From positions 62,001 to 126,000 of IMG/VR virus record IMGVR_UViG_3300032236_000747: a DNA stretch of 64,000 nucleotides; one strand, written 5' to 3'. The translations under genes and the position numbers were made by a program. Numbering within the stretch: position 1 is the first letter of the stretch; each line of letters begins with the position of its first letter. Shown one piece after another: positions 1 through 64,000 of the stretch. The notes under the pieces are model-generated. The model saw only the letters and a list, made by a program, of their open reading frames with translations, made no database searches and was not told the DNA's origin.

Positions 1-1
1 C

Positions 2-421
2 GGTATTGTTTTTGTTGTTCTTTATTCTTTAATATTTGTAACACAACCATTGAACGCTATTAGTCCTATTGACCAAAAGTTCTTTGAGTTAATTGTTCCT
101 ATTGCAACATTCTTAACTGGTACACTAAGTGGTATCATGTTAGCAGGTAACAATCCAGAAGCACAACAAAAAGCATTAGAAGCAGCAAACAAGGGTTGGG
201 ATAGACCACCGTCACCGACTCCAGCACCATCTCTAGGAGGATCTTCAAATGGCTTTAACTCTTCAGCAGCGCCTGGCGTATTTGCGTCAGCAGGGAACTT
301 TGGCGCTAGTTCAGCAAGTCCGGCGTTTGCTCCAGCAGCAACCTTCGGGGGGCCAGCGGAAGTAACAACTGGTTTCGGCGGAAAGAAAGTAGTACCAGAG
401 TTTCCACAACCGGAGCTATAA
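2..421 (+). CDS. Membrane protein with a Pro/Gly/Ala-rich C-terminal tail (5'-truncated by the window edge)
   Basis: The frame is open from position 2 (GIVFVVLYSLIFVTQPLNAISP...). It has hydrophobic helices (LIVPIATFLTGTLSGIMLAG) followed by low-complexity sequence. Confidence 0.6.
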   Translation, partial: GIVFVVLYSLIFVTQPLNAISPIDQKFFELIVPIATFLTGTLSGIMLAGNNPEAQQKALEAANKGWDRPPSPTPAPSLGGSSNGFNSSAAPGVFASAGNFGASSASPAFAPAATFGGPAEVTTGFGGKKVVPEFPQPEL

Positions 422-423
422 TC

Positions 424-636
424 ATGAGCTGGTTAAAAAGTATGTTAAGTGATGTCAACGATACTGTTAGCAGTAAACGTGTTATTACTTTTTTAACATT
501 TATTCTATGTGCCGCGGCATTTATCAGCGAAACATGGTTTGGTACTCATATTGACATACCAGTGTTTAACAGTTTGATGTATATTGTTATTGCTGGCCTA
601 GGATTTACAGCAAGCGAAAAGTTTGCACCAAAATAA
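424..636 (+). CDS. Small two-TM membrane protein (holin-like topology)
   Basis: 70 aa with two hydrophobic segments (VITFLTFILCAAAFI; LMYIVIAGLGF) and charged termini. Confidence 0.55.
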   Translation: MSWLKSMLSDVNDTVSSKRVITFLTFILCAAAFISETWFGTHIDIPVFNSLMYIVIAGLGFTASEKFAPK

Positions 637-646
637 GGAAAATAAA

Positions 647-850
647 ATGAAACAACTTTTAGCATTATTGGTATTAGCATTTACTCTAGTTTCAGCAGCA
701 TTTGCTGGAGGAGAAGAGAAAAAGGTTTGTGAAGACGTTAAGGACAAGGCCGGAAATGTTGTAAAAAACAAAGACGGTAGCCCAAAACAAGCCTGCAAAA
801 CTATAAAAGTACATAAAAAGTTAGAAGGCCACGAAGTTCCAACCAAATAA
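647..850 (+). CDS. Small secreted/periplasmic protein
   Basis: The ATG at 647 follows AAGGAAA. Signal peptide MKQLLALLVLAFTLVSAAFA with an A-F-A cleavage site, then a Lys-rich mature part with two Cys. Confidence 0.6.
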   Translation: MKQLLALLVLAFTLVSAAFAGGEEKKVCEDVKDKAGNVVKNKDGSPKQACKTIKVHKKLEGHEVPTK

Positions 851-853
851 AAC

Positions 854-882
854 TTGACTTTTTACCTAAGGTATAGTATACT
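854..882 (+). promoter_or_regulatory. Sigma70-type early promoter upstream of dnaJ
   Basis: TTGACT-17 nt-TATACT in the intergenic gap. Confidence 0.7.
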
Positions 883-911
883 ATATGTATTGCTATACCT
901 TTTTCACTTAT

Positions 912-1736
912 ATGAGCGACCATTACACAACACTCGGAATTAATCGCAACGCTTCAGAATCTGAAATCAAACAGGCGTATCGCAGACTGGCTAGCCAACA
1001 TCACCCGGACAAGGGCGGAGATACTGCTAAGTTTCAAGAAATCGAAGAAGCATACAGGGTTTTAAGCGACCCCGACAGCAAGGGCAACTATGATAGTCCC
1101 CAACCACAATATCACCAGAATGGCTTTCCAGGTGGCGGGCATCCATTCGATGACCTGTTCAGACATTTCGGCGGAGGACCATTCGGTGATATATTCGGCC
1201 GTAGACCACAACAACCCCGTAATCGTACACTAAACATTCAAGCCAATGTTGATCTAGAAGATGCGTTTAATGGCAAAGAACTGTTAGCAAGTATGATGAT
1301 GCCTAGTGGTAAAGAGCAGGTTGTTAATGTAAAAATACCAGCAGGTGTTCAAGATGGTACAGTTTTACGTCTTGCCGAAATGGGCGAAGATAGCGTACCC
1401 GGTGCTCCTAGAGGAGACATCCACATGACTGTTCGCATCAATCCTCACCCTAAGTTTATTCGTCAAGGTGATGATTTGATTTCAGAAATCACATTACCGA
1501 TTTGGGATGCTATCCTGGGTAATACTGTTAAGGTAACAACCATTGACAAACGAGAACTAGAAGTTACTATTCCTCCCGGAATACAGCCCGATCAGACGTT
1601 GTCTATACAAAATGCTGGCATGCCTAATATGAACGATCCTAGATTCAAAGGTCGTCTATTTTTAAAACTCAAGTTTGACATACCTTCTAATCTAACAGAG
1701 CAACAAAAAAATATCATCAAATCTGTAATAGCGTAA
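912..1736 (+). CDS. dnaJ: DnaJ-family co-chaperone (J domain plus C-terminal domain, no Zn finger; CbpA/class B-like)
   Basis: DHYTTLGI...IKQAYRRLASQHHPDKGGD J-domain with HPD, a G/F-rich linker and the DnaJ C-terminal motifs (GVQDGTVLRL, GDIHMTV). No CxxCxGxG repeats. Probable start is the ATG at 912. Confidence 0.92.
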   Translation: MSDHYTTLGINRNASESEIKQAYRRLASQHHPDKGGDTAKFQEIEEAYRVLSDPDSKGNYDSPQPQYHQNGFPGGGHPFDDLFRHFGGGPFGDIFGRRPQQPRNRTLNIQANVDLEDAFNGKELLASMMMPSGKEQVVNVKIPAGVQDGTVLRLAEMGEDSVPGAPRGDIHMTVRINPHPKFIRQGDDLISEITLPIWDAILGNTVKVTTIDKRELEVTIPPGIQPDQTLSIQNAGMPNMNDPRFKGRLFLKLKFDIPSNLTEQQKNIIKSVIA

Positions 1737-1739
1737 ATA
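1734..1739 (+). promoter_or_regulatory. T4-like late promoter core (TAAATA) 5 nt upstream of the def ATG
   Basis: GTAAATATTTTTATG; the same hexamer precedes many structural and late genes in this window. Confidence 0.5.
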
Positions 1740-1744
1740 TTTTT

Positions 1745-2251
1745 ATGTTAAAACTAGTAAAATTTCCAGATCCGATTCTTAGAGAATCGATTCCGTTGTT
1801 CGACTTCAATAATCCGTCAGTTGATCCTAAACAGTTAGAGAAGGACATGATCGAAATCATGTTTGCCAATGACGGAATGGGATTGGCAGCAAATCAAGTA
1901 GGTCAGCGTGTTCGCATGTTTACCATGGGACATAAACAGATGCCAGACGCTGCTCAAGCATTCTTTAATCCAGAAGTAGTGTCTAACACAGACACAGTAC
2001 TTGATATGGAAGAAGCATGTTTGAGTTTTCCCGGAATTTATGTTAATATTAAAAGACCCTCAGCGATTAAAGCACGTTGGCAGAATAGCTCAGGAGAATG
2101 GCAAGAAGGAGAGTTCCGTGACTACGAATGTAAGTGTTTCTTACACGAACTCGATCATCTAGAAGGTGTTGTGTTTCAAGATAGAGTAAGTACCTTGAAA
2201 TGGGCAATGGCAGTTAAGAAATCTAAACCTAAATCATACAAAAGGAAATAA
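1745..2251 (+). CDS. def: Peptide deformylase
   Basis: All three PDF motifs are present: GMGLAANQVG, EEACLS (canonical EGCLS) and HELDHLEG. Confidence 0.95.
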   Translation: MLKLVKFPDPILRESIPLFDFNNPSVDPKQLEKDMIEIMFANDGMGLAANQVGQRVRMFTMGHKQMPDAAQAFFNPEVVSNTDTVLDMEEACLSFPGIYVNIKRPSAIKARWQNSSGEWQEGEFRDYECKCFLHELDHLEGVVFQDRVSTLKWAMAVKKSKPKSYKRK

Positions 2252-2255
2252 AAGG

Positions 2256-4532
2256 ATGATAGAACCAAATAAAGACCTAGAAGTTATTTTTGAAAAAGCT
2301 GTAGGTATTGCTAGTAAGAATCATCACGAGTATCTTACATTAGAACATTTCTTGTATAGCCTTGTATTAGATAAAAAGTTTAATGAAGTATTAACTAACT
2401 ACGGCGCTGATTTAGACGGTCTTAAAGCGAACCTAGAAGGTTTTATTGCCAACGATTTAAAAGATATTGTAAACGCTGATCATAAAGAAAAGCCAAAGAA
2501 GACAAATACCATTGATCGTGTATTGAATCGAGCATTTACACAAGTGTTGTTTAGTGGCCGTAGTACCATTGAGCCTCTTGATTGTTTTATTAGCATGTTC
2601 TCAGAGAAGAAAAGCTACTCTGTTTACTTTATGAAAATGGCTAAGATTGACAAAGACAAGTTTGTTGATTTTATTCAGCGTGATAATAATGTTACTGAAG
2701 AAAACGAAATCAGCGAAGTTAATAACAGACAACTTGAAAAGTTGATTGTTCAGTTTTGTAACAACCTAAGTGCCAAAGCCAAAGCTAAAAAGATTGACCC
2801 TGTCATTGGTCGTGAAAAAGAAATCGAAGAACTAACATTGATCCTGGCACGCCGCCACAAATCAAACGTAATGTTGATCGGTGATCCAGGTGTAGGTAAG
2901 ACTGCTATCGCAGAAGGACTTGCTAAGAAGATAGAAGAAGGCGCGGTACCTGAGTTTATCAAAGATCACACAGTATATTCACTAGATATCAGTGCTATGT
3001 TGGCTGGATCTAAGTATCGCGGTGACTTTGAAGAACGTTTGAAGATGGTTCTTACTGCTCTTGAACGTAAGAAGAACTGCATTTTGTTTATTGACGAAGC
3101 TCACATGATGAGTGGCGCTGGTGCAGTTAGCGGATCAAGCAATGACATGAGTAATATGCTCAAACCTGCCCTAGCTAAAGGCACTATTAAAGTTATTGCT
3201 TCAACAACATGGGAAGAGTTCCGCAAGCACTTTGAAAAGGATCGTGCGTTGATGCGCAGATTCCAACGTGTTGTTGTCAATGAACCAGATGAAGCAACAG
3301 CTATTAAGATTCTCAACGGTATCAAGAAGTACTACGAGAAGCATCACAACATTAAAATCACTAAACAAGCGATTATCGACTCTGTGAAGTATAGCATAAA
3401 GTATATGAGCGATAAGAAGCTGCCAGACAAGGCCATTGACCTTATTGACTGCGCCGGTGCTAGGTTTAAAATTAACAACGAAGAAGGTGGTGTTGTTGAC
3501 CACGACGAGATTGTCTTTGAAGTTTCTAAAATCAGTGGCTTGCCATTGGATCAGATTGCCGCAAAAGATAACAAAAATCTCAAAGACCTTGAAAAGAATA
3601 TGCGTGCCAAGGTGTATGGTCAAGAAAAAGCCATTGAAAGCATTCTTGATAAGATCTTTATCGCACAGTCCGGACTTAAAGGCCTCGATAAGCCAGTTGG
3701 CAGTTTCTTGTTTGTTGGTCCAACCGGTGTTGGTAAGACAGAAGCAGCTAAACAACTAGCAAGTAATCTAAGTGTTGAGCTTGTACGTTTTGATATGAGT
3801 GAATATCAAGAGAAGCACAGCGTTGCTAAGTTTATTGGAGCTCCTCCGGGCTATGTTGGCTTTGAAGACAATGCCGGTCAGTTGATTACTAAGCTGCAAG
3901 AGCATCCTAACTGTGTATTGTTACTTGATGAAGTTGAAAAAGCTCACCCAGATGTACTCACTGTATTGTTACAGTTGATGGATAACGGCTTTGTAACTGG
4001 TAGCAACGGTAAGAAGGCAGATGGACGCAATGCTATTTTGATTATGACCAGTAACCTAGGTGCCGCTGATGCTGAAAAGAATAGTCTAGGCTTTGGTAGT
4101 TTAGAACGCGATGGCGATCCTAAAGATGCTGTTAACAAGTTCTTTGCTCCTGAGTTCCGTAACCGCTTAGATGGTATCATCAAGTTCGGTAAACTTGACC
4201 AACAAACTATGATTAAAGTTGTTAAGAAGTTCATTGACGAGCTTAACAGCCTTATCAAAGACAAAAATGTTCATGTTAAGCCTAACGCAGAGGCAGTTGA
4301 GTTCCTTATTAAGAAGGGATTCGACAGCAAGATGGGCGCACGTCCATTACAGCGTACTATTGACGAGATGATTAAGAAACCACTAAGTAAGGAAATCTTA
4401 TTTGGCAAACTAACTAACGGTGGTATTGTTGAACTAGGCGTTGATAACGAAAAGTTAACATTGAACTTCCTTGACCCATTACCAGTTAACAAGTCTAAGG
4501 TAGTCGAAGATGCACCAGCTGACAACGAATAA
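2256..4532 (+). CDS. clpA: ClpA-like Hsp100 AAA+ ATPase
   Basis: Clp N-domain, two AAA modules (GDPGVGKT/LFIDEAH; GPTGVGKT/LLLDEVEKAH), pore loops KYRG and GYVG, and a ClpP-docking LGF loop. No ClpB middle coiled coil; 758 aa. Confidence 0.92.
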   Translation: MIEPNKDLEVIFEKAVGIASKNHHEYLTLEHFLYSLVLDKKFNEVLTNYGADLDGLKANLEGFIANDLKDIVNADHKEKPKKTNTIDRVLNRAFTQVLFSGRSTIEPLDCFISMFSEKKSYSVYFMKMAKIDKDKFVDFIQRDNNVTEENEISEVNNRQLEKLIVQFCNNLSAKAKAKKIDPVIGREKEIEELTLILARRHKSNVMLIGDPGVGKTAIAEGLAKKIEEGAVPEFIKDHTVYSLDISAMLAGSKYRGDFEERLKMVLTALERKKNCILFIDEAHMMSGAGAVSGSSNDMSNMLKPALAKGTIKVIASTTWEEFRKHFEKDRALMRRFQRVVVNEPDEATAIKILNGIKKYYEKHHNIKITKQAIIDSVKYSIKYMSDKKLPDKAIDLIDCAGARFKINNEEGGVVDHDEIVFEVSKISGLPLDQIAAKDNKNLKDLEKNMRAKVYGQEKAIESILDKIFIAQSGLKGLDKPVGSFLFVGPTGVGKTEAAKQLASNLSVELVRFDMSEYQEKHSVAKFIGAPPGYVGFEDNAGQLITKLQEHPNCVLLLDEVEKAHPDVLTVLLQLMDNGFVTGSNGKKADGRNAILIMTSNLGAADAEKNSLGFGSLERDGDPKDAVNKFFAPEFRNRLDGIIKFGKLDQQTMIKVVKKFIDELNSLIKDKNVHVKPNAEAVEFLIKKGFDSKMGARPLQRTIDEMIKKPLSKEILFGKLTNGGIVELGVDNEKLTLNFLDPLPVNKSKVVEDAPADNE

Positions 4533-5130
4533 ACTATTTTACAACAAGTACAAATATAAAGTTGAGTGTTTTATCTTTGGGGCTAACTTTAGAAACTCAT
4601 TAGGTATTGTATCAACTAATAGCAAGTATAATATAGTAGAACTTAGAAAGTTTAATGCTGCTGTAGATCGATTAATGGATCTAGATATAAAAACTAGGAA
4701 CGAACGAAACACTGTTAGTTTTTTCTTTAACGATCAGTCCTTGGAACCAACAATCAAAAAAGCTATAGGAAACTGGATTGTAAGCATTACTAGTCCAGGA
4801 TCCGATGCTGAAAGCGAGTTTCTCGAAGGCAGTCGGCAGAAGATCTTGTGTAATAACTTGCCTAGAGAAGTTTATCGATACAAGGCCTACTTAAAACCCA
4901 GTACATCTGTAGCTAATAGGGCAAAGTTTTTAACATGGTCCGATAAAATAGGAGATGTCGTTTTCCATTCGGGTTCTACAAGTAGATGGTTAAGTGGTAC
5001 CAATGTGTATTACCCAGACCCTTTTATCTATGTCAAAGACGATAAAAATCTTAGTATGGTGCTGATGTTCCTAGGCAACGACTGTCGCAAAGTAGTAGAA
5101 TATATACCTAGATCAAGCATAAATACTTGA
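4510..5130 (+). CDS. Hypothetical phage protein
   Basis: 206-aa ORF packed between clpA and the next gene, with overlapping start/stop codons. Confidence 0.6.
   Translation: MHQLTTNKLFYNKYKYKVECFIFGANFRNSLGIVSTNSKYNIVELRKFNAAVDRLMDLDIKTRNERNTVSFFFNDQSLEPTIKKAIGNWIVSITSPGSDAESEFLEGSRQKILCNNLPREVYRYKAYLKPSTSVANRAKFLTWSDKIGDVVFHSGSTSRWLSGTNVYYPDPFIYVKDDKNLSMVLMFLGNDCRKVVEYIPRSSINT
5120..5125 (+). promoter_or_regulatory. Late promoter core TAAATA 4 nt upstream of ATG 5130
   Basis: CATAAATACTTGATG. Confidence 0.55.
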
Positions 5131-5555
5131 TGCCAGGATTAAGTCTACAATTTAAATTCGGAGTAGGGACAGGAACTACGTTCACCCCCTACAGTACGTC
5201 CATTCCATCTACCACTGTCGCACCCGACGGTAGTAACAACTTCTATAGTAACAAAGAAAAAGCCAACGGTTATTTCGGAAACAACGGAGGACTACATACT
5301 GTAAGTTATACAATAACTCCAAATTTTGCTGGAACATTGACAACACAGGCTACTTTGGCTACTATCCCCAGTGAAAGTGATTGGTTTAATGTAAACGGAT
5401 CTTCATTTACTTTTGTTAATGCGATTAATCCTGCTTTAACCACAACAACAAACTATGTTAACTTCAGTGGTAACTTTGTTTGGGTAAGGGCATTTGTACA
5501 ACGCAGTAACGATTATCCAAATGGCTCAGTTGAGTGGGTAAACTACAACTACTAA
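5130..5555 (+). CDS. Probable virion structural protein (beta-rich)
   Basis: Thr/Asn/Gly-rich, beta-strand-like composition similar to the tail genes, preceded by the late promoter motif. Confidence 0.5.
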   Translation: MPGLSLQFKFGVGTGTTFTPYSTSIPSTTVAPDGSNNFYSNKEKANGYFGNNGGLHTVSYTITPNFAGTLTTQATLATIPSESDWFNVNGSSFTFVNAINPALTTTTNYVNFSGNFVWVRAFVQRSNDYPNGSVEWVNYNY

Positions 5556-5559
5556 GATT

Positions 5560-5952
5560 ATGAATTTATTTGAATTTTTTAGCGTACCTTCTGTCGAAAA
5601 GCATGAGCAAGAAAATCCCACTAAACAGGACGATGATCAGCAACGTCAAAAACTTGCCAACGATCTTTATTGGTATATTTTAGACCACGATCATTTCCAC
5701 AAAAAACATGTTATGCCTATCGCACAAGGAATGGATAGGGAATATCAAAAGACAAAGAAGCTAGACAGATCAAAATATTCAGAATGTTGGATGCCATTGG
5801 TTCGCGAGGCCTGTTTAGAGTTTCACGAAAAGCATAAGATGCCAGGCAATCCTAAAAAAGTTTTTGATGAAGAGATATGTAAACATCTATGCAAGCGTTT
5901 AGCTGATAGATACATAGAGGATATCAAAAAAGGCGAATACAAGTTAGGATAA
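5560..5952 (+). CDS. Hypothetical protein
   Basis: 130-aa ORF, predicted helical, with an N-terminus MNLFEFF resembling its neighbours. Confidence 0.6.
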   Translation: MNLFEFFSVPSVEKHEQENPTKQDDDQQRQKLANDLYWYILDHDHFHKKHVMPIAQGMDREYQKTKKLDRSKYSECWMPLVREACLEFHEKHKMPGNPKKVFDEEICKHLCKRLADRYIEDIKKGEYKLG

Positions 5953-5956
5953 CGGA

Positions 5957-6946
5957 ATGTTACTGACTGAGCTATTCAATGTATTAACCAAACCAATCAA
6001 CGAAGGTGGTAACGTGTTTGATGGTAAAACAACTGATATTAAACTTGAGAATATCAAACCTACTATAAATGCTTTCTTTGCAGAAATGCAACAAGTGTTC
6101 CCTAACAAGGCAGAGATATTTCAAGAAAGCGATCAATATTTTAGTCCCCTAGGGTCTACATACAAAAAGAAATCATCGGGTGACATTGATCTAGGAATAG
6201 ATAGTCCTATGATTTTAGACAGGACTATGAGCGATGAAAGTATTGCTCAATGGGGTATTGACCCTAAGGCAGTAGCAGCTACATTTGAACTGTTGAAGAA
6301 GAGAGCACGCACCGCTACTCCCGAACAGTTACGTATGAAGGCATTCTTACTTAATCTAGTATTGTTTATCAATGCCAATGCGCCTGTAGCCTATTGTGAC
6401 GAAAAGAAAGTTACATACGGACAGATCTTTTTCTGTTATCCCCAGATCGATGAACAAGGTCAAAACTTAGGTATAGGTGTACAAATAGATTGGGACATTG
6501 GAAATCTAGAATGGTTAAAGTTTGCTTATCATTCAACGGGTTACCCAGAGGGTTCTAATGTTAAGGGACTACATCGTACACAGTTAATGTTAAGTGCTTT
6601 CCAAGTGGCAGGTTTGAGCTTTGTACACCTTAGTGGTGTCAAAGATAAACAAACTGGAGAAATGGTCGCTACAAATCCGGAAGAAGCATTACAGGTATTA
6701 AGTGAACGTCTAGGATTCCAAATAACTAGAGCAGACACCGAAGACTATTATAAACTTCACAAGGTGCTACGGGCTAACATGACACCTCAACAATACGATG
6801 TTCTAATAAACATCTATTTCAAAATTTTAGATAGTACTCGTGCAGACATTCCAGACGACCTACAGGACGAATGGCGTGCTAGAAAAGATCAGCTTGGTCT
6901 TACAGGTAAGTTCTTACCTGACAACTCAGCGTTGAAGGTAGTATAA
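5957..6946 (+). CDS. Pol-beta superfamily nucleotidyltransferase-like protein
   Basis: LGSTYKKKSSGDIDLGID matches the GS-x(n)-DxD signature; a candidate third acidic residue lies in VQIDWDIG. Confidence 0.6.
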   Translation: MLLTELFNVLTKPINEGGNVFDGKTTDIKLENIKPTINAFFAEMQQVFPNKAEIFQESDQYFSPLGSTYKKKSSGDIDLGIDSPMILDRTMSDESIAQWGIDPKAVAATFELLKKRARTATPEQLRMKAFLLNLVLFINANAPVAYCDEKKVTYGQIFFCYPQIDEQGQNLGIGVQIDWDIGNLEWLKFAYHSTGYPEGSNVKGLHRTQLMLSAFQVAGLSFVHLSGVKDKQTGEMVATNPEEALQVLSERLGFQITRADTEDYYKLHKVLRANMTPQQYDVLINIYFKILDSTRADIPDDLQDEWRARKDQLGLTGKFLPDNSALKVV

Positions 6947-9885
6947 TGAGCGGAGTAGCAGGTGCTGAACGTGTAAGGAGTCGTAATGACTTTCAACAGT
7001 TTCTTACCTCCTACAAAGACCTAATAAGTCAGTTCCCCGGCTTTGTTAGTTTACAACCTAGTGGAAGTTATAACAGTAATCCAGATAAAATGGATTTTGG
7101 CGATATAGATATTATCGTGCACATCCAAAGTACCAAAGACAAGACCACTGTTAAGAAAGAACTACAAAGTTTCTTTCATCAACAACCCGATACAACAATC
7201 GTTCCGTTTAGCTCAGAAAAGCACGCAGGTAAGCGTAGTTATAATGCGGGAGAACTTATATCAGTTCGTTATCACGACGATACACTAGGTTACAGCGCTC
7301 AAATAGACAACATAGTAGCATTAGACCAACACGAAGTTTCTTTTAAACAACACTTCTTAGATCTACCTGCCGAAAAGCAAGGACTAGTCTTAGGGCTAGT
7401 AAAAATAGCTGCCATAGAAACTGCGCCAGCAGTATTATTTAAAAAGTTAAATATTAATGCTCCCACACAAGTTGAAGCTAATCAAGAGTACGAGTTTAAT
7501 CTCTCAGGAGTTAAGCTAGAGCTAAGAAGAGTAACATACGAACCGGGAACATTTACACAAATCAATAGGCAAGTACTATGGTCTAGTCAAGATTGGAACG
7601 ATGTAGAAAAGTTACTATATCAATACGATCTTAGTCAAGACTTTGAAACATTATTAGCACAGACAAAACAAACTATTAGAAATCCGAGAAGTAACAATAG
7701 ATTACAGGGTGTGTTTAGTAGTATGATTACAGTTAAGAGCGGCGAAGTAGGCACAGAAAAAGGGGCAGGCAAAATGGCGGCGTTAGACAAAATCAAAAAA
7801 ACATTTAGTGAAAGTGACTCTAGATTATTCAATGCGTTAATGGAGGATGCTGATTCTACCTTTGTATTTGCATTTGGTCGCTTTCAACCGCCTACAGTAG
7901 GTCACGAAATACTAATTAGTCAAGTAAAGAAAGCAGCACAGCAGCATAACGCACCCTACGCAATCTTTGTTTCTAAAACTGTGGGAATAACATCTAAACC
8001 TAAACTAAGAAATCCATTAAGTATAGAACAAAAGTTTCCCTATGTACAGGCAGCATTTCCAGGAACAAATTTTGTAGCCTGCAGTGAAGATATGAAAACT
8101 GTCATTGACATTGCTAAACATATTAACCAAAAATACAAAAATATTATAATGGTAGCTGGGGAGGATAGACTAGAAGGTGATAAAGGATTTCATACTATAC
8201 TAAATCAACAAAATGGTATCGACTATAACTTCGATAGCATTGAGTTTATTCCTGTAGGCAGAGATCCGGATGCTGAAAGCGGTACTAAAGTTAGAGAAGC
8301 TGCTGCTAGCGATAACTGGGAGAGATTTAGACAAGGAATTCCTAGCACTATCAACGACAAACAAGCTCACCAGTTAATGGACGAGTTAAAACAAGGTATG
8401 GCTCCTGTGGCAAGAAGAGCACCTCAAAGAAAAGCACAAGAGGGTGGTTACGGAGACAATGGTAGCCCAGAAAGTCGCAGACAAGGTGTGGGTAATGCTA
8501 GTTACGTATCTATGCCAGGAGGCATTGGTATCAAAGAGGCAATGTTACCAAAGAGTGCGTTTGCAGGTAGTGATAAAAATAAACTAGGTCCCGCAGCTCA
8601 TGCTAAAGGCAAACAAAAAGGTCCAGTTAAGCGTGGACAGTTTGTAGGCGGCGGATGTGAAGAAAGTGTGGCGGAAGGCTTGAGAGGTACTGGCAATCCT
8701 GGTATGCCAACTCCATACGACCAAGGTCTTAATGACGCTAAAAAAGACAGAGCATATGATAATCCATATGACCAGCCAGGCGAAGAACAAGAGCATAGCC
8801 AATACAAGAAAGGTTATGAACAAGGTAAGAAGCAAGGTGTGGCGGAAGGCGAAGTGATTCCTTTTCCTAAACGTGAAGTTAAGCCACAAAATAAAAAACC
8901 AGCAGCAAAGAAAGATAACGTAAAAGCTATTAGCAAAGACCGCTATGCCAAAACTGGACCAAATACAATGCAGGGCCCGAATCTTGCTAGTATATACGAA
9001 ACATTTAATAGCAAACAAGAAGTTATTAACTACTTTTTAAGCAAAGGTAAAAGTGCCGGAGCAGGTGCAGCAGCATGGGAACGTGGATGGCGAGGCCCGA
9101 AAAAACAAGCAAAGCCAACTAAGGCTCCACAATCACAACAACGTTACTGGTGGCAGGATAAGGACGATGTAAATGAGTTTGTTACAGGTCCCAATGTTGC
9201 CACAGGCGGCGGCAAGAAAGATTACGGGCAACCAATCAGCGCACGTTACATAGGCGGTAATAAATTTGTAGTCGGTACTACTAACAATTATATACTAACT
9301 GCAACCATAGATAAGTATGGACTAGACTGGGATGACGGTTGGTATTTAGATAGCCCAGGATCAGCACACATCAGTGATGCATCTGAAGGTGATATACCAT
9401 TACCTGTATCAACAGAGCAAAGACATAGCATACACGATACAGTAACAGATTACCTTAATGATAACAATATCGAAGATCTACAAAAAGTAGCAAAACATTT
9501 TGGTCACACAGAGGATGGAAAAATGAATGAACAAGGAATGTCAGAAGCAGAAGGTACTCCAGAGGGGCTACCACATTTAACAAAAGAGTTGTTAACACAC
9601 ATTGTACAACAGGTAGGTACAGAAGGTGCACATGCCATTGTTAAGAGTTTAAAGTGGGGTGATGGTGCTGCTAAAGAACTACTACATCTAATTGTGAAAG
9701 ATTTAAAAAACAATATTAGTGTAGCAGAAAGCGTCAAACAACGCCTAGATCCTAAGTGCTGGAAAGGTTATCGCAAAGCCGGAACTAAGATGAAGGGCGG
9801 TAAACGTGTAAATAACTGTGTTCCAGTTAGTGAAGATATTGAACATTTAATGGCTGGATATATTAAAATATTATCAAGCAAATGA
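6946..9885 (+). CDS. Modular protein: N-terminal nucleotidyltransferase, HIGH-type cytidylyltransferase-like domain, and a low-complexity modular tail
   Basis: SGSYNSNPDKMDFGDIDIIV (NTase), AQIDNIV, FAFGRFQPPTVGHE (HIGH-like), IIMVAGEDR and SGTKVREAA (SxTxxR), followed by short modules separated by xxE motifs. Confidence 0.7.
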   Translation: MSGVAGAERVRSRNDFQQFLTSYKDLISQFPGFVSLQPSGSYNSNPDKMDFGDIDIIVHIQSTKDKTTVKKELQSFFHQQPDTTIVPFSSEKHAGKRSYNAGELISVRYHDDTLGYSAQIDNIVALDQHEVSFKQHFLDLPAEKQGLVLGLVKIAAIETAPAVLFKKLNINAPTQVEANQEYEFNLSGVKLELRRVTYEPGTFTQINRQVLWSSQDWNDVEKLLYQYDLSQDFETLLAQTKQTIRNPRSNNRLQGVFSSMITVKSGEVGTEKGAGKMAALDKIKKTFSESDSRLFNALMEDADSTFVFAFGRFQPPTVGHEILISQVKKAAQQHNAPYAIFVSKTVGITSKPKLRNPLSIEQKFPYVQAAFPGTNFVACSEDMKTVIDIAKHINQKYKNIIMVAGEDRLEGDKGFHTILNQQNGIDYNFDSIEFIPVGRDPDAESGTKVREAAASDNWERFRQGIPSTINDKQAHQLMDELKQGMAPVARRAPQRKAQEGGYGDNGSPESRRQGVGNASYVSMPGGIGIKEAMLPKSAFAGSDKNKLGPAAHAKGKQKGPVKRGQFVGGGCEESVAEGLRGTGNPGMPTPYDQGLNDAKKDRAYDNPYDQPGEEQEHSQYKKGYEQGKKQGVAEGEVIPFPKREVKPQNKKPAAKKDNVKAISKDRYAKTGPNTMQGPNLASIYETFNSKQEVINYFLSKGKSAGAGAAAWERGWRGPKKQAKPTKAPQSQQRYWWQDKDDVNEFVTGPNVATGGGKKDYGQPISARYIGGNKFVVGTTNNYILTATIDKYGLDWDDGWYLDSPGSAHISDASEGDIPLPVSTEQRHSIHDTVTDYLNDNNIEDLQKVAKHFGHTEDGKMNEQGMSEAEGTPEGLPHLTKELLTHIVQQVGTEGAHAIVKSLKWGDGAAKELLHLIVKDLKNNISVAESVKQRLDPKCWKGYRKAGTKMKGGKRVNNCVPVSEDIEHLMAGYIKILSSK
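8666..8850 (+). repeat. 14-bp exact direct repeat GTGTGGCGGAAGGC (8666-8679 and 8837-8850), in frame
   Basis: Two identical copies 171 nt (57 codons) apart, both encoding VAEG. Confidence 0.85.
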
Positions 9886-10145
9886 AGCAATATAGAATAA
9901 CAGGACATCAATACAGCGCATCTACAGACCCGGATTGTTTTTTAAGTCCGGATGATCCTATACATAAACTAATGCCATCTAACTGGCTAGGTGAGCTTGG
10001 CGCTGAACAACGACTAGCTGAATACATGAATCCTCCTAAAGCTAGGCCAGAATACCTAAATCCCGATAATCCCAAAACACAAATGGCCAAACAACTTGGC
10101 ATTAAACCCGGATCTCCCGCGTGGATGGAGCTATGGAAGAAGTAA
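9882..10145 (+). CDS. Hypothetical protein
   Basis: 87-aa ORF translationally coupled by an ATGA overlap. Confidence 0.55.
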   Translation: MKQYRITGHQYSASTDPDCFLSPDDPIHKLMPSNWLGELGAEQRLAEYMNPPKARPEYLNPDNPKTQMAKQLGIKPGSPAWMELWKK

Positions 10146-10147
10146 GC

Positions 10148-10153
10148 TAAATA
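10148..10153 (+). promoter_or_regulatory. Late promoter core TAAATA upstream of dps
   Basis: GCTAAATATATT in the intergenic gap, followed by an AGGA Shine-Dalgarno. Confidence 0.45.
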
Positions 10154-10176
10154 TATTATCGTATTTAGGATTACTT

Positions 10177-10617
10177 ATGGAAGACCTGCAGAAAGCAGCC
10201 AAAATCGGATTTGCTAGTGAATTCAGCTTTTATCTAAAAGCACATAACTTTCATTGGAATGTAGAAGGTGTAGATTTCTACGAATATCACAAACTATTTG
10301 AAGGTATATACACAGAAGTTTTAGATAGTATTGACGACTTTGCTGAAAAACTACGTGCCCTAGGTACCTATGTTCCTGCTAGTCACAGTGCGTTTAGCAT
10401 GTTAAGTCAAATAGCCGACGAAAATAATCTTCAGCCTAAAGAGGGCATGGTACAAGAGTTACTACAAGACAACGAAAAACTAATCAAAGTTTTGAAACTT
10501 GTCTACGATCTTGCCGAGCAAAACGGCGAACACGGATTTAGTAACTTCCTTGCAGAACGCATGGACGCACATCGTAAACACGGTTGGTTCCTGCGTGCCA
10601 GCTTAAAGGGACAATAA
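10177..10617 (+). CDS. dps: Dps/ferritin-like DNA-protecting protein
   Basis: KAHNFHWNVEG, YHKLFEGIY, DDFAEKLRALG and HRKHGWFLRA are the Dps ferroxidase-centre motifs. Start at ATG 10177 after AGGA. Confidence 0.9.
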   Translation: MEDLQKAAKIGFASEFSFYLKAHNFHWNVEGVDFYEYHKLFEGIYTEVLDSIDDFAEKLRALGTYVPASHSAFSMLSQIADENNLQPKEGMVQELLQDNEKLIKVLKLVYDLAEQNGEHGFSNFLAERMDAHRKHGWFLRASLKGQ

Positions 10618-11012
10618 TGAGAGCTAAAGAGTTTATTATCAAAGAAGCAAAAGATGCAGCTGGCGCAACTGGACATAATCCCGATCATATCAGCGCATTA
10701 CCCGATGCACACTTTTGGCCAGAGCTAGATAATAGTTCCGGCTACTTAGCCTACAGATTTGGTGTTGCCATGGCTGGTATGCCAGATCAAAAAATGAAAG
10801 TTGCCGGTCCTACAGGTCTTAAAATGGTTACCATAGGGTATACACAAGCCGAACGAGATATCCTTGATGCTACACAAAACTTAATGGGCACTCCTAAAGT
10901 AAGATTGTCTAGCGGTAAAAGTGAAGAAATGCCGGATGTATACACATTAAGTCCAGTCAACGATTGGCAGAAGGCACTTGAACAATCTACCAAAAAGAAG
11001 AAATCTAAATGA
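10617..11012 (+). CDS. Hypothetical protein with a CTS-like N-terminus (paralogue of 11009-11566)
   Basis: Starts MRAKEFIIKEA at a TAATG overlap and shares motifs with the next ORF. Confidence 0.6.
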   Translation: MRAKEFIIKEAKDAAGATGHNPDHISALPDAHFWPELDNSSGYLAYRFGVAMAGMPDQKMKVAGPTGLKMVTIGYTQAERDILDATQNLMGTPKVRLSSGKSEEMPDVYTLSPVNDWQKALEQSTKKKKSK

Positions 11013-11566
11013 GAGCCAAAGAGTTTATCGTAGAACGCACTGGACATACTCATCCAGATCATGACGCAGTGCACCAAGGATTTAGCAAACAGAGAGATCC
11101 TGGGGGATATTATCCTACCTATCATCAATATAGAACAGGCATAGCAATCGGAATGGCCGACGGTAGTGATAATCCGATAGATGTTGATCACGAAAGCTGG
11201 ATGGGGCCTTATTGGACCTTTCATCCTTATTCTGACAAAGAACATGATATGATTGATCAAGTTCGAAAAACAATACCAACCGACCACTATCAAGTAAGAC
11301 CCAGAACACCTAGTGCCGAACCTAGCGATACAAATAAAATAAGTCCAACTCCAGATTGGAATCCTAATAAAAGAGAAGTAACAAAAGTAAAAGAATCAGC
11401 AACGTCAGGAAGTTCTAATACAGGCGGAATGAGTTATAGTGCTACAAATAGTACTAACGGAAAGAAGCTTAGTCAAGTTGGTTCACTTTTTGGAGGAACC
11501 TACGGAGAGTCAGACGGCGAAGTTCCTAAGAAGAAAAAATCTAAAACAGTGAGAAGACAGTCATGA
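11009..11566 (+). CDS. Hypothetical protein with a CTS-like N-terminus (paralogue of 10617-11012)
   Basis: Starts MRAKEFIVERT. YHQYRTGIAIG aligns with YLAYRFGVAMA, and PYSDKEHDMID aligns with GYTQAERDILD. Confidence 0.6.
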   Translation: MRAKEFIVERTGHTHPDHDAVHQGFSKQRDPGGYYPTYHQYRTGIAIGMADGSDNPIDVDHESWMGPYWTFHPYSDKEHDMIDQVRKTIPTDHYQVRPRTPSAEPSDTNKISPTPDWNPNKREVTKVKESATSGSSNTGGMSYSATNSTNGKKLSQVGSLFGGTYGESDGEVPKKKKSKTVRRQS

Positions 11567-13704
11567 TCAATGAACACAAAAAAGGTTTCAAGGCTAAAAA
11601 ATACCCAATGCATACTAAACCTGCCACAATGGGAGATAGAAATCCAGTTGCTAAGAATAGCAAAATGGCAGGCAAAGCAGGCGAGCATAAGAATCCAAAA
11701 TCTGCAATAGCTCAACCACGCAAAGCTAAACATAAAAAAGCTGAGATGATGGAAACTGTTATCAGCGTCATTGAAGGGTGGAAAGAAGATGCCGAGGCAC
11801 ATAATGAGTTTTTAGCACATGCTAGAGAACAGCTCCAGGCGGTTAGTCCAACAGAAAGAAATGCACTTGCACAACGCCTTAGTAAATTAGAACAAAAACA
11901 TTTCCCAGAAATGTTTAGTGGTGGCGGACAAGTATCAGGAGATCAATATGATACTGAAACCGGTCAGGCAGTTATTGGTCCTGGCGGTATTAGCTCCAAC
12001 ATTGCTGGCATAGTACACAGTTTAAATAGACCACAGAAACCACAGGGACCAAACATTCAAAACTTACCTTTTGGTACAGTATCCAACCACGATGTTTGGA
12101 ACCATTATGCAAATCATCCCGACAACCAAGGCATTCGTCCATCCTATGCAATGTCGCCCGAGGTTGATCCAGAAGAAGCCCGTCGTAGAGAAGAACTTCG
12201 CCAGCAACAAAACGCAGCCGCATTTGAGCCTGACGAAATGGATGAGTTCTATGATTCGTTGCCACAACGTGTTAAAGACCTCAAGAAAGTTGCCAAGGAT
12301 CCTGCATCGGCTGCTAGATTTGAAGAACTATTCAATAACGAATCGGGAATGGATTGGCACATAAATGACATCATCGGTTACTATGAGTATATGATTAAGC
12401 ACGGACCAATGGATCCAGAAGGTTATGAGGACGCACGTATGACTGCTGCTGGATTAGGAGAAGGATTAGATGATATCCGAGCAAGGATGGATGCTAGACA
12501 AAATCCAAGAGTACAATCAGCACCACAAGCTGAACCATTAGGTGTTCCTAGTGTTAAAGAGTGGCAAGCTAAAATAACTAGTCGATATCCAGGTGCTAGG
12601 TTCATGCAAGCAAAAATGCCCGGCTCTCCTATCCTTGCTATGTTACAAAATTCAGAAGTTGGTCGATATGATAAAGACAAAGGTATTGTTAAACTTGGAC
12701 CACCACACGATAGTGTTCAAGAATCTAAAGTTAACGAGTTAAGCACTGATACTATGAAATCATACATCGGTAAAGCTAAGAAAGAAAAAGATTATAATCA
12801 AGCAGTTTATAAGATGCGTTCTCCTAGTATTGCTGCAGATAAAATTCATTCAGAGTATGACCCGAAACGTAAATCTAAAATCAACAAGCGCAACGCAGGT
12901 ATTGGTCAAGCTCATAGTAAGATTATCGACAAGAATAACAAAGCAGGAATAATGAAAGAAGACATCATGGGACTAGGTTCAAATGAGTTTGAACCAAAAC
13001 AACATCCAGATCCAGAAGGACAAATGGCTCGTCAAGAACTATACCGCAACGCAAAATACGGTATGGATTTATTAAAGATGATCGAGTCCAGCGACGAAAT
13101 CGAACCTTGGGTAGCAGCTAACTTAACTAATGCCGCCACATGGTTAGATAAAGTCTATCATTATCTCGACTATCGTACAAAGTTTGAACCAGAAGTAGAT
13201 CTCGGAAAAGAAGATAAAGGTATCAAAGAAAGCGAAGTAGAACCAAGCGGTGATATTGCTCGTTCAAATCTACAAGTTATTGTAGAGTATAGCATGAAAC
13301 TATTCAAAATGATCAAAGACGATACCCGTCTAGATGGTTGGGTAGCAATGAAGTTAACTAAGGCCAGCGAAGCTGTTAGTTCAAGCAAGCACTACTTAGA
13401 ACACGTATATTTTGATAAGCATTCAAATGATTTATACGAAAACAAGATGCTAAGACAGTTAGCTGAAAAACTTGCCGAAGGTGCGCAGGTAAATGAGCCA
13501 ACAACTAAGGCACCATATTACAATGACGGTGAAGCTAGCTCAAGCAAAGGAATGATCAGTAATATAGTACAACACTCAAGACGTACAGCCGGGGTCGATA
13601 CTGGATATAACTCAACTGAGAAACTGAAGAAAAATCTAAAAAGAGTAGTAGATTTTGACGCAGAAAAAACAGATAAACCTAAAAAAACATTTGGTAGAAA
13701 ATAA
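11563..13704 (+). CDS. Large modular hypothetical protein with a tandem helical repeat
   Basis: 713 aa with two related ~55-aa units near the C-terminus and multiple [ILV]xE punctuations. Confidence 0.65.
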   Translation: MINEHKKGFKAKKYPMHTKPATMGDRNPVAKNSKMAGKAGEHKNPKSAIAQPRKAKHKKAEMMETVISVIEGWKEDAEAHNEFLAHAREQLQAVSPTERNALAQRLSKLEQKHFPEMFSGGGQVSGDQYDTETGQAVIGPGGISSNIAGIVHSLNRPQKPQGPNIQNLPFGTVSNHDVWNHYANHPDNQGIRPSYAMSPEVDPEEARRREELRQQQNAAAFEPDEMDEFYDSLPQRVKDLKKVAKDPASAARFEELFNNESGMDWHINDIIGYYEYMIKHGPMDPEGYEDARMTAAGLGEGLDDIRARMDARQNPRVQSAPQAEPLGVPSVKEWQAKITSRYPGARFMQAKMPGSPILAMLQNSEVGRYDKDKGIVKLGPPHDSVQESKVNELSTDTMKSYIGKAKKEKDYNQAVYKMRSPSIAADKIHSEYDPKRKSKINKRNAGIGQAHSKIIDKNNKAGIMKEDIMGLGSNEFEPKQHPDPEGQMARQELYRNAKYGMDLLKMIESSDEIEPWVAANLTNAATWLDKVYHYLDYRTKFEPEVDLGKEDKGIKESEVEPSGDIARSNLQVIVEYSMKLFKMIKDDTRLDGWVAMKLTKASEAVSSSKHYLEHVYFDKHSNDLYENKMLRQLAEKLAEGAQVNEPTTKAPYYNDGEASSSKGMISNIVQHSRRTAGVDTGYNSTEKLKKNLKRVVDFDAEKTDKPKKTFGRK

Positions 13705-13705
13705 T

Positions 13706-13734
13706 TTGACCGTGAACTCCTAGTAGTATATACT
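13706..13734 (+). promoter_or_regulatory. Sigma70-type early promoter
   Basis: TTGACC-17 nt-TATACT followed by an AAGGAG Shine-Dalgarno. Confidence 0.75.
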
Positions 13735-13752
13735 ATGTAAAAGGAGTTCACT

Positions 13753-14052
13753 ATGAGCAAAGCGTTTGGCGCACCAGAGCAAGCAAAAATTAAACAAATC
13801 ATCGCAGAAGGTTGTACCGTTATGCAAGAGATTCAAGATCTCACCGAAGGTTTGAACGACACCATTAAAGCAGTGGCAGAAGAGCTAGAAGTTAAACCTA
13901 GCGTAATCAAAAAAGCAATCAAAATCGCACAAAAAGATACCTGGGATCAAGTATTCCGTGAGTTTGACGACCTCGAAACTATCGTTGATATCAGTGGTCA
14001 TGCTAACCGCCGTGACGATACTCCAAGTAGCACTACAACTATTAACCCATGA
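13753..14052 (+). CDS. T4 DsbA-like / GapR (DUF2312)-like dsDNA-binding protein
   Basis: EIQDLTEGLNDTIKAVAEELEVKPSVIKKAIKIAQK matches the helical pattern of this family; it lies upstream of DNA polymerase. Confidence 0.65.
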   Translation: MSKAFGAPEQAKIKQIIAEGCTVMQEIQDLTEGLNDTIKAVAEELEVKPSVIKKAIKIAQKDTWDQVFREFDDLETIVDISGHANRRDDTPSSTTTINP

Positions 14053-14348
14053 TAGATGCTGTATTTGGCCCAACTATACAATGGATTAGGGATGATTGGC
14101 GTAGTCATCCTCTACGTTTTGGCGTTGAGCTTATCGCTTGGGCTATTAGTGTTGGTTGTTCGCTCACCATGGCAATCACAGTCCCTAATCCTCCTCTTCT
14201 CCTACTATATCCTGTCTGGATTAGTGGCTGCGCTATGTATGCATGGGCTGCTTACACTCGCAAGAGCTTTGGCATGTTGGCTAACTATATTCTGCTAACC
14301 AGTATTGATTCAGTCGGTTTAGTTAGAATGCTGTTAACACAGCAATAA
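14049..14348 (+). CDS. Small multi-TM membrane protein
   Basis: Three to four hydrophobic helices in 99 aa. Confidence 0.65.
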   Translation: MIDAVFGPTIQWIRDDWRSHPLRFGVELIAWAISVGCSLTMAITVPNPPLLLLYPVWISGCAMYAWAAYTRKSFGMLANYILLTSIDSVGLVRMLLTQQ

Positions 14349-14415
14349 ATATTATTGAGAACGGTTCAACGAGCCATAAGTCGTTAAAGAAATGGTAGGC
14401 CGGCCATAAAACGGT
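14346..14415 (+). promoter_or_regulatory. Structured leader of polB: TAAATA followed by two tandem hairpins with GCCAUAA loops
   Basis: AACGA-GCCATAAG-TCGTT (14368-14385) and GCCG-GCCATAAAA-CGGT (14399-14415), each beginning 5 nt after the start of a GGT. Confidence 0.55.
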
Positions 14416-14432
14416 GTATAAGAAGAATAATA

Positions 14433-17102
14433 ATGAGTTACGTAGATGCAATCTGGGATCGTGACAACGATCTCGTCAAAGTAGTAGAACGTGATCCTAA
14501 AAAGGGTCGCATATATACAGATTTTCCAGCTAGATATGTTTTTTACTATCCAGACCCTAAAGGAAAATATCATTCAATCCACGGCGAAAGCCTGTCAAGA
14601 GTTGTTTGTAAGAACAACAAAGAATTCCAAAAAGAACTAAGAATACACAGCGGTGTTCGTTTATTTGAAAGCGACATCAAACCTGTGTTCCGATGTCTGG
14701 AAGAAAACTATCTAGGTAAAGATGCTCCAAAACTAAATGTAGCATTTTTCGATATTGAAGTGGACTTTGATCCCGAAAGAGGTTACGCAAGTCCAGACGA
14801 TCCATTTATGCCTATTACCGCTATCGCTGTTTACCTACAGTGGATGGAAACTATGGTATGTCTAGCAATGCCCCCAAAGACAATGACTATGGAACAGGCG
14901 CAAGAAGCAGTCAAAGAGTTTCCTAATACATATTTGTTTACCAGTGAAGCAGAAATGTTAGATACCTTTTTAAATCTTCTAGATGATGCCGATGTTATCA
15001 GTGGTTGGAACTCAGAAGGCTTCGACGTTCCGTATACCGTTAACCGTGTTACCAAGGTTCTAAGTAAAGAAGATACTCGTAGGTTCTGTTTGTGGAATCA
15101 AATGCCAAAGAAACGCGAATATGAGAAGTTCGGAAAACAAGCAGAAACATATGACTTTGTTGGACGAGTACACGTTGACAGTCTAGAGCTATATCGAAAG
15201 TACACATACGAAGAACGACACAGTTACAGACTCGATGCTATTGCCGAATACGAGCTAGGCGAACATAAGACACAATACGAAGGCACACTTGATCAGTTAT
15301 ACAACAACGACTTCCGTAAGTTTATTGAATATAACAGACAAGACTGTATGCTATTAGATAAACTAGATAAGAAGTTAAAGTTCATTGACCTTGCTTCAAC
15401 TGTTGCTCACGAAAACACAGTATTAATACAAACTACAATGGGTGCTGTAGCCGTTACAGAACAAGCTATTATTAATGAAGCACATCATAGAGGGTTTATT
15501 GTTCCTTCTAGAAAGAATCGTGATGATTTAACTGACACACAAGCTGCAGGGGCATATGTTGCTTACCCAAAGAAAGGCCTACATGACTGGGTTGGCTCGC
15601 TAGATATCAACTCATTGTATCCAAGTGTTATTCGTGCACTAAACATGGGTCCAGAAACTATCATAGGACAGTTACGTCAAGACTATACCAAGGCTGAGAT
15701 TGATGCTAAGATGGCAAAAGGTTCTTCATTTGCCGCAGCATGGGAAGGTAAGTTCGGTAGTAACGAATATGAGTTTGTTATGTCTAAGGATATTGCCAAT
15801 GATATCATCATCGACTGGGAAGGCGGCCAAACTGACGTACTAAGCGGCGCTCAGATCTACGATGTGATCTTCGAAAGCAACCAACCTTGGATGTTAAGTG
15901 CTAACGGAACTATCTTTACCTATGAAAAAGAAGGCATCATTCCTGGATTACTAAAGCGTTGGTATAGTGAGCGCAAGGAAATGCAGGCCAAACTCAAAGA
16001 AGCAATCAAAGCGGAGAATAAAATTGAAGAAGAATACTGGGACAAAAGACAACTCGTCAAGAAAATTAACCTTAATAGCCTTTATGGTGCTATTCTTAAC
16101 GCTGGGTGCCGCTTCTTCGATAATCGTATCGGACAGTCAACAACCCTCACAGGTAGACGTATTGCTCGCCATATGGCCGCAAAAGTAAATGAAGTAATCA
16201 CAGGAGATTATAATCACATAGGCAAAGCTATTATCTATGGAGATACTGACTCAGCATACTTCACCGCTTACACAAGTCTACGCAAAGAAATCGAAAAGAA
16301 GGAAATCCCTTGGAACAAGGAAAGTGTCATACAGTTATATGATTCTATAGCAGACGAAGTTAACAGCACATTCCCGCAACTAATGTTAAGTGATTTTCAT
16401 TGTCCTAAGAGTCGTGGCGAAGTTATCAAAGCAGGTCGTGAAATTGTAGGCAGTAAGGCATTGTTTATTACTAAGAAACGATATGCTGTACTATTCTATG
16501 ACAAGGAAGGTAAGCGTAAAGACAAAGATGGTAAGCCAGGTGAAATCAAAGCCATGGGACTAGATTTGAAACGCAGTGATACTCCTGAGTTTATGCAGAA
16601 CTTCTTAAGCGAAATCCTAAATAAAGTCTTAACAGGTAGTGAAGAAGCAGAGATCCTAGATATGATCAGCGAATTCCGCACAGAGTTTAAGAATAGGCCA
16701 GGCTGGGAAAAGGGTAGTCCAAAGCGTGCTAATAACATTGCAGAGTATCAATCTAAGGAAGCCAAGCAAGGTAAGGCTAATATGCCCGGACACGTTCGTG
16801 CTAGTATTAACTGGAATACACTCAAGCGTATGAACAATGACAAATACAGTCAACAGATTGTAGACGGTATGAAAGTTATTGTTTGTAAGATGAAAGATAA
16901 TCCACTTGGATATACTAGTATCGCTTATCCAGTAGACGAAATGCGTTTGCCACAATGGTTCAAGGATCTACCGTTTGATCATATGGAAATGGAAGCTACT
17001 ATTATTAACAACAAGGTCGAAAACCTTATCGGTGTACTAGAATGGGATTTATCTTCTACTACACAAAACAATACATTCGGAAGTTTATTCAGTTTTGAAT
17101 AA
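14433..17102 (+). CDS. polB: Family B DNA polymerase (T4 gp43-like)
   Basis: ExoI FFDIEVD, ExoII GWNSEGFDVPY, ExoIII YNRQD; Pol A SLDINSLYPS, Pol B KINLNSLYG, Pol C YGDTDS, and KKRYA. Confidence 0.96.
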   Translation: MSYVDAIWDRDNDLVKVVERDPKKGRIYTDFPARYVFYYPDPKGKYHSIHGESLSRVVCKNNKEFQKELRIHSGVRLFESDIKPVFRCLEENYLGKDAPKLNVAFFDIEVDFDPERGYASPDDPFMPITAIAVYLQWMETMVCLAMPPKTMTMEQAQEAVKEFPNTYLFTSEAEMLDTFLNLLDDADVISGWNSEGFDVPYTVNRVTKVLSKEDTRRFCLWNQMPKKREYEKFGKQAETYDFVGRVHVDSLELYRKYTYEERHSYRLDAIAEYELGEHKTQYEGTLDQLYNNDFRKFIEYNRQDCMLLDKLDKKLKFIDLASTVAHENTVLIQTTMGAVAVTEQAIINEAHHRGFIVPSRKNRDDLTDTQAAGAYVAYPKKGLHDWVGSLDINSLYPSVIRALNMGPETIIGQLRQDYTKAEIDAKMAKGSSFAAAWEGKFGSNEYEFVMSKDIANDIIIDWEGGQTDVLSGAQIYDVIFESNQPWMLSANGTIFTYEKEGIIPGLLKRWYSERKEMQAKLKEAIKAENKIEEEYWDKRQLVKKINLNSLYGAILNAGCRFFDNRIGQSTTLTGRRIARHMAAKVNEVITGDYNHIGKAIIYGDTDSAYFTAYTSLRKEIEKKEIPWNKESVIQLYDSIADEVNSTFPQLMLSDFHCPKSRGEVIKAGREIVGSKALFITKKRYAVLFYDKEGKRKDKDGKPGEIKAMGLDLKRSDTPEFMQNFLSEILNKVLTGSEEAEILDMISEFRTEFKNRPGWEKGSPKRANNIAEYQSKEAKQGKANMPGHVRASINWNTLKRMNNDKYSQQIVDGMKVIVCKMKDNPLGYTSIAYPVDEMRLPQWFKDLPFDHMEMEATIINNKVENLIGVLEWDLSSTTQNNTFGSLFSFE

Positions 17103-17109
17103 AAAACTG

Positions 17110-17141
17110 TTGACTTTTTACAACAGAACAACTAATATAAT
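17110..17141 (+). promoter_or_regulatory. Possible sigma70 promoter upstream of the clamp gene
   Basis: TTGACT at 17110, with TAATAT at 17-nt spacing or TATAAT at 20-nt spacing. Confidence 0.35.
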
Positions 17142-17156
17142 ACAAAGGAAATTATT

Positions 17157-17891
17157 ATGCAGGACTTATTAAAGGATATCGTTGGACATACACAAAATCT
17201 AGGATTTTTAAATATCGTTAAGATTTCAGGTACAACTAAAGGAATCAATATTGATTCAATGGCTGATGACAGATCAGTTATTATGATGGCCGAAACAGCC
17301 AAGCCATACGAGGATATGCAAGGTGTATTTGGTATGCCTCAACTTAACAAGCTCAAGTTCTTGTTAGAGTGTTCTGAATATAAAGAAAATGCTAAGATTG
17401 AAGTTGTCAGTGCTGAAAGAAATGGTGAAGTTTTACCAGTAGGTTTACACTTTGAAAATGCAGGCGGCGACTTTAAGAATGATTATCGTTTTATGAATAC
17501 AGAAGTCATTAACGAGAAACTTAAAACAGTTAAGTTTAAAGGTGTTACATGGCACGTAGAAGTTGACCCAAGCCTACAAGCGATTCAGCGTTTTGCTTTA
17601 CAGGCAGCGGCTAACAATGAACACACAACATTCTTAGCAAAGACTGATGGTTCTAATCTTAAGTTTATCTTTGGAGATCAAGCAAGCCATGGTGGTGAAT
17701 TTATTTTTGCTACTAATGTAACAGGTAGCCTAAATAAAGCATGGACTTGGCCAGTTGCCAGTGTATTAGGTATCTTAAAAATTGCTGATGTAGGTAATGC
17801 CAAAGTTAGTTTTAGTAATGACGGCGCTATGCAAGTTACATTAGACACGGGCATTGCTGTTTACAAATATATTATTCCAGCACAAGCATGA
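17157..17891 (+). CDS. Sliding clamp (T4 gp45-like)
   Basis: 244 aa directly downstream of polB; alternating alpha/beta two-domain pattern ending in YKYIIPA, typical of phage clamps. Confidence 0.7.
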   Translation: MQDLLKDIVGHTQNLGFLNIVKISGTTKGINIDSMADDRSVIMMAETAKPYEDMQGVFGMPQLNKLKFLLECSEYKENAKIEVVSAERNGEVLPVGLHFENAGGDFKNDYRFMNTEVINEKLKTVKFKGVTWHVEVDPSLQAIQRFALQAAANNEHTTFLAKTDGSNLKFIFGDQASHGGEFIFATNVTGSLNKAWTWPVASVLGILKIADVGNAKVSFSNDGAMQVTLDTGIAVYKYIIPAQA

Positions 17892-18274
17892 TAAAAGGCA
17901 TAATGGGCGCTAGGGGTGTTAACGTATTGGGCGGTAACACTAGCCTTCAATATGTTAACCAAAACTCTAGTAACCCAATGCAGGGCATGGTACGTGTTTG
18001 GGGTAATGACTTGCAAGTATTTGATGGTAGCGGTTGGCAAAATATTGCTTCAAGCTATGCTACCGTTGAACTTGATTATGAAACTCAACAACTGTTAAAC
18101 TGGGCAAGGAACAAGAAACTTGAAGAAGAAGCATTACTGACATTGCCCACAGATCATCCTGCAATCAAATCTGCTAAACAAAACCTAAATAATGCCAAAG
18201 CAGAAGTAAGCCGCTTAGAAGAACAATTAAAAATAACAGAGATACTAACCAAAGATGAAGAGACCACCAGTTAA
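17888..18274 (+). CDS. Hypothetical protein with a C-terminal coiled coil
   Basis: 128-aa coupled ORF. Confidence 0.55.
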   Translation: MIKGIMGARGVNVLGGNTSLQYVNQNSSNPMQGMVRVWGNDLQVFDGSGWQNIASSYATVELDYETQQLLNWARNKKLEEEALLTLPTDHPAIKSAKQNLNNAKAEVSRLEEQLKITEILTKDEETTS

Positions 18275-19799
18275 CCTAACACCATTACAAAAGGACTACG
18301 CTGTATATCTACCAGCTATTAGTAGTTTCTACAGCACATACGTTGCCAAGCAACGACTAGAAGAGTTTGTACCTAAAACACGTATTCCGCAAGGATTTGA
18401 TCGTGGCATTGAAGGTATGAACTTCCTTAATCCAGAAGAAGGATACTTCTATTACAAATATGGTCTATACTCTGCGGGTCACGCACAGTTAGACTTACAA
18501 AAGAGTATGACACAGGAATCGATGATCCAACAACGTGATCGCGGGAATACTATGATTTTGGGAGATTCCGGTGGATACCAAATTGGTAAGGGCGTTTTAA
18601 AGTTTGATTGGTTAGACTTTGAAGGGGCTTCGGCAAACGCAACTCGTCAAAAGATTCTCGAGTGGTTAGAACTAACCGCTGACTGGTCTATGATGTTAGA
18701 CGTTCCTACTTGGGCCTGTGATCATATTCATAGTCCGAAGACTGGTCTTAAAACTGTCGAAGACTGTTTAGAAAAGACACGCTTTAATAACAAGTACTTC
18801 TTAGATAATAGATTAGGTCAAACTAAGTGGCTTAATGTTTTACAAGGATGGGATTGGGAATCAGCAGAGAACTGGTACCAAGGTGTAAAAGAATTTAGCG
18901 ATCCTAATGGTCCTTACGCAGGCAGAGAAGCCGAAGGGTGGGCATTCGGTGGTGCTAATATGTGTAAAATGGATATTACTCTCAAGCGTCTAATGACTCT
19001 TAGAGAAGATGGTTTGCTAAAGGGCAAAAACTGGATCCACTTCTTGGGTACAGCACAGTTAGATTGGTCATGCTATCTAACTTCAATTCAAAGACAAATC
19101 AGGAAACACATTAATGAAGAACTTACCATATCTTTTGACTGCGCCTCACCGTTTATCGCAACAGCACACGGACTTGTCTACACAAACGCACAACACACGC
19201 CAAAAAGGTGGAGCGTTATTATGGACAAAGCCTTTGACAACAAAGCTCTCGCAGGATCAGATATTCCATTCCCGTTTGAAAGCGAAGTGGGACGTCGCCT
19301 AACTGTTGGTGATATTTGTCATTATGCTCCAGGCATGTTAAACAAGATCAAGAAAGAAGGCAAGACTTCTTGGGATAGTTTTGCCTATGCATTAATGATG
19401 GGTCATAATGTCTACTGTCACATTGTTGCTGTACAGCGTGCTCAACACTTGATGGATATCGAAGTTGCCAGACATAAACCAGATTGGAGACTTTGGGGCC
19501 TAGAGGGCAAGAAAGAAAAAGAACTCAGTGATTGGGTTCCACGTAAGATTTTGTACTTTAACAGATTTGTTGAAGAACTATTTGATACTAAAACCAAAGA
19601 CGAAGCGTTTGCTATGATCGATGCTGCCAGAGATAATGGTTTCCTACGCAGTCTAGAAGGCGCACGTCTACAAGGCGGTAATGCTCAAAACAAGTTTAAT
19701 AGCTTATTTGACGTTGAAGAGACAGCATCCGCAGACGACATCGATTTAGAAAATCCAGAAGATGATGATCTACGTGCTTTGGAAGATTCTTTAACTTGA
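18255..19799 (+). CDS. dpdA: tRNA-guanine transglycosylase-fold protein, probable DNA 7-deazaguanine transglycosylase (DpdA-like)
   Basis: TGT catalytic motifs: ILGDSGGYQIG, MMLDVP, NVLQG, WAFGG, WIHFLG, ISFDCASP and a late HN. It clusters with queD-, folE- and queE-like genes. Confidence 0.78.
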   Translation: MKRPPVNLTPLQKDYAVYLPAISSFYSTYVAKQRLEEFVPKTRIPQGFDRGIEGMNFLNPEEGYFYYKYGLYSAGHAQLDLQKSMTQESMIQQRDRGNTMILGDSGGYQIGKGVLKFDWLDFEGASANATRQKILEWLELTADWSMMLDVPTWACDHIHSPKTGLKTVEDCLEKTRFNNKYFLDNRLGQTKWLNVLQGWDWESAENWYQGVKEFSDPNGPYAGREAEGWAFGGANMCKMDITLKRLMTLREDGLLKGKNWIHFLGTAQLDWSCYLTSIQRQIRKHINEELTISFDCASPFIATAHGLVYTNAQHTPKRWSVIMDKAFDNKALAGSDIPFPFESEVGRRLTVGDICHYAPGMLNKIKKEGKTSWDSFAYALMMGHNVYCHIVAVQRAQHLMDIEVARHKPDWRLWGLEGKKEKELSDWVPRKILYFNRFVEELFDTKTKDEAFAMIDAARDNGFLRSLEGARLQGGNAQNKFNSLFDVEETASADDIDLENPEDDDLRALEDSLT

Positions 19800-19824
19800 C
19801 ATAATATATGTAAATTGTTATAAT
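19796..19824 (+). promoter_or_regulatory. Perfect sigma70 consensus promoter
   Basis: TTGACA-17 nt-TATAAT. Confidence 0.85.
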
Positions 19825-19829
19825 AGTAC

Positions 19830-19994
19830 ATGAAGTATTTTAGAACATGGTGTAGAGAAAAGTGGTTTGAACATAAAGACGAATTAGAATCTTATGGTCA
19901 ACCACTGCCTTACACCGCTGAAGAATATTTCAAAAAATATAAGTTTTGGTTAAAAAGAGAGTTTCTGTTTCAAAGGAAAAATAATGAATCGTGA
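19830..19994 (+). CDS. Small hypothetical protein (54 aa, not in the ORF track)
   Basis: MKYFRTWCREKWFEHKDELESYGQPLPYTAEEYFKKYKFWLKREFLFQRKNNES; fills the gap directly behind the consensus promoter. Confidence 0.55.
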   Translation: MKYFRTWCREKWFEHKDELESYGQPLPYTAEEYFKKYKFWLKREFLFQRKNNES

Positions 19995-20508
19995 TTATAC
20001 TAGCGGAGAATCAGAAAATGCTATTTTCTTTTTCGGTAATGAAGTAGAGCACACTCCCGCATTTGGTATGGATACCTTGTTTGTTACCGGTGTACAAACA
20101 GTAGATGATATCGCTTTTCATTTATCAGGTACTACATATCAAACTAAACATATTTTCTTTGGAGCTAATCATAGCTTTAATCCTCAAAGTCCTCAAGAAT
20201 GGGATAGTTGGGAAAAAATGATTACATATTTCTTAGATAAAGATTACATATGTAGTTTAGATATTCCATTAAGCGCAGTAGAAGAGTTTAATGATGGCGG
20301 ATTAAACGATTACGACAACTTTATTCCGCAAATAAGAGTTCCAGTTCCATATATTAAACTATGGAACTATAACACGATGCTTAAGATCGATGACAAAGAT
20401 TTTAAAGCAACGAACCCCGGCGTGTGGTGTCATAGCCTACACGATTTAAAAGACCGTAGTAAGTTTACTCCTTGGAGTGCTTACGCAAATGATTTAATAT
20501 TGAAATGA
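19984..20508 (+). CDS. Conserved-looking hypothetical protein in the deazaguanine cluster
   Basis: 174 aa, alpha/beta pattern, coupled to the queD-like gene. Confidence 0.6.
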   Translation: MNRDYTSGESENAIFFFGNEVEHTPAFGMDTLFVTGVQTVDDIAFHLSGTTYQTKHIFFGANHSFNPQSPQEWDSWEKMITYFLDKDYICSLDIPLSAVEEFNDGGLNDYDNFIPQIRVPVPYIKLWNYNTMLKIDDKDFKATNPGVWCHSLHDLKDRSKFTPWSAYANDLILK

Positions 20509-20903
20509 ATCAAAAAACAACAATGAGGCAAGACTGGCGACCCCTTAAAATGATTTGGGTTACCTTTCAAAAAGAAGGCATTCACAAATACCCTGCAGCA
20601 CTTACTGATCCTTCATTAAAAACAAATGACGAATACGATGTTAGCTTTTTAGGTTACCCGCATCGTCATACATTCCATTTTAAAGTTTGGATTGCTGTTA
20701 CACACAACGATAGAGATATCGAGTTTATTCAGTTTAAACGCTGGTTGGAAAAACTTTATACAGGTGCACTTCAACTAGACTATAAGAGTTGCGAGATGAT
20801 GTCAGATGAGTTGTATGACGCTATCTCTAGCAGGTATCCAGATCGAGAGATTTGGATTGAGATCTCCGAAGACGGAGAAAATGGTTCACTAATCAAATAT
20901 TAA
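20505..20903 (+). CDS. queD: QueD-like T-fold protein (6-carboxytetrahydropterin synthase family)
   Basis: GYPHRHTFHFKVWI (HxH Zn ligands), DIEFIQFKRWL and KSCEMMS (equivalent of TxEN), plus the gene context. Confidence 0.7.
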   Translation: MNQKTTMRQDWRPLKMIWVTFQKEGIHKYPAALTDPSLKTNDEYDVSFLGYPHRHTFHFKVWIAVTHNDRDIEFIQFKRWLEKLYTGALQLDYKSCEMMSDELYDAISSRYPDREIWIEISEDGENGSLIKY

Positions 20904-20915
20904 GGAAAAACAATA

Positions 20916-21137
20916 ATGGCACAGCCAGCATATATCCAAAAAACTCTTAAAATGAAACCAGAGGTAACAAAGATTTTTGATGACCTCGATGCATGGTTAG
21001 ACCATTGCCGGTTTAACTTACTTCCTTTTAATCCTGCTGATATGTACCGTTCTGCAGACTATCGCAACTTCCAACGTGAGCAAGAATATCTTGAACGTAA
21101 AGCACGTCGCGAGCACAAGGCACGCCAAGGCTATTAA
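20916..21137 (+). CDS. Small hypothetical protein
   Basis: 73 aa with an AAGGA Shine-Dalgarno. Confidence 0.55.
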   Translation: MAQPAYIQKTLKMKPEVTKIFDDLDAWLDHCRFNLLPFNPADMYRSADYRNFQREQEYLERKARREHKARQGY

Positions 21138-22241
21138 ATGGCAAATATCTTTCTAGTTGATTTAGAAAGTGTAGAAACAAGGTACACGGGTCAATGGAAG
21201 ACCCATGTACCTGCTCTTCTTTCAAAGGCAGGACACAATGTTCAAGTTTTATCTGGGCCTGAGGATATTCCTTCAGCCACTACTCCTGGTGCTTTTCTTA
21301 ATTTTGGTGGCACCAATATATACAAGGCTCGACAAGTTGAGCAGATGGGCCGTTTATTTTGTAACGGATCCGTTAAGCCCGGCGATCACTTTATCTTTAC
21401 TGATGCTTGGCACCCTGGCATCATAAACTTAAAGTATATGAGTGAACTACTGAATATTCCAGTAGTTACACATGGCCTTTGGCATGCTGGCAGTTATGAT
21501 CCTCAAGACTTTCTTGGACGTCTTGTAGGAAATAAACCTTGGGTTCGTAAAGCAGAAGCAAGTTTTTATCATGCTTTTGATCACAACTACTTTGCTACAC
21601 AGTTTCATATGAAGTTGTTCTTTGACGAGTTGTTGTTAGGTGGGTTAAAAGAAGAAAATCCATGGTACGAAGATGATCTTGCTGAAATCCTAGGTGGATT
21701 AAATCCTAAGTTTGTATGGACAGGTTGGCCCATGGAATATATGGCCGAAACACTGGCTCCATTTAAAGGTGCACAGAAAAGAGATCTTATTGTGTTTCCG
21801 CATCGTATTGCTCCAGAGAAACAGGTTGAAATCTTTAGAGACCTTGCCACGCACATGCCACAGTTTGAGTTTGTTGTGTGTCAGGATCAACAACTAACCA
21901 AAGACGAATACCATACTTTACTAAGTGAAGCAAAGATTGTGTTTAGTTGTAGCCTACAAGAAACACTAGGCATTGGATGTTACGAAGGTGCGTTAGTTGA
22001 CACTATTCCGCTGGTTCCCGATCGTCTAAGCTATCATGAGATGTACTACGAGAACTTTAAGTATCCAAGCGAATGGACACTAGATTGGGATCATTATATC
22101 GAACATCGTCGAGAACTGTGTCATCACATTTCTCTTATGATGATGAACTATAATCAGTCGATTCCAAAAATAAGAGCACAGGCTGAGGGTTTGTCTAAAT
22201 ACTTCTTTACAGCACAGAACTTATTGGAGATGTTAAAATGA
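21138..22241 (+). CDS. GT-B fold glycosyltransferase (GT1/GT4-like)
   Basis: C-terminal IVFPHRIAPEKQVEIF and SLQETLGIGCYEGALVDTIPLV match the RxxxxK and ExFGxxxxE-like donor-binding motifs. Confidence 0.75.
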   Translation: MANIFLVDLESVETRYTGQWKTHVPALLSKAGHNVQVLSGPEDIPSATTPGAFLNFGGTNIYKARQVEQMGRLFCNGSVKPGDHFIFTDAWHPGIINLKYMSELLNIPVVTHGLWHAGSYDPQDFLGRLVGNKPWVRKAEASFYHAFDHNYFATQFHMKLFFDELLLGGLKEENPWYEDDLAEILGGLNPKFVWTGWPMEYMAETLAPFKGAQKRDLIVFPHRIAPEKQVEIFRDLATHMPQFEFVVCQDQQLTKDEYHTLLSEAKIVFSCSLQETLGIGCYEGALVDTIPLVPDRLSYHEMYYENFKYPSEWTLDWDHYIEHRRELCHHISLMMMNYNQSIPKIRAQAEGLSKYFFTAQNLLEMLK

Positions 22242-23041
22242 ACTGGGGAAGAGCAAAGATTGGTATTATAGGAATCGGATTTGTAGGCGGAGCAATACGA
22301 GATGCAATGGATGGTGTTTGTGAGTTAGTACTTGTGGATCAAGATCCCACTCGCGGATCACATACATATAGAGATTTAAAAGACTGCGAAGCTATCTTTG
22401 TATGTGTACCTAGTCCACAAGGCGAAGACGGTCGCTGTGATACTAGCATTTTAGAAAGTGTGCTAGAGTGTCTACAAGACTTTACTGGTGTTGTTATTAG
22501 TAAATGCACTGCTAGTCCAGAAGTTTACACACAACTAAACGAAAAGTATCCCAATCTAGTTCACGCCCCGGAGTTCCTGGTTGCCGCTACTGCCAGCAAG
22601 GATTATGCAAATGGTAAGTTTGCTTTTATCGGTGGTAAAGTTAAAGCATATAGAGACCAAGCTGTAGAAGTTATCAAGATCGGACAACCCGGTCTTGAAA
22701 TTATTCACCACTGCACTATTGCTGAAGCTGCTATGGCCAAATACACTATTAATACATTTCTTGCTACTAAGGTAGTTTGGATGAATGAGCTGCATCAGCT
22801 TTGTTCTAAAATGGGAATCGATTATAAAAAGGTAGTTGCTATGGCATCTGCCGATCGTCGAATTGGTAGCAGCCATTTGAGTGTACCAGGACCAGACGAG
22901 ACGTTTGGATTCGGTGGTGCGTGTTTCCCAAAAGATACAGCCGCATTACTTAAGATAGCAGAAGATTATGATTCTCAAATGAATGTGTTAGATTCTGCTG
23001 TTAAGAAAAATACAATACTGAGGTTGACGGAGCCTAAATAA
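22238..23041 (+). CDS. UDP-glucose/GDP-mannose dehydrogenase family protein lacking the C-terminal domain
   Basis: Rossmann IGIIGIGFVG, FVCVPSP, ISKCT, PEFL, MAKYTINTFLATK and catalytic GFGGACFPKD; only 267 aa. Confidence 0.85.
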   Translation: MNWGRAKIGIIGIGFVGGAIRDAMDGVCELVLVDQDPTRGSHTYRDLKDCEAIFVCVPSPQGEDGRCDTSILESVLECLQDFTGVVISKCTASPEVYTQLNEKYPNLVHAPEFLVAATASKDYANGKFAFIGGKVKAYRDQAVEVIKIGQPGLEIIHHCTIAEAAMAKYTINTFLATKVVWMNELHQLCSKMGIDYKKVVAMASADRRIGSSHLSVPGPDETFGFGGACFPKDTAALLKIAEDYDSQMNVLDSAVKKNTILRLTEPK

Positions 23042-23086
23042 AAGTGTACTATTAGTACACAGGTCATCCTCGACCTTAACTCGGAG
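23035..23086 (+). promoter_or_regulatory. folE leader: TAAATA, two perfect hairpins and a GGAG Shine-Dalgarno
   Basis: GTGTACT-ATT-AGTACAC (23044-23060) and AGGTC-ATCCTC-GACCT (23061-23076), then GGAG 8 nt before the TTG start. Confidence 0.55.
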
Positions 23087-23094
23087 AATAATAA

Positions 23095-23841
23095 TTGACA
23101 GATAAGAAAGAAACAGCACTAGACGCTATAGCAGGCGATGGTGGCTACCAAGAAGGTACAATGCACAACTATTTGGGCTTTGTAATGAAACGTAACGGTA
23201 AAAGATTCTGGGCCGGAGACAACATCAGTGACTACGTTGATGAAGAGAAAAAAGCACAACTAATCAACGAAGCAACAGAAGCATTTGAAAAAGTCTTAGA
23301 TTGTTTGCTTATTGATCGCGAAAACGATCCTAATAGTAAAGGTACAGCACGCCGCCTTGCTAAAATGTATTTTAATGAAATAATGTCAGGACGTTATGAA
23401 CCGGCACCAGATGCAACAGCATTTCCCAACGACAGCGAAGACAGATACGAAGGTATGCTGGTGGTACGTAGTGAGTTGCGCTCTATGTGCAGTCATCATC
23501 ATCAGCCCGTTAGCGGTGTCGCTTACATTGGCATCATCGCCGCACAAAAACTTATTGGTTTGTCTAAGTATACTCGTATTGCTCAGTGGTGTGCTCGTCG
23601 CGGCACTCTCCAGGAAGAGTTGTGTAACGATATTGCTAGGGAAATAAGCAAAGCAACTGATTCAGAAAACGTAGCAGTATACATTCAAGCTACACATGGA
23701 TGCTGTGAAAATCGCGGCATTATGGCACATAGCTCATTAACTCAAACTACAGTACTACGAGGTTCTTTTAACACAGACCCTGCTACTAAGAAAGAGTTCT
23801 TTGATAACATTAAACTTCAACAAGAGTTTGCTCCGCGATGA
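23095..23841 (+). CDS. folE: GTP cyclohydrolase I
   Basis: GTARRLAKMY, SMCSHHHQP, GLSKYTRI, LQEEL and HGCCENRG are the FolE Zn and substrate motifs. Confidence 0.93.
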   Translation: MTDKKETALDAIAGDGGYQEGTMHNYLGFVMKRNGKRFWAGDNISDYVDEEKKAQLINEATEAFEKVLDCLLIDRENDPNSKGTARRLAKMYFNEIMSGRYEPAPDATAFPNDSEDRYEGMLVVRSELRSMCSHHHQPVSGVAYIGIIAAQKLIGLSKYTRIAQWCARRGTLQEELCNDIAREISKATDSENVAVYIQATHGCCENRGIMAHSSLTQTTVLRGSFNTDPATKKEFFDNIKLQQEFAPR

Positions 23842-23963
23842 TTTATATTACTAACAAGTATGATAGTATAAGAGTACCTTATTCTAAGGACTTGTTAGAA
23901 TGGCTACAACAAACTTATCCACTTTCTCAATATCAAGTAAAGGAACTGCATCATGGCAACTAA
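23838..23963 (+). CDS. Small hypothetical protein (41 aa, not in the ORF track)
   Basis: ATGA-coupled to folE; MIYITNKYDSIRVPYSKDLLEWLQQTYPLSQYQVKELHHGN fills the gap. Confidence 0.4.
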   Translation: MIYITNKYDSIRVPYSKDLLEWLQQTYPLSQYQVKELHHGN

Positions 23964-25062
23964 AGAAGAAAAAGAGAAACTCATTGAACTTTTAAAGTTT
24001 ACTCCACGCACCTACAAAATCACCATGTGGGGTTATGGAGGTGAAAAAGTCATGGGAACAGTAGATCGTAAAATCTACGATTATTTTAAACATCGTAGAC
24101 TAGACCTAAGTGAATACGCCTGGGGTTATGAGTATGCTGACGAAAATAATATTCCAGAAGATATGCAGCCATTTCCAGCAGGTAGTTGGTATGAATGCGA
24201 TAACATAGGGCACGTAAATGGTGTAAGTCGTAACGCAGGTACACTGCAGATCGATGACGAAAACGGCGATACTGTATACGAAAAATCGTTTGACGATATT
24301 AGCGGAGGTGACGAGGGCGAACCAGAATGGGATTGTGGTGACGAAATCTGGATTGATGAACAACCAGCAGGTACTGTAGTATTCGTAGGAAACAGTAACG
24401 AAAAGGGTACCTTCTTTGAAGGTGAAATCAACCTCACTTCTCCTTTTGATATTACTAAGTTAACACTAAGCTACGAAGAAGTAGACGGTGAAGAAATTGT
24501 TAATGGCGTATCATACGACGGCGAGGACATTGACAACTTCGGCGGTAACACAGATGGTAAGAGCAGCGACTTTGGCTTTTATATTTCTCACTCACAAAAA
24601 GAAACAGGAAACTGGGAAAAATACCGAAACATGGATGACATCGATTATCCAATGACTGCCTGGTTTCCTAAAAAGATTAATCCTGTTCGTGAAGGCAACT
24701 ACATGGTTAAAACAGCAGGTAAGAACAGCTATACATATCAAGCCAAGTGGACCGGAGAAAAATGGACTAACTCATGGAGCGATGACGAAGTTAAAATCAA
24801 AGAATGGCAAGGACTTGCCATTGATCCAGATCTAGAAGAAGCCCCAACTCCTCCAGAAATGTCTCCTGAAGAATTAATATTGGCTCTCGAAGAGCTAGAT
24901 AAAGCACTCGAAGAGCTTTCGTTAGAAATAGAAAAAGTTCCTTGCCTTAGCTGCGGCGAAGAATATTCAGAACATATGTTATTCGAAATGGATGGACAAT
25001 ATGTTTGTCCTAGTTGCGGTGAGGGATGGGTTATGCTAGATAACCGAGAAGAGTTAAAATGA
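23953..25062 (+). CDS. Acidic hypothetical protein with a C-terminal Zn ribbon
   Basis: CLSCG-x-CPSCG at the C-terminus; strongly D/E-rich. Confidence 0.65.
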   Translation: MATKEEKEKLIELLKFTPRTYKITMWGYGGEKVMGTVDRKIYDYFKHRRLDLSEYAWGYEYADENNIPEDMQPFPAGSWYECDNIGHVNGVSRNAGTLQIDDENGDTVYEKSFDDISGGDEGEPEWDCGDEIWIDEQPAGTVVFVGNSNEKGTFFEGEINLTSPFDITKLTLSYEEVDGEEIVNGVSYDGEDIDNFGGNTDGKSSDFGFYISHSQKETGNWEKYRNMDDIDYPMTAWFPKKINPVREGNYMVKTAGKNSYTYQAKWTGEKWTNSWSDDEVKIKEWQGLAIDPDLEEAPTPPEMSPEELILALEELDKALEELSLEIEKVPCLSCGEEYSEHMLFEMDGQYVCPSCGEGWVMLDNREELK

Positions 25063-25289
25063 GTACCGCAAAAGATATATTTGATACTACCTGGGAAAAA
25101 ATCAAACGCTTAGAACGGTTTGAGATTAAACGTGAAGTTGAAAAGGGGTGGTTGCCAAGAGGACACATACCTTTCGATATTAGTGTTAAACAATGCGTTG
25201 CTACTTTTATTGTATATGCAGAGTTTTTACAAGACGCAGAAGACCAAGTTACAACTTACTTAGAAAGCATGGATGAAGACAATGATTAA
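25059..25289 (+). CDS. Hypothetical protein
   Basis: 76-aa coupled ORF. Confidence 0.5.
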   Translation: MSTAKDIFDTTWEKIKRLERFEIKREVEKGWLPRGHIPFDISVKQCVATFIVYAEFLQDAEDQVTTYLESMDEDND

Positions 25290-25746
25290 ATTTTTACAAT
25301 GGTTAGAAAAACATGGTCGTAAACGCATTGTTATGGATCGTCAAGCAAATGAGCCATACCTTGAACGCTACTATATCTTTCTAAAAGATCGTAAACGTTT
25401 TCCATTTAACATATTCTTGCATAAGTTTTTAAAAGGTGATCCTGACGATGTTCACGATCATCCATGGCCTTATGCTACATTAATCCTTAAAGGCGGATAC
25501 TACGAGTGGATCCCAACATTTAATCCTCACACCAAGGAGAAGGTAGGAGAGACACGTTACTGGAGAGGACCGGGTCATTTCCGTATTTGTAAACCAACAA
25601 GTTATCATCGCATTGAACTAGCAGAGGGTGTAACAGCATGGACTCTGTTTATGCCCGGTCCACAAGTTCGTGAATGGGGATTCTTGGTTAAAAATAAATG
25701 GATACAGCACGAAGAATATATTGAAAGTAAAAAACAACATGGATAA
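25273..25746 (+). CDS. Cupin-fold metalloprotein
   Basis: DVHDHPWPYATLILKGGYYE ... SYHRIEL ... WTLFMPGP match the two cupin motifs (HxH...E...H). Confidence 0.7.
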   Translation: MKTMIKFLQWLEKHGRKRIVMDRQANEPYLERYYIFLKDRKRFPFNIFLHKFLKGDPDDVHDHPWPYATLILKGGYYEWIPTFNPHTKEKVGETRYWRGPGHFRICKPTSYHRIELAEGVTAWTLFMPGPQVREWGFLVKNKWIQHEEYIESKKQHG

Positions 25747-26011
25747 TAAAACAAAAGAAGTAATGGATATCCTGCAAGAAGAATGCGCAGAGGTTATTCA
25801 AGCAGTAAGTAAGATTAGCAGATTTGGTATAGATAACATTAAACCAGGTAAACCTAAAACTAATCGTCAACACCTAGAAGAAGAACTAGGTGATATGCTA
25901 GCAATGATTGACATCATGCTAGAAAAGAATGTAATATCATTAGAACACTTAGAAGTTGCTAAGGCTGCTAAGATTGAAAAACTAAAACAATGGTCAAACA
26001 TTTATGAGTAA
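25739..26011 (+). CDS. mazG: MazG-like nucleotide pyrophosphohydrolase
   Basis: LQEECAEVIQAVSK ... LEEELGDMLAMI shows the ExxE...ExxD pattern. Start at ATG 25739. Confidence 0.75.
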   Translation: MDNKTKEVMDILQEECAEVIQAVSKISRFGIDNIKPGKPKTNRQHLEEELGDMLAMIDIMLEKNVISLEHLEVAKAAKIEKLKQWSNIYE

Positions 26012-26858
26012 AATTAAAGTAGCAGAACTATTTTACAGCATACAAGGTGAAGGAAGGTATATGGGTGTACCTTCTGTTTTCTTACGTACCTTCGGCTGTA
26101 ACTTTAAATGCGAAGGCTTTGGAATGCCTAGAGGACAAAAAAGTGAAGAATACATCAACATCAATCCCGATCTCTACCCAACTTATAAACACCTTCCACT
26201 TGTTAGTACTGGCTGCGACTCTTACGCTAGTTGGGATGCTAGGTTTCGTCATCTTAGTCCTCTTTTGGAGTCTGACGCAATTGCCGATCAAATTATGGAA
26301 ATACTTCCACACAAAGAATGGCGAGACGAACACCTAGTTATTACAGGCGGTGAACCTTTACTAGGATGGCAAAAGGCTTATCCAGATTTGTTAGAACATC
26401 CCAAAATGGGAGGTTTGCGTGAAATTACTTTCGAGACAAATGGTTCTATGCGTCTAACTACAGCATTTAAGGAATACTTAAAAGACTGGACATCTAGAGG
26501 AAACGATGGCTTGTGGACTAGAGAAATTACGTTTAGTGTAAGTGCTAAACTTCCAGTAAGCGGCGAGCCATGGGCCGATGCTATCAAGCCAGCAGTAGTA
26601 TGCGATTACCAAAATTACGGCACAGTATATTTGAAGTTTGTCATTACCAATGAAGAGGATTTAAAAGATGCAGAACGTGCAGTTGAAGAATACAAGGCTG
26701 CTGGATTCCGAGGTCATGTTTATCTCATGCCTGTTGGCGGTGTTGAGTCTGTTTACGCTCTCAACAATAGAAATGTGGCGGACATCGCAATGCGTAAAGG
26801 CTGGAGGTATTCAGACCGACTTCAAGTGCCACTATTTAAAAACGAATGGGGAACTTAA
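26004..26858 (+). CDS. queE: 7-carboxy-7-deazaguanine synthase (radical SAM)
   Basis: ELFYSIQGEG, VFLRTFGC, CDS, VITGGEPLL, FETNG, SVSAKL, LKFVI, YLMP and RLQV. Confidence 0.9.
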   Translation: MSKIKVAELFYSIQGEGRYMGVPSVFLRTFGCNFKCEGFGMPRGQKSEEYININPDLYPTYKHLPLVSTGCDSYASWDARFRHLSPLLESDAIADQIMEILPHKEWRDEHLVITGGEPLLGWQKAYPDLLEHPKMGGLREITFETNGSMRLTTAFKEYLKDWTSRGNDGLWTREITFSVSAKLPVSGEPWADAIKPAVVCDYQNYGTVYLKFVITNEEDLKDAERAVEEYKAAGFRGHVYLMPVGGVESVYALNNRNVADIAMRKGWRYSDRLQVPLFKNEWGT

Positions 26859-27253
26859 TGATATTTGATAGATTGTTTGAGATTGTAAACTCAATAAAAC
26901 AAAAATGGAAGAACAGACGAGAAGCTAAAAAATATGCTCAAACAAACGAATCTACTAGATTGAGCAAAGAAGAAGCTACTGCTAAAAAGAAACCATGGGT
27001 AGCTGTTTTAGACACACACGTTAATCCAGAAAACATCCGTAATGGGTTTTTTGAACTAGACTGGAATGAGTTTTTTATTCTAGAACTAACGGCTGCAGGA
27101 TACGTAGGAAAAAATGAAGAAGAAATTGTCGATGCTTGGTTCACAGAACTCTGTAACAATCTCGGCCAAGAAGCAAACATCAACATGAACAATAGAGGTT
27201 CAGGTTATGTTAATCGTGCGTTGAGAGACGACGGAAGAACTGAGATAAGTTAA
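26858..27253 (+). CDS. Hypothetical phage protein
   Basis: TAATG-coupled ORF containing GFFELDWNEFF. Confidence 0.6.
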   Translation: MIFDRLFEIVNSIKQKWKNRREAKKYAQTNESTRLSKEEATAKKKPWVAVLDTHVNPENIRNGFFELDWNEFFILELTAAGYVGKNEEEIVDAWFTELCNNLGQEANINMNNRGSGYVNRALRDDGRTEIS

Positions 27254-27909
27254 TGATAAATTTTTTAAGAGAAATAACAAGCCGTGGCCTTACTATTGAT
27301 ACAGTGTATGACGTAGGTGCATGGAGAGGCGATTGGTCCAGAGTAGTTCGAGGTTCTGTATTACCCGACAGCGAGTTTGTTGTATTTGAAGCAAATCCTG
27401 CTTATAAACACGATCTTGAAAACTCAGGTTTTAAGAATTTTAACGTTGTTTTATCAAACCCAGGTAGAGAATATGTAGATTTCTATAACGGAACTAATAC
27501 CGGAGATAGTTACTACAAAGAAACTACACACGTTTACGATAATCAAGGCACAATACGTTTACCTTGTACCACAATCGACAAACTTGTAGAAGAGCATAAC
27601 TTGCCAATTCCTAACTTTATCAAGTTAGATACACAGGGCAGCGAGCTAGATATTCTAGATGGAGCCAAAAGTATCATAGATAAAGTGGATTTGATCTATA
27701 CAGAACTACCATTTGTGTGTTATAATAAGGGTGCGCCGGGTTTACAAGACTACATCGAGTACTTCAAAGCACGCAAGTTTGTTCCTATGAGAATATGCGA
27801 AGTACATCATGCTGATAGCATCCTTATCCAAATGGATATTATGTTTATGAAGCACGAAACCAAAGTAAGATTGTTAGGCCCAGAAACACAAATCAGACCA
27901 TTTGAGTAA
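27253..27909 (+). CDS. FkbM-family SAM-dependent methyltransferase
   Basis: VYDVGAWRGDW, VFEANP, TIDKL and FIKLDTQGSELDILDG. Confidence 0.85.
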   Translation: MINFLREITSRGLTIDTVYDVGAWRGDWSRVVRGSVLPDSEFVVFEANPAYKHDLENSGFKNFNVVLSNPGREYVDFYNGTNTGDSYYKETTHVYDNQGTIRLPCTTIDKLVEEHNLPIPNFIKLDTQGSELDILDGAKSIIDKVDLIYTELPFVCYNKGAPGLQDYIEYFKARKFVPMRICEVHHADSILIQMDIMFMKHETKVRLLGPETQIRPFE

Positions 27910-27910
27910 T

Positions 27911-28897
27911 ATGACATACATTCTAGTAGACACAGCTAACTTATTTTTTAGATCTCGTCACGTAGTTCGTGGCGATTCTAGTGAAAAAGTAGGCATGAGT
28001 CTACATATAACACTAAATGCTATCCGCAAAGCATGGCGAGACTTTAAAGGTAGTCACGTAATCTTCTGTTTAGAAGGTCGTAGCTGGCGCAAGGACTTTT
28101 ATGCTCCTTACAAGCGCCAGCGTGCAGAAGCTCGTGCCGCTCATAGCCCTCGTGAAGCAGAAGAAGAAAAAGTTTTTTGGGAAACATTTGATCAGTTCAA
28201 AGATTTTATTATCGAAAAGACTAACTGCACTGTATTACAACATGCTCAGTTAGAAGCCGACGATTTGATTGCAGGTTTTATCCAGGCACATCCGAATGAT
28301 GATCATGTTATTATTTCAACAGACGGCGACTATGCTCAGTTGATAGCACCAAACGTAAAGCAATATAATGGTGTAACAGAAATTACTACAACACATGAAG
28401 GTTACTTTGATGCCAAGAATAAACCCGTTGTTGATAAGAAAACTAAACAAGTCAAGCCCGCGCCGGATCCGCAATGGTTACTCTTCGAGAAGTGTATGCG
28501 TGGAGACACATCTGATAACGTATTCTCTGCTTATCCGGGAGTACGTGAGAAAGGGACAAAGAATAAAGTTGGTCTCCGTGAGGCCTTTGCCGATCGTAAT
28601 GATAAAGGGTACTCGTGGAACAATCTAATGTTACAGAAGTGGGTAGATCATGAAGGAGTAGATCATCGTGTATTAGATGATTACAAACGCAATGTAACCC
28701 TGTGCGATTTGACAGCGCAGCCCTATGACATTAAACTGTTAATACAAGAAACAATCGATACAGCAGTGCAAGCTGACAAAAACATAAGTCAAGTAGGCAT
28801 CCGATTGTTAAAACTTTGTAGTGAGTACGACTTACAGCGTATTAGCGATCAAGTACAAAGCTATGCTGAACCGTTAAATGCAAGGTATAAACAATGA
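27911..28897 (+). CDS. rnh: T4-type RNase H / 5'-3' exonuclease (FEN family)
   Basis: ILVDTANL, SWRKDFYAPYKRQR, LEADDLIA, ISTDGDYAQL and GDTSDNV. Confidence 0.88.
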   Translation: MTYILVDTANLFFRSRHVVRGDSSEKVGMSLHITLNAIRKAWRDFKGSHVIFCLEGRSWRKDFYAPYKRQRAEARAAHSPREAEEEKVFWETFDQFKDFIIEKTNCTVLQHAQLEADDLIAGFIQAHPNDDHVIISTDGDYAQLIAPNVKQYNGVTEITTTHEGYFDAKNKPVVDKKTKQVKPAPDPQWLLFEKCMRGDTSDNVFSAYPGVREKGTKNKVGLREAFADRNDKGYSWNNLMLQKWVDHEGVDHRVLDDYKRNVTLCDLTAQPYDIKLLIQETIDTAVQADKNISQVGIRLLKLCSEYDLQRISDQVQSYAEPLNARYKQ

Positions 28898-29379
28898 ACG
28901 CAGTGACAAAAGTAGTAATACCTAATAAAAGTTGGATTGTAGAAGACAATGGTATTAAACTAGGCACTCTAAACAAGGAAAAGAAGGGCTTTAGCTTCTA
29001 TCGAAAGGGAGTAAAAGTCGATGTCAAGGACGCTAAAGAGCTAGAAATGAAGTTTGGCGTGGCGTTATTTGAAGAAAGTATCAGCAAAGTACATAAAGGA
29101 TCTGTTAAGAAAACAATAGATCTAAGTGTATATGACTATCCTACTGCGTCAAAACCGCATAATCCTGTCTATAATATAGTCAAAAAGCTGCCAATTTACG
29201 CAAAAAGCGGCAAAAGTAAGAGCCTTTATTGTGCCGGCTACTATGTTATACAGTTCCGCAAAGGTTGGGTTAAATCGTTCTGTCCAAAGTTGATTACATT
29301 GGAACGCTATCCGTTTCAAGGACCTTTTAAGACAGAAACAGAGATGCGAACTGTATTAAATATTGTTAGTAAACAATGA
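28894..29379 (+). CDS. Hypothetical protein
   Basis: 161-aa coupled ORF. Confidence 0.6.
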   Translation: MNAVTKVVIPNKSWIVEDNGIKLGTLNKEKKGFSFYRKGVKVDVKDAKELEMKFGVALFEESISKVHKGSVKKTIDLSVYDYPTASKPHNPVYNIVKKLPIYAKSGKSKSLYCAGYYVIQFRKGWVKSFCPKLITLERYPFQGPFKTETEMRTVLNIVSKQ

Positions 29380-29600
29380 AATCACTAAACACATTACCGA
29401 TCGAAGAGTTCCTTAATGCTGCCAGAATAGCCATTAAGAGCAACAAACAATCAGTGACGCTTACCATACGTGAAGCACAAGCACTGAGCGAAAGTCTATC
29501 TATTGTTATGACCAGGCTAGCTGGTGAGTTAGATCAAGCATTAACCCAAAATGCCGAATCAGGTCCTATACAGATTAAAATGGACGGCGGGGGTTTCTAA
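29376..29600 (+). CDS. Hypothetical protein
   Basis: 74-aa coupled ORF. Confidence 0.55.
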   Translation: MKSLNTLPIEEFLNAARIAIKSNKQSVTLTIREAQALSESLSIVMTRLAGELDQALTQNAESGPIQIKMDGGGF

Positions 29601-29609
29601 ATTTAAAGA

Positions 29610-29615
29610 TAAATA
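29610..29615 (+). promoter_or_regulatory. Late promoter core TAAATA
   Basis: GATAAATATC followed by a GGAG Shine-Dalgarno and ATG 29644. Confidence 0.45.
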
Positions 29616-29643
29616 TCAACGTACATTTGGAGATACGTTGATT

Positions 29644-29931
29644 ATGTCTAGGCCAAAGCCAACGGTTCTGTTAGAACTCACTAATAAAAAAACTTATAAG
29701 ACTGAACAAGTCTTAGAAGCCGAGGCCATCTGGGCGGTATTCTACAAAGATAAACCAGTTAATCTCAAAACCACTAGCCTTGTTGCACAACAAGTGGGTC
29801 CAAAATATAAAAAGGTAAGTTTTTCAAATAGCGGTCATGCTATTAATCTAGCCGAAAAGTTGAATAAGATGTTTAACTGCCAGGACTTTAGTGTGTATAA
29901 GCTAACTACAGGTGAGAAGACACAAGAATGA
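29644..29931 (+). CDS. Hypothetical protein
   Basis: Probable start at ATG 29644 (MSRPKPTVLLE...) after GGAG. Confidence 0.6.
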   Translation: MSRPKPTVLLELTNKKTYKTEQVLEAEAIWAVFYKDKPVNLKTTSLVAQQVGPKYKKVSFSNSGHAINLAEKLNKMFNCQDFSVYKLTTGEKTQE

Positions 29932-30317
29932 TAGATAAACGGGCTATGACCAGGAAGTTTTTGAAGGAGCTCGGGTTAGAAACAAGTACTAAAAATGTTC
30001 GCAAGCACCACGCAATGTGGTGGATGAACCCACGTAGTAGAGACAATGAATCCGGACTCAGATTAACTGATGCCGGATTTCTTATGATGACCGAAAAGCT
30101 AGATGTTAAATCTTACAGCGTGAAATACCCGCCTGAAATGCAGTGGAGTAGTAGGCTAATACTAGACATGGACAAGTACTTAAACTGTCCGTATTACCTA
30201 GAACAAAAAGGCATTGTTGTTTTTAGAGAAAAAATGGCTGTAGAGCTTATACTCTACGAAGGAAATCTCCAAAGATACGTTACAGCCAAAATAATGTCGC
30301 AAAAATACAACACCTAA
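29928..30317 (+). CDS. Hypothetical protein
   Basis: 129-aa coupled ORF. Confidence 0.6.
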   Translation: MIDKRAMTRKFLKELGLETSTKNVRKHHAMWWMNPRSRDNESGLRLTDAGFLMMTEKLDVKSYSVKYPPEMQWSSRLILDMDKYLNCPYYLEQKGIVVFREKMAVELILYEGNLQRYVTAKIMSQKYNT

Positions 30318-30322
30318 AGCGA

Positions 30323-30351
30323 TTGACAAGTTACCGAGATACGTGTATAAT
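30323..30351 (+). promoter_or_regulatory. Perfect sigma70 consensus promoter upstream of the MoxR-like ATPase
   Basis: TTGACA-17 nt-TATAAT. Confidence 0.85.
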
Positions 30352-30390
30352 AAAGGCTTAACATGTATTTTTATTAACGAAAGGTAACAC

Positions 30391-31473
30391 ATGGCTAAAG
30401 AAACGTCCGTAGCACGCACAGTTGGTCCTAACGATGCTAAAAAGAGCATTCGTAAATGCGTAAAAATTAAACAACCTTTGTTTATGTGGGGTCCCCCAGG
30501 TATTGGTAAATCGGATATCGTTAAACAGATTGGTGCTGAACAAGGCCGTGAAGTTATTGACGTTCGCTTGTCACTTTGGGAACCTACTGATATTAAAGGT
30601 ATTCCATATTACAATAGTGATGAAAGCACTATGACTTGGGCACCTCCTGCAGAACTTCCAACTGATCCAGAATCTACTGCGATCTTGTTTTTGGACGAAC
30701 TAAACTCTGCAGCTCCTGCTACACAGGCAGCAGCTTATCAGCTTGTTCTTAACCGTCGTGTTGGCACATATAAGTTGCCAGATGGCGTTTCAATCGTTGC
30801 TGCAGGTAACCGTGAAACTGACAAGGGTGTTACATATCGTATGCCTGCTCCGTTGGCTAACCGTTTTGTTCACATTGAACTTACACGCGATTTTGACGAC
30901 TGGTTGGAATGGTCTGTTTTGAACAAGGTTCACGAACAGGTTGTAGGTTATGTGTCATTTGCTAAGAATGATTTGTATGATTTCGATCCACGCAGTTCTT
31001 CACGTGCGTTTGCTACTCCACGTAGCTGGTCATTTGTTAGCAACTTGTTGCACGATGACGATTTGGAAGAAAACACACTAACCGACTTGGTCGCAGGCGC
31101 CATTGGTGAAGGTCTTGCTGTTAAGTTTATGGCACACCGCAAGGTTGCTAAACAGATGCCTAAGCCAGAAGACATTCTGGAAGGCAAGGTTACCAAGTGT
31201 GATATCAAAGAAATCTCTGCTATGTACTCTTTGACTATTAGTTTGTGCTACGAGTTGCAGACTGCTGATCAGAAGAAAGACAAAGACTGGAACTCTAAGG
31301 CTGACAACTTCTTCAAGTTTATGATGGAGAACTTCCCAACTGAACTAGTTGTTATGGGCGCAAAGGTTGCGTTGACTAACTATCAACTGCCATTCGATGC
31401 TAGCAAGCTCAAGTACTTTGATAAGTTCCATGACAAATACGGAAAATACATTATCCAAGCTATGGAAAGTTAA
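30391..31473 (+). CDS. MoxR-like AAA+ ATPase
   Basis: Walker A WGPPGIGKS, DVRLS, Walker B LFLDELN, AAGN and PAPLANRF. Confidence 0.85.
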   Translation: MAKETSVARTVGPNDAKKSIRKCVKIKQPLFMWGPPGIGKSDIVKQIGAEQGREVIDVRLSLWEPTDIKGIPYYNSDESTMTWAPPAELPTDPESTAILFLDELNSAAPATQAAAYQLVLNRRVGTYKLPDGVSIVAAGNRETDKGVTYRMPAPLANRFVHIELTRDFDDWLEWSVLNKVHEQVVGYVSFAKNDLYDFDPRSSSRAFATPRSWSFVSNLLHDDDLEENTLTDLVAGAIGEGLAVKFMAHRKVAKQMPKPEDILEGKVTKCDIKEISAMYSLTISLCYELQTADQKKDKDWNSKADNFFKFMMENFPTELVVMGAKVALTNYQLPFDASKLKYFDKFHDKYGKYIIQAMES

Positions 31474-31474
31474 A

Positions 31475-31496
31475 CAAAGGCCCTTCGGGGCCTTTG
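31475..31496 (+). terminator. Intrinsic terminator-like hairpin with a UUCG tetraloop
   Basis: CAAAGGCCC-TTCG-GGGCCTTTG immediately after the ATPase stop codon. Confidence 0.8.
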
Positions 31497-31500
31497 TAAC

Positions 31501-31529
31501 TTGATTTTGTCAGTATTTGAGTGTATAAT
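31501..31529 (+). promoter_or_regulatory. Sigma70-type promoter
   Basis: TTGATT-17 nt-TATAAT followed by an AAGGAG Shine-Dalgarno. Confidence 0.75.
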
Positions 31530-31552
31530 AATGTATTGTTTAAGGAGTACGC

Positions 31553-32815
31553 ATGTCTAGTGTAATGAAAGCCGAAAAAGTTAAAAAAGAAAAGCCTCGC
31601 AAAGAATTTAGCGAGAGTGAAAAAAATAAGATTGTTGAAAAGTTAATCCAGGCTCGTATTGGTTTGCTTCTTCGTCATCCTTTCTTTGGTAACTTGGCTA
31701 CTCGCATGAAGTTGATCGATGCTACTGATTGGTGTCCAACTTTAGCTACCGACGGGCGCAACTTTTATTACAGCAATGATTTTGTAGATCAACTTAAACC
31801 CAAAGAAACAGAATTTGCCTTTGCGCATGAAGTTCTTCACAACGTTTTTGATCACATGGGTCGTCGCAACGGTCGAGATCCTAAGTTGTCAAACATTGCA
31901 GCTGACTATGCTGTTAATCAAATCCTGGTAGACGAGCGCATCGGCGTTGTTCCTAGTTTTATTAAAATCTTTCAAGACAACAAATATCGTGGCATGAGCT
32001 ACGAAGAAATCTACGAAGATCTAGAAAAAAATGCTGTTAAGATTGATATTAATTCACTAGGTGAGTTGTTAGACGAGCACTTGGACGGTGAAGGTGATGA
32101 CGGAGACGGTGAAACGGACGAGAACGGAAATCCAGTTAAAGGAAAAGGTCGTCCACGTTTAACTGAAGAAGAAAAGAAAGCTATTCGTGACGAGATCAAA
32201 GAAGCTATGGTTGCGGCTGCGCAAAGTGCAGGTGCTGGACGAGTTCCAGCAGGCGTAGCACGTTTGATCAGTGACTTTACTGAACCTAAGATGGACTGGC
32301 GTCAAATGTTGCGTATGAATATTCAAAGTATTCTGAAAAGTAACTTCAGTTTCAGCCGTCCTAATCGTAAGTCACAGCACTGCGGCGCAGTATTGCCCGG
32401 AATGATGAACGAAGAAACTATCGATGTGTCAGTAGCTATTGACATGAGTGGTAGTATTTCGGACAAACAGGCTAAAGACTTCTTAAGCGAAGTTAAAGGC
32501 ATCATGGACGAGTACGTTGATTTCAAACTTGACTTATGGACATTTGATACAAAGGTATATGGTTATAAACAATTTACTGGTGATATTGCCGACGAAATCT
32601 TAGACTACGAATGCAAGGGCGGTGGAGGCACCGACTTTGACGTAAACTACGACTTCATGAAAGAGCAGGGCATTGAGCCAAAACGCTTTATTATGTTTAC
32701 AGACGGATATCCTTGCGGTAGCTGGGGTGATGAAACATACTGCGAAAGTTTGTTTATTATCCACGGCAACGAATCCATTATTGCACCCTTCGGTCAGACC
32801 GCTCATTATAAATAA
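31553..32815 (+). CDS. Metallopeptidase-like (HExxH) plus VWA-domain protein (DUF2201-type MoxR partner)
   Basis: TLATDG, FAHEVLHNVFDH and NIAADYAVN in the N-terminal half; MIDAS motif AIDMSGS and GGGGTDF in the C-terminal half. Confidence 0.85.
   Translation: MSSVMKAEKVKKEKPRKEFSESEKNKIVEKLIQARIGLLLRHPFFGNLATRMKLIDATDWCPTLATDGRNFYYSNDFVDQLKPKETEFAFAHEVLHNVFDHMGRRNGRDPKLSNIAADYAVNQILVDERIGVVPSFIKIFQDNKYRGMSYEEIYEDLEKNAVKIDINSLGELLDEHLDGEGDDGDGETDENGNPVKGKGRPRLTEEEKKAIRDEIKEAMVAAAQSAGAGRVPAGVARLISDFTEPKMDWRQMLRMNIQSILKSNFSFSRPNRKSQHCGAVLPGMMNEETIDVSVAIDMSGSISDKQAKDFLSEVKGIMDEYVDFKLDLWTFDTKVYGYKQFTGDIADEILDYECKGGGGTDFDVNYDFMKEQGIEPKRFIMFTDGYPCGSWGDETYCESLFIIHGNESIIAPFGQTAHYK
32807..32814 (+). 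promoter_or_regulatory. Exact T4 late promoter consensus TATAAATA
   Basis: Lies 13 nt upstream of ATG 32828. Confidence 0.6.
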
Positions 32816-32827
32816 AGTAGGTAGATA

Positions 32828-33103
32828 ATGGCGTTAGTTAGAGGAAAAGTTAATCCGTTAAATGTGTTAGGTATTAGAAAACTTGATCACATTCCTCCTC
32901 ATTTTGAGCGTCTAGCTATTAATGGCATTGATATTGAAGATATTGATGTTTGGGTTTATACAAACCTAGACAGTCGATATTGTATCAAAAAAGGTCAAAA
33001 AGTAGATGCTCAAAATAAACTAATAGACACTATCGAGTTGGGCCTAGAAGATCCCAAGGAAATGTCCATGTTTCTTTTAGGATGCCCTCATTTATTAAAA
33101 TAA
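32828..33103 (+). CDS. Hypothetical protein
   Basis: 91-aa ORF. Confidence 0.6.
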   Translation: MALVRGKVNPLNVLGIRKLDHIPPHFERLAINGIDIEDIDVWVYTNLDSRYCIKKGQKVDAQNKLIDTIELGLEDPKEMSMFLLGCPHLLK

Positions 33104-33112
33104 GGATATAAA

Positions 33113-33340
33113 ATGTCAGAAGAACAAACACAAGCACCAGAAGCAGCGCCACAAGCTCAACCAGAGCTAACAATCGTTGATTTGCAGAATCTAAGAGCAA
33201 TCTTTGATATTGCAGCAAGCCGTGGAGCATTTAAAGCTGCTGAAATGGAAGCTATTGGTTCACAGTATAGTAAACTAAGTCGCTTTTTAGATGCTGTAGC
33301 ACCTGCTCAACAACCTGCTGATCAACAACCAGCAGCCTAA
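33113..33340 (+). CDS. Hypothetical protein
   Basis: 75-aa ORF with an AAGGA Shine-Dalgarno. Confidence 0.6.
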   Translation: MSEEQTQAPEAAPQAQPELTIVDLQNLRAIFDIAASRGAFKAAEMEAIGSQYSKLSRFLDAVAPAQQPADQQPAA

Positions 33341-33349
33341 GGAGAAGTT

Positions 33350-33931
33350 ATGAAACACGTTGGCAAAATGAAAAACAACTCAGCCAGAGTTGCTGTCGCC
33401 TACAGAACACTACCAGGAGATCCTCATAGTGCATTAGTCGTAGGTGTACAAGGATTAGGTGATAGCTATCACGATTTCCTAATGACTGTTATCGAAAGCG
33501 AACCCGCGCAACAGGCAAATGAGCTTGCAGAAGTTTTAGCCACACGTCGATTCGCAGACGGAACCGTTATGTTAAGTTATCTACACCTTAACGGTCACTT
33601 GAAGAAAGTAGCTACCAATGCTGTGCTAATGACTCCAGACAGTCACACAGCTATCCAACTAGATCAACTAAATGAAATCATTGCTACACAGAAAGGTGTA
33701 TCAATCGAGGATCTAGCTGTAAATGATGGCACACCTCAAGACAAGACTGCTAAGAAGCCACAGCCAAAGGAAGAAGTTGTAGTACCAACTGGAACAACTC
33801 CTATGACTGCTTCCGAACTTCGTAGCAAAGCAGATGCTTTATATAAAGAAGCTGCTAAACTTCGCAAGGAGGCCGATGAACTCGATCCGCCTAAAAGTAA
33901 AACAAAAAAGGTGGCTGCTGAGGCTGAATGA
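33350..33931 (+). CDS. Hypothetical protein
   Basis: 193-aa ORF with an AAGGAG Shine-Dalgarno. Confidence 0.65.
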   Translation: MKHVGKMKNNSARVAVAYRTLPGDPHSALVVGVQGLGDSYHDFLMTVIESEPAQQANELAEVLATRRFADGTVMLSYLHLNGHLKKVATNAVLMTPDSHTAIQLDQLNEIIATQKGVSIEDLAVNDGTPQDKTAKKPQPKEEVVVPTGTTPMTASELRSKADALYKEAAKLRKEADELDPPKSKTKKVAAEAE

Positions 33932-34011
33932 TTGGTTTCATAGTTGAAACTGTAAAAGGCATGGGCCGCAAGGTCATGCCTTTTATTATCCCTGAAGAAT
34001 ATAAAAAAGTT

Positions 34012-34899
34012 ATGACACATCCAGAACAAGCGTATCTAAGCGCATTAAAAGATATCTTAGAAACAGGCGAACATCGTCCAGATCGCACCGGAACTGGCAC
34101 TATTAGTAAGTTTGGAATCCAAATGCGATTTGATCTTACACAAGGTTTTCCAGCAGTGACTACTAAGAAACTTGCTTGGAAGGCTATGTCTAGTGAACTT
34201 ATTTGGTTCCTTGAAGGTAGCGGAGATGAGTTTAGATTAAGAGAAATCTTACATGGAGAACGTTATACTGACAAACGCACCATCTGGAGTGATAACGTAG
34301 AAGCAGAATATTGGACTAAACGCAAGGTAGCTAGACACAAGGGCGACCTCGGTCGCATCTACGGGGTACAATGGCGTAAGTGGCGTAAACCTATTATTGG
34401 TATTAAAGCTGTTGCTATTCATCAAGTTGATCAAGTAGCAGAAGTAATCAATAGTATTAAGAATGATCCGTATGGCCGTAGGCATATTATTAGCGCATGG
34501 AATCCATCAGAACTAGATCAAATGGCATTACCGCCTTGTCATTTACTGTGCCAGTTCTATGTTAGTGTAGACAAGAAACTCAGCTGCCATATGTATCAAC
34601 GCAGTGCTGATTTTCCGCTAGGAGTTCCGTTTAATATCGCTAGCTATGCTCTGCTTACTCATATGGTGGCACAAGTGTGCGGACTAGGAGTAGGAGAACT
34701 AGTCATGAGTTTTGGAGATGCTCATATCTATGAAAATCAAGTCAAAGGTGTTAAGGAACAGCTAAAGAGAGAACCAATGCCGTTGCCTACGCTTTGGTTA
34801 AATCCAGAAATCAAAGATATTAATAAGTTTACAATGGATGATATGAAGCTCGAGGACTACGAGCATCATCCGCAAATTGAATTTCCGTTTGCTGTTTAA
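34012..34899 (+). CDS. thyA: Thymidylate synthase
   Basis: RPDRTGTGT, FPAVTTKK, DLGRIYGVQWR, RRHIISAWNP, ALPPCH, YQRSADFPLGVPFNIASY and GDAHIY. The start could be 33928, 33961, 33976 or 34012. Confidence 0.95.
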   Translation: MTHPEQAYLSALKDILETGEHRPDRTGTGTISKFGIQMRFDLTQGFPAVTTKKLAWKAMSSELIWFLEGSGDEFRLREILHGERYTDKRTIWSDNVEAEYWTKRKVARHKGDLGRIYGVQWRKWRKPIIGIKAVAIHQVDQVAEVINSIKNDPYGRRHIISAWNPSELDQMALPPCHLLCQFYVSVDKKLSCHMYQRSADFPLGVPFNIASYALLTHMVAQVCGLGVGELVMSFGDAHIYENQVKGVKEQLKREPMPLPTLWLNPEIKDINKFTMDDMKLEDYEHHPQIEFPFAV

Positions 34900-36881
34900 A
34901 CTTTGATTTCAATCATCCCGGACACAGAATAACTATCTTCTAAAGATATTCCTATCACTGCGTTCGGACTGTCACCGTCTTTAAACACTTCTGCGTAACC
35001 AGGTACATCGCTGGTAACTAATCGACTACCCTTGACTACGGCTCCGACTACTTTACAGAAAACACGACCTTTTAGTGCTATGTAAGGATGCGTATCATCT
35101 GGGCCAGCATCTACGTTTAACTTGTAAGCTGGGTCTTTACTAACAACCCCTGCTATATTTGTAGCAGCCCTCTTATCAGTTGTAGTAACTTCATTAACTC
35201 CGCCTACTACTAATACGGTTCCGTAATCATAAATCGCATCTGCATGGTACTTTTCAGCAATGTCGGCATAGGTAGCATTTAGTGTTGCTCCCTGTGCTAG
35301 TAGAATAGACGAGCCGGTTGTTAACTGCCATTGTCCTGTTATAGTAGCATTGGCACTTAATACAGCACCGTGGGCTGTATCGTACGCCCTTAATGCATTA
35401 GCATAAACGTTTGTGCCTTGAGGTGCAACAATACTATTAGATAAAGTAACGTTGGCAAAATAAGCATTAGTAGCTGTAACGATAGCACCATTTAAGTTTC
35501 CTAGCACATTACCTACCATATTTGAACTGGTTGGGAGACTTATAGCATTAGCATATATTCCTTGAGCAACCGTCAAGGAGTTAACAACATTAATACTACC
35601 ATTAACTGTAAGATTGTTACCTATTATTTCATTAGCAGTAACATTAAGGTTAGTTACAGTAGTTGTACCAGCATTAAGGTTAGTTGCGTTAATGTTAAGG
35701 GCATTAAAATAGTTCGTTACTGTTAATCCGTTGAAACTAGCAGCATTACCGTATAATGATCCTGCAACAGTTACAGAAGTAGCTGTTATTATTCCTACAG
35801 TAGAATATTGAGTAGTTACAGTATTAATATAAATGCTAGCAAAGGTATTAGACGGTGTTCCAATATCAACATTAACATCAGGTACATTAACACCGGGTAC
35901 CAATGCTCCGCCTAGTACACTTACAATAGTAGTAGTTGTATTATTGTATTGTACCTGGAAGTCAATCTGTCCGCCAATTTGGTTAGTGAGCTGAGAAGTA
36001 TAGTTGCCATTAGCACCTGTAGAATGTAACCAAAACTCCTTAACAGTTCCGATTGTAAGACCTTGATTGAATAAAATTCCTAGTCCGGGTCCAGCACCAA
36101 TCGAGTTTGCGCCAATACTGTTTGCTAGTCTTTCGGTTAATAAAAATTCTTCTGCGTAGTGTACTTCAGATAACTGACCAGCAGTTGTATCATAGGCTAA
36201 TGCTCTAGCTGTAGCAGCAGTACCCCAGAAATAATAAGCACCTTCTACAGAGTTTGAAATACTATTACCATTTATTGGATCACTGGTAGGTAATGTAATA
36301 CCCTGTTTTAAAATAGAAAAATTTTGATTATACAGTGGATCTGTGGGACTAACAACAAACTCATCGCGTGATGCTGCTGCTATAACCTTAGGTATGCCAG
36401 AATCATCAGTAACTGTAAAGTTTAATATATAGTGTTGATTATCATTTACATCTAACGATGTCGACGGCGTAATATTAGTTCCGTTGAATATTGTTTGTTC
36501 TGGACCGATTACTAAAAACTCAGATCCGTTATAAAAACAAAGTTGTTGAGAAGTTGTGTTAAACCAAAAATCACCTACTATGGCATTGATTGGCTGTAGA
36601 GGACCATATTTAAAACTTGCTAAAGATTTATAAGCAGCCCCATTATATACATTAAGAACCTGATTAACATTATCATACCATAACTGCCCTGACAACGGAT
36701 TCGATGGCGCACTACTATTAGAAAAGTTTTCTAATAGTTTAAGTATGTTTTGATTTAAAATATCACCATACCCAGCATAGTTTTTACCAACAAATGTTAG
36801 TGATGTAGAGGATGCGTTTATAGATCCATCTGCTATAGTAGCTAGTACTTTACCGTTTGACTTGTATAAGATGTATGGCAT
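34896..36881 (-). CDS. Tail fibre/baseplate-associated protein with a C-terminal intramolecular-chaperone-like domain
   Basis: Shared fibre N-domain (LTFVGKNYAGYG...LLENF...P..GQLWYD), a beta-helix-like middle region, and C-terminal YADIAEKY...KGRVFCKV. Confidence 0.75.
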   Translation of the reverse strand: MPYILYKSNGKVLATIADGSINASSTSLTFVGKNYAGYGDILNQNILKLLENFSNSSAPSNPLSGQLWYDNVNQVLNVYNGAAYKSLASFKYGPLQPINAIVGDFWFNTTSQQLCFYNGSEFLVIGPEQTIFNGTNITPSTSLDVNDNQHYILNFTVTDDSGIPKVIAAASRDEFVVSPTDPLYNQNFSILKQGITLPTSDPINGNSISNSVEGAYYFWGTAATARALAYDTTAGQLSEVHYAEEFLLTERLANSIGANSIGAGPGLGILFNQGLTIGTVKEFWLHSTGANGNYTSQLTNQIGGQIDFQVQYNNTTTTIVSVLGGALVPGVNVPDVNVDIGTPSNTFASIYINTVTTQYSTVGIITATSVTVAGSLYGNAASFNGLTVTNYFNALNINATNLNAGTTTVTNLNVTANEIIGNNLTVNGSINVVNSLTVAQGIYANAISLPTSSNMVGNVLGNLNGAIVTATNAYFANVTLSNSIVAPQGTNVYANALRAYDTAHGAVLSANATITGQWQLTTGSSILLAQGATLNATYADIAEKYHADAIYDYGTVLVVGGVNEVTTTDKRAATNIAGVVSKDPAYKLNVDAGPDDTHPYIALKGRVFCKVVGAVVKGSRLVTSDVPGYAEVFKDGDSPNAVIGISLEDSYSVSGMIEIKV

Positions 36882-36902
36882 TATTTGATTCCAGATTCTG
36901 TA

Positions 36903-36908
36903 TATTTA
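36903..36908 (-). promoter_or_regulatory. Late promoter core TAAATA
   Basis: Reverse complement reads CAATAAATATAC, upstream of the ORF starting at 36881. Confidence 0.55.
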
Positions 36909-36918
36909 TTGATCATTG

Positions 36919-38541
36919 TTATGCGCTTTTTACCATAACTTGGATAACGCCGACGATAGCACTTTCATCATAACTTTCTATAGCTTTACCTATCACTGAC
37001 CCAGTTTTTGGTCCGAACAAGGATACATTAGATGCTCGAGTAGCAACGCCCGGGATTTTACTTGTGACAAGCAAATCTCCCTTTTTAATAGGTCCTATAA
37101 CCTTACAAGGAACACGACCAGCAAGTGCTATGTAAATACCCCCCACTAATCCTTGATTTAAAGCATACGCAGGGTTGGTAGAAACAATCCCTGCTACTGC
37201 GGTATCCATTGCCGTAGTTGACAGCGTTATTTCGTTGATTCCGCCAAACGACAATACTGTGCCTGGTTGATAATCTTCGTCTGGCAAATATTTTTCTGCT
37301 AGGTCAGCATAGGTTGCGTAAAATGTTGCCCCAGCTTCTAAGGTCCATTGCCCGCTTACTGATCCGTAGGTACTATTATCACGACCTATTTTATTTAAAA
37401 CCATTGTAGCTGTAGTCACAGACTGATTAGCTATATCAGTTTTTGTAATAGCATCTGTTATTCCGTATCCTGCTATTGTTGTTGGCTTTCCATAAACAGC
37501 AGACCAAGAAACTTGATTGCTTTCTAACGCACGAATTGCTGTAGCAGCATAAGTTGAAGTGTTTGCTATTTCAGCTGTAGTAGCATGTATAGAATTAGTA
37601 GCAGAACTGACCGCAAATGATGTAGGATTAGTCCATACAGGTCCTGTTATTCCTGCAGTTAACAAATATCCAGGAATGTTTGATAAGTTTAAAAATGATG
37701 TAGAGCTAGATGCTGTTTGATAAGGAATACTTCCCGGTAAACCATTAGATAAATTATTTGCTTTTTTAACAGTTACACTATCAATAGTTTGCCAATAAGG
37801 TGCTGATCCATTAGATGTTAATAATGTATTAGCGGTGCCGATGCCTAGATATGTTGTTGCTCCAACTGCTGATTGATATACCAACGATCCAGCAGCGCCA
37901 GCGGCTACGTTAGTTGCTGTAGTTGCCATGTTACTATTAGCGGTTCTGCCGTTTAAAATAACATCATTCGTAGATTGATTTTTAAATGTTATTCCTCTAT
38001 TAACGCTAGGAAAACCAGATATAATATTGCTTGAATCAAGAACAAAACTAACTTTAGAAATAATACCAATGGTTTCTTCGTCTACTATTATTTTAACAAC
38101 AGGATGTGTTTGAGAAAATATATCTTTTAATGTAGTTGAATACATTCTAGTTGTGCCTCTTCCCGGCACACCTTCAGGTCCAACTAAAGAAAATCCTGTT
38201 CCTGTACTTACATAAAGCTGATTAGATGTTTGATTTAAATATAACGCACCGGTTTGAGTCACAGACTGGTCTGTGGTAATCACTGCTACAGGAGTCCATA
38301 CTCCTTGATTATAATAGTTTAAATTTGTTTGATCGTACCATAGTTGACCGTTAACCGGATTAACAGGACTTGAACTATTAGCAAAGTTTTCTAATAGGTA
38401 TAAAAAGTTTTCATTCTGCAGAGCGCCAAAGTTACTGACATTTTTTCCTACCAAGTTAAGGCTTGTGCTATTGTCAACAACGCCGTCTCCTATTACCAAC
38501 CTTACGTTACTGCTATTATAATCTTTAATGATATATGGCAT
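36919..38541 (-). CDS. Tail fibre paralogue with a C-terminal chaperone-like domain
   Basis: Same N-domain; C-terminal YADLAEKY...AGRVPCKVIGPIKKGDLLVTS. Confidence 0.75.
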   Translation of the reverse strand: MPYIIKDYNSSNVRLVIGDGVVDNSTSLNLVGKNVSNFGALQNENFLYLLENFANSSSPVNPVNGQLWYDQTNLNYYNQGVWTPVAVITTDQSVTQTGALYLNQTSNQLYVSTGTGFSLVGPEGVPGRGTTRMYSTTLKDIFSQTHPVVKIIVDEETIGIISKVSFVLDSSNIISGFPSVNRGITFKNQSTNDVILNGRTANSNMATTATNVAAGAAGSLVYQSAVGATTYLGIGTANTLLTSNGSAPYWQTIDSVTVKKANNLSNGLPGSIPYQTASSSTSFLNLSNIPGYLLTAGITGPVWTNPTSFAVSSATNSIHATTAEIANTSTYAATAIRALESNQVSWSAVYGKPTTIAGYGITDAITKTDIANQSVTTATMVLNKIGRDNSTYGSVSGQWTLEAGATFYATYADLAEKYLPDEDYQPGTVLSFGGINEITLSTTAMDTAVAGIVSTNPAYALNQGLVGGIYIALAGRVPCKVIGPIKKGDLLVTSKIPGVATRASNVSLFGPKTGSVIGKAIESYDESAIVGVIQVMVKSA

Positions 38542-38555
38542 TCTTTGTTCCTTGC

Positions 38556-40403
38556 TTATGCTGTTCTAACCCAATCGCTGTTTCCTATAGTACCTTCAAC
38601 TCTCCATGTTTGAACAGTATATGTAGTTACAGGAGCCACGTTTTGAGCAGGAACTTTTCCTGATATATAGGCTGGGTCAGCTGGCATAACTACTGCGGTA
38701 GTTGCTGTACTGTGACTAAAATCTATAGTATTAATAACACTAATTCCGCCAACTCCGAATGCTACAGTACCAGTCGAAATAGGAACAGATGTAACTCCGG
38801 CAAGAATATTAGCCCTTGATCCGATTGGTAGGTTGAATATTACATCGGTTCCTGTATTAGTAATAGGAAACATTTGTTTTAAAATATTCTTCACATACAA
38901 ATCGTCACCTACGTGCCCTGTAATGTCTAATGTTAGAGAACAAGCATATAAGTTATTTTTTAGATTAACTTGATTAAGAACGTAGTTTTTAGTTGCAGCA
39001 TCTTGGCTATTTACAGGATCGGCAAGATTTATAATAGTGCCGCTGTTTAACGAAACATGTCCGTTAGGACTTAATATTAAGTTGCCGCTAGCAGTCATAG
39101 TATTACCGGTCATGGAAATATTACCGACCGATAAGTTAGTTAATGTTCCAACAGATACAAGACCAGGTGCGCTAGCAATCGTCGATCCCAACGAAGTGTT
39201 TGATATTACTGTAGTTCCGTTTATTTTGTAAGTGCTTGTAGAGTTAGTTAAATTAAAGTTATCGTTGGAGTTCCAACCAGTTCCGTCATTTTCCCATAAC
39301 AACGAATGTGTGCTAGCACCTAATAACTTAATGCCGCCGCCGTTGGCATATGTATCGTCAGATTGTCCCCATCCTAGATATATAGTAGAAGAGTTAATTT
39401 CTAGATTTAAACTAGTAACGTTTGTAGTAGTTCCAACAACATATAAGTTACCTTGTATACGAGTATCACCTACAATATCTAGTGGATATTGAGGATTTTC
39501 TGTCCACACACCAACTGTCTTATTAACAGGTTGTAAAAATAGTGGTGATATAATACCAGCTGATTGATTTGTAACCTGAAATCTTAGTGGTTTGTTTATA
39601 GAACCGTATAATACAGTAGCTACGTGTGTACCCGAGCCTACCCCAATCGAAAGTTGATCAAAGGTAGAGTTTTGTAACAATAACCCATTAGAATTATTAA
39701 TAGTCAATGCGCCGTATATTGTTTGATCAATATCGTTACGAACAAAACTACTAACATTAATACCAGCAACGCTATCTGCACTGGTCGCAGTTCCTACAAA
39801 GCGAATGCCCGGTATAGAAGTGTTTATATTTAAACCCACTCCCAGTGTAGTAAATCCTGCAGTGCTTACAGCTAGTGTAAACGAAGCAGTAGACATTATA
39901 CCTACCATAGTACCGGCATTCCATAACTGTGTTACATCATGATATCCTAGTGTATTTTTGTCTTGAACTGTTTGAGTAATCCAACCAGTATTACCATATT
40001 TTTTAGAATCACGAGGAGCAATTAACGTAGGTGCTACAAATCCTGATTGAGCATAATATAGCTGTTCATTAGTTGTGTCAAACCAGAAATCGTTTGGAAC
40101 TAAGTCAACCGGAAGAGTTGCCGCTTCTAATGTACTAGTAATGGGTCTAAAGATTTGATTTAGGTCATATACTTTAACTCTACCTTCGGCAGTATCATAC
40201 CATAATTGCCCAATCAGAGGACTTGTTGGTTCGTTAGACCCAGCAAAATGTCCCATTAGTTTTATTAAGTTGTTGTTATAAATCTGCCCGTATGAGTTAA
40301 CATTCCTGCCAACTAATGTTAAGCTAGTTGCTAGAGAATCTGTAGTTCCGTCTGCTAGTGTAAGCAGCACACTTCCGTCATTATTATATATCGTATAGGC
40401 CAT
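38556..40403 (-). CDS. Tail fibre paralogue
   Basis: Same N-domain (LTLVGRNVNSYGQ...GQLWYD); contains a PVNSQDAATKNYV fibre repeat. Confidence 0.75.
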   Translation of the reverse strand: MAYTIYNNDGSVLLTLADGTTDSLATSLTLVGRNVNSYGQIYNNNLIKLMGHFAGSNEPTSPLIGQLWYDTAEGRVKVYDLNQIFRPITSTLEAATLPVDLVPNDFWFDTTNEQLYYAQSGFVAPTLIAPRDSKKYGNTGWITQTVQDKNTLGYHDVTQLWNAGTMVGIMSTASFTLAVSTAGFTTLGVGLNINTSIPGIRFVGTATSADSVAGINVSSFVRNDIDQTIYGALTINNSNGLLLQNSTFDQLSIGVGSGTHVATVLYGSINKPLRFQVTNQSAGIISPLFLQPVNKTVGVWTENPQYPLDIVGDTRIQGNLYVVGTTTNVTSLNLEINSSTIYLGWGQSDDTYANGGGIKLLGASTHSLLWENDGTGWNSNDNFNLTNSTSTYKINGTTVISNTSLGSTIASAPGLVSVGTLTNLSVGNISMTGNTMTASGNLILSPNGHVSLNSGTIINLADPVNSQDAATKNYVLNQVNLKNNLYACSLTLDITGHVGDDLYVKNILKQMFPITNTGTDVIFNLPIGSRANILAGVTSVPISTGTVAFGVGGISVINTIDFSHSTATTAVVMPADPAYISGKVPAQNVAPVTTYTVQTWRVEGTIGNSDWVRTA

Positions 40404-40406
40404 AGT

Positions 40407-42332
40407 TTATAACTTTATCATATATTTTATTCCAACAGCAGGAACAGACACACCCGCAGTTCCTGTTGCTGTAGTGGTATACAAGGAATATCCACCTGCG
40501 CTATTAGCACCATTAAGATTAGGTACTAAGAAATCAGCAGATGTAATAGTACCGTATGTTGTTCCGATAACATTGTATAAGGCAGCGGTAGTTGGACCTA
40601 CTCTACTATAACGTTGACCGTCGCACCATACCCAACCCGGTGGTAAGATATTACTAGCATTAAGTAACATAGAACCAGTAGGGGCTAATCCAGGATATAT
40701 ATCTCCTAAAAAGTTTTGTTTACTGATGTTGTATATTCTATTGTTAGCAGTACCGTTTACGCTGCTATATACCATAAGTAAATCAGACGGGTCAGCTGTT
40801 TTCTGAAGATTGCTTGCGCTAGGTGCGCCACCATTAATACCGGGATACGGATTTAATGTGTCTATAATAGCGTTTGTAACCGTAGTTGTCAGTGATACAG
40901 GATTATTTTGACTACCACTAAATTGAACACTATTACTTGATATAGGTCCATTTAAATTAAACTGATTCTGATAATATAAACGTGTAGCAGGACCATTTAA
41001 TATTCCAGTAAACTGTGTTGTATAAGAACTTGTTGCTGTTCCTATGTATTGGGCATAGACTGTACCAACTGGCATAGTTAATGAGCCAATAGCAGTAGAT
41101 GATGTAGTTACTAGAATATTAGAACTAAATGTAGAAGTTCCATTGAATAGGTTAGATGTTGCTGTAGTGGATCCAACTATTAACGAGTTTGTTATTACAA
41201 GATTGCCTTGAAGGTATGTATCTCCACCAACTAATAATGCTTGGGTAGAATGTATTTGATCCCTAGGATCAAAACTAACTTTTAGTTTTTTACTAATATG
41301 TGCAGTTCCTGTTACATCTAACTCCGATGTAGGATTAGCATTATTAATACCTATTCTAGGATAAACCTGAGACGGAATAGCTGAGTTAACTTGTGTTCCG
41401 TCTATGGTTAAAGCCAATAGCGGAGAGTTTTGAGCATAGGTTTGAAAATCAAATCTTCCCAAATCTGCTATATTAGAAAATAGTGCTCTACCTTTATTCT
41501 TTTGAATAACAAACGTAGAAGTAGTAGTACCTATTCTTAGACCTTCATCGTTAGCAATTGTTAACTGACCATTAATAACTGATTGAGCTGTATCATTTCT
41601 TACAAAACTATTAGCAGAAACAATTTGTGTTTGGCCAGATATAGTAGTTTGTCTTAGAGCTGCTGCTGCCGATGCAATACCATTAACAATAGGAGTTGCT
41701 CCGTTAATCAAAGCACTAACATTTACGCCTATACTTAGGTTAACAAATCCAGGAATAACTGTTTGTGGAGTGAATGCATCTTTTGATACAATCTCTACCG
41801 CAACATCGTCGATATACATAATAATAACATCGTGTGTTATTTTAGGATTTGCTTTATCAATAAGACTAGTAGGATATGCACCGGTCTTTGTTCCGCTAGA
41901 TGTATTGGGCCCTACTAGTACCCAAGGATTTGTACTTAGTGAACCGTTATTAATGTATAAAAGAAAGTTTGCTGTATCAACCCATATATCACCGGCTTTG
42001 GCAGTTGATGGCCCGTTTCCAACAGCATCCGGTGCTTGTTCGTATAATCCGTTAACTGGTACCCAACCAGTAACAGCATCGTTGACTTTTAATACCTGAT
42101 TATAGCTGTCGTACCATAGCTGACCTTCTACTCCATTAGCAGGAGCAGTTGGATTAGCAGAGTTTTCTAATAATGCTAAAAAGTTTTGATTAATAGCCTG
42201 ACCATAGCCTGGATAGTTTCTTCCAATCAAAGTCAAATTACTGACAGGCACTCCTTGCTGTTCAGGAACAGTTATTCCGCCATTTGTATTTTTAGAAGGG
42301 TTAGTGAAGGTAATTTGAAACGAGTTAGACAT
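40407..42332 (-). CDS. Short tail fibre-like protein with a tail-collar domain
   Basis: Same N-domain; C-terminal PTGSML...PPGWVWCDG...LYNVIGTTYG...FLVPNL is the phage tail collar signature. Confidence 0.8.
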   Translation of the reverse strand: MSNSFQITFTNPSKNTNGGITVPEQQGVPVSNLTLIGRNYPGYGQAINQNFLALLENSANPTAPANGVEGQLWYDSYNQVLKVNDAVTGWVPVNGLYEQAPDAVGNGPSTAKAGDIWVDTANFLLYINNGSLSTNPWVLVGPNTSSGTKTGAYPTSLIDKANPKITHDVIIMYIDDVAVEIVSKDAFTPQTVIPGFVNLSIGVNVSALINGATPIVNGIASAAAALRQTTISGQTQIVSANSFVRNDTAQSVINGQLTIANDEGLRIGTTTSTFVIQKNKGRALFSNIADLGRFDFQTYAQNSPLLALTIDGTQVNSAIPSQVYPRIGINNANPTSELDVTGTAHISKKLKVSFDPRDQIHSTQALLVGGDTYLQGNLVITNSLIVGSTTATSNLFNGTSTFSSNILVTTSSTAIGSLTMPVGTVYAQYIGTATSSYTTQFTGILNGPATRLYYQNQFNLNGPISSNSVQFSGSQNNPVSLTTTVTNAIIDTLNPYPGINGGAPSASNLQKTADPSDLLMVYSSVNGTANNRIYNISKQNFLGDIYPGLAPTGSMLLNASNILPPGWVWCDGQRYSRVGPTTAALYNVIGTTYGTITSADFLVPNLNGANSAGGYSLYTTTATGTAGVSVPAVGIKYMIKL

Positions 42333-42334
42333 GT

Positions 42335-43003
42335 TTACATTCCAGTGCTAAGGCTTTGTATCCTTACGGTATAATCAATTTGTATTAATCTGTTTAAAGA
42401 TTTTTGCACAGGGTGGAATATTACATGAGTTAGTAAATCTCCTGTCCCTGGACCGTTAACGCCAAAGCCTCTGAGTCCTAGTTCGTCGAATGTATAAGCA
42501 TTAGTTTGACTAGTGCTATTATCAAACGCTAACTGATCATTAGGTTCACCAAAATCTAATAGGCATGTTACTAATACATCGGTGTAATAAGCACCAGTAA
42601 CGTGTCTAACTTCCATAAAGTTCCTAGATGGATCTTTATTCAGCACGCTGTTAGCATCAACATTTTTATAATATGTTTGATTGTATAGTCCGGCATTTGC
42701 TCCTACAGAATTAGGAGTTAGATATGTAATAATACCTGTAGGATCAACCCTGCTTCCGCCGTTACCAAATGCCATTTCTGATATCCAACCTTGCGACTGA
42801 TTACTTACAGCACTGGCCAATGCCATACTAAAATTTTCATAATGAATAGCGTTTAGCTTGTCGATTAAAACTTCGCCTGTTTCCGGGTCCGAAATCTTGA
42901 TATGGCCTCGTATAGATAGGGATCCAGTTTCGTTAGGTTTTGATGATTTTTCTGGTGCTTCTTTAGAATTATCTTGCATTTTATTTGTCTCAGGTTGATT
43001 CAT
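42335..43003 (-). CDS. Probable baseplate/tail structural protein
   Basis: 222 aa with FDELGL, HVIFHPVQKS and IDYTVRI; sits in the tail module behind a late promoter. Confidence 0.6.
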   Translation of the reverse strand: MNQPETNKMQDNSKEAPEKSSKPNETGSLSIRGHIKISDPETGEVLIDKLNAIHYENFSMALASAVSNQSQGWISEMAFGNGGSRVDPTGIITYLTPNSVGANAGLYNQTYYKNVDANSVLNKDPSRNFMEVRHVTGAYYTDVLVTCLLDFGEPNDQLAFDNSTSQTNAYTFDELGLRGFGVNGPGTGDLLTHVIFHPVQKSLNRLIQIDYTVRIQSLSTGM

Positions 43004-46000
43004 ATTGATATTTATCCGGTAGTCCCGACAGGCTTGATTGTAGGAATGCTGCCTGCGGTGTAGTTTCTTCTAATAAACTTGTCTGTTTTCCAACTGTATA
43101 CCATGTTTTGTCAGTACGTTGTATAATAGTTAGTCTACTTCCAGGAACTAATGCTGCTTTACTTACTGGCCCGAGGTGTAGTTCTACACTAGCAATGCCT
43201 GTTTTAGTATTATAATTTATAGTAAATTCTGGCGGTACAACAATATCACTGTTATTATCACCAGTATCAAATCCTAAGGAACTATAATGGTAAGTTGTAG
43301 AAGTTTTATTCAACAATATGCCAGCATAATATACTTCAACTTGGTCAGCTAGACCGTTTTTAGAAGTAATATTAGGATTAATATTAATTCCGTCGCCGCT
43401 GATTAAGTTAGAAGAAGTATTAACAGCACTGATATTATAAGTTGTTGTATTTGTTGTAATAATATTCTGTATTAGATTCTTAGATAAACTTGGTACAGTT
43501 TCATATATTCCCATATCTACAACAGTAGTTCCTGTTGAATATACAGTATTTGCTCCTGTGCCTAGAGTAGCACGCTTAATACGACTTAAAACATTGCCAC
43601 TAATTGTCATAAACTCGATTCTTTCAGAGTTTATAAAAATAACACCCGGTTGATTTTTAGCAATATTAGGAGTTGATAAAGATCCGGCATTATTGACATA
43701 AATCTCAGTGTCAGTTATTGACAGACTTCTAGCAAGAGAAGTTGAGTTGGTCTTACTAAATCTCTTAAACTGTGTACGTCCTAGAATGTCTTTAAAGATC
43801 TTAAATCCTATAGTTTTATCAGCCAATGTATCGTTGATACTTGTTACTAACACAATATCACCTACGTTATATTGATAGTTGATACTGATCTGAACAGTAT
43901 AACCATTAGCAGAAACAGCATAATCAACGTCTTTGATAAGAGGTTTTCCTGCCACAGATACCCATATATAGTTCTCGTTAAGGATAGGCCTTTGCATTGT
44001 ATAGAAGTTAGCCTCAGTGGCATAGAATCTTTCTGTACGTATACCCGAAGCATCGCCGTTTGTAAACGTTAAAATGTTTACAAGATCGCCGTTGTTAACA
44101 GGATTAGTTAATGTTATTGTTCCTGCTTTTTCATCTACAGAATAATCAGTATTATTATATGTTTCAATAGCTAATACATCACCATTACTTAAGAAGTTAG
44201 GATTGAATAATATAGTATTCAGTGGCTGTTCTAATAAAAAGTCTCTAGAATTATTAAGTTGTATTCCATTCCTAAATACTTTTATAGCACTTAAACTGTA
44301 TATTCCAGGCTGCGATATTTCGTTAGGATGAATAACAAAACTAGTTTGATTATTTGATACTTGATAGTAGGTAGTATCAGGGGGATTAATACGCAAACCA
44401 TTTACTTCTACAATAGTTTGTTCTTCAAATGGTCCTAGTACACCGGGTATTTGTATTAGATTAAATGTAGATGTTGTATTATCTACATTTATTATCTGTT
44501 GTTTTAGTTCGCTGTATGCTTTATAAGATGGGCCAAAGAACCACGCTTGCACTAAGTTAGTGCCTGTACTCATTCCATATATATTAACTAGACCTCTGTT
44601 ATTAGTGTCAGCAATAAAAGAATAATGTAAACTAGTTGAAGTATTGGCATATACTGTTTGACCATTAACTGTTACATATATACTACCTATAGTGTCATAA
44701 GCATGTCTAGAGTTAATGCTAGTAAAGGATCCAGTTACCGAAACTGCTGCTGAGCCTAATAGATTAATACCACCAACGCCTACTGTAGTAATAGATAATA
44801 TACCTGTACTAGTTTGTTGATTTAATGTTAATGTATCATGAGCAAAATCTAATGAATAATCAACCCCATATGTTAGGTATTGAGAGTTATAAGAAACAAT
44901 AACCGACGATGTTGAAGGAGGACTTAGATCTAAGTTAATAACAGTGGTGCTAGTTGTACCATTTATTTGAGCAAGCTGCGTGATTACTAACGGAGATCCT
45001 TGCGGTTCTTGTGTGAACACATCAATAGATAAGTTTTCCTGTACTTGTCCAGGTATTACTTCTTCAGGTGCATAACTTGTGATAGGCGAGAAAAGTTCTC
45101 TACCATCTACTATAATATCGCTAGGACTAATACCCCGTGCTGTTGTAAACAATCCATCATTAAACGTCGAAACATTGCCACCGTCTATAACTGTATCAAT
45201 ATCAGACGACAATATAGCTGCATTTTGATCCGGTGTTCTAAATACAACTCTACTAAATGAAGCAGTTGTACTAAACGCAGAACCCGGAATAGTTACTGAA
45301 ACAGCAGTACCCGAACCAACAGGCGTAACAAATAATACGTTTGTAGCAGATGTACTTGCACCGTCAATCCTTACTGAACTCAATAGTACGTTAGTGGTCG
45401 AGTTAAGGCTAGGATTTAATGGTCCCCACGATTCTAAATACACGTTTATCGGTGTTCCTGTAGAAACGGTCTTTAATGTACTAGTAGTTACATAGCTGTC
45501 ACTTGATGCTAGATATGCTGTTTTAACATCTGCTGTAACAAAAGTTTGTGTGTTCTTTAATGTTGTAACCTGTAAGGAGAATATATCTGCCGGAGCATCA
45601 GCAAAGTTTGAATCACCAAAGTTAAAATCACCAAATCCATAGTCGGCACTAAAATCTAATCCTTGTACAGTAGTTCCAGGGAACTCTGCACCATACATAA
45701 GTTGACTTAACTGTTTGCCAAACATACCAGATGTAGGATTATAATAATCACGTATTCTATCAGCTGCTGAATATAGCTCTATATTCTTCTTGTAGTTCAC
45801 AATCAATGTAGAACTTGTTGGAGGAATATAGTTCAACGCGATTTTACTATGATGCTTTTTATAGCTTGTGCCAAGGCTATTAAACACAGAGGTATAGTTG
45901 GTGATTGTGTAATGTGATTTTAATACCAGTAAGCCATTTAGATATACGCTGGTATCAGTTTTAATAGGACTTGCAGCCCAGTCTAAATCAAATTCAAAAT

Positions 46001-49000
46001 CATTACCGTTGGTTGTTGCCGTAGTTGTTACAAAAGTTGCTCCTACCGAAGTTGCAGTTGATATTCTATCAAACTTCATCCTTATAAAGTTATTTCTTAC
46101 AAGACCGTTTGTTAGTTGAGCATATGCTGTAGCAGTTGTTAATGTTGCGTTTCCGCCACCAGTTATTAAAACTGTAGGAGTAACCGTATATCCTTGACCC
46201 GAAGTTAATACCTTAATAAATGATATACCACCATTAGAAATATAAGCCTGAGCTGTTGCACCTGATCCAGTATCTCCTGGCGCAGGAATAATAGTGACTA
46301 CAGGAACTTCTCTGTATCCGTCTCCTGATCTACCCACACTAATACTTTCTACACTATACTTGTGATTATCATTCCATGATTTATAAGGATACTGCAATAA
46401 CAGTTCACTGCTAGTTGTTACAACAGTGAATGTGTTTATAGATGAATCAAAATAGGAAGGTAAATCAAAATCACTGTTGTATGTTAGAGAAGGATCCCAA
46501 GGAGTATTATTTGATTCTCCTATGTTATAGTTGACTTGATAGTTTCTAATCTTAGTATGGTAAGGTTTTATTTCATTAATATAATCATTATACCAAGTAG
46601 GATCTTGGAATCTATAGTTTGTACGTTGATCTAAAACACCTGCTTGATTTATTACATTAACAAAACTAGTTTTAAAGACCCAGTCTAATGACCTTTGCTC
46701 AGTTAAGGCATATTTTACAGCAGCAAAGAAGAACTGATTCCAGTATAGGATATGGTCTCCTGTAAACAGATCATCTTTAATTGCTTTTAATATACTAGCA
46801 AGTTCGATGTCAGGTGTTTGATCAAATAATGTTTGATCAAAGGCACTTATTTCATCAAAGGCATATGGAGTATTAACAGTATTCCATACTGTATCTAATA
46901 TTTTTATTGTACCATTTTGGCTGTAAACTATATCAAAATCAGCGTCAAACGTTCCAACGCTGCCGGAAACTATTTTTCTTAGAATAATATAGTTGCCGTT
47001 GCCGCCATTTTGTACTTTAACATAATCGCCCACAGATAAAGAGAGTTGAGCAGTTTCGTATACATAATCAACAGCAAACGCTATAGGTTTGGCACTGTTA
47101 AAGTCGCTAGACTTCCAATCAATATATGTCCAATATTTTGTAGTGTCGTATGATTGGGTATATGCTCTTAGCCAGTTGTACCCTGTCCATTCAAATCTAC
47201 TCCATTTTCCATTATATTCTGGATCAATATTTAAAATAACGGTATATGGCCTAACAATTAGGGCAGGAGCTGTTACAAATCCATTACCTCTATCTAATAT
47301 ATCTACATGAACAACACTACCATTACTATCTATAACAGTTTTTAGTTTAGCAGAAGATGTTCCGTCACTGATTGTTACAGTCGGAGCCTGTAAATAACCA
47401 AACCCTGTATTTAAAATAGAAATAGCAGTTATTCTACCGTCAGTAACTTCACAAGATAGTTCAGCAGTTATAAAGTTATTGGTCACTATTCTATCTAGAT
47501 ATAACTTATCTTCTACAACTTGATCATATTGCCCTAGCAAGATATTAGGTATTTCATCTTTGTTGTTTAGATTATCAAAGTTTATATTATCAGTTATAAT
47601 CAAATCTAACAAGATATTATTTGTAAAATCCATTAAGTTACGCAATGCCGCTATTCTATCAACAAACATACTTTGTCTTGGACGATATTCAATACCGTAT
47701 GCCTGTCTCTTTGAAAGAGACGGATCTGGAACACGATTACCTAACGAATCGTGGCCAATAAGACTATCAAATAGTTTTTGTGTTAGCGCAGGAGTAGGTA
47801 AACTTTCTCTATTATTTTCTTGTATTAATATCCACTCTGTGTGCTTATTAATAGAAGTATTAACAGAGTCGTATCCTAGATTTAGATTTATTCTATCTCC
47901 AATTAATCTAGATTTATAGTTTACAACCGCAACACTATCTGGTCCTAGTATAGAAACATATTCTAATCCATAACTCACCGGATCGTTAATAATACTTGCT
48001 ACTTCGCTCGCAGATATTTTTCTGCTAGTGTTGCTAGGAACAGTAGTTTTATTTTTTACCCAGTAATAATATAAAGTAGTAAACTGACCAGTGCCACTGT
48101 CATATATTTGTTTAGACGAATATACACTATCATCCGCAAACTTTGGATAACCTGTAATACCTAGAGAAGATCCTGCACTGGTATTAGATAATGTAGCCCA
48201 TTGACTAGGTGTATATGTTGTTTCTACCCACTCGTAGACGTCAATACTGCTGCCAGGAAACTGTTTACCCCAAGCATTTTTTCTATATAGTGTTTCTCCT
48301 TGTTCATACCAAACATATTTTACAGTAGAAAGATCCCACCATACTTCCCCAACATGATCTGATTCCCAGAAGTTATATTCATCTACTACAACAGCACTAG
48401 TGCCTCTATTATAGAAAGCAGGGTCGTAGGGTGTTTTAAATTTAAGTTCTTGTTCAGCTAACCCTGCTAGTCTTCCCTTTACAGGATCAACAATATCAAG
48501 ATAGTCGACTACTTGTTCTTTTAGTGTATCAACTGTAAATGATTTATCTATTAACGATAAGTCAACTAAATCGCTTTGATTTCTAAAACTTGAATAAGAA
48601 GTAGCTGTAGAAATCTTGTTCCATATATGAACTGATCCATACGCACTCGAAGCTGCCGACACATCAGGATTGCCTACATATACTGTATTATTGTCCATGA
48701 CAGCACTGAATCCGTAGTTTCCGCCTTGATCAACTGTTGAGTTAATGAGTTCTTGTACAAAAACAAACTTTTTATTATATCTTTCATAGAGATAAGCACT
48801 ACCTGCTTGTTTTATTATTTGACCAAACTGGCAAGATAAATTATCAAATGTTGTTTTTCCGCCATCAAATGTAACACTTAAGAAGAAAGGATTACCTTGG
48901 CCTGTAATAACCAAACTATCAGCGGCCGGTGTAACAGTAATAGCTTGACCAAAGTTAACGGCACTAACGGCAGGGTTATCAATAAGTTGTAGAAACTCAA

Positions 49001-52000
49001 AGTTATTTCCATTCCACTCGTATACTCCAACTTTTCCTTTTTGTGTTACACCATCAGTCATATTAGACGATGCTACAAACAAGTGAGTACCGTTGTCATT
49101 GATAGCCATTGCCGAACCTAATCTATCTTGATAGCTGTTGGCATTCTTAAAGTTTGACCTAACAGATGTAGATGTTGTAGGATCTAATACCTGTGTATAT
49201 GCATAGGTTCCGTTTGTTGCTGTATAGATATAAACGGCGCCGGTGCCTGTATTAATACCAGGTGCAGATACCGCTATTACACTGCCATTTCTACTACCAA
49301 CAATACTATATCCAAACTCAGCACCTACGGTGTATGGAATCGGTTTTTGTAGTTTTCCTATGTATGGCATAGAGAATGCTTTATAAGCAGAAAAACTACC
49401 TGTGGTATAATATGATGTAATAGATCCGTTATTGTTTACTCCGTCAATAACTATATCAAGGTTATTGTCGGGAGCTCTTCCGCCGAGATTGTCGCCGGTT
49501 ATTTCTAATCGACTAGTTGTGTTATAGTTAGTTCCGGTATTGGTTAAAGTAACAATGTATTTGTAATCTGAAAAAGATACTGTAAATGTTGCAGATGTTC
49601 CTTTATATACTGTGCCAGCACTAGTAAACGTTGTAATGTTACCAAGACCGTTTACTCCAGTTACAGTTATCACCAAGTCATTTGTAGGACTAGTGCCCCC
49701 AAAGTTTGCACCAGCGATAGTTATAGTACTGTTAACTAGATAACTTGTTCCAGAATTAACCATCATAACACGATATGGTTGACCAGTTAATGTCATCACA
49801 TTAAACGAAGACAACGCACCCGGCGAGCCAGCTGTTACCCCTGTTAGATTTGAATAGAATGTTGTACCTGTACCTGTAACATTTGTATATATTGGATGAG
49901 GATTAACATACATATTGTACATGTAAACCTCACCAGAGTGGCGACTGTTATTAGTAACGCCGGGTGCTCCTATTAATACTGTTTTATTTGTAAGAGATGC
50001 TTGAACAAATAAAGAAGCACCAAATCTAGAATAGTTAGGATATGCTCCTGGATTATTTAAAACATTGTATGTTAGCTCGTGGTTGAGGCCACCTCTGGCA
50101 TTTTGTCTAAATATTCCAGATACTTTAACTACGCCAGAAGCAGTAGATGCTAATAAAGATACACCATTATTAGTAACCGTAGTGCCTGTACTAGCATAAG
50201 ATGCTGCAACCATAACAACATCATCAGTGTCATCATAGAATACAGAATCACCAAATGGTGTAGGATCAAAGGAAACGCGGTAGGTTCCTGTTCCTCTCCT
50301 GAATTGATCCTGGGCAGAGTTTAATCCAAAGTTAGTTATTTCTGATAGCGCACCAGTTAATGGGTTTATGTCGTAGACAAATATGCTACCAGGGCTTCTT
50401 ACTATATCATTGTAGTTAGCAGCAGATACAAAAAGTGTACTACTTGTAGCACGTTTTGTAACTCCATATCCAAACTCTTCACCTAGTTGTCTTTTAAATG
50501 GCGGTTGTATAGTGTCAGTATATACGTCGGCCTTTTTATACACTGCCCATTTATCGTGACCGTTGTTGTCTACCCAGAATAGTTCGTTGGGTAATACTGC
50601 TGTAGCAAATGGAATATCACTTAGCTCGTCTACATTATTATATCTAGAACTTATAAAATGATACAATACGCCATCAGATGTTATTTTAGACGGAACATAG
50701 TTAGACGATATAACAGTAAATGATGTCAACGAAGGAACATCGCTTACAGTATAGAAAGCATCTAACGACGCTTCAAACTTTGTTACAGATACATATTCAC
50801 CTATTTGTAAACCGTGCGGAGCCTTTGTATTGAAAACAATAGTATTCCCTGCAGCAGTTGCACTTATGGCATAGGATTGAGTTCTAGTATATCTATAAAC
50901 CCCCCAATCGTTATTATCAAATCCGATCCAAACTTTATCGCCTTCGTTGAACGTTGAGTTATCTGTTGTTAACAAATCAGACATTTTAGTAAATGTATAT
51001 TTTACATCATCTAATCTAGGATAACCGGCATAAGGATATATCATTTCATTTGAACTAAATGTACCTGTACTAGTTGCAAATGTTTGTGTAGACGAATATC
51101 CAACAGGATATATAGGCATGTCCATAGGTTGAACATAGCTGATAATCTCATTAGGAGCTGCCGGCTTAGAAGGAATAAATTGTATTGCTTGACTATTTTC
51201 AATAAAATCAGTTTCTCTTAAAGGAAACTCAATTTCATTATATGTACTATATCCACCATACGCACCTGCCCTAAATGCCCACTCTTCATAGATATCTATT
51301 GTACCTAACATATTTGCGGCACCTGCTTTTTCTAGTTTTATAATAGAGTTTAGCGTACCTTTTTCTTTAATATAACCTTGATAGAACTTATATTGAGCCG
51401 TTGCGTCAGCAAATATGTTATCAAGATATGGCCTTGGGCTATATCCAGTTAAATGCTGAGCCATTTTTTGTTGGCTTCTATCAAAGTTATCTATGTCTAA
51501 ACTATAGAAATCTTCAAACTGATTAATCTTATAATCAAAGTTAGGGATTAGTTTAGCAGTAGGCGCCTTAGGTAATAAGAACCATTGTGCAAAATCAAAA
51601 GTTGCCGAACCTGTTATTTTCTTTGCAGCAGAATAATATTTTCCTACATACTGAACAACGTCAGCAGGCATGTATGATTTGTAAGGAGACCATTGTTCTA
51701 TAGAAACATTATCGTAGACAAACCCAGGACTGAATAAGTCACCGTTCCAACTAGATGTTTTGAATCCTATAAGTTTCATTCTTAGTTGTCTATAGCCAGA
51801 TGCCCGGTCATATATTACATCTTTAAACACCGTAGTATTATCAAATATTAATACATGTTCTTTTTGTACTAGATTTAATCTAGCAAAGAATATACCCTGT
51901 GTGCTTCCTGCAGTTTTGATAGATATAGTACCACTGGATCTAGTTATTGATATGTTGCTAACAGGAATAGTAGAGCCGTCGGCGGCAAAGATAGAATATT

Positions 52001-55000
52001 CATAAAAACTATCTAACACATTATCAACAACACCCTTTTGGAAGTTAAATGTCAATGTATCCGCAAACGGACTTAGCGTGATAACACTATTATTTGCCCA
52101 GTTTTGTGCACTCCAGTATAAGAATTCCTTGGCACTAAAATCCCAGTTTATAACTTGATTAAAATCACCATTGTATGTGTTAAACTCAAATCCTTGAGAG
52201 TGTAGCCATTGGCCATAGCCCATTAAGAAATCAAAGACTGCTTGAACATTATCAAATATAGTTCCGTATGAGATTTTTACAGGAGTAGTTTCAAATCTTT
52301 TAGCAGCAGAAACTTCAATGCCGCCTACAGTTGGCAAACTATCTAGCAGTTGATAATACGCTTGATTTAGTACTGCTGTTGCTATATTATTAGATATAAC
52401 TCTGTAATAGTTGTTTTGATAAAATACTACTTGGCCCGATTGATAAGCCTGGCCAGCTGTATATGTTAGATAAGTCTCACTCTGTCCGCCAACTTTAAAT
52501 GAAGGATCAGTTGAAGAGTGAATAGATTGGAAGATTGTAAAGAACAAATCTTTTTTATCATATCCCCTAACAACAAACTTGCCATTAGACTTAATAACAA
52601 TAACTCCGGATATTCCTAGAGATAAAATAGGATTACTTACATTATAATGTATATTATAGTTTTCGTTTGGTAAAAACGGCTCAGGATTTTGAGTTGCAAG
52701 ATTATATGAATCAACAATGATGTTTAGTTTGTCTTGGCTAACAAATCCGCCAACTTTATACATTAGATTAAAGTCGCCGTTTTCTAGTTGTTCTTTAAGA
52801 TAAGACAAATAGGTGTTTGATCTTTTCTTACCTATTTCTAAAACATAAACTCCGTAACCAGCAGCCCTTATAATAGATCCGTTAACTGTATCACCTTGTA
52901 ATAATACCCTTGCCGGGCTTATAAATTCATTAACAGAACTATAGGTGTATTGGCCGGCTAGATTTAACATCATTCGACTAGTATCAAATAGTTTATTAGA
53001 GTAATCTGCAGGTTTTGTTAACGCCATTAATATTTGCGCAGCAAATGGCCAGTTGCTGCTTCTACGCCATGCATTTTCAGCAGGCCCCCAATCTCCAAAT
53101 GACCAAGATTGTGCTTGATCAGGAATATAATCATTTAAGGCAATACCGCCCCATTCTCTTATATCCACAAGATTTCCGTGTTCGTCTACAGGAATAACCT
53201 GACTCAGCCCCGGACGAACATATAATGTATTGTATCCAGCAGTAGGACCTTGAGCAATAAATCCTGCTTCTAGATCATTCCACAGTGTTGTATTGCCAGA
53301 TGTATAAGGTGCTGGACCATATTGGTTATCCCACCAATCTGGTTTCAAACTAAATCCTAACATTTCCCACGGTGTTAGATCCGGTCTGTCGGTATCAAAA
53401 TAGTATTTGTAAATAGATCTCCAACTACCTGTAAAGTTTCCACCGAACAGATAATCAGTTGATGATTTATAGTTGTATGTTTTATGATTGTTTATATCAT
53501 AGGTAAGGTTGTCTTCGTAGTTAACACCATATACTGATTTCCATTTAATGAATAAATCTTGTACAACGTTATAGGTATCACTGTAAGAAAATAGTTCTTT
53601 GCGGAATCGACCAGGTAGTACAGAGTTAACATCAAACAAATCAGGATTGTATGTTACTTTAATATTATTAAAGATACGTGTTTCAAACTCTATGATAATA
53701 TCGTCTCGATAGTCATTGAACGCAACTATAATACTTCCGTCGTGACCTTGTATAACCCATTGAGCATCTCCTGCGTATGAGTTATCTAGATATTTTGTTG
53801 GTTTAAACTTAGGATACAGGCCTAACTTAGAAGGAGTGGGAGATATGTAACACCCGTCAGTGTTTAGATATTCGTTGATAAGAATCTCGTCGCCTGGATT
53901 TAAACTAATAGAAACATTAATGACAGGATCATATAAATCAAAGGTGTAGTCGAATCCTTGTAATAGTTGAGTACCGTTCAAATAAACTAATATAGCTATA
54001 TTAGAAGGTGTTGTTATATCAAATACAGAACTGATAGAATACGCTGTATTTCTAGAATCCGTTACTGTATATCTTCTGATCTTTTTATCTGTTCCATAAG
54101 GAACCATATCACTTAGTAGATAAGGGAATGTAATATTTTTATTTTCATTAAGATATGCCAGCGCATAATCAACAGCATCAGCTGGAGTATATGAACTAGG
54201 AATATCCATTATAGCTTTTAAGAAGTTTAACTTAAACAGATTGTAATCATCACCTGCTACCCTTATTGCGGTAACAGCACTATGTTCTTGATCACTGATA
54301 AAATATTGTGCAAATGACAGTGAATTTTTGTTAATAATAAATCTAGACCCATACTTGCTTACATTGGCTAGATCACTTAGATTGCTAGAGCCCGGGAATG
54401 ATCCAACAAAGTCCGGATCTCTATTAACCATGTCTTGAACATGGTTTACAACTTCACTTAATGTAAACTGACTTATAGAATCGTTTAATGGATTATTAGT
54501 AAGGTTAATAGGGGCTTCATAAATTCCTGTACCATTAGGAGCGGTATTAGAATATAGATTTAATAGAACTCTATGTCCACTTGTAGATTTAGATAAAGGT
54601 GTTACAAATGACACAGCAGCAGTGCCAGTTGTAGAAGTAATAATAGAAAAATCTGATCTTAAATACTTCTTGTCATTGACAAATACATCTGCTGTAAGGT
54701 CTGAAATAAATCCAGGATTATCAAACACCGTGATTTCTATGCTTGCTGTTTGATCATAAACTACTTGGAATTGTTGAACCGCTAGTTTATATTCAGCTGC
54801 CTGGGTCCATACATTAATATATTCAACACCATTTGTTTTGTTATGTACAAGATAACCCGAGTTAACAGCTATAGAAAAACTAACGTTTGATACCACATTT
54901 ATGAAACTATCATTCATAAAATAATTGTCAAACAGGTATGTACTTGTTAATGCTTCGCTACTATAACTTAATGGGAACCCTAATACTGTATCAGCAACTC

Positions 55001-56729
55001 CTGTTCCTACAGCATATCCAAAAATCTTAGTTCCCTGGAAGTTTCCGTTGTACGCACTGCTTCCAAAACTATATCCATTAGAATCAACTACGTCAAACAA
55101 CGGAGCTTGATTTACTGATTTATGTTGTTGAGATTCTATCCACGTATTCGAAGATGTAAGATGCCAAGTAGTTCCTGCGTAGTTAGTACCTTTGATTATT
55201 ACAACTGATGCGCTTTCTGGAGGAATATTATCATCAGTAGCAATCAAACTTATTGATTGACTATAGAAAGGATCATTTTTGTTTAGTTTTACATTAACAA
55301 AATGTACCTGATATATACGACCTCTTACGTCCGGATCGATGTCAGCATTGAATATTACTCTATCACCTTCTTGTAACAATACACCATCTACCCAATAATC
55401 GTAACTATTTTCAACCTTTGAAAAGGCATCAGTGGTTGTATTATCAATGTGATCTACTGGACGTATACCTACACTTCCGTAGTTAAACAACTGTAAACCT
55501 GGTTTAAATTCGATAATAGGCCTTTTTGCTATATTATCAACCGGTGTTACAAACTCAATATTATTAGCTGTTGCAGATGTCTGTATTACATTAACATGGA
55601 ACCACCTATTGTATCTAGACCAAGAGTTTAGATCGGCACTAGATCTATTAATAGTAATGTATTCAGGAGTTAAAGGAATATTTTCAAAATCGTCAAACGG
55701 GAAATCGTCAAACGGTTCTGCATCAAAGTTATCGTCGTATTGATCAGCAATGGATTCGGGAGTCTTCAATATAGAAAAGTCAGTAAGGGTAATAGCAGAG
55801 CCAACATTTTCAACGATAAACTTTTTACCTGCATAAGAAGAAGGAAATACATCGCCGCCAAATGCTACAACAAGCCCGTTAATAAACTTGATACCAGATG
55901 CAGATGTATAAGCAGACTTGCCTAGGATTTCAGTTTCAACATTTATAGAACTATTTTCTGTGATTCCTTTAATAACAAACTGTCCGCCGGCTATATTGCC
56001 TTCAGTGGTATTATAATATAATATGTTAGGAGTAAAAGCAGTAACAGTTACAATTATTTGTCCTTTTTTAATACCGTTATTCTGAATGTCAGTATTATAT
56101 AAATCATTAGGACCGGCTTCTCTTCCTGTTTTGATATAGACTGGATACTTGCTGTCTATATTAAAAACATAAGTGACTCCTCTATATAATGTTATAACAG
56201 GGTCAGGCGTTAGACCGTCAGGTGTAAACACAAAGAAGTTACCGTCGTCAGTGTTCTTAATTGTATATGTGCTGGTTATTTCTTTTTGTATTCCAGTTAT
56301 AGTCACAGGAACAGGTCCTGTAGGTAACCAATAATATTGGCTATAGTTTACAAACTTATCCCAATCTACTTTTGGATCATAACTATAAAAATCTGGTCTA
56401 AACAACTTGTCTAGATTGGAAACGTCACTGCCGTAAAAACTTAGTTGATTTACTAAGTCATCATACCCGTAGGCCTTGGCAATAGAAGCATCGAGGTTTT
56501 TAATAACCAATGAAGGTAGTAACTGCGAATGATCCCTTAATGGTTCGTTTTCGCTTAGGTAAACATCTTTGTTTGGATTATAGTTAGGGCTTAGTTTGCT
56601 TCCTACATAGGCATTTAACCTATCAACGCTGGCAGGCTGTGTTAACTGATCGATTGTACTTGATAAAAATTTACTGTTCTTATCTGTTTGATAATATGAA
56701 GGAAGTAAATTTACTGACTGTCTAGCCAT
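42990..56729 (-). CDS. Giant (4579 aa) baseplate wedge/tail structural protein with FG-GAP-like propeller repeats
   Basis: Uninterrupted 13.7-kb ORF directly downstream of the gp6-like gene. It has Asn/Thr/Ser/Tyr-rich virion-type composition, FG-GAP-like repeats, and GSGATAQAYI...GQGYTVTPTV-type modules. Confidence 0.8.
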   Translation of the reverse strand: MARQSVNLLPSYYQTDKNSKFLSSTIDQLTQPASVDRLNAYVGSKLSPNYNPNKDVYLSENEPLRDHSQLLPSLVIKNLDASIAKAYGYDDLVNQLSFYGSDVSNLDKLFRPDFYSYDPKVDWDKFVNYSQYYWLPTGPVPVTITGIQKEITSTYTIKNTDDGNFFVFTPDGLTPDPVITLYRGVTYVFNIDSKYPVYIKTGREAGPNDLYNTDIQNNGIKKGQIIVTVTAFTPNILYYNTTEGNIAGGQFVIKGITENSSINVETEILGKSAYTSASGIKFINGLVVAFGGDVFPSSYAGKKFIVENVGSAITLTDFSILKTPESIADQYDDNFDAEPFDDFPFDDFENIPLTPEYITINRSSADLNSWSRYNRWFHVNVIQTSATANNIEFVTPVDNIAKRPIIEFKPGLQLFNYGSVGIRPVDHIDNTTTDAFSKVENSYDYWVDGVLLQEGDRVIFNADIDPDVRGRIYQVHFVNVKLNKNDPFYSQSISLIATDDNIPPESASVVIIKGTNYAGTTWHLTSSNTWIESQQHKSVNQAPLFDVVDSNGYSFGSSAYNGNFQGTKIFGYAVGTGVADTVLGFPLSYSSEALTSTYLFDNYFMNDSFINVVSNVSFSIAVNSGYLVHNKTNGVEYINVWTQAAEYKLAVQQFQVVYDQTASIEITVFDNPGFISDLTADVFVNDKKYLRSDFSIITSTTGTAAVSFVTPLSKSTSGHRVLLNLYSNTAPNGTGIYEAPINLTNNPLNDSISQFTLSEVVNHVQDMVNRDPDFVGSFPGSSNLSDLANVSKYGSRFIINKNSLSFAQYFISDQEHSAVTAIRVAGDDYNLFKLNFLKAIMDIPSSYTPADAVDYALAYLNENKNITFPYLLSDMVPYGTDKKIRRYTVTDSRNTAYSISSVFDITTPSNIAILVYLNGTQLLQGFDYTFDLYDPVINVSISLNPGDEILINEYLNTDGCYISPTPSKLGLYPKFKPTKYLDNSYAGDAQWVIQGHDGSIIVAFNDYRDDIIIEFETRIFNNIKVTYNPDLFDVNSVLPGRFRKELFSYSDTYNVVQDLFIKWKSVYGVNYEDNLTYDINNHKTYNYKSSTDYLFGGNFTGSWRSIYKYYFDTDRPDLTPWEMLGFSLKPDWWDNQYGPAPYTSGNTTLWNDLEAGFIAQGPTAGYNTLYVRPGLSQVIPVDEHGNLVDIREWGGIALNDYIPDQAQSWSFGDWGPAENAWRRSSNWPFAAQILMALTKPADYSNKLFDTSRMMLNLAGQYTYSSVNEFISPARVLLQGDTVNGSIIRAAGYGVYVLEIGKKRSNTYLSYLKEQLENGDFNLMYKVGGFVSQDKLNIIVDSYNLATQNPEPFLPNENYNIHYNVSNPILSLGISGVIVIKSNGKFVVRGYDKKDLFFTIFQSIHSSTDPSFKVGGQSETYLTYTAGQAYQSGQVVFYQNNYYRVISNNIATAVLNQAYYQLLDSLPTVGGIEVSAAKRFETTPVKISYGTIFDNVQAVFDFLMGYGQWLHSQGFEFNTYNGDFNQVINWDFSAKEFLYWSAQNWANNSVITLSPFADTLTFNFQKGVVDNVLDSFYEYSIFAADGSTIPVSNISITRSSGTISIKTAGSTQGIFFARLNLVQKEHVLIFDNTTVFKDVIYDRASGYRQLRMKLIGFKTSSWNGDLFSPGFVYDNVSIEQWSPYKSYMPADVVQYVGKYYSAAKKITGSATFDFAQWFLLPKAPTAKLIPNFDYKINQFEDFYSLDIDNFDRSQQKMAQHLTGYSPRPYLDNIFADATAQYKFYQGYIKEKGTLNSIIKLEKAGAANMLGTIDIYEEWAFRAGAYGGYSTYNEIEFPLRETDFIENSQAIQFIPSKPAAPNEIISYVQPMDMPIYPVGYSSTQTFATSTGTFSSNEMIYPYAGYPRLDDVKYTFTKMSDLLTTDNSTFNEGDKVWIGFDNNDWGVYRYTRTQSYAISATAAGNTIVFNTKAPHGLQIGEYVSVTKFEASLDAFYTVSDVPSLTSFTVISSNYVPSKITSDGVLYHFISSRYNNVDELSDIPFATAVLPNELFWVDNNGHDKWAVYKKADVYTDTIQPPFKRQLGEEFGYGVTKRATSSTLFVSAANYNDIVRSPGSIFVYDINPLTGALSEITNFGLNSAQDQFRRGTGTYRVSFDPTPFGDSVFYDDTDDVVMVAASYASTGTTVTNNGVSLLASTASGVVKVSGIFRQNARGGLNHELTYNVLNNPGAYPNYSRFGASLFVQASLTNKTVLIGAPGVTNNSRHSGEVYMYNMYVNPHPIYTNVTGTGTTFYSNLTGVTAGSPGALSSFNVMTLTGQPYRVMMVNSGTSYLVNSTITIAGANFGGTSPTNDLVITVTGVNGLGNITTFTSAGTVYKGTSATFTVSFSDYKYIVTLTNTGTNYNTTSRLEITGDNLGGRAPDNNLDIVIDGVNNNGSITSYYTTGSFSAYKAFSMPYIGKLQKPIPYTVGAEFGYSIVGSRNGSVIAVSAPGINTGTGAVYIYTATNGTYAYTQVLDPTTSTSVRSNFKNANSYQDRLGSAMAINDNGTHLFVASSNMTDGVTQKGKVGVYEWNGNNFEFLQLIDNPAVSAVNFGQAITVTPAADSLVITGQGNPFFLSVTFDGGKTTFDNLSCQFGQIIKQAGSAYLYERYNKKFVFVQELINSTVDQGGNYGFSAVMDNNTVYVGNPDVSAASSAYGSVHIWNKISTATSYSSFRNQSDLVDLSLIDKSFTVDTLKEQVVDYLDIVDPVKGRLAGLAEQELKFKTPYDPAFYNRGTSAVVVDEYNFWESDHVGEVWWDLSTVKYVWYEQGETLYRKNAWGKQFPGSSIDVYEWVETTYTPSQWATLSNTSAGSSLGITGYPKFADDSVYSSKQIYDSGTGQFTTLYYYWVKNKTTVPSNTSRKISASEVASIINDPVSYGLEYVSILGPDSVAVVNYKSRLIGDRINLNLGYDSVNTSINKHTEWILIQENNRESLPTPALTQKLFDSLIGHDSLGNRVPDPSLSKRQAYGIEYRPRQSMFVDRIAALRNLMDFTNNILLDLIITDNINFDNLNNKDEIPNILLGQYDQVVEDKLYLDRIVTNNFITAELSCEVTDGRITAISILNTGFGYLQAPTVTISDGTSSAKLKTVIDSNGSVVHVDILDRGNGFVTAPALIVRPYTVILNIDPEYNGKWSRFEWTGYNWLRAYTQSYDTTKYWTYIDWKSSDFNSAKPIAFAVDYVYETAQLSLSVGDYVKVQNGGNGNYIILRKIVSGSVGTFDADFDIVYSQNGTIKILDTVWNTVNTPYAFDEISAFDQTLFDQTPDIELASILKAIKDDLFTGDHILYWNQFFFAAVKYALTEQRSLDWVFKTSFVNVINQAGVLDQRTNYRFQDPTWYNDYINEIKPYHTKIRNYQVNYNIGESNNTPWDPSLTYNSDFDLPSYFDSSINTFTVVTTSSELLLQYPYKSWNDNHKYSVESISVGRSGDGYREVPVVTIIPAPGDTGSGATAQAYISNGGISFIKVLTSGQGYTVTPTVLITGGGNATLTTATAYAQLTNGLVRNNFIRMKFDRISTATSVGATFVTTTATTNGNDFEFDLDWAASPIKTDTSVYLNGLLVLKSHYTITNYTSVFNSLGTSYKKHHSKIALNYIPPTSSTLIVNYKKNIELYSAADRIRDYYNPTSGMFGKQLSQLMYGAEFPGTTVQGLDFSADYGFGDFNFGDSNFADAPADIFSLQVTTLKNTQTFVTADVKTAYLASSDSYVTTSTLKTVSTGTPINVYLESWGPLNPSLNSTTNVLLSSVRIDGASTSATNVLFVTPVGSGTAVSVTIPGSAFSTTASFSRVVFRTPDQNAAILSSDIDTVIDGGNVSTFNDGLFTTARGISPSDIIVDGRELFSPITSYAPEEVIPGQVQENLSIDVFTQEPQGSPLVITQLAQINGTTSTTVINLDLSPPSTSSVIVSYNSQYLTYGVDYSLDFAHDTLTLNQQTSTGILSITTVGVGGINLLGSAAVSVTGSFTSINSRHAYDTIGSIYVTVNGQTVYANTSTSLHYSFIADTNNRGLVNIYGMSTGTNLVQAWFFGPSYKAYSELKQQIINVDNTTSTFNLIQIPGVLGPFEEQTIVEVNGLRINPPDTTYYQVSNNQTSFVIHPNEISQPGIYSLSAIKVFRNGIQLNNSRDFLLEQPLNTILFNPNFLSNGDVLAIETYNNTDYSVDEKAGTITLTNPVNNGDLVNILTFTNGDASGIRTERFYATEANFYTMQRPILNENYIWVSVAGKPLIKDVDYAVSANGYTVQISINYQYNVGDIVLVTSINDTLADKTIGFKIFKDILGRTQFKRFSKTNSTSLARSLSITDTEIYVNNAGSLSTPNIAKNQPGVIFINSERIEFMTISGNVLSRIKRATLGTGANTVYSTGTTVVDMGIYETVPSLSKNLIQNIITTNTTTYNISAVNTSSNLISGDGININPNITSKNGLADQVEVYYAGILLNKTSTTYHYSSLGFDTGDNNSDIVVPPEFTINYNTKTGIASVELHLGPVSKAALVPGSRLTIIQRTDKTWYTVGKQTSLLEETTPQAAFLQSSLSGLPDKYQYEST
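43009..43014 (-). promoter_or_regulatory. Late promoter core TAAATA 5 nt upstream of ATG 43003
   Basis: Reverse complement reads GATAAATATCAATATG. Confidence 0.55.
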
Positions 56730-56734
56730 TATTC

Positions 56735-59700
56735 TTATGCTCCTGTTGAGTTGGTTACGATAGAACCACTAGCTTGTAGTTGGCTGGCTGTAATAGCATC
56801 TATGATCTCAATGTTATCCACTGTTGCTCCGTTAATGAATATTTCATTACTTTGGCTAGTTATCTCATAAAGACTTCCGAATGTTCCTACCGAAGTAGGT
56901 ACTATAACAAAGTTTGTTATATCAGGAGTCAATGCGTTCATAACATATGTAGAAAGTTCACTGAAGTAAAAAGTATCGCCAAAGTTCCAGTTTTCTAAAG
57001 CAAAGAAGTTTTCAATGGCTGCTAAAATTCTAGTTTTTAGATTATTAGTACTGTTTGATATACTTGTGTTTTTAACCGCTTTAAATGTACCTTGTAGTGC
57101 AGGCTCTGCTTGATTTCCGAATAGTACTTTATAAACGGCAGGATGGAATACTAACTCATCGCTGATGCTCTTGATAGGATCAAGTACAGAACTATACAAA
57201 TCTGAAAGATTGCTGCTTGTAGGAGGAAGAGGTTCGATTCCTGTACCAGCAACAAGCCAAGATCTAAATGCGGTATCGTAGGTTGAAGTTAATAGATAGA
57301 TATCCATCAAGTTAGTTTTACTTGGATCTATTCTACGCTCTCTTCCACTATTGTGTATATACTGGAACTTTAATCCTGTTCTACCAGGATAAGCAAAATA
57401 TTTTGTGTTTAAAACAAATGCTTGATCAGCTTCGTCCCATGTTTGCATTACATTTAGATTTGAATTATAAAAATAATATATTGTAGAAGTTGACGGAGAA
57501 GTTACAGCCGAAGGATCTGGGTATGCAGAAAATAAACTAGGATCAGCCAGAGCAGTACTTACACCATCTGATAGATATTTAAAATATATAAAGTTATGTA
57601 GGTATCCGGTCTGTGGAGAAATATCATCAGGTAATACAATATTTTTAAATGCATCTGGATCTGCTATTCTTCCGGCATCGTTGACATCAAAATAACTTAC
57701 TATTATTTTATTAGGATCAATATAACCATCCGGTTCTACTATAGCACTGTCAACTTGCCATTGATAGTCCCTAGATAAACTTACTACAGAATTTGATTGA
57801 TTAGGATTGAACGTGCTTGTATTAGTTACACTTACCACTGTAGGAATAAATGTAACATATGAGTTATTTGTGACGTTAGACGACAGTGGATTAGAAAGAT
57901 TAATAATACCGTTGCTAATAGATGTAATCAAACTAAATCCTGTGCTAATAGAAGGATGAACAGCATAGTATTGATTTGCTGCTAGATTATTTTTAGCCCA
58001 TGCCGAGTTAACGTATAGCACAGGAGAGTTTATAGAATAACTAGTAGCGGTAGTTGCTGTAGTTACCGGAAGTATGTTAGTTGAAGTAGAGTTAACAATT
58101 TGTGTTGTAGCTAATGTCTTGTTTATACCTAATACAACAATTTGATCTTTGATGACAGTATCTGTTACAAAATCATAGTTTTTAGAAGTTGTATCTATAA
58201 AGAAAGCTGTTTGTTTTTCACTCTGGAAAATATAATTCAATGTTCTATAGTTAACTTGATAACCTGTATTATTCCATTGGAAGCTGATTAGCCAACTGTT
58301 ATCTTTTCCAACATTGCTAGTGTCTTGTTGGAAGTCTAAACTAAAACCAGACATTAGATCTAGGTTAGTATCTGTGATAATATACCAAGATCTAGATGTT
58401 GCGTCAAACGCAATTCCTAGATTTTTATTTTCAAAAATAATATCCACTATTTCATTTTGTATTGCGGTAGGAAGAGCATCTTCAAAAGCAGGAATCGCTT
58501 CAACTAATAATGATGATGAAGGAATTGGATCAGAAAATACAATAGGACCTGTTCCATTTGATAGATTGCCAGCGCCGCCATTTGACCCATCACCGTAAAC
58601 TGACTCAACCTGAGACCATATATAAGTTCTTGTGGTAGAATCTTGTGTATAAGTTAACGTATTGTTAGGTAAAAAGTATTGGCCTTGAGGAGGAACAAAC
58701 TTCACTAATGCGCCGGGCATTAGGTACTGTAGATTATTTCCACTGAAGCTACCCACAGCCGCAGGTGTGTTTGTTATTGTTACATAACCTGTAGATTGAT
58801 TTGTAGATTTTGTACTTTGATTCCAAATAGCGCCTGTTCCAGCTAGGTCTATCCTAGGATATTGATCTATATAAAAATTGTAAACTTCGGGGCTTATTAA
58901 TATAGACTTGATTTTATTTTCAAGAAGCCCAATAATATCAGTCTGGGTTATGAACTGAAATCCAAAACTGTGTTGCTTAAATTGCTTATAGATCATTCCA
59001 TCTGTAGCAAAGATGTTGGTGCCGCTATATTCTCCGCTAACATCAGTTAGTTCAAAGTATTTGCTGATGCCGCTAGCTGTTCTATTAATGCTGTGTATTT
59101 TTAAAATGTCTGTGCCAACATTTAAAGGAGCAATGTTATAGTCCTCTGCTGTGACCATTCTATTTTGAACATAATAAGTTTGTGGTGCTTTTAACTTGAT
59201 GTTAGCATCAGTTTCTGTGGCCTGACTATTACTAACTGTTTCTTGTAAACTTAATACCACTCTTAATGTGTTAGCTTGACCGTTTTTATTATTATAAGGA
59301 ATATTAACTGTAATATTCGATAGTTGATCTGGGCGGATAACATAACTTAGTCCGTTACTCTGTCTATAAAACACAGCAAAATCGCCTAAGGGCAACGCAC
59401 CAAAACTTCCGTCAGCAAAACTGAGATCAAACTGATCTTGGTCTCTAGTTAATACGCTATATACTGTTTTGATTTGACTGGTAATGCTGTTATAGATAAC
59501 ATTGTTACCAACTAAATCAGCAACCTTGGTCCATAATGTTTCGTAACTTCCATTTAATCCTAGTTGCCATAACCAAACATCACTACTGTTTGTTCCGCTA
59601 GCGTTAACTGAAATAAGTTCGTTAGGAACCGGTTGCTTAACGGTAAAGTTAGAAGTCGATAACTTGCCTTGTTTAAAGTTTACAAAAAATCCAGTATTAG

Positions 59701-60445
59701 CAGAACCATTACCTTGATTGTCATTTTTGTAGATAAAGCTAAACTGTGATCCTGGCTTTGGCGGTTCTTCGTAGATATAACCCTGTCCAGCAAACAAACT
59801 GCTGACAAGTTCAAAGTTCATTGTAGTTCCGTTAATATTGCTAGTAAAAGAAAATACAGGAACATCAGCGTTAGAACTATCAACGCGATATTGCTGTGTA
59901 TCAATGCCATCAATAACTGCCTCGTCATAGGGCCTACCAAAAATAACACCGCTAGGCATTGCACTGTTTAGAATAGTAATAAACTGTTCATACCAGTTGC
60001 TGTTCGTAGGATCGTTCCAGTTGATTATTTGATTAGATAAGTTGTATCCATTTGTATCGGTAACTACATCAGATGTGCTTATTGAAACTATTTTTAAAAA
60101 ACCACTAGCTGCGGTGTTTCTACTAGGATTATAGCCAATCAACTTTGCTAGACGTAGAATGCTATCGCGGCGCTGTGCGGTTTCTAAAAAGTTTTCACGT
60201 GCGTTTAAGTCAACACGGAAACTTAGATTTTGACCTAAGAAAGCAATAAGATCAACCAGTGCCAAATACTCACTGCTATCAGTATAATCGTTAAAATCTT
60301 CTGGATAGTTCTCTTGAAGATAGGATATCATTACCCTGCGAAGTGTTTCAAAATCGTAACTTTGAAACTCAGCATTAGGGTAGCTTTGATATATTTTTTT
60401 CCAGTCTTCGGTGACTAGGTACTGGTTAGTTGTTGATGGTATCAT
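56735..60445 (-). CDS. Baseplate wedge subunit (T4 gp6-like)
   Basis: SYDFETLR, DYTDSSEYLALVDLIAF, NARENFLETAQRRDSILRLAKLIGY and QNRMVTAEDY are gp6/baseplate J-type signatures. Confidence 0.85.
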   Translation of the reverse strand: MIPSTTNQYLVTEDWKKIYQSYPNAEFQSYDFETLRRVMISYLQENYPEDFNDYTDSSEYLALVDLIAFLGQNLSFRVDLNARENFLETAQRRDSILRLAKLIGYNPSRNTAASGFLKIVSISTSDVVTDTNGYNLSNQIINWNDPTNSNWYEQFITILNSAMPSGVIFGRPYDEAVIDGIDTQQYRVDSSNADVPVFSFTSNINGTTMNFELVSSLFAGQGYIYEEPPKPGSQFSFIYKNDNQGNGSANTGFFVNFKQGKLSTSNFTVKQPVPNELISVNASGTNSSDVWLWQLGLNGSYETLWTKVADLVGNNVIYNSITSQIKTVYSVLTRDQDQFDLSFADGSFGALPLGDFAVFYRQSNGLSYVIRPDQLSNITVNIPYNNKNGQANTLRVVLSLQETVSNSQATETDANIKLKAPQTYYVQNRMVTAEDYNIAPLNVGTDILKIHSINRTASGISKYFELTDVSGEYSGTNIFATDGMIYKQFKQHSFGFQFITQTDIIGLLENKIKSILISPEVYNFYIDQYPRIDLAGTGAIWNQSTKSTNQSTGYVTITNTPAAVGSFSGNNLQYLMPGALVKFVPPQGQYFLPNNTLTYTQDSTTRTYIWSQVESVYGDGSNGGAGNLSNGTGPIVFSDPIPSSSLLVEAIPAFEDALPTAIQNEIVDIIFENKNLGIAFDATSRSWYIITDTNLDLMSGFSLDFQQDTSNVGKDNSWLISFQWNNTGYQVNYRTLNYIFQSEKQTAFFIDTTSKNYDFVTDTVIKDQIVVLGINKTLATTQIVNSTSTNILPVTTATTATSYSINSPVLYVNSAWAKNNLAANQYYAVHPSISTGFSLITSISNGIINLSNPLSSNVTNNSYVTFIPTVVSVTNTSTFNPNQSNSVVSLSRDYQWQVDSAIVEPDGYIDPNKIIVSYFDVNDAGRIADPDAFKNIVLPDDISPQTGYLHNFIYFKYLSDGVSTALADPSLFSAYPDPSAVTSPSTSTIYYFYNSNLNVMQTWDEADQAFVLNTKYFAYPGRTGLKFQYIHNSGRERRIDPSKTNLMDIYLLTSTYDTAFRSWLVAGTGIEPLPPTSSNLSDLYSSVLDPIKSISDELVFHPAVYKVLFGNQAEPALQGTFKAVKNTSISNSTNNLKTRILAAIENFFALENWNFGDTFYFSELSTYVMNALTPDITNFVIVPTSVGTFGSLYEITSQSNEIFINGATVDNIEIIDAITASQLQASGSIVTNSTGA

Positions 60446-60468
60446 GGCTTTTCAAATGTATTATTACA

Positions 60469-60474
60469 TATTTA
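60469..60474 (-). promoter_or_regulatory. Late promoter core TAAATA upstream of the gp6-like gene
   Basis: Reverse complement reads TCAATAAATATG in the intergenic gap. Confidence 0.55.
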
Positions 60475-60496
60475 TTGATACTATAAAGTAGGTATA

Positions 60497-60940
60497 TTAT
60501 TGTGCCAGACTTGCTAGACCTATAGCAGAGTCAAATGACAACTTTAAAACCTCAGTTTGATCAGTATCAGAATATTGTAACGTTGCTTCCATTAATAACC
60601 CATATTCCTGTTCAAATATCTTAACTTCGACAGCCCTTGCTCTAGGATCGCTGTTGATAATTTTTGTAAAATCTGCAACTATTTGTTTTTTAACAACATC
60701 AGTAAACGGTTCAAAAAGAAGCTTCCATATAACAGTTCCGAAGTTTGGATCCATTACACGTTCTCCTTTAGAAATGTTAAGTTGATTTAACAAATCTTGT
60801 TTTATTAGATTATGATCGTATAACGTACTGCTAGAAACAGTGTTATCGACAGTACTAAATCCTTTATATATCTGAGAAGTTTTGTTGTTATAAGGATTAG
60901 CAACTTGTGTAGGATTAATGGTTAGACTTATGTAGGGCAT
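60497..60940 (-). CDS. Baseplate wedge protein (T4 gp25-like)
   Basis: YKGFSTV, LIKQDLLNQLNISKGERVMDPNFGTVIWKLLFEP and IINSDPR. Confidence 0.88.
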   Translation of the reverse strand: MPYISLTINPTQVANPYNNKTSQIYKGFSTVDNTVSSSTLYDHNLIKQDLLNQLNISKGERVMDPNFGTVIWKLLFEPFTDVVKKQIVADFTKIINSDPRARAVEVKIFEQEYGLLMEATLQYSDTDQTEVLKLSFDSAIGLASLAQ

Positions 60941-60944
60941 AGCA

Positions 60945-60950
60945 TATTTA
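60945..60950 (-). promoter_or_regulatory. Late promoter core TAAATA 4 nt upstream of ATG 60940
   Basis: Reverse complement reads GAGTAAATATGCTATG; overlaps the gp5 stop codon. Confidence 0.5.
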
Positions 60951-62948
60951 CTCAGTAGGGTACGGATCTCCGATTAGGATCAAGTGAACTTTATCTTTAT
61001 AGCCCAATGGCCATGCTAGGCCACAAGGTTCTAATATACCCAAGGCATAAAGTTCAGGTGCCTGTGGTGTATCACATCCAAGTCCCTTCATGTGAGCACT
61101 AGTCCCGCCGGCTGCTGGATTAACAGGAGTTGTAATGCCACCTGCTGTAGGATTAGACGGACCGCCGCCTGCGGCTTTCCATCTATCATAGATATTTTGT
61201 TGTTCCTGTTTACTTCTAAATGAACTTGTTAATACCAACGGTTTGCCTGTTGCTTTCTGATATGTGTCAGCCGCTTGTTGAATAGCTTTTTGTAGGCCAG
61301 GTGTTGCCTGTAAAAAGTGAGCTTGATCTCCAGATCCTTGAGTAAATGATATAGAGTTAGACGAGTTAGAAGAAGGAGACCACGAGCCGTCAATAGGTTT
61401 TGCTAGTGAGACTTTAAGCGGTTGGGCTACTGTAGAACTAGCTGTACTAACTGATGCGGCGCCCGGTCTGTTATTTGTATTAATAGACGAATATGCCACA
61501 GGATCATTATTTTCGTGTTGGCTCCACGGCTCATGCACAGGTACACGCAACATTGTTGTTAATAGTGTACCGGCATTATAATGACTGTTGGCTGACCAAC
61601 CTGCTCCGGAGTTATTATAAGGAACAGTGTTTAACGGAATAGCCGAGGCCGCGTTTGTAACAGCAGTTGACGCAGATGGTGGGTTAGATTCTACCTGTAC
61701 CGATGGCGTGTTTATAACCCCGGTTATATTAGCTGTAGGAGCTGTTAAGTTTACTAGGTTACCGGTTAGCCCGATCTCGCCGCTGCCAGTAACTAAGAAA
61801 CCAGCATCAGTTGCTATATTAACTGAAGATTTACTCTTCATATAGATGCCGCCGGACGACGATGTTATTAACGCATCATTTGTTACTAATGCAGATAGGC
61901 TATTACTAACATCCATGTTTAGATTCTGAAATGCTTTAATGTTAACGTCTTGACCGGCTTCAATATTAAAGTTGCGGTCAGCACGTAAATTAAAATCTGC
62001 TTCAGTATGAATGCTTACACTATCCTGAGCAAATATATCTATCTTACCATTGCTGGTCATTTCAATCCAAGCAGTTCCTTGACTGTTTGTTATGTAAACA
62101 AGGTCCTGAGTATTATGTAGTAATATCTGTATACCGTTTCTAGTACGCAATCTTATTAACTCATTATCTCCGTTTACATCACCGTCGTCCATGACAAATG
62201 TGTTGCCACCTAATCTACTAGCAGGCAATGTTGATAGAGATTCCCCACCATAACTATCATTTCTCTTTAAGAAGTTATCTGAGTTTACATCAAAAGGACC
62301 AGGTGTTGAGATTCCAAAAACAGAACTAGGGCTTTCTCTTCTAGCACTGCTTGATGTTCCACCCCTTACTCGATCATACAATAATCCTTGGCTAGCCAAC
62401 TGTATAGCAAATGGATGTATAGGAGGAATGTTGCTTAGACTACCTGTTCTAGCTTTATTAACTTCTGCCACAGGCAAATAGTATGTTGAACTAGTACCAG
62501 ACTGCGGGTCACTTCCGTAAAACTGTTGATCAGACTGTGTTAATGCTGTAGAAGGAAGTTCTACTGAACCGATACCAGGTATCATTTGGTTAGCAAATCT
62601 ATCTGTTACGCAACCAAACCAATATCCCTGACTTATATATCCTTCGATAAAAAATACCATAACCGTGCTGCCAGGATCAGGCGGAACCATCCACATGCCG
62701 TAGCTTTTTTGTGTGCTATTGAATCCTGCGTTATCCTGGTTAAACATTACATTGGTGCTACCTGCATAAGGGCTTACATGTCTAACTTTTACAAGCTGGC
62801 CGTCAATGTCATCGGGATTGTCTACATATCCGCGGATAAGGGCAACTTCTAAACGCCCCTGGAATTGAGTGTCAATAGTATTCTTAACAATGGCCAAATA
62901 AGGTCCAGGGTGTTTTAATCGTTTAGATGATCTCGTTAACTCTGCCAT
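60948..62948 (-). CDS. Baseplate hub/spike protein (gp5/VgrG-like) with a C-terminal M15 Zn-peptidase domain
   Basis: N-terminal OB fold (GPYLAIVKN...GRLEVAL...YGMWMVPPDPGSTVMVFF), a beta-helix region (GKIDIFAQDSVSIHTEADFNLRA), and C-terminal TSSFRS...SAHMKGLGCD...DKVH. Confidence 0.82.
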   Translation of the reverse strand: MAELTRSSKRLKHPGPYLAIVKNTIDTQFQGRLEVALIRGYVDNPDDIDGQLVKVRHVSPYAGSTNVMFNQDNAGFNSTQKSYGMWMVPPDPGSTVMVFFIEGYISQGYWFGCVTDRFANQMIPGIGSVELPSTALTQSDQQFYGSDPQSGTSSTYYLPVAEVNKARTGSLSNIPPIHPFAIQLASQGLLYDRVRGGTSSSARRESPSSVFGISTPGPFDVNSDNFLKRNDSYGGESLSTLPASRLGGNTFVMDDGDVNGDNELIRLRTRNGIQILLHNTQDLVYITNSQGTAWIEMTSNGKIDIFAQDSVSIHTEADFNLRADRNFNIEAGQDVNIKAFQNLNMDVSNSLSALVTNDALITSSSGGIYMKSKSSVNIATDAGFLVTGSGEIGLTGNLVNLTAPTANITGVINTPSVQVESNPPSASTAVTNAASAIPLNTVPYNNSGAGWSANSHYNAGTLLTTMLRVPVHEPWSQHENNDPVAYSSINTNNRPGAASVSTASSTVAQPLKVSLAKPIDGSWSPSSNSSNSISFTQGSGDQAHFLQATPGLQKAIQQAADTYQKATGKPLVLTSSFRSKQEQQNIYDRWKAAGGGPSNPTAGGITTPVNPAAGGTSAHMKGLGCDTPQAPELYALGILEPCGLAWPLGYKDKVHLILIGDPYPTE

Positions 62949-64000
62949 TTATTGTCCTTGCTGCGTTGGAGTATTTTGTATGTTTGCTGCATCACGTTTT
63001 ATTAACGCATTGATTTCATCCGATGCTGCTTTATCAACTAAAACGTCTGACGGCTCGCTGTTAATACGTAATACTTTTAGCTTCTGTGTAAAAACTCCAC
63101 TTTGAAAATGATTTATAATCTCAACTATTCTATAAAGACCGCTGAACTCTGCCGAAGTATTATCAAGAGCTAGACCTGTATCTTTACCAACATCAATAAT
63201 ACTGTTAACATTTATTTGAATGTATATATCAGCAGTTTGATGATCGGCATCGCCTGTATCTGTTATTCCTAGATTTTCTGGATCAGCATTAGAAACTATA
63301 TTGCCAATACCACCTTGTATTAGATAATATGGATCGCCCATAATATCAATATCAACATTTAACATATTAACTTCTTCTAGTAATGCTTGATGAACATTTT
63401 TAGCAGATACTGACCAAGGGTCCGAAGGAAGAGGGCCAGTGTTTTCACCAACAACTTCAACATTGGCAGACTTATACAATGTTCGCATGTGTATCGGTCT
63501 AAACTGATTGGTCTTTTTATTTGCTACAGGGTCTATATAAGACTTATCTTTATTAACATCTGATTCTGCTTCAAGTGTAGTAGCACCTTTTAGATTAGAT
63601 AAGTTTTTATTATATCCTTGATTAATAGACTGTGTTTGGAAAAATAAGTTATTATATTTTAGATTAAAAGATAAAACTTCTGTATTTTTACCTGTATAAA
63701 GGTAGTTGTATGTTCTTCTTACTCGTTTTGTAAAATCTGAATAAGCTATTTCTTTTGATTGATATTCAGGCAATCTACTTAAATGAACTTTATAAGGATA
63801 CACACTATAAACGTGATGATTAACTCCTATCCCGTTAACAGTATCATATTGGCTGTTAGGACTAGGAAAACTTTGTATAGATACATAAAAATACTCAAAC
63901 ATGTTATCTTTATCTAGGCCGCCGCCACTTGGTATTTGAGATAATCTTTCTCGTACCAAAGCACAATCTCTTAAAATAGCAGATATACAATCTGATATAT
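62949..64000 (-). CDS. Tail/baseplate hub protein (5'-truncated by the window edge)
   Basis: The frame is open to the window end. YNYLYTGKNTEVLSFNLKYN, IDIMGDPYYL and FSGLYRIVEIINHFQSGVFTQKL resemble gp27/late-control-D hub C-termini. Confidence 0.65.
   Translation of the reverse strand, partial: ISDCISAILRDCALVRERLSQIPSGGGLDKDNMFEYFYVSIQSFPSPNSQYDTVNGIGVNHHVYSVYPYKVHLSRLPEYQSKEIAYSDFTKRVRRTYNYLYTGKNTEVLSFNLKYNNLFFQTQSINQGYNKNLSNLKGATTLEAESDVNKDKSYIDPVANKKTNQFRPIHMRTLYKSANVEVVGENTGPLPSDPWSVSAKNVHQALLEEVNMLNVDIDIMGDPYYLIQGGIGNIVSNADPENLGITDTGDADHQTADIYIQINVNSIIDVGKDTGLALDNTSAEFSGLYRIVEIINHFQSGVFTQKLKVLRINSEPSDVLVDKAASDEINALIKRDAANIQNTPTQQGQ

What the first reader, a model, noticed from the sequence alone, without database searches (positions are those of the whole stretch)
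5560..13704. Block of putative capsid-packaged polyproteins: T4-like capsid-targeting N-termini and [ILV]xE protease punctuation
Seen: consecutive ORFs start MNLFEFF, MLLTELF..PINE|GG, MRAKEFIIKE|A, MRAKEFIVE|R and MINE|H. The long ones break into short unrelated modules separated by hydrophobic-x-Glu sites (LME|D, IKE|A, VAE|G twice, IYE|T, VNE|F, VAE|S, VSE|D, VIE|G, LGE|G, VQE|S, VNE|L, IKE|S, LYE|N, LAE|G). Known: T4 internal proteins carry the capsid-targeting sequence MKTYQEFIAE, and prohead protease gp21 cleaves after Glu in L/I-x-E. Inference: this ~8-kb late block encodes head cargo that is cut into many peptides and enzyme domains during maturation and injected with the DNA. That would be a polyprotein-based delivery system for host-takeover effectors.
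Basis: partly seen in the sequence, partly recalled or inferred. Interest (0 to 1): 0.75.

Follow-up and report, generated by a model that had tools for sequence, protein, structure and literature searches.

The report
Tagged, cassette-built head-cargo proteins of jumbo phage

Summary
MR..EF starts 7 of 402 ORFs in this 354.7-kb phage genome, against 0.03 expected. The tag is kept, with synonymous codon changes, on many unrelated proteins in syntenic blocks of related phages.

The same tag sits on the small portal-adjacent head protein of cultured relatives. In Atu_ph07 that protein, gp199 (MKLTELFNPLTE), was detected in virions. The genome encodes a gp21-family (S77) prohead protease, and its capsid protein keeps T4's cleavage site (YLAE|A aligned with FLTE|A).

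One specific junction, (Q/K/E)-G-V-A-E-(G/A/D/E), is. It occurs 101 times against 2.8 expected in 120 homologues.

Unexpectedly, that junction is also conserved as DNA (AAGGTGTGGCGGARG, built on rare codons) in more than 120 viral contigs, and it marks recombination breakpoints. A 513-bp cassette is 100% identical between two phages that are otherwise 67–78% identical.

Packaging and cleavage remain inferred. Late expression is only weakly indicated. Dps and an 87-aa gene in the block are untagged.

This is a new variant of known kinds (T4 internal proteins and Alt, ejection proteins, polyvalent proteins).

The parts
5119..5125 (+). Late-type promoter-like motif ATAAATA, 5 nt before the ATG at 5130. 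It is the only such motif at the head of the block.
   Evidence: The same NTAAATA-N5-6-ATG arrangement precedes baseplate and other structural genes and 6 tagged genes elsewhere (tagged 6/15 against 26/387 others, Fisher p=4.8e-4).
5130..5555 (+). 141-aa ORF, first gene of the tightly packed run. It is a homologue of Atu_ph07 gp290.
   Evidence: BLASTP E=4e-15, 32% identity. gp290 was detected in Atu_ph07 virions (PMC6102473 Table S5). Matches phrog_14467 'virion structural protein' at E=1.8e-4.
5560..5952 (+). 130-aa protein with tag MNLFEFF. Orthologues in relatives carry the variants MLLNEFF, MRINELLE|G and MRIKELLE|G.
   Evidence: No Pfam or PHROG match.
5957..6004 (+). 16-residue N-terminal tag MLLTELFNVLTKPINE, ending in I-N-E before GGNVF.
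   Evidence: The homologue in Flavobacterium phage immuto starts M-GGNVF and the tblastn match starts at residue 17. The tag is nearly identical to the start of virion-detected Atu_ph07 gp199, MKLTELFNPLTE.
5957..6946 (+). 329-aa protein with a nucleotidyltransferase-like motif (SSGDIDLGID, read by eye), tagged.
   Evidence: No Pfam or PDB sequence match.
6946..9885 (+). 979-aa mosaic protein. It has a conserved N-terminal half (a second NTase-like motif plus a cytidylyltransferase-like domain), a hypervariable cassette region and a conserved C-terminal tail.
   Evidence: Alignment A2. 539 partial homologues of 545-1689 aa.
7852..8424 (+). Cytidylyltransferase-like (HxGH nucleotidyltransferase) domain, preceded by the tag-like RLFNALME|D. 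In relatives it is a separate gene starting MLLREFL or MKLRQLFE.
   Evidence: PF01467 E=1.3e-6; phrog_3041 E=9e-46.
8662..8679 (+). Cassette junction 1: E-S-V-A-E-G, encoded by GAAAGTGTGGCGGAAGGC.
8833..8850 (+). Cassette junction 2: Q-G-V-A-E-G, encoded by CAAGGTGTGGCGGAAGGC (the consensus junction).
   Evidence: The exact 16-mer occurs in at least 120 IMG/VR contigs.
9721..9834 (+). Small Cys module VAE|SVKQRLDPKCWKGYRK..NNCVPVSE, a widespread phage cassette.
   Evidence: phrog_4359, 9737, 22379, 38880 and 727. The same module occurs in relatives and in T4-like cyanophages, where it lies between gp16 and gp17.
9835..9882 (+). Conserved C-terminal amphipathic tail DIEHLMAGYIKILSSK, following V-S-E.
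   Evidence: Kept in all four homologues although the middles differ. Variants of the tail are common in the family.
9882..10145 (+). 87-aa conserved ORF, untagged.
10177..10617 (+). Dps/ferritin-like protein, untagged. It is not part of the tagged set.
   Evidence: PF00210 E=1.2e-21; phrog_3636.
10617..11012 (+). 131-aa protein with tag MRAKEFIIKE|A. In relatives the module is fused in frame behind the cytidylyltransferase (..VIRE|MRAQEFMRKQLAE|G..).
11009..11566 (+). 185-aa protein with tag MRAKEFIVE|R, a His-rich core and a C-terminal extension after KVKE|S that is optional in the family.
   Evidence: 39 homologues; M1, R2, A3, E5 and F6 are invariant or nearly so. The AF2 model is of low confidence.
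11563..13704 (+). 713-aa mosaic protein. It has a conserved basic N-terminus (MINE|HKKG..), a variable middle and a conserved C-terminal domain.
   Evidence: Alignment A3. Homologues of 537, 1145 and 1562 aa carry 1-6 QGVAE junctions.
12940..13482 (+). Conserved helical C-terminal domain of the 713-aa protein, of unknown function.
   Evidence: Nearly invariant in A3. Weak DinB-like four-helix match, TM 0.50. No Pfam match.

Best explanation
The block, best taken as about 5130-13704, is a fast-evolving cargo locus of an uncultured T4-like jumbo myovirus. Several of its products carry a short N-terminal propeptide, M-[R/K/L]-x-x-[E/Q/D]-[F/L]-[F/I/L/V], that ends within 8-17 residues in hydrophobic-x-Glu. 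They are a 130-aa protein, a 329-aa NTase-like enzyme and two MRAKEFI proteins. The cytidylyltransferase also carries it in relatives, where it is a separate gene. Inferred mechanism: the tag docks the protein to the scaffolding core of the prohead, as the T4 capsid-targeting sequence does, and the phage's gp21-type (S77) prohead protease removes it after the Glu. The two long proteins (979 and 713 aa) are mosaics of exchangeable cassettes joined in frame by one junction, (Q/K/E)-G-V-A-E-(G/A/D/E). V-A-E fits the same protease, so the mosaics are probably cut into separate modules inside the head and delivered with the DNA. The junction is also fixed as DNA (AAGGTGTGGCGGARG). It serves as microhomology at which whole cassettes are swapped in frame between phages, which diversifies the cargo. 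Shown: the tags, their conservation at protein level and their presence on a virion-detected head protein of a cultured relative; the protease and the conserved capsid cleavage site; the junction's enrichment; its DNA conservation; cassette exchange bounded by junctions. Inferred: packaging, cleavage, injection and timing.
For: - Tag statistics: MR..EF 7/402 against 0.03 expected. The tag pattern is found on 34/63 distinct N-termini of mosaic homologues against 14/402 in the proteome and 3.6% at internal Met. Hydrophobic-x-E lies within 22 residues in 49/63 against 36% and 34%.
- The tags sit on unrelated proteins in syntenic blocks of at least 12 related contigs. Tag codons vary synonymously.
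- Likeness to capsid-targeting sequences found in a T4-like phage (MKTYQEFIAE, MKTFKEFIAE) and to its gp24 and gp22 N-termini (MAKINELLRE, MLKEQLIAE).
- The portal-adjacent small head protein carries the tag: own MLLLEFL, Phosso MRYNEF, Atu_ph07 gp199 MKLTELFNPLTE. gp199 was detected in virions.
- The tag-less immuto homologue starts exactly after PINE|.
- The S77 protease is present. The capsid site YLAE|A aligns with T4-like FLTE|A, and relatives have YLKE|N and PLME|T.
- Junction: GVAE 101 observed against 2.8 expected; GVAD, GVAQ and GEAV 0. P1 Glu is essentially invariant while P3 and P2 vary conservatively. The Glu codon's third base varies freely.
- Fusion and fission of genes occur at tag sites.
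- Tagged genes elsewhere have late-type motifs.
- The first gene of the run is a homologue of a virion protein, and the syntenic ClpA-to-polymerase region of Atu_ph07 (gp284-290) is virion-encoding.
- Cassette exchange: 513 bp are 100% identical between L003 and L014, against 67-78% elsewhere, bounded by two junctions.
Against: - There is no direct evidence of packaging or cleavage. The phage is uncultured and no RNA runs hold it.
- The block lies among replication and chaperone genes (ClpA, DnaJ, PDF, DNA polymerase), and late timing rests on one short motif.
- Generic [ILV]xE is at background.
- The junction's edge variability (P5 codons xAA, P1' codons Gxx) and its rare codons GTG/GCG fit a DNA-level constraint, which by itself needs no protease.
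- The 979-aa protein has no N-terminal tag, and Dps and the 87-aa ORF are untagged.
- The immuto homologues sit among replication genes without tags, so the enzymes themselves can act in the cytoplasm.
- An annotated NTase of Atu_ph07 (gp195; its homology to the window's proteins was not tested) is not in the virion list.
- Atu_ph07 and Phosso have no junction motif.
- Protease-peptide docking gave no answer.
Confidence: 0.6

Rival explanations
1. The proteins are cytoplasmic multidomain ('polyvalent') enzymes that are never packaged. The QGVAEG junction is only a tolerated linker whose DNA serves in-frame recombination. The N-terminal tag serves another purpose, for example recognition by the co-located phage ClpA/DnaJ chaperones or assembly into a cytoplasmic complex.
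For: - The junction's rare codons and codon-phase pattern point to DNA-level selection, and junction-bounded exchange is shown.
- The block is flanked by DnaJ, PDF, ClpA and DNA polymerase in all relatives.
- The tag-less homologues in phage immuto lie among primase, exonuclease and nucleotidase genes.
- There is no proteomic evidence.
Against: - The tag is shared with portal-adjacent head proteins, one of them detected in virions.
- The tag resembles T4 capsid-targeting sequences and the gp24 N-terminus and ends in the protease motif.
- The junction Glu is never Asp or Gln, yet its codon's third base is free.
- Tagged genes elsewhere carry late-type motifs.
- The neighbouring gene is a homologue of a virion protein.
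Confidence: 0.25
2. The conserved N-termini are a nucleic-acid or translation feature. They would be AT-rich first codons or a downstream element needed by leaderless or nearly leaderless late mRNAs, not a protein signal.
For: Late-type motifs lie only 5-6 nt before the ATG of several tagged genes. The tag residues use AT-rich codons.
Against: - Arg, Ala, Glu and Phe codons in the tag vary synonymously.
- 26 genes with the same promoter arrangement lack the tag.
- Tagged genes at 10617 and 11009 start inside an operon with overlapping stop and start codons.
- Tags persist internally in fusions.
- The tag boundary coincides with the start of the tag-less homologue.
Confidence: 0.05
3. Chance: hydrophobic-x-Glu is common, and the apparent punctuation and tags are pattern-seeking in ordinary sequence.
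For: Generic [ILV]xE counts equal expectation. 34% of random 22-residue windows contain such a site.
Against: MR..EF is enriched more than 200-fold. GVAE is enriched 36-fold with zero controls. Both are conserved across many contigs.
Confidence: 0.05

Closest known systems
T4 internal proteins IPI-III and Alt, with the capsid-targeting sequence and gp21 processing
   Same: A short N-terminal propeptide with E-F-I-x-E is attached to unrelated, fast-evolving proteins encoded outside the main head cluster. A gp21-family protease is present. Processing follows hydrophobic-x-Glu. Alt precedent: an enzyme packaged and trimmed at both ends (ITE-6, LTE-619; PMC5694885).
   Different: The tag is one residue shorter and begins MR/ML rather than MKT. 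There are many more tagged genes (at least 15 genome-wide). Some cargo is built as long multi-cassette mosaics with a fixed internal junction, which T4 lacks. Nothing is shown biochemically here.
Ejection and inner-body proteins of phiKZ, 201phi2-1 and SPN3US
   Same: Jumbo phages package many proteins that the prohead protease cuts after Glu, often at several sites. The SPN3US paralogues gp53 and gp54 share an identical 15-residue N-terminus while the rest has diverged (PMC5694885).
   Different: Those phages use an S80 protease with an A/S/G-x-E motif and are not T4-like in head genes. No conserved DNA-level junction or cassette exchange has been described there.
Polyvalent proteins of phages and conjugative elements (Iyer et al. 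2017, PMC5512222)
   Same: Large proteins string together unrelated enzymatic or anti-defence domains, are predicted to travel with the DNA and to be processed into parts, and show variable domain content (GNAT and ParB-type domains also appear in relatives here).
   Different: Classical polyvalent proteins carry their own zincin-like peptidase for self-processing. Here no peptidase domain is found in the window proteins, and cutting would be done in trans by the prohead protease at one repeated site. The immuto homologue, by contrast, has HExxH motifs (read by eye).
T4 prohead-core proteins gp67, gp68, gp22 and vertex protein gp24
   Same: N-termini of the same shape (MAKINELLRE|S, MLKEQLIAE|A). 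The own gp67-position protein and its Phosso and Atu_ph07 homologues carry the same tag as the block's enzymes.
   Different: Those are structural or scaffold parts encoded in the head cluster. The block's proteins are enzymes and mosaics encoded elsewhere.
Viral polyproteins with a repeated protease site, and cassette loci of polymorphic toxins
   Same: One reading frame, many modules, one recurring site. Modules are swapped between lineages at conserved boundaries.
   Different: Functional analogy only. There is no homology, and cleavage is not demonstrated here.

Membership tests
T4-type capsid-targeting-sequence (CTS) cargo proteins | N-terminal propeptide of about 10 residues resembling MKTYQEFIAE, shared by otherwise unrelated proteins | tested here: met
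   MRAKEFIVE, MRAKEFIIKE and MRYNEFVIKE; own-genome MKTFKDYLRE|A against T4-like MKTFKEFIAE. The tag sits on unrelated proteins in relatives.
T4-type capsid-targeting-sequence (CTS) cargo proteins | Propeptide ends in the L/I-x-E processing motif | tested here: met
   I-V-E, I-K-E, I-N-E, L-L-E and similar within 8-17 residues. 49/63 distinct N-termini against about 35% background.
T4-type capsid-targeting-sequence (CTS) cargo proteins | gp21-family (Peptidase S77) prohead protease and T4-type core in the same genome | tested here: met
   PF03420 at 90 bits at genome 141584-142012. Gene order is portal, small core protein, acidic protein, protease, scaffold, capsid. The capsid cleavage site is conserved.
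T4-type capsid-targeting-sequence (CTS) cargo proteins | Protein present in virions with the propeptide removed; the tag is sufficient to package a reporter | not testable with these tools
   Uncultured phage. Indirect support only: Atu_ph07 gp199, which carries the tag, is in the virion proteome.
Polyvalent proteins (Iyer et al. 2017) | Two or more unrelated effector or enzyme domains in one polypeptide, with variable architectures among relatives | tested here: met
   NTase-like motif, PF01467 and variable cassettes. GNAT in L014; MTase, ParBc, sigma-70 r4 and DUF6321 in homologues.
Polyvalent proteins (Iyer et al. 2017) | In-cis peptidase (zincin-like MPTase) for self-processing | tested here: not met
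   No peptidase family was found in the window proteins. HExxH motifs appear only in the immuto homologue, read by eye.
phiKZ-type ejection and inner-body proteins | S80 protease and A/S/G-x-E sites in a phiKZ-like head | tested here: not met
   The protease is S77 (gp21 family) and the head genes are T4-like. P3 at the junction is Val.
Protease-processed polyprotein (functional class) | One recurring, conserved site between modules that matches the cognate protease | tested here: met
   GVAE 101 against 2.8 expected, Glu invariant. Sites lie at cassette borders. Capsid site L-A-E|A.
Protease-processed polyprotein (functional class) | Demonstrated cleavage into mature products | not testable with these tools
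   Docking of the protease with a junction peptide gave no answer.
Dps/ferritin-like (10177-10617 only) | Ferritin-like four-helix domain | tested here: met
   PF00210 E=1.2e-21.

The most novel reading that the evidence does not exclude
A plug-and-play cargo system. A 15-nt in-frame junction (AAGGTGTGGCGGARG) acts both as the cutting site of the prohead protease (V-A-E|G) and as the recombination microhomology at which effector cassettes are swapped between co-infecting jumbo phages. Any new combination is then automatically packaged through a T4-like tag, cut apart and injected.
Probability: 0.4. Interest if true: 0.85.

Novelty: new variant of a known kind. Interest (0 to 1): 0.72.

Why it matters
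If the reading is right, a large and widespread group of freshwater jumbo phages delivers a changing set of enzymes into the host at the moment of infection. Such enzymes include nucleotidyltransferases, with acetyltransferase-, ParB- and deaminase-type modules in relatives.

The tag would predict from sequence alone which genes of these phages are head cargo. The junction would give a rule for where the mosaics are cut and where they recombine.

This also extends T4's capsid-targeting principle, which is used as a protein-delivery tool, to a second and much larger natural repertoire. It offers a concrete example of evolvability built into a coding sequence, where one short sequence is read both as protein and as DNA.

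Tried and rejected
- **Strict T4 late promoter TATAAATA**: only 13 copies genome-wide and none in the block. The looser NTAAATA motif is informative but short.
- **Generic sigma-70 and terminator scans of the block**: at chance level.
- **Nucleotide and protein searches of GenBank phages** with the block, the 185-aa protein and the 713-aa protein: no match.
- **Pfam on ten isolated cassettes**: nothing credible. A PARP-like LWHGSR segment and a ParB-like segment that I saw by eye in relatives were not confirmed and are not claimed.
- **PDB sequence searches** of the two NTase-like proteins: empty.
- **AF2 of the 185-aa family**: low confidence (pLDDT 53), so unusable beyond showing no confident fold for the tag or the C-terminal extension.
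- **Protease plus junction-peptide complex**: 'no answer'.
- **Sequencing runs**: only the source DNA run, no RNA.
- **An apparent counter-example**: contig G004 has junctions and tags but no protease, capsid or portal. Its end falls exactly where the head module begins, so the genes are cut off with the contig end rather than shown to be absent.
- **The 17-mer in bacterial genomes**: single scattered hits in unrelated high-GC taxa, consistent with chance.
- **Atu_ph07**: no MR..EF enrichment. Atu_ph07 and Phosso have no junction motif.

Full report
**Context.** The window is bases 62,001-126,000 of a single 354,680-bp viral contig. Its DNA polymerase is 44-50% identical to those of Sinorhizobium phage Phosso, Agrobacterium phage Atu_ph07 and Rak2-like coliphages. 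The window also holds T4-type baseplate genes and a 4,579-aa ORF. The phage is therefore an uncultured T4-related jumbo myovirus.

The finding's block (5560-13704, + strand) lies between DnaJ (885-1736), peptide deformylase (1745-2251) and a ClpA-like ATPase (2256-4532) on one side and the DNA polymerase (14433-17102) on the other. Only two products have family matches. One is a cytidylyltransferase-like domain inside the 979-aa protein. The other is a Dps/ferritin-like protein at 10177-10617.

**Checking the observation.** All quoted N-termini and all listed internal sites exist.

The 979-aa protein has 9 sites against 10.2 expected from its composition, and the 713-aa protein has 12 against 8.8.

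The N-termini are another matter. MR..EF starts 7 of 402 ORFs genome-wide against 0.03 expected, and M...EF starts 10 against 0.86. Further copies lie outside the window, at genome 57368(-), 258376, 259812, 265181 and 299981. One ORF, at genome 308317, starts MKTFKDYLRE|A.

**Relatives.** Twelve-plus IMG/VR contigs keep the same synteny: DnaJ, PDF, ClpA, the block, then polymerase. Nearly every enzyme or small protein in their blocks starts with a variant of the tag, such as MRAKEFI, MRINELLE|G, MLLRELF..INE|GGN, MLLREFL, MKLRQLFE or MKILEFI.

- The tag's codons vary synonymously (AGA/CGA/CGG/CGC, GCA/GCT/GCC, GAA/GAG, TTT/TTC), so the protein sequence is what is selected.
- In the 185-aa family, M1, R2, A3, E5 and F6 are the best-conserved positions.
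- Among 63 distinct N-termini of mosaic homologues, 34 fit the tag pattern, against 3.5% of this phage's ORFs. In 49 of the 63 a hydrophobic-x-Glu lies within 22 residues, against about 35% background.

**Link to the head.**

- The genome encodes a Peptidase_S77 (gp21-family) protease. It is 33.6% identical to T-even gp21 and 58.6% to Phosso's.
- The protease sits in a T4-ordered head module: portal, an 87-aa protein, an acidic protein, protease, scaffold, capsid.
- The capsid protein's KYLAE|AATAG aligns with SFLTE|AEIGG of a T4-like gp23. Relatives show YLKE|N and PLME|T at the same place.
- A T4-like phage scanned here has four capsid-targeting genes (MKTYQEFIAE, MKTYQEFITE, MKTYKEFIKE, MKTFKEFIAE). 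Its gp24 and gp22 begin MAKINELLRE|S and MLKEQLIAE|A. These are the same shape as the tags here.
- According to the T4 literature, residues 4 and 7 of the targeting sequence direct packaging and residues 8 and 10 direct processing (PMC9026906).
- The small protein encoded right after the portal (the T4 gp67 position) is homologous in this phage, Phosso and Atu_ph07. It starts MLLLEFLYFDQE, MRYNEFSKE and MKLTELFNPLTE respectively.
- The Atu_ph07 protein, gp199, is in the published virion proteome (9.0 kDa, 27% coverage; PMC6102473 Table S5). Its first twelve residues are almost those of the window's 329-aa enzyme (MLLTELFNVLTK).
- The homologue of that enzyme in Flavobacterium phage immuto, which lacks the tag, starts M-GGNVF. 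That is exactly the residue after the proposed cut PINE|GGNVF. The tag is therefore a separable add-on whose boundary is the protease motif.

**The mosaics.** The 979-aa family has a conserved 500-residue N-terminal half, a hypervariable middle and a conserved C-terminal tail that follows V-S-E. The 713-aa family has a conserved basic N-terminus (MINE|H), a variable middle and a nearly invariant helical C-terminal domain.

- Searching the second half of the 979-aa protein found 539 proteins of 545-1689 aa, each matching only 10-31% of the query. They carry assorted extra Pfam domains, so cassettes are shuffled on a large scale.
- Gene borders in one phage are internal tag-plus-site positions in another. 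The cytidylyltransferase is separate (MLLREFL.., MKLRQLFE..) or fused (..RLFNALME|D..). The MRAxEF module is fused behind it as ..VIRE|MRAQEFMRKQLAE|G...

**The junction.** Between cassettes one motif recurs: (Q/K/E)-G-V-A-E-(G/A/D/E).

- In the 120 best homologues (114,767 residues), GVAE occurs 101 times against 2.8 expected. GVAD, GVAQ and GEAV occur 0 times.
- Glu at P1 and Gly at P4 are essentially invariant. P3 varies to Met, Leu or Ile, and P2 to Ser or Thr.
- The window's 979-aa protein has two copies (8662-8679, 8833-8850) plus VAE|S. The 713-aa protein has LAE|G.
- V-A-E followed by a small residue matches the phage's own capsid site (L-A-E|A) and the I-A-E|A pattern seen at the end of T4-like targeting sequences and at the gp22 N-terminus.

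**An unexpected layer.** The junction is also conserved as DNA.

- Nearly all copies read CAA GGT GTG GCG GAA GGC, although GTG and GCG make up only 10% and 8% of Val and Ala codons in this genome. The flanks are unrelated.
- The 16-mer occurs in at least 120 IMG/VR contigs. Of 175 copies, 165 lie in long open frames in the GVAE phase, with a median open length of 556 codons against 22 in the other phases.
- Junctions in the same ORFs that were not selected by the exact pattern still use GTG and GCG about 77% of the time. The Glu codon shows the ordinary GAA/GAG ratio.
- The variable edges follow codon phase: xAA before the core and Gxx after it.
- Two phages whose shared genes are 67-78% identical share a 513-bp segment that is 100% identical and bounded exactly by two junctions (L003:10604-11116 = L014:6925-7437). 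This is a recent cassette transfer with breakpoints at the junction.
- Atu_ph07 and Phosso have no copy. Related contigs have 1-5 copies each, always on one strand within a contig.

The junction is thus under two constraints: a protein-level need for V-A-E, and a DNA-level role as in-frame recombination microhomology. The second role alone could explain much of its conservation, which is why cleavage remains an inference.

**Timing and virion association.**

- A motif NTAAATA, close to T4's late TATAAATA, is the most enriched upstream 7-mer. It lies 5-6 nt before the ATG of baseplate and other genes, and of 6 of 15 tagged genes against 26 of 387 others (p=4.8e-4).
- Within the block it occurs only at 5119, before the 141-aa gene that opens the tightly packed run.
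- That gene is a homologue of Atu_ph07 gp290. gp290, like gp284-289 in the syntenic ClpA-to-polymerase interval, was detected in virions.
- No sigma-70-like early promoter of the genome's strong type lies at the start of, or within, the block.

This favours late expression but does not prove it.

**Weighing.** The tags are real, protein-level, and shared with bona fide head proteins. The protease and its site preference are in place, and the mosaics have a specific recurring site. I put the packaged-and-processed cargo reading at about 0.6.

The main rival, at about 0.25, is that these are cytoplasmic polyvalent enzymes whose junction is only a recombination linker. It draws on the DNA-level signature, the replication-gene neighbourhood and the tag-less cytoplasmic-looking homologues in immuto.

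A translation-signal reading of the tags is contradicted by synonymous variation and by internal tags.

**Comparison with what is known.** This works like T4's internal proteins and Alt: a targeting propeptide, gp21 processing, and a polymorphic locus. It also works like the ejection proteins of phiKZ-type phages, where SPN3US gp53 and gp54 share an identical N-terminus (PMC5694885). The mosaics match the concept of polyvalent proteins (PMC5512222), but they lack the in-cis peptidase that typifies those.

Three things are new:

- the scale of tagging in a T4-related jumbo phage clade;
- mosaics with a single repeated trans-protease-type site;
- the fixation of that site as a DNA junction at which cassettes are exchanged.

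I therefore class it as a new variant of a known kind.

**What led nowhere.** Structure prediction of the 185-aa family was of low confidence. Protease-peptide docking gave no answer. Pfam on isolated cassettes was empty. No RNA data exist. Contig G004 looked like a counter-example, with junctions but no protease, but it is cut off at the head module.

Noticed in passing
window 1733-1744, 5119-5129, 43004-43015, 60941-60951 and about 28 more sites genome-wide: The late-type motif NTAAATA sits only 5-6 nt before the ATG of about 32 genes, including baseplate wedge genes and the peptide deformylase gene. This implies leaderless or nearly leaderless late mRNAs.
   Followed up: partly
window 19796-19824 and 30323-30351; 44 sites genome-wide: Strong sigma-70-like early promoters TTGACA-N17-(TG)TATAAT. 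Many outside the window share the spacer core GGTAAAACC, which suggests an operator or a phage-specific promoter class.
   Followed up: no
window 42990-56729 (-): Giant 4,579-aa ORF with no Pfam match at all, lying next to baseplate genes.
   Followed up: partly
window 34896-42332 (-): Four tandem paralogous 540-661-aa ORFs share an N-terminal phrog_14394 'virion structural protein' module and have differing C-termini. They look like a fibre or receptor-binding cassette array.
   Followed up: no
window 885-4532 (+): A DnaJ, peptide deformylase and ClpA-like ATPase trio is conserved directly upstream of the block in all relatives. DnaJ and ClpA also sit there in Atu_ph07.
   Followed up: partly
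window 10177-10617 (+): A phage-encoded Dps/ferritin-like protein lies inside the block, untagged. It is conserved in relatives next to an 87-aa ORF.
   Followed up: no
L006:4866-6740, L008:5597-6781, L010:5060-6916: In relatives the block holds DUF6267 proteins with a KWDG motif that looks like the adenylation lysine of ATP-dependent ligases (read by eye). Together with the NTase and adenylyltransferase-like domains, this hints at nucleic-acid repair or modification cargo.
   Followed up: no
L288:5908-8631 (Flavobacterium phage immuto): The 907-aa homologue of the 979-aa protein carries HEMIH and HEIEH motifs (zincin-like, read by eye) in place of the junction-bounded cassettes. It looks like a classical self-processing polyvalent protein.
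   Followed up: no
L148:1478-6813 (Synechococcus phage ACG-2014f): The small Cys cassettes (CWKGY..C and DUF6321) found in the mosaics also occur in Lys-rich hypothetical proteins between gp16 and gp17 of T4-like cyanophages, inside the late structural cluster. 525 phage records hold them.
   Followed up: partly
G004 (IMG/VR contig of 342,865 bp): CheckV rates this contig 99% complete, yet it ends exactly where the head module should begin and lacks about 70 kb of structural genes present in the window's genome.
   Followed up: yes

Follow-up and report, generated by a model that had tools for sequence, protein, structure and literature searches.

The short untranslated leader in front of the DNA polymerase gene (polB) of a giant phage folds into two back-to-back RNA pseudoknots. 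The tandem element is conserved, with compensating mutations, directly before polB in more than 200 related viral contigs from uncultivated phages whose polB is about 66–88% identical, and it matches no described RNA family. It is probably a new regulatory RNA that controls how much polymerase is made, though this function is inferred.

The polB locus and its leader

The window examined here is a 64,000 bp stretch, bases 62001–126000 of a 354,680 bp IMG/VR virus record. The ORF at 14433–17102 (+) encodes an 889 aa family B DNA polymerase with matches to Pfam DNA_pol_B (7.6e-39) and DNA_pol_B_exo1. The nearest named phages are the jumbo phages Sinorhizobium phage Phosso (50% identity), Agrobacterium phage Atu_ph07 (46%) and the 121Q/PBECO4 group (about 44%), but no deposited phage was similar at the DNA level. 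Downstream of polB, a 244 aa ORF (17157–17891) matches phrog_12062, which is of unknown function. Its position and size correspond to those of the gene annotated as sliding clamp in Phosso; it is probably the clamp. Upstream is a 99 aa ORF (14049–14348, +) without a Pfam or PHROG match, and 84 nt separate its stop codon from the polB start.

This gap contains two units of similar design (14363–14385 and 14394–14415), each consisting of GGU, a short linker, a 4–5 bp stem, an 8–9 nt loop beginning GCC, and the return strand. Unit 1 is GGU (14363–14365), UC, AACGA (14368–14372), the loop GCCAUAAG (14373–14380) and UCGUU (14381–14385). Unit 2 is GGU (14394–14396), AG, GCCG (14399–14402), the loop GCCAUAAAA (14403–14411) and CGGU (14412–14415), with one G.U pair. 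The heptamer GCCATAA is found on the + strand at 14373 and 14403. Thus, the tandem hairpins with pseudoknot potential that had been described from the sequence alone are present as described, and this observation is confirmed.

Taken alone, the window is not convincing. The minimum-free-energy fold was no better than that of shuffled sequences (z-score −0.85, with 36 of 200 shuffles folding as well) and even prefers a competing hairpin. GCCATAA was not enriched, with 6 occurrences in the window against 9.1 expected.

Covariation of the two hairpins

A lack of conservation or covariation in related leaders, together with no effect of stem or loop mutations on expression, had been specified in advance as grounds for discarding the original prediction. 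When the polymerase was used to query viral contigs, 80 loci with 80–88% identical polB were returned, and their upstream regions share the same layout but differ in stem sequence. In 71 leaders from related contigs, the two hairpins are 93–96% paired, against 17–49% when the partner columns are slid by 1–3 positions, and 9 of the 10 hairpin pairs show changes on both sides. In an ungapped alignment of unit 1 and an alignment of the whole element, the inner four pairs of hairpin 1 are paired in every sequence, with both sides changed in about half of them (for example GC 33, AU 31 and GU 3 at one pair), while hairpin 2 is 95.5% paired with double changes at 4 of 5 pairs. Given no structure, RNAalifold predicted both hairpins, and all 8 predicted pairs have compensatory changes.

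A second set of relatives was reached by walking out from the most distant polB found, which is in locus L164 (L numbers denote the viral contig loci examined) and is 66% identical to that in the window. The same result was obtained. All 10 hairpin pairs show double changes, the closing pair of hairpin 1 varies as AU 18, CG 13 and GC 10, and the GGU:GCC helix of unit 2 is 96% paired. Metagenome contigs beyond these sets were not scanned. One pair of hairpin 2 is G.U in 26 sequences, and the third pseudoknot pair is U.G in 52. As these would be A.C mismatches on the complementary strand, the structure belongs to the sense transcript rather than to DNA or an antisense RNA.

The pseudoknot helices

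To examine the pairing between each GGU and the loop GCC (14373–14375 in unit 1), the 5' triplet was chosen by its similarity to GGU and its distance from the loop, blind to the loop sequence. The triplet and loop are complementary in both units of all 152 unique elements. In unit 1, GGU:GCC was found in 134 elements, GGC:GCC in 12, GGU:ACC in 3 and AGU:GCU in 3. In unit 2, the corresponding numbers are 148, 2, 2 and 0. On a FastTree tree of the polymerases, the AGU:GCU state of unit 1 requires three separate changes, and each carrier has GGU:GCC neighbours, while GGC:GCC requires ten changes and GGU:ACC three. Because the tree is of the protein, recombination between leader and gene would blur the count of events. 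Nonetheless, three independent G-C to A-U double substitutions, with no mismatched intermediates among the sampled sequences, are good evidence that the triplet and the loop pair. Unit 2 shows only single changes. A swapped arrangement, with the GGU of one unit pairing with the loop of the other, was rejected for unit 1, as AGU and GCU change together within unit 1 while unit 2 keeps GGU:GCC.

Each unit therefore has the two covarying or complementary helices of an H-type pseudoknot. The linker L1 is 1–4 nt over a helix (S2) of 4–6 bp, L2 is 0 nt, and L3 is 5–6 nt over the 3 bp helix (S1). These lengths were judged able to span the helices from general pseudoknot stereochemistry, without a 3D model. 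With no junction nucleotide, the two helices can stack into one helix of 8–9 bp, and the A-rich remainder of the loop (N-N-A-A-N; AUAAG in unit 1 of the window) would cross S1 with its adenines along the 3 bp helix, the usual arrangement for minor-groove contacts in small pseudoknots.

The loop is less conserved than originally predicted. Rather than the whole GCCAUAA, the conserved core is GCC, then A at loop position 4 in unit 1 only, then AA. In the close relatives, C at position 2, A at position 4 and the AA of loop 1 are invariant. Over the 152 unique elements, position 4 of loop 1 is always A, but the AA shifts by one position where the loop has 9 nt. In unit 2, where the loop is 9 nt in the window and 8 nt in most relatives, positions 4–5 are free. 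This variation ruled out mimicry of an anticodon loop (CAU followed by AA, as in tRNA-Met), as position 5 in unit 1 is U in 89, C in 53 and A in 10 elements. Pairing of the loop with the start-codon region (UUAUG) was also rejected, because loops with CACAA are common while the coding start is unchanged.

Position relative to the promoter-like motif and ribosome binding site

The hexamer TAAATA (14346–14351), which overlaps the stop codon TAA (14346–14348) of the upstream ORF, is nearly invariant in the aligned leaders. Both it and the element are retained where relatives have a different upstream gene. In the whole genome, ATAAATA is the most enriched 7-mer within 100 nt upstream of ORFs (48 observed, 3.0 expected). 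About 30 genes have TAAATA followed by 4–5 nt and then ATG, leaving no room for a Shine-Dalgarno (SD) sequence, which suggests many leaderless or near-leaderless mRNAs from a promoter like that of T4 late genes. Others have it about 20 nt upstream with an SD in between. TTGACA-containing words are also enriched, suggesting host-type early promoters. The spacing in these genes suggests initiation about 6 nt after the hexamer, and the pattern resembles the T4 late promoter TATAAATA, which initiates about 6 nt downstream. The polB mRNA is accordingly predicted to start at about G14357, the G of GAGAAC 5 nt after the hexamer and about 6 nt before pseudoknot 1. A search for RNA sequencing runs listed none, so the start is an inference, though the TAAATA-N5-GAG spacing is conserved in relatives. 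Six purine-rich nucleotides, most often GAGAAA, precede unit 1. As no sigma-70-region-2 protein was found in the phage, we make no claim about which polymerase or factor reads TAAATA. More distant clades carry other motifs here (TAAGTA, TATAAT-like) while keeping the RNA element, which is therefore conserved independently of the promoter. A sigma-70-like site lies further upstream at 13706–13734, so longer transcripts may also carry the element. It precedes another 99 aa ORF (13753–14052), two genes upstream of polB, that has PHROG transcriptional regulator matches (phrog_639, 4e-07; phrog_12534, 2e-17), and Phosso has a gene annotated as DNA binding protein in the same relative position.

The spacer between the units is 2–9 nt, and pseudoknot 2 ends 8–19 nt (mode 12) before the start codon. 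In 144 elements, the first SD-like word starts −5 to +6 nt from the 3' end of pseudoknot 2 (132 of 140 within −3 to +3). The copy in the window is slightly atypical, with only a weak SD-like AAGAAG (14420–14425) 7 nt before the ATG, where most relatives have GGAG or AGGAG. While most TAAATA-associated genes in this genome have leaders of about 5 or about 20 nt, polB has 81 nt between the hexamer and its ATG.

Association with polB

A covariance model built from the whole-element alignment scored 60 bits (E 7e-17) at the polB leader, and the next hit in the 354,680 bp genome, inside a coding region, scored 14 bits. A loose structural descriptor gave only scattered single hits and no other tandem copy. 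A pattern scan of viral contigs returned at least 120 stretches. Of the 80 loci returned by that scan, 79 have the element immediately before polB, or before a small ORF that lies just before polB, and the other is a chance match without hairpins. The model gave exactly one hit in each of these 79 loci over 693 kb. Some of the polB genes start with TTG rather than ATG (L092, L094, L102, L103, L124, L146, L159, L167 and others), and some of these lack the second codon, giving M-Y-V-D instead of M-S-Y-V-D. The intervening ORF, of 46–53 aa, was found in three lineages (L162, L140 and L090/L256). In L162 (12296–12451) it is Cys-rich and its end overlaps the polB start (ATGA), so there the element would control a coupled pair. 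In the records behind L162 and L140, polB is interrupted (G001:C1:54533-58271 and G002:C1:5379-8974, respectively), with about 1.1 kb between residues about 606 and 606 in the former and about 0.9 kb after residue about 113 in the latter. These look like inserted intervening or homing elements, or split genes. The polB of Atu_ph07 is also annotated as two CDS.

In the more distant clade, the model hit 71 of 77 loci, always just before polB. The sub-clade L247–L252 lacks the element, and in L248–L252 the region just before polB has neither a match to the model nor a TAAATA-like motif; whether this region is coding was not checked. The element is also absent upstream of polB in Phosso, Atu_ph07, 121Q, K64-1 and Vibrio phage 2.275.O. 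Thus, polB can do without it.

Possible functions

The original prediction was that a duplicated translational operator, on the precedent of T4 gp43, or a ligand-sensing RNA controls polB. This interpretation is supported in part: covariation strongly supports the structure, and the exclusive link to the polB leader and contact with the ribosome binding site (RBS) support a cis element, but sequence does not settle the choice of function. We favour a translational operator, in which a protein binds the folded pseudoknots and blocks or traps the 30S subunit at the adjacent RBS, limiting polymerase synthesis. The protein would most plausibly be the polymerase itself when in excess over its DNA substrate. 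A conserved structured leader that is found only on polB, is unusually long for this genome and is pressed against the SD is the signature of gene-specific translational control. The sequence, the hairpins, the pseudoknot helices, their sense-strand polarity, the exclusive link to polB and the position against the RBS were established here, whereas the transcription start, the effect on translation and the binding partner are inferred by analogy and position, without binding, expression or transcript data. We regard the conserved RNA structure as very secure and a cis-acting role in polB expression as likely, but the operator model, and the polymerase as its ligand, are tentative. Every conserved nucleotide (GGU, GCC, AA) can be explained by the fold itself, so nothing points specifically to a protein. 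As the stem and linker type of unit 2 switched about 19 times on the polB tree, any recognition must be of the shape and the small conserved core.

The alternatives appear less likely but, apart from the last, are not excluded. The units could be tandem aptamers of an undescribed riboswitch class, among the smallest known, that tunes polymerase synthesis to a small-molecule signal such as the nucleotide pool or a host alarm, stress or defence signal, with ligand-stabilised folding next to the SD changing translation initiation and two aptamers giving a steeper response. The compact H-type fold with an A-rich third loop directly before the SD, the tandem arrangement with a shared core that is typical of some riboswitches, the preferred U.G wobble in the 3 bp helix of unit 1 (134 of 152, although C-G is tolerated) and the invariant A at loop position 4 of unit 1 are consistent with this. 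However, no Rfam riboswitch family matches three different leaders, even at E<=10, very few conserved unpaired nucleotides are left to form a pocket, and the element is linked to one gene, whereas riboswitch classes usually control several genes of a pathway. By inspection, there is no C-rich anti-SD stretch and no alternative SD-sequestering pairing in the leader; with a conserved compact fold present and ligand binding not assayed, these observations do not decide the matter, and we consider a riboswitch unlikely.

A protein-independent leader, which protects the mRNA from 5'-end-dependent decay or keeps the SD free of competing structure and so sets a fixed level of translation, is equally unlikely. 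It fits the predicted 5' end about 6 nt before pseudoknot 1, the explanation of all conserved positions by the fold and the free drift of stem sequences, but not why only polB among roughly 350 genes has such a leader, why there are two units with the same core, or the strict contact with the SD across more than 150 variants. Another trans-acting factor (a dedicated phage RNA-binding repressor or activator, or a ribosomal protein) or a cis-acting antitermination RNA of the HK022 put type, which is two stem-loops just after a promoter, is more doubtful still. The two structured units lie immediately downstream of a promoter-like motif, and a possible transcriptional regulator gene (13753–14052) is nearby. 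However, with a single copy per genome a dedicated regulator would serve one site, contact with the SD points to translation rather than elongation control, and no terminator-like site lies between the element and polB. A DNA-level element (protein binding repeat, cruciform or origin) or chance resemblance, which the single-window statistics alone would allow, is effectively excluded by compensatory changes that keep pairing rather than sequence, by the strand asymmetry of the G.U and U.G pairs, by covariation of the pseudoknot helix and by conservation in more than 200 contigs.

Comparison with known systems

A search of Rfam had also been named beforehand as a check, and it found no known family. 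Against Rfam 15, which includes preQ1, SAM-II, fluoride, guanidine and freshwater-2, there were no hits at gathering score in the 64 kb window, and at E<=10 three different leaders gave only chance-level hits. The best was freshwater-2 at 13.3 bits (threshold 49.9), which aligned only the SD and AUG. Full-text literature searches on the loop word, tandem pseudoknots and the freshwater-2 motif found nothing relevant. The element would add a new family to RNA databases, and is a small, easily synthesised RNA (about 60 nt) on which the polymerase-binding, ligand-binding and stability models can be told apart. Autogenous translational control of replication proteins is a classic of T4 biology but is known from very few phages, and according to a 2010 review the gene 32 pseudoknot may be the only viral pseudoknot used for translational autoregulation (PMC3014915). 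If the polymerase binds the element, this shows convergent or very divergent evolution of polymerase operators; if a metabolite does, it is a new and very small riboswitch class.

The small pseudoknot riboswitches preQ1-I, SAM-II and guanidine-III share the size class (about 23–30 nt per unit), the H-type topology with an A-rich loop in a helix groove and a position at the RBS, and the guanidine-II riboswitch has two similar small hairpin units in tandem. No Rfam model for these matches, the conserved core is different, the SD here is next to the pseudoknot rather than inside it, and no ligand is known. The rpsO operator of Escherichia coli is a pseudoknot bound by the gene's own product, ribosomal protein S15 (PMC3014915), but it includes the RBS and traps the ribosome, while here the RBS lies outside the pseudoknots.

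In the favoured view, the element would work most like the T4 gp43 and gp32 operators, but with a new architecture of two stacked mini-pseudoknots. The T4/T2 gene 32 pseudoknot is also H-type, with coaxially stacked helices and a very short first loop, and lies in the leader of a phage replication gene, where it is used for autogenous translational repression (PMC3014915). It is, however, single and larger, lies about 67 nt upstream and nucleates cooperative binding along an unstructured A/U-rich stretch, whereas here two small pseudoknots fill the leader and touch the SD. T4 and RB69 gp43 repress their own translation through a leader hairpin that overlaps the RBS (PMC3014915). The T4 hairpin, read directly from the genome, is AGCCU, loop AAUAACUC, GGGCU. 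Like unit 1, it has a 5 bp stem and an 8 nt A-rich loop, which in T4 contains AUAA, and like the element here it lies immediately upstream of the SD in the leader of a gp43-like family B polymerase gene. The AA/AC bases of the T4 loop matter for binding (PMC3014915), and AA is near-invariant in the loop here. However, the element has two units rather than one, each closed into a pseudoknot by an upstream GGU, while the review states that there is no evidence for a pseudoknot in the gene 43 operator. The upper stem and -UAAC-/-UAAA- loop shared by T4, RB69 and RB49 are not recognisable, as loop register and sequence differ and the two are not alignable, so no homology is detectable, and the UAAA or UAAG within the loop here is a resemblance only. 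Binding by the polymerase, and repression of its translation, were not tested here. The T4 operator is thus an analogy and not evidence of membership.

Follow-up and report, generated by a model that had tools for sequence, protein, structure and literature searches.

A sugar-transferring enzyme is locked into the gene set for 7-deazaguanine DNA modification in at least six phage lineages, so these phages may make a sugar-bearing purine, a kind of DNA base not yet described. The genes were examined in a 64,000-nucleotide stretch (hereafter the window; positions 62,001 to 126,000 of IMG/VR record IMGVR_UViG_3300032236_000747) from an uncultured jumbo phage with a contig of about 355 kb. The original prediction had listed a dpdA-like TGT, queD-like, folE and queE genes with a GT-B glycosyltransferase (GT), an NDP-sugar dehydrogenase, a cupin, MazG and an FkbM methyltransferase, and every one of these genes proved to be present, on the + strand between 18255 and 27909. 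Its reading, that the sugar enzymes decorate the deazaguanine, was only partly supported. The module, embedded in a T4-like replication gene block, and its surroundings comprise:

14433..17102 (+), T4-type family B DNA polymerase, the upstream boundary of the conserved module
17157..17891 (+), sliding-clamp-like protein
18255..19799 (+), DpdA-type guanine transglycosylase of the TGT superfamily, a divergent 514-aa form
19796..19824 (+), sigma-70-type promoter match
19984..20508 (+), g174, conserved protein of unknown function
20505..20903 (+), DpdL, a QueD/PTPS paralogue
20916..21137 (+), g73, small conserved ORF between DpdL and the GT
21138..22241 (+), GT4-like GT-B glycosyltransferase, predicted retaining type
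22238..23041 (+), two-domain UDP-glucose-dehydrogenase-like oxidoreductase
23095..23841 (+), GTP cyclohydrolase I (FolE), probable start the ATG at 23161
23953..25062 (+), g369, accessory protein of unknown function
25273..25746 (+), cupin-fold, cysteine-dioxygenase-like protein, possible oxygenase
25670..26011 (+), MazG-type nucleoside triphosphate pyrophosphohydrolase, probable start the ATG at 25739
26004..26858 (+), QueE-like radical SAM enzyme (CDG synthase)
26846..27253 (+), g135, conserved protein of unknown function between QueE and the exonuclease
27253..27909 (+), FkbM-family methyltransferase, an accessory gene specific to this genome
27902..28897 (+), 5'-3' exonuclease / RNase H, the downstream boundary of the module
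33928..34899 (+), thymidylate synthase (ThyA)

The 514-aa protein returned no Pfam, PHROG, NCBIfam or PDB sequence hit, but its AlphaFold model (pLDDT 92.5) folds as a tRNA-guanine transglycosylase. The 35 best PDB fold matches in a Foldseek search were all tRNA-guanine transglycosylases (best E 6.7e-7), and matches in BFVD included phage TGT/DpdA-like proteins. The family, with 902 representatives at 50% clustering, keeps GDSGGFQ in its consensus, and D104-S-G-G, D149, H262/G265 and D295 were invariant across 56 diverse homologues. FolE was identified by Pfam (1.6e-40) and PHROG (2.5e-46), with CSHHH and HGC zinc-site motifs. QueE was supported by PHROG 2076 (1.5e-51) and an N-terminal ELFYSIQGEG signature, while five QueE NCBIfam models hit below their cut-offs. 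The clustering is not chance, as the same arrangement recurs in 80 related IMG/VR loci and in several distant phages.

Two assignments required correction. The queD-like gene has a PTPS/QueD fold (a PTPS-like fold in the Atlas), but carries the DpdL motif LxxxHRHxF defined by Cui et al. 2023 (L49-x3-H53-R-H55-x-F57; LGYPHRHTF) and not the QueD motif CxxxHGH. It is homologous to phiST gp040, which is DpdL (E 6e-9), and H27, H53, H55, H67, E73, E97 and E122 are invariant. DpdL is therefore the correct name, and the predicted base is 7-deazaguanine (DG), not a CDG- or preQ0-type base. No true QueD or QueC lies in the window. The dehydrogenase is a two-domain form of 267 aa, its start overlapping the GT stop. 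Pfam detected the UDPG_MGDP_dh central domain (PF00984, 2.3e-25) and the N (NAD) domain (PF03721, 1.8e-10), and the GIGFVGG and GFGGACFPKD motifs and catalytic cysteine are kept. The C-terminal UDP-binding domain is missing, with TIGR03026 covering only model positions 67-294 of 413.

The glycosyltransferase model (pLDDT 83.7) matched GT4/GT5 retaining GT-B enzymes, including glycogen synthase (1.2e-8), BshA (2e-7), tetrahydrobiopterin glucosyltransferase (2.5e-7), MshA and PglA. Its EX7E motif (E275-E283) is conserved out to ACP17 and BUDD.

Co-occurrence of the GT family with DpdL was investigated next. Among 50,697 phage records, 22 have the GT family and 28 have DpdL; 17 have both, always within 4 kb, where about 0.01 would be expected if the two were independent. 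The six independent lineages are the window's clade, PA5oct-like phages, Phosso, ACP17, BUDD/X1 and BCSR5. In the window's clade, 44 of 44 informative loci have a GT-family gene a median 240 bp after DpdL. All 4 additional BUDD-like metagenomic GT loci also have DpdL within 2.5 kb. The GT tracks DpdL rather than DpdA: Vibrio phage 2.275.O has the same DpdA family with a preQ1-type gene set, including QueF, and has neither DpdL nor the GT, while BUDD and BCSR5 pair the GT and DpdL with a different DpdA subfamily.

The slot beside the GT holds different sugar-tailoring enzymes in different lineages (L-numbers denote individual loci in the comparison). The two-domain dehydrogenase occupies it in 8 loci including the window, and an SDR NDP-sugar epimerase/dehydratase in L068 (1e-43). 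L065 and L068 carry divergent Glycos_transf_1-like GTs in that place, and PA5oct-like phages a short SDR domain. BUDD, BCSR5 and L092 have PIG-L-like deacetylases, and in L093 and L094 the PIG-L-like domain is fused to DpdL.

These data support a 7-deazaguanine DNA-modification cluster to which the glycosyltransferase belongs functionally, rather than being a chance insertion. In the proposed pathway, FolE converts GTP to H2NTP, a step established for the family, and a QueD activity, which may be encoded elsewhere in the genome or supplied by the host, is inferred to make CPH4. QueE makes 7-carboxy-7-deazaguanine (CDG), and DpdL would remove the carboxyl group to give DG, as proposed by Cui et al. 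2023 without biochemical demonstration. The DpdA-type enzyme would then swap DG for G in phage DNA after replication, as inferred from fold and context. We hypothesize that the GT transfers a sugar from an NDP-sugar onto the deazaguanine, either on DNA after insertion or on the free base before it, yielding a sugar-bearing DG that would shield DNA from restriction. The gene content and the coupling of the GT to DpdL are observed, whereas attachment of the sugar to deazaguanine in DNA is inferred from comparative evidence alone, without chemical data for any GT-bearing phage. We consider this explanation plausible but unproven, and only somewhat more likely than not.

Published data bear on this possibility. 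phiST has DpdL without the GT, and plain dDG replaces all of its G. PA5oct has adjacent DpdA-like, GT and DpdL genes, and its DNA, inferred to carry an unidentified modified G, resists G-containing restriction sites. It is also targeted by a nuclease that hit only the phages with modified G in that panel, not those modified on T or C. A chemical precedent exists in HuiG, a GT that glycosylates a free 7-deazapurine base in huimycin biosynthesis. However, DG has no hydroxyl group, leaving C7, C8, N2 or O6 as possible acceptor atoms, and GT4 enzymes normally make O-glycosides.

The DNA may alternatively contain plain 2'-deoxy-7-deazaguanosine, as in phiST, with the GT and its neighbours acting on host envelope glycans, a protein or a metabolite and sharing the cluster only as early anti-defence or host-takeover genes. 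The nearest solved folds of the GT act on small molecules or glycans, and T4 beta-glucosyltransferase is not among its top 50 fold matches. A distant member of the GT family (PhiXhv, Ep026) sits with GlmS and a deacetylase, with no deazaguanine genes nearby. The slot next to the GT also receives unrelated insertions, a subtilase in L065 and a sulfate permease in L022. Co-location with DpdL at under 4 kb in six lineages that share little else is nevertheless hard to explain by neutral linkage, as are persistence across different DpdA subfamilies and the PIG-L-DpdL fusion. The GT is soluble, and lies in a replication and nucleotide-metabolism block of virulent phages rather than in a seroconversion cassette. 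We regard this alternative as unlikely.

Less likely still, the GT may glycosylate a free heterocycle that is not incorporated into DNA, either a 7-deazapurine base, as in huimycin and dapiramicin, or a pterin derived from FolE and the PTPS-like protein, as with cyanobacterial tetrahydrobiopterin glucosyltransferase, or it may target a queuosine-like base in tRNA. The tetrahydrobiopterin glucosyltransferase 5zer is the sixth-best fold match, and HuiG is a precedent for a GT acting on a free deazapurine. Cui et al. predicted that DpdL acts on the free base, and its fusion to a deacetylase would fit chemistry at the small-molecule level. Against this, a DpdA-type transglycosylase and QueE always accompany the pair, DpdL lacks the catalytic cysteine needed for PTPS/QueD chemistry, PA5oct DNA appears modified at G, and no tRNA genes lie in the window. 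Glycosylation of the free base followed by DpdA insertion would still yield a sugar-bearing base in DNA, as in our main hypothesis.

Decoration of a modified pyrimidine (5hmC, 5hoC or 5hmU) made by genes outside the window, as in T-even phages, RB69 and DLP3, with the GT's position being coincidental, appears very unlikely. All DNA glycosyltransferases known so far act on hydroxylated pyrimidines, and only 18% of the genome was visible. However, no dCMP hydroxymethylase or 5hoC synthase was seen in the window. Its ThyA (Pfam 4e-106) is a genuine dUMP methylase, retaining the equivalents of L143, C146, D169 and N177 in an alignment to solved ThyA, judged by the criteria of PMC13326640; the original prediction was right that the dUMP-specific Asn is kept. 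The nuclease sensitivity of PA5oct, which has the same GT beside its DpdA-like gene, and the tracking of DpdL by the GT across lineages also argue against this reading.

The sugar appears to differ between lineages. In the BUDD/BCSR5-like group, a BshA/BshB-like pairing of the GT with a PIG-L deacetylase suggests GlcNAc converted to GlcN. In the window, the dehydrogenase may oxidise the attached sugar and FkbM may methylate it, in line with the uronic or methylated sugar originally predicted, but both roles are weakly supported and are the weakest parts of the model. The dehydrogenase is in only 7 of the 80 related loci, and a protein of the same architecture sits next to QueE in Campylobacter Firehammervirus phages with no GT nearby, making its sugar role doubtful. 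All 8 copies are 262-270 aa, and seven end in the same conserved ...LRL(T/Q)EPK (L044 stops at ...LRLT). FkbM (Pfam 1.2e-17 and TIGR01444 2.1e-20, both above cut-off) is absent from all 80 related loci, with only one weak hit among the 50,697 phage records. The cupin (PHROG 4786, 1.6e-37; Atlas structural neighbours are cupins, TM about 0.6) is present in 28 related loci, and MazG was identified by Pfam (1.5e-6) and PHROG 4856 (2.5e-23). MazG-like and cupin-domain genes, with no detectable homology to those of the window, also accompany the plain-dDG cluster of phiST, where a MazG flanks DpdL, so they do not point to sugar chemistry.

A perfect sigma-70-type promoter match (TTGACA, 17 nt with TG, TATAAT; 12 of 12) lies just upstream of the g54-g174-DpdL-GT genes, although this is a lead only, as the region as a whole shows no excess of promoter-like sites. 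At the module boundaries, the polymerase (PHROG 262, E 7e-200) is syntenic in PA5oct-like phages, Phosso and Vibrio phage 2.275.O, and the exonuclease (Pfam 2.4e-19, PHROG 107) in PAC2 and Phosso, where homologues of the clamp-like protein (PHROG 12062) are annotated PCNA or sliding clamp. g369, which has a zinc-ribbon-like C-terminal end, gave only weak DUF7564 and Zn-ribbon hits and is present in only 2-3 related loci. g174, always between DpdA and DpdL, was found in 71 related loci and next to DpdA in ACP17 (E about 1e-42), with no family or Atlas assignment. g73 is present in 58 related loci with no family hit, and g135 (PHROG 13349) has syntenic homologues in PAC2 and Phosso.

Every substantial ORF between 18255 and 27909 lies on the + strand. 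The flanking replication genes, the DpdA-like protein, the glycosyltransferase and the nearby thymidylate synthase are as follows.

14433-17102: T4-type family B DNA polymerase, followed by a clamp-like gene, preceding the block
18255-19799 (+): 514-aa DpdA-like protein
21138-22241 (+): GT-B glycosyltransferase (GT)
27902-28897: 5'-3' exonuclease/RNase H, ending the block
33928-34899: ThyA

The window is part of a 354,680-bp JGI metagenome contig (3300032236, Ga0335263_1128169) and is therefore a piece of an uncultured jumbo phage. A nucleotide search with the region found no match among 50,697 phage records. The observation of a 7-deazaguanine gene cluster containing sugar-related genes was confirmed, with two corrections: the gene described as queD-like is DpdL, the proposed CDG decarboxylase, and the gene described as an NDP-sugar dehydrogenase encodes a two-domain form.

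FolE, the FkbM methyltransferase, MazG and the N-terminal and central domains of a UDP-glucose/GDP-mannose dehydrogenase were secure by curated models. FolE scored 138.9 bits against a Pfam PF01227 cut-off of 27 (1.6e-40) and carries the CSHHH and HGC zinc-site motifs. The FkbM protein scored 65.1 bits against 22.7 for PF05050 (1.2e-17) and 73.6 bits against 37.7 for TIGR01444 (2.1e-20). The QueE-like protein matched PHROG 2076 ('QueE-like', 1.5e-51) and carries the N-terminal ELFYSIQGEG motif. Five QueE NCBIfam models hit it at 1e-11 to 1e-16 but below their cut-offs, its Pfam Radical_SAM score of 28.6 fell just below the cut-off of 29.5, and its cysteine spacing is atypical.

The 514-aa protein matched nothing in Pfam (including the TGT models PF01702 and PF20314), PHROGs, NCBIfam or a phmmer search of PDB sequences, and only structure prediction showed what it is. 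It belongs to a very large metagenomic family, with more than 6,600 close hits on contigs of up to about 380 kb and 902 representatives at 50% clustering. An alignment of 56 diverse members gave the consensus GDSGGFQ, with D104, S105, G107, D149, H262, G265 and D295 invariant; the window protein itself reads DSGGYQ at residues 104-109. A profile search against PDB was not significant (E about 1.3), although this weak alignment placed the motif in register with TGT residues 99-233. Which Asp acts as the nucleophile is inferred only. The AlphaFold model built on the alignment was confident (pLDDT 92.5) and has the (beta/alpha)8 TGT fold, and its 35 best PDB matches are all bacterial, archaeal or eukaryotic tRNA-guanine transglycosylases, with E down to 6.7e-7. 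In BFVD it matched phage proteins annotated as TGT, DpdA-like or queuine tRNA-ribosyltransferase. No CxCxxC pattern of the CxCxxC...H zinc site is present. The original assignment as a DpdA-like TGT is thus confirmed, but as a new, divergent subfamily that is not a member of DpdA1-4 by sequence. The DpdA of ACP17 is a distant relative (7.5e-8), whereas those of BUDD and BCSR5 were not detected.

The 132-aa protein first read as QueD-like is a QueD paralogue but not QueD. Cui et al. 2023 (PMC10516641) define DpdL, the proposed CDG decarboxylase yielding 7-deazaguanine (DG), by replacement of the QueD motif CxxxHGH with LxxxHRHxF. The window protein reads L49-G-Y-P-H53-R-H55-T-F57, with the catalytic Cys replaced by Leu, and L49, H53, H55 and F57 are invariant in 11 diverse homologues. 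A tblastn search matched phiST gp040 with E 6e-9 over 85% of the query, and the position of that gene matches CGPG_00067, the phiST DpdL. Neighbors in the Atlas carry PF01242 with a structural TM of about 0.8, while a profile search against PDB was not significant (E 0.53). DpdA, FolE and QueE-like genes are present alongside it, and no ORF in the 64-kb window has a CxxxHGH QueD motif or a QueC PP-loop.

The GT gave a good model (pLDDT 83.7) with a two-Rossmann GT-B fold. Of 98 PDB matches at E<=1e-3, all 50 listed are GT-B enzymes, mostly GT4/GT5, and the closest solved folds are the retaining enzymes archaeal glycogen synthase, BshA, tetrahydrobiopterin alpha-glucosyltransferase, GlgM, MshA and PglA. 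The EX7E motif (E275-x7-E283) is invariant, including in ACP17, PAC2, Phosso and BUDD, although Pfam models scored only below cut-off. Neither T4 beta-glucosyltransferase nor alpha-glucosyltransferase appeared among the 50 best fold matches, and there was no sequence hit in PDB. This does not exclude action on DNA, since other phage GT-B enzymes acting on 5hmC also resemble GT4 enzymes such as PglH.

The dehydrogenase-like protein (267 aa) has the NAD-binding (PF03721) and central (PF00984) domains with GIGFVGG and catalytic GFGGACFPKD motifs, but it stops before the C-terminal UDP-sugar-binding domain (PF03720) of the usual protein of about 390-440 aa. TIGR03026 was matched only over model positions 67-294 of 413, at 130.8 bits against a cut-off of 189.8. 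The possibility of a pseudogene or fragment was rejected, as all 8 copies are of about the same length (262-270 aa) and keep the active-site motif, and seven share the same conserved C-terminus. The same truncation was seen in all clade copies, in Firehammervirus IBB35 and in cyanophage C48C1. It should not be filed as a bona fide NDP-sugar dehydrogenase. The possibility of a dCMP hydroxymethylase or 5hodCMP synthase was also examined for the window ThyA. This protein keeps L, C, D and N at the positions diagnostic for those enzymes (N177D with L143D/E, or D169N, E. coli numbering), and is a normal thymidylate synthase.

We next fetched eighty IMG/VR loci of the same clade, in which the DpdA-like proteins are 66-87% identical to that of the window. 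The core order was polymerase, clamp, DpdA-like, g174 (a conserved protein for which an Atlas search gave nothing), DpdL, g73 (a small conserved ORF), GT, usually FolE, cupin, QueE, g135 (a conserved protein) and exonuclease. The dehydrogenase (7 loci), MazG and g369 (an accessory protein) were variable, and FkbM was found in no other locus. Every one of the 44 loci with enough sequence after DpdL has a GT-family gene, a median 240 bp downstream. A perfect 12-of-12 match to the sigma-70 consensus promoter with an extended -10 TG lies at 19796-19824 (+) of the window, ahead of the g54-g174-DpdL-GT genes. It overlaps the DpdA-like stop codon (its -35 hexamer starts at 19796 and the stop ends at 19799) and suggests early transcription by host RNA polymerase. 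The module accepts unrelated insertions in some relatives. Locus L022 (9108-12063) has a GFO/IDH-type oxidoreductase, a sulfate permease and an alcohol-dehydrogenase-like protein between DpdA and g174, and locus L065 (12643-14670) has a subtilase after the GT.

Outside the clade, the GT family occurs in 22 phage records and DpdL in 28. Seventeen records have both, always within 4 kb: the PA5oct-like phages, Phosso, ACP17, BUDD, X1 and BCSR5. A search for loci related to the ACP17 GT returned only ACP17 itself, but four further metagenomic relatives of the BUDD GT all carry DpdL, with FolE and/or QueE, next to it. The GT follows DpdL rather than DpdA. Vibrio phage 2.275.O has the same DpdA family with a preQ1-type gene set, including QueF, and has neither DpdL nor the GT, while BUDD and BCSR5 use another DpdA subfamily. 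Conversely, phiST, RHph_I1_18 and Ahp1 have DpdL without this GT nearby.

The position next to the GT is occupied by different sugar-tailoring enzymes in different lineages.

Table. Enzymes found next to the GT, by lineage or locus.
Window and 7 clade loci: two-domain dehydrogenase
Locus L068: SDR NDP-sugar epimerase/dehydratase (PF01370, 1e-43)
PA5oct-like phages: short SDR domain
BUDD, BCSR5 and locus L092: PIG-L/LmbE-like protein (motifs PHVDDExIGC and HxxH; Pfam PIG-L 4.7e-5 in BCSR5)
L093 and L094 (IMG/VR relatives of Xanthomonas phage BUDD): the same PIG-L-like domain fused to the N-terminus of DpdL

In L065 and L068 the GT itself is replaced by a divergent Glycos_transf_1-like enzyme. 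In L093 (6797-7591) and L094 (6746-7606) the fused PIG-L/LmbE-like domain is about 150 aa, and free-standing homologues lie next to the GT in BUDD, BCSR5 and L092. The fusion links sugar processing physically to the deazaguanine pathway, although the PIG-L assignment is below Pfam's cut-off (24.3 bits against 28.2). A remote member of the GT family in PhiXhv-type phages sits with GlmS and a BshB-like deacetylase. PAPS-reductase-like (ATP pyrophosphatase fold) proteins lie beside the PIG-L-like gene in BUDD and BCSR5 (L088:6377-6871 and L089:6137-6784), and may be QueC-like or another adenylating step.

These pairings recall BshA/BshB and MshA/MshB, in which a GT4 GlcNAc transferase is followed by a PIG-L/LmbE deacetylase in bacillithiol and mycothiol synthesis. 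The best-superposing solved structures of the GT include BshA (TM 0.61-0.63) and MshA. Together, the fold similarity and gene pairing suggest a GlcNAc-then-deacetylation logic in some lineages. However, sequence identity to BshA is about 10%, the window itself has no PIG-L homologue, and the acceptor here is not malate or inositol phosphate.

The dDG system of Cellulophaga phage phiST (DpdA3, DpdL, FolE, QueD, QueE, MazG; PMC10516641) shares with the window FolE, a QueE or QueE-like protein, DpdL with the LxxxHRHxF motif, a distant TGT-fold DpdA, a MazG and a position next to the DNA polymerase, and no QueC was found in either. phiST DNA contains plain dDG in place of all G. In contrast to the window, phiST has no GT, dehydrogenase or FkbM and encodes its own QueD in the cluster. 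Its DpdA3 is 259 aa and is not detectably similar to the 514-aa protein by BLAST or HMM. MazG and the cupin were rejected as sugar-pathway markers, since phiST has a MazG and a cupin-domain protein beside its plain-dDG cluster, though its cupin is not detectably homologous.

The module of Pseudomonas jumbo phage PA5oct (Wroclawvirus; END-nuclease preprint, PMC12191111) is syntenic with that of the window: polymerase, clamp, DpdA-like (44% identity), GT (41%), DpdL (56%), QueE and RNase H, with the DpdA-like, GT and DpdL genes adjacent. PA5oct has a short SDR domain and a phosphoribosyltransferase in place of the dehydrogenase, FolE, cupin and FkbM, and its DpdL motif variant is LGYPHFHYF. In the PA5oct-like phage PAC2 a phosphoribosyltransferase-domain protein (L001:15946-16380) lies between DpdL and QueE. 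This hints at a nucleotide-level route (base plus PRPP) in Wroclawviruses, in addition to base exchange by DpdA. The authors of the PA5oct work inferred a modified G without reporting its structure, and a nuclease that targeted only phages with modified G hits PA5oct. The identity of this base was not found in the literature searched, and the MIJ3 paper says nothing about DNA modification.

Sugar-bearing bases are known on hydroxylated pyrimidines, through T4 alpha/beta-glucosyltransferases on 5hmC, arabinosyl-5hoC in RB69 and DLP3, and metaviromic 5hmC glycans. As in the present module, a phage GT and lineage-specific NDP-sugar enzymes there cluster with base-modification genes near the replication genes, with glycodiversification between relatives. 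The acceptor in those systems is a hydroxyl on a pyrimidine made by a ThyA homologue or a TET-like enzyme. No such enzyme was seen in the window, and the partner pathway makes a purine analogue with no hydroxyl. In huimycin and dapiramicin biosynthesis, as in the window, a 7-deazaguanine-pathway core is combined with a glycosyltransferase and a SAM methyltransferase; there HuiG and HuiC act on a free 7-deazapurine base, giving a sugar-bearing deazapurine. These are actinomycete secondary metabolites built on preQ0, are not inserted into nucleic acid and have no DpdA. Mannosyl- and galactosyl-queuosine in eukaryotic tRNA also place a sugar on a 7-deazaguanine derivative within a nucleic acid, but on the cyclopentenediol hydroxyl of queuosine. 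The present cluster has no QueC, QueF or QueA-type genes, and the comparison with phiST and PA5oct points to DNA. Our literature search found no paper describing a sugar-bearing deazaguanine in DNA.

The proposal that the sugar enzymes decorate the deazaguanine is partly supported, being strengthened for the GT and weakened for the dehydrogenase and the methyltransferase. Our analyses establish that the cluster is a DpdL-type (dDG-type) deazaguanine DNA-modification module and that the GT is an integral, conserved partner of DpdL. That DpdA exchanges guanine in DNA for a 7-deazaguanine base, that the GT puts a sugar on the deazaguanine, and that this base ends up in DNA are all inferred. We regard a sugar-bearing deazaguanine in DNA as about as likely as not. 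As DG lacks a hydroxyl group, candidate acceptors are C7 or C8 of the pyrrole ring, N2 and O6, or a hydroxyl introduced by the cupin, and transfer could occur on the free base or on DNA.

The dehydrogenase is the weakest link in the original scheme. It cannot bind a UDP-sugar in the canonical way. A 257-aa protein of the same architecture (26% identity, end to end), keeping the catalytic Cys motif but lacking the UDP-binding domain, lies one small ORF after QueE in Campylobacter phage vB_CcoM-IBB_35 (Firehammervirus; L096:6878-7651), where no GT or DpdL was detected within 7 kb. DNA of phages of this CP220 group is reported to carry dADG. In cyanophage C48C1 a similar form sits next to an NDP-sugar epimerase. 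The protein could oxidise an attached sugar, or it could act on a deazaguanine side chain. FkbM is a genome-specific addition.

A more far-reaching hypothesis, which we consider slightly less likely than not, is that phages carrying the DpdL-GT pair (the abundant jumbo-phage clade of the window, PA5oct-like phages, ACP17, Phosso, BUDD/X1 and BCSR5) replace guanine with a glycosylated 7-deazaguanine. In this view, decarboxylation by DpdL would exist to free the electron-rich C7 (or C8) of the pyrrole ring for direct attachment of a sugar, for example as a C-glycoside. Alternatively, attachment would follow ring hydroxylation by the cupin. The sugar would be diversified between lineages into GlcN, a uronic acid or a methylated sugar. 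The product would be the first sugar-bearing purine analogue in DNA. All sugar-bearing DNA bases known so far are pyrimidines (glucosyl-5hmC, arabinosyl-5hoC, base J), and the eight described deazaguanines in DNA carry only small substituents. A glycosylated 7-deazaguanine would be a new chemical class of natural DNA base, with consequences for restriction, CRISPR evasion and type IV restriction sensing. It would explain the modified G of PA5oct, a therapeutic-candidate phage. It would also suggest why Cui et al. could not obtain dDG in E. coli from ACP17 DpdL plus DpdA, a result for which they noted that other enzymes may be needed. The same module is present in several cultured phages.

Beyond the module, the window encodes a 979-aa protein with a cytidylyltransferase-like (PF01467) domain at 6946-9885 (+). 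PA5oct-like phages also encode a CTP_transf-like protein upstream of the polymerase, and it could relate to nucleotide-sugar or NAD metabolism. A chaperone and protein-quality set at 885-4532 (+) comprises DnaJ (both domains), peptide deformylase and a ClpB-like double AAA+ ATPase. Just downstream of the modification module, at 30391-32815 (+), a MoxR-type AAA+ ATPase is followed by a DUF2201 metallopeptidase/VWA-like protein as a conserved pair. The window also encodes tail proteins, and its structural region on the minus strand contains a single 4,579-aa ORF (42990-56729, -) next to a 1,236-aa ORF and a tail-collar-domain protein.
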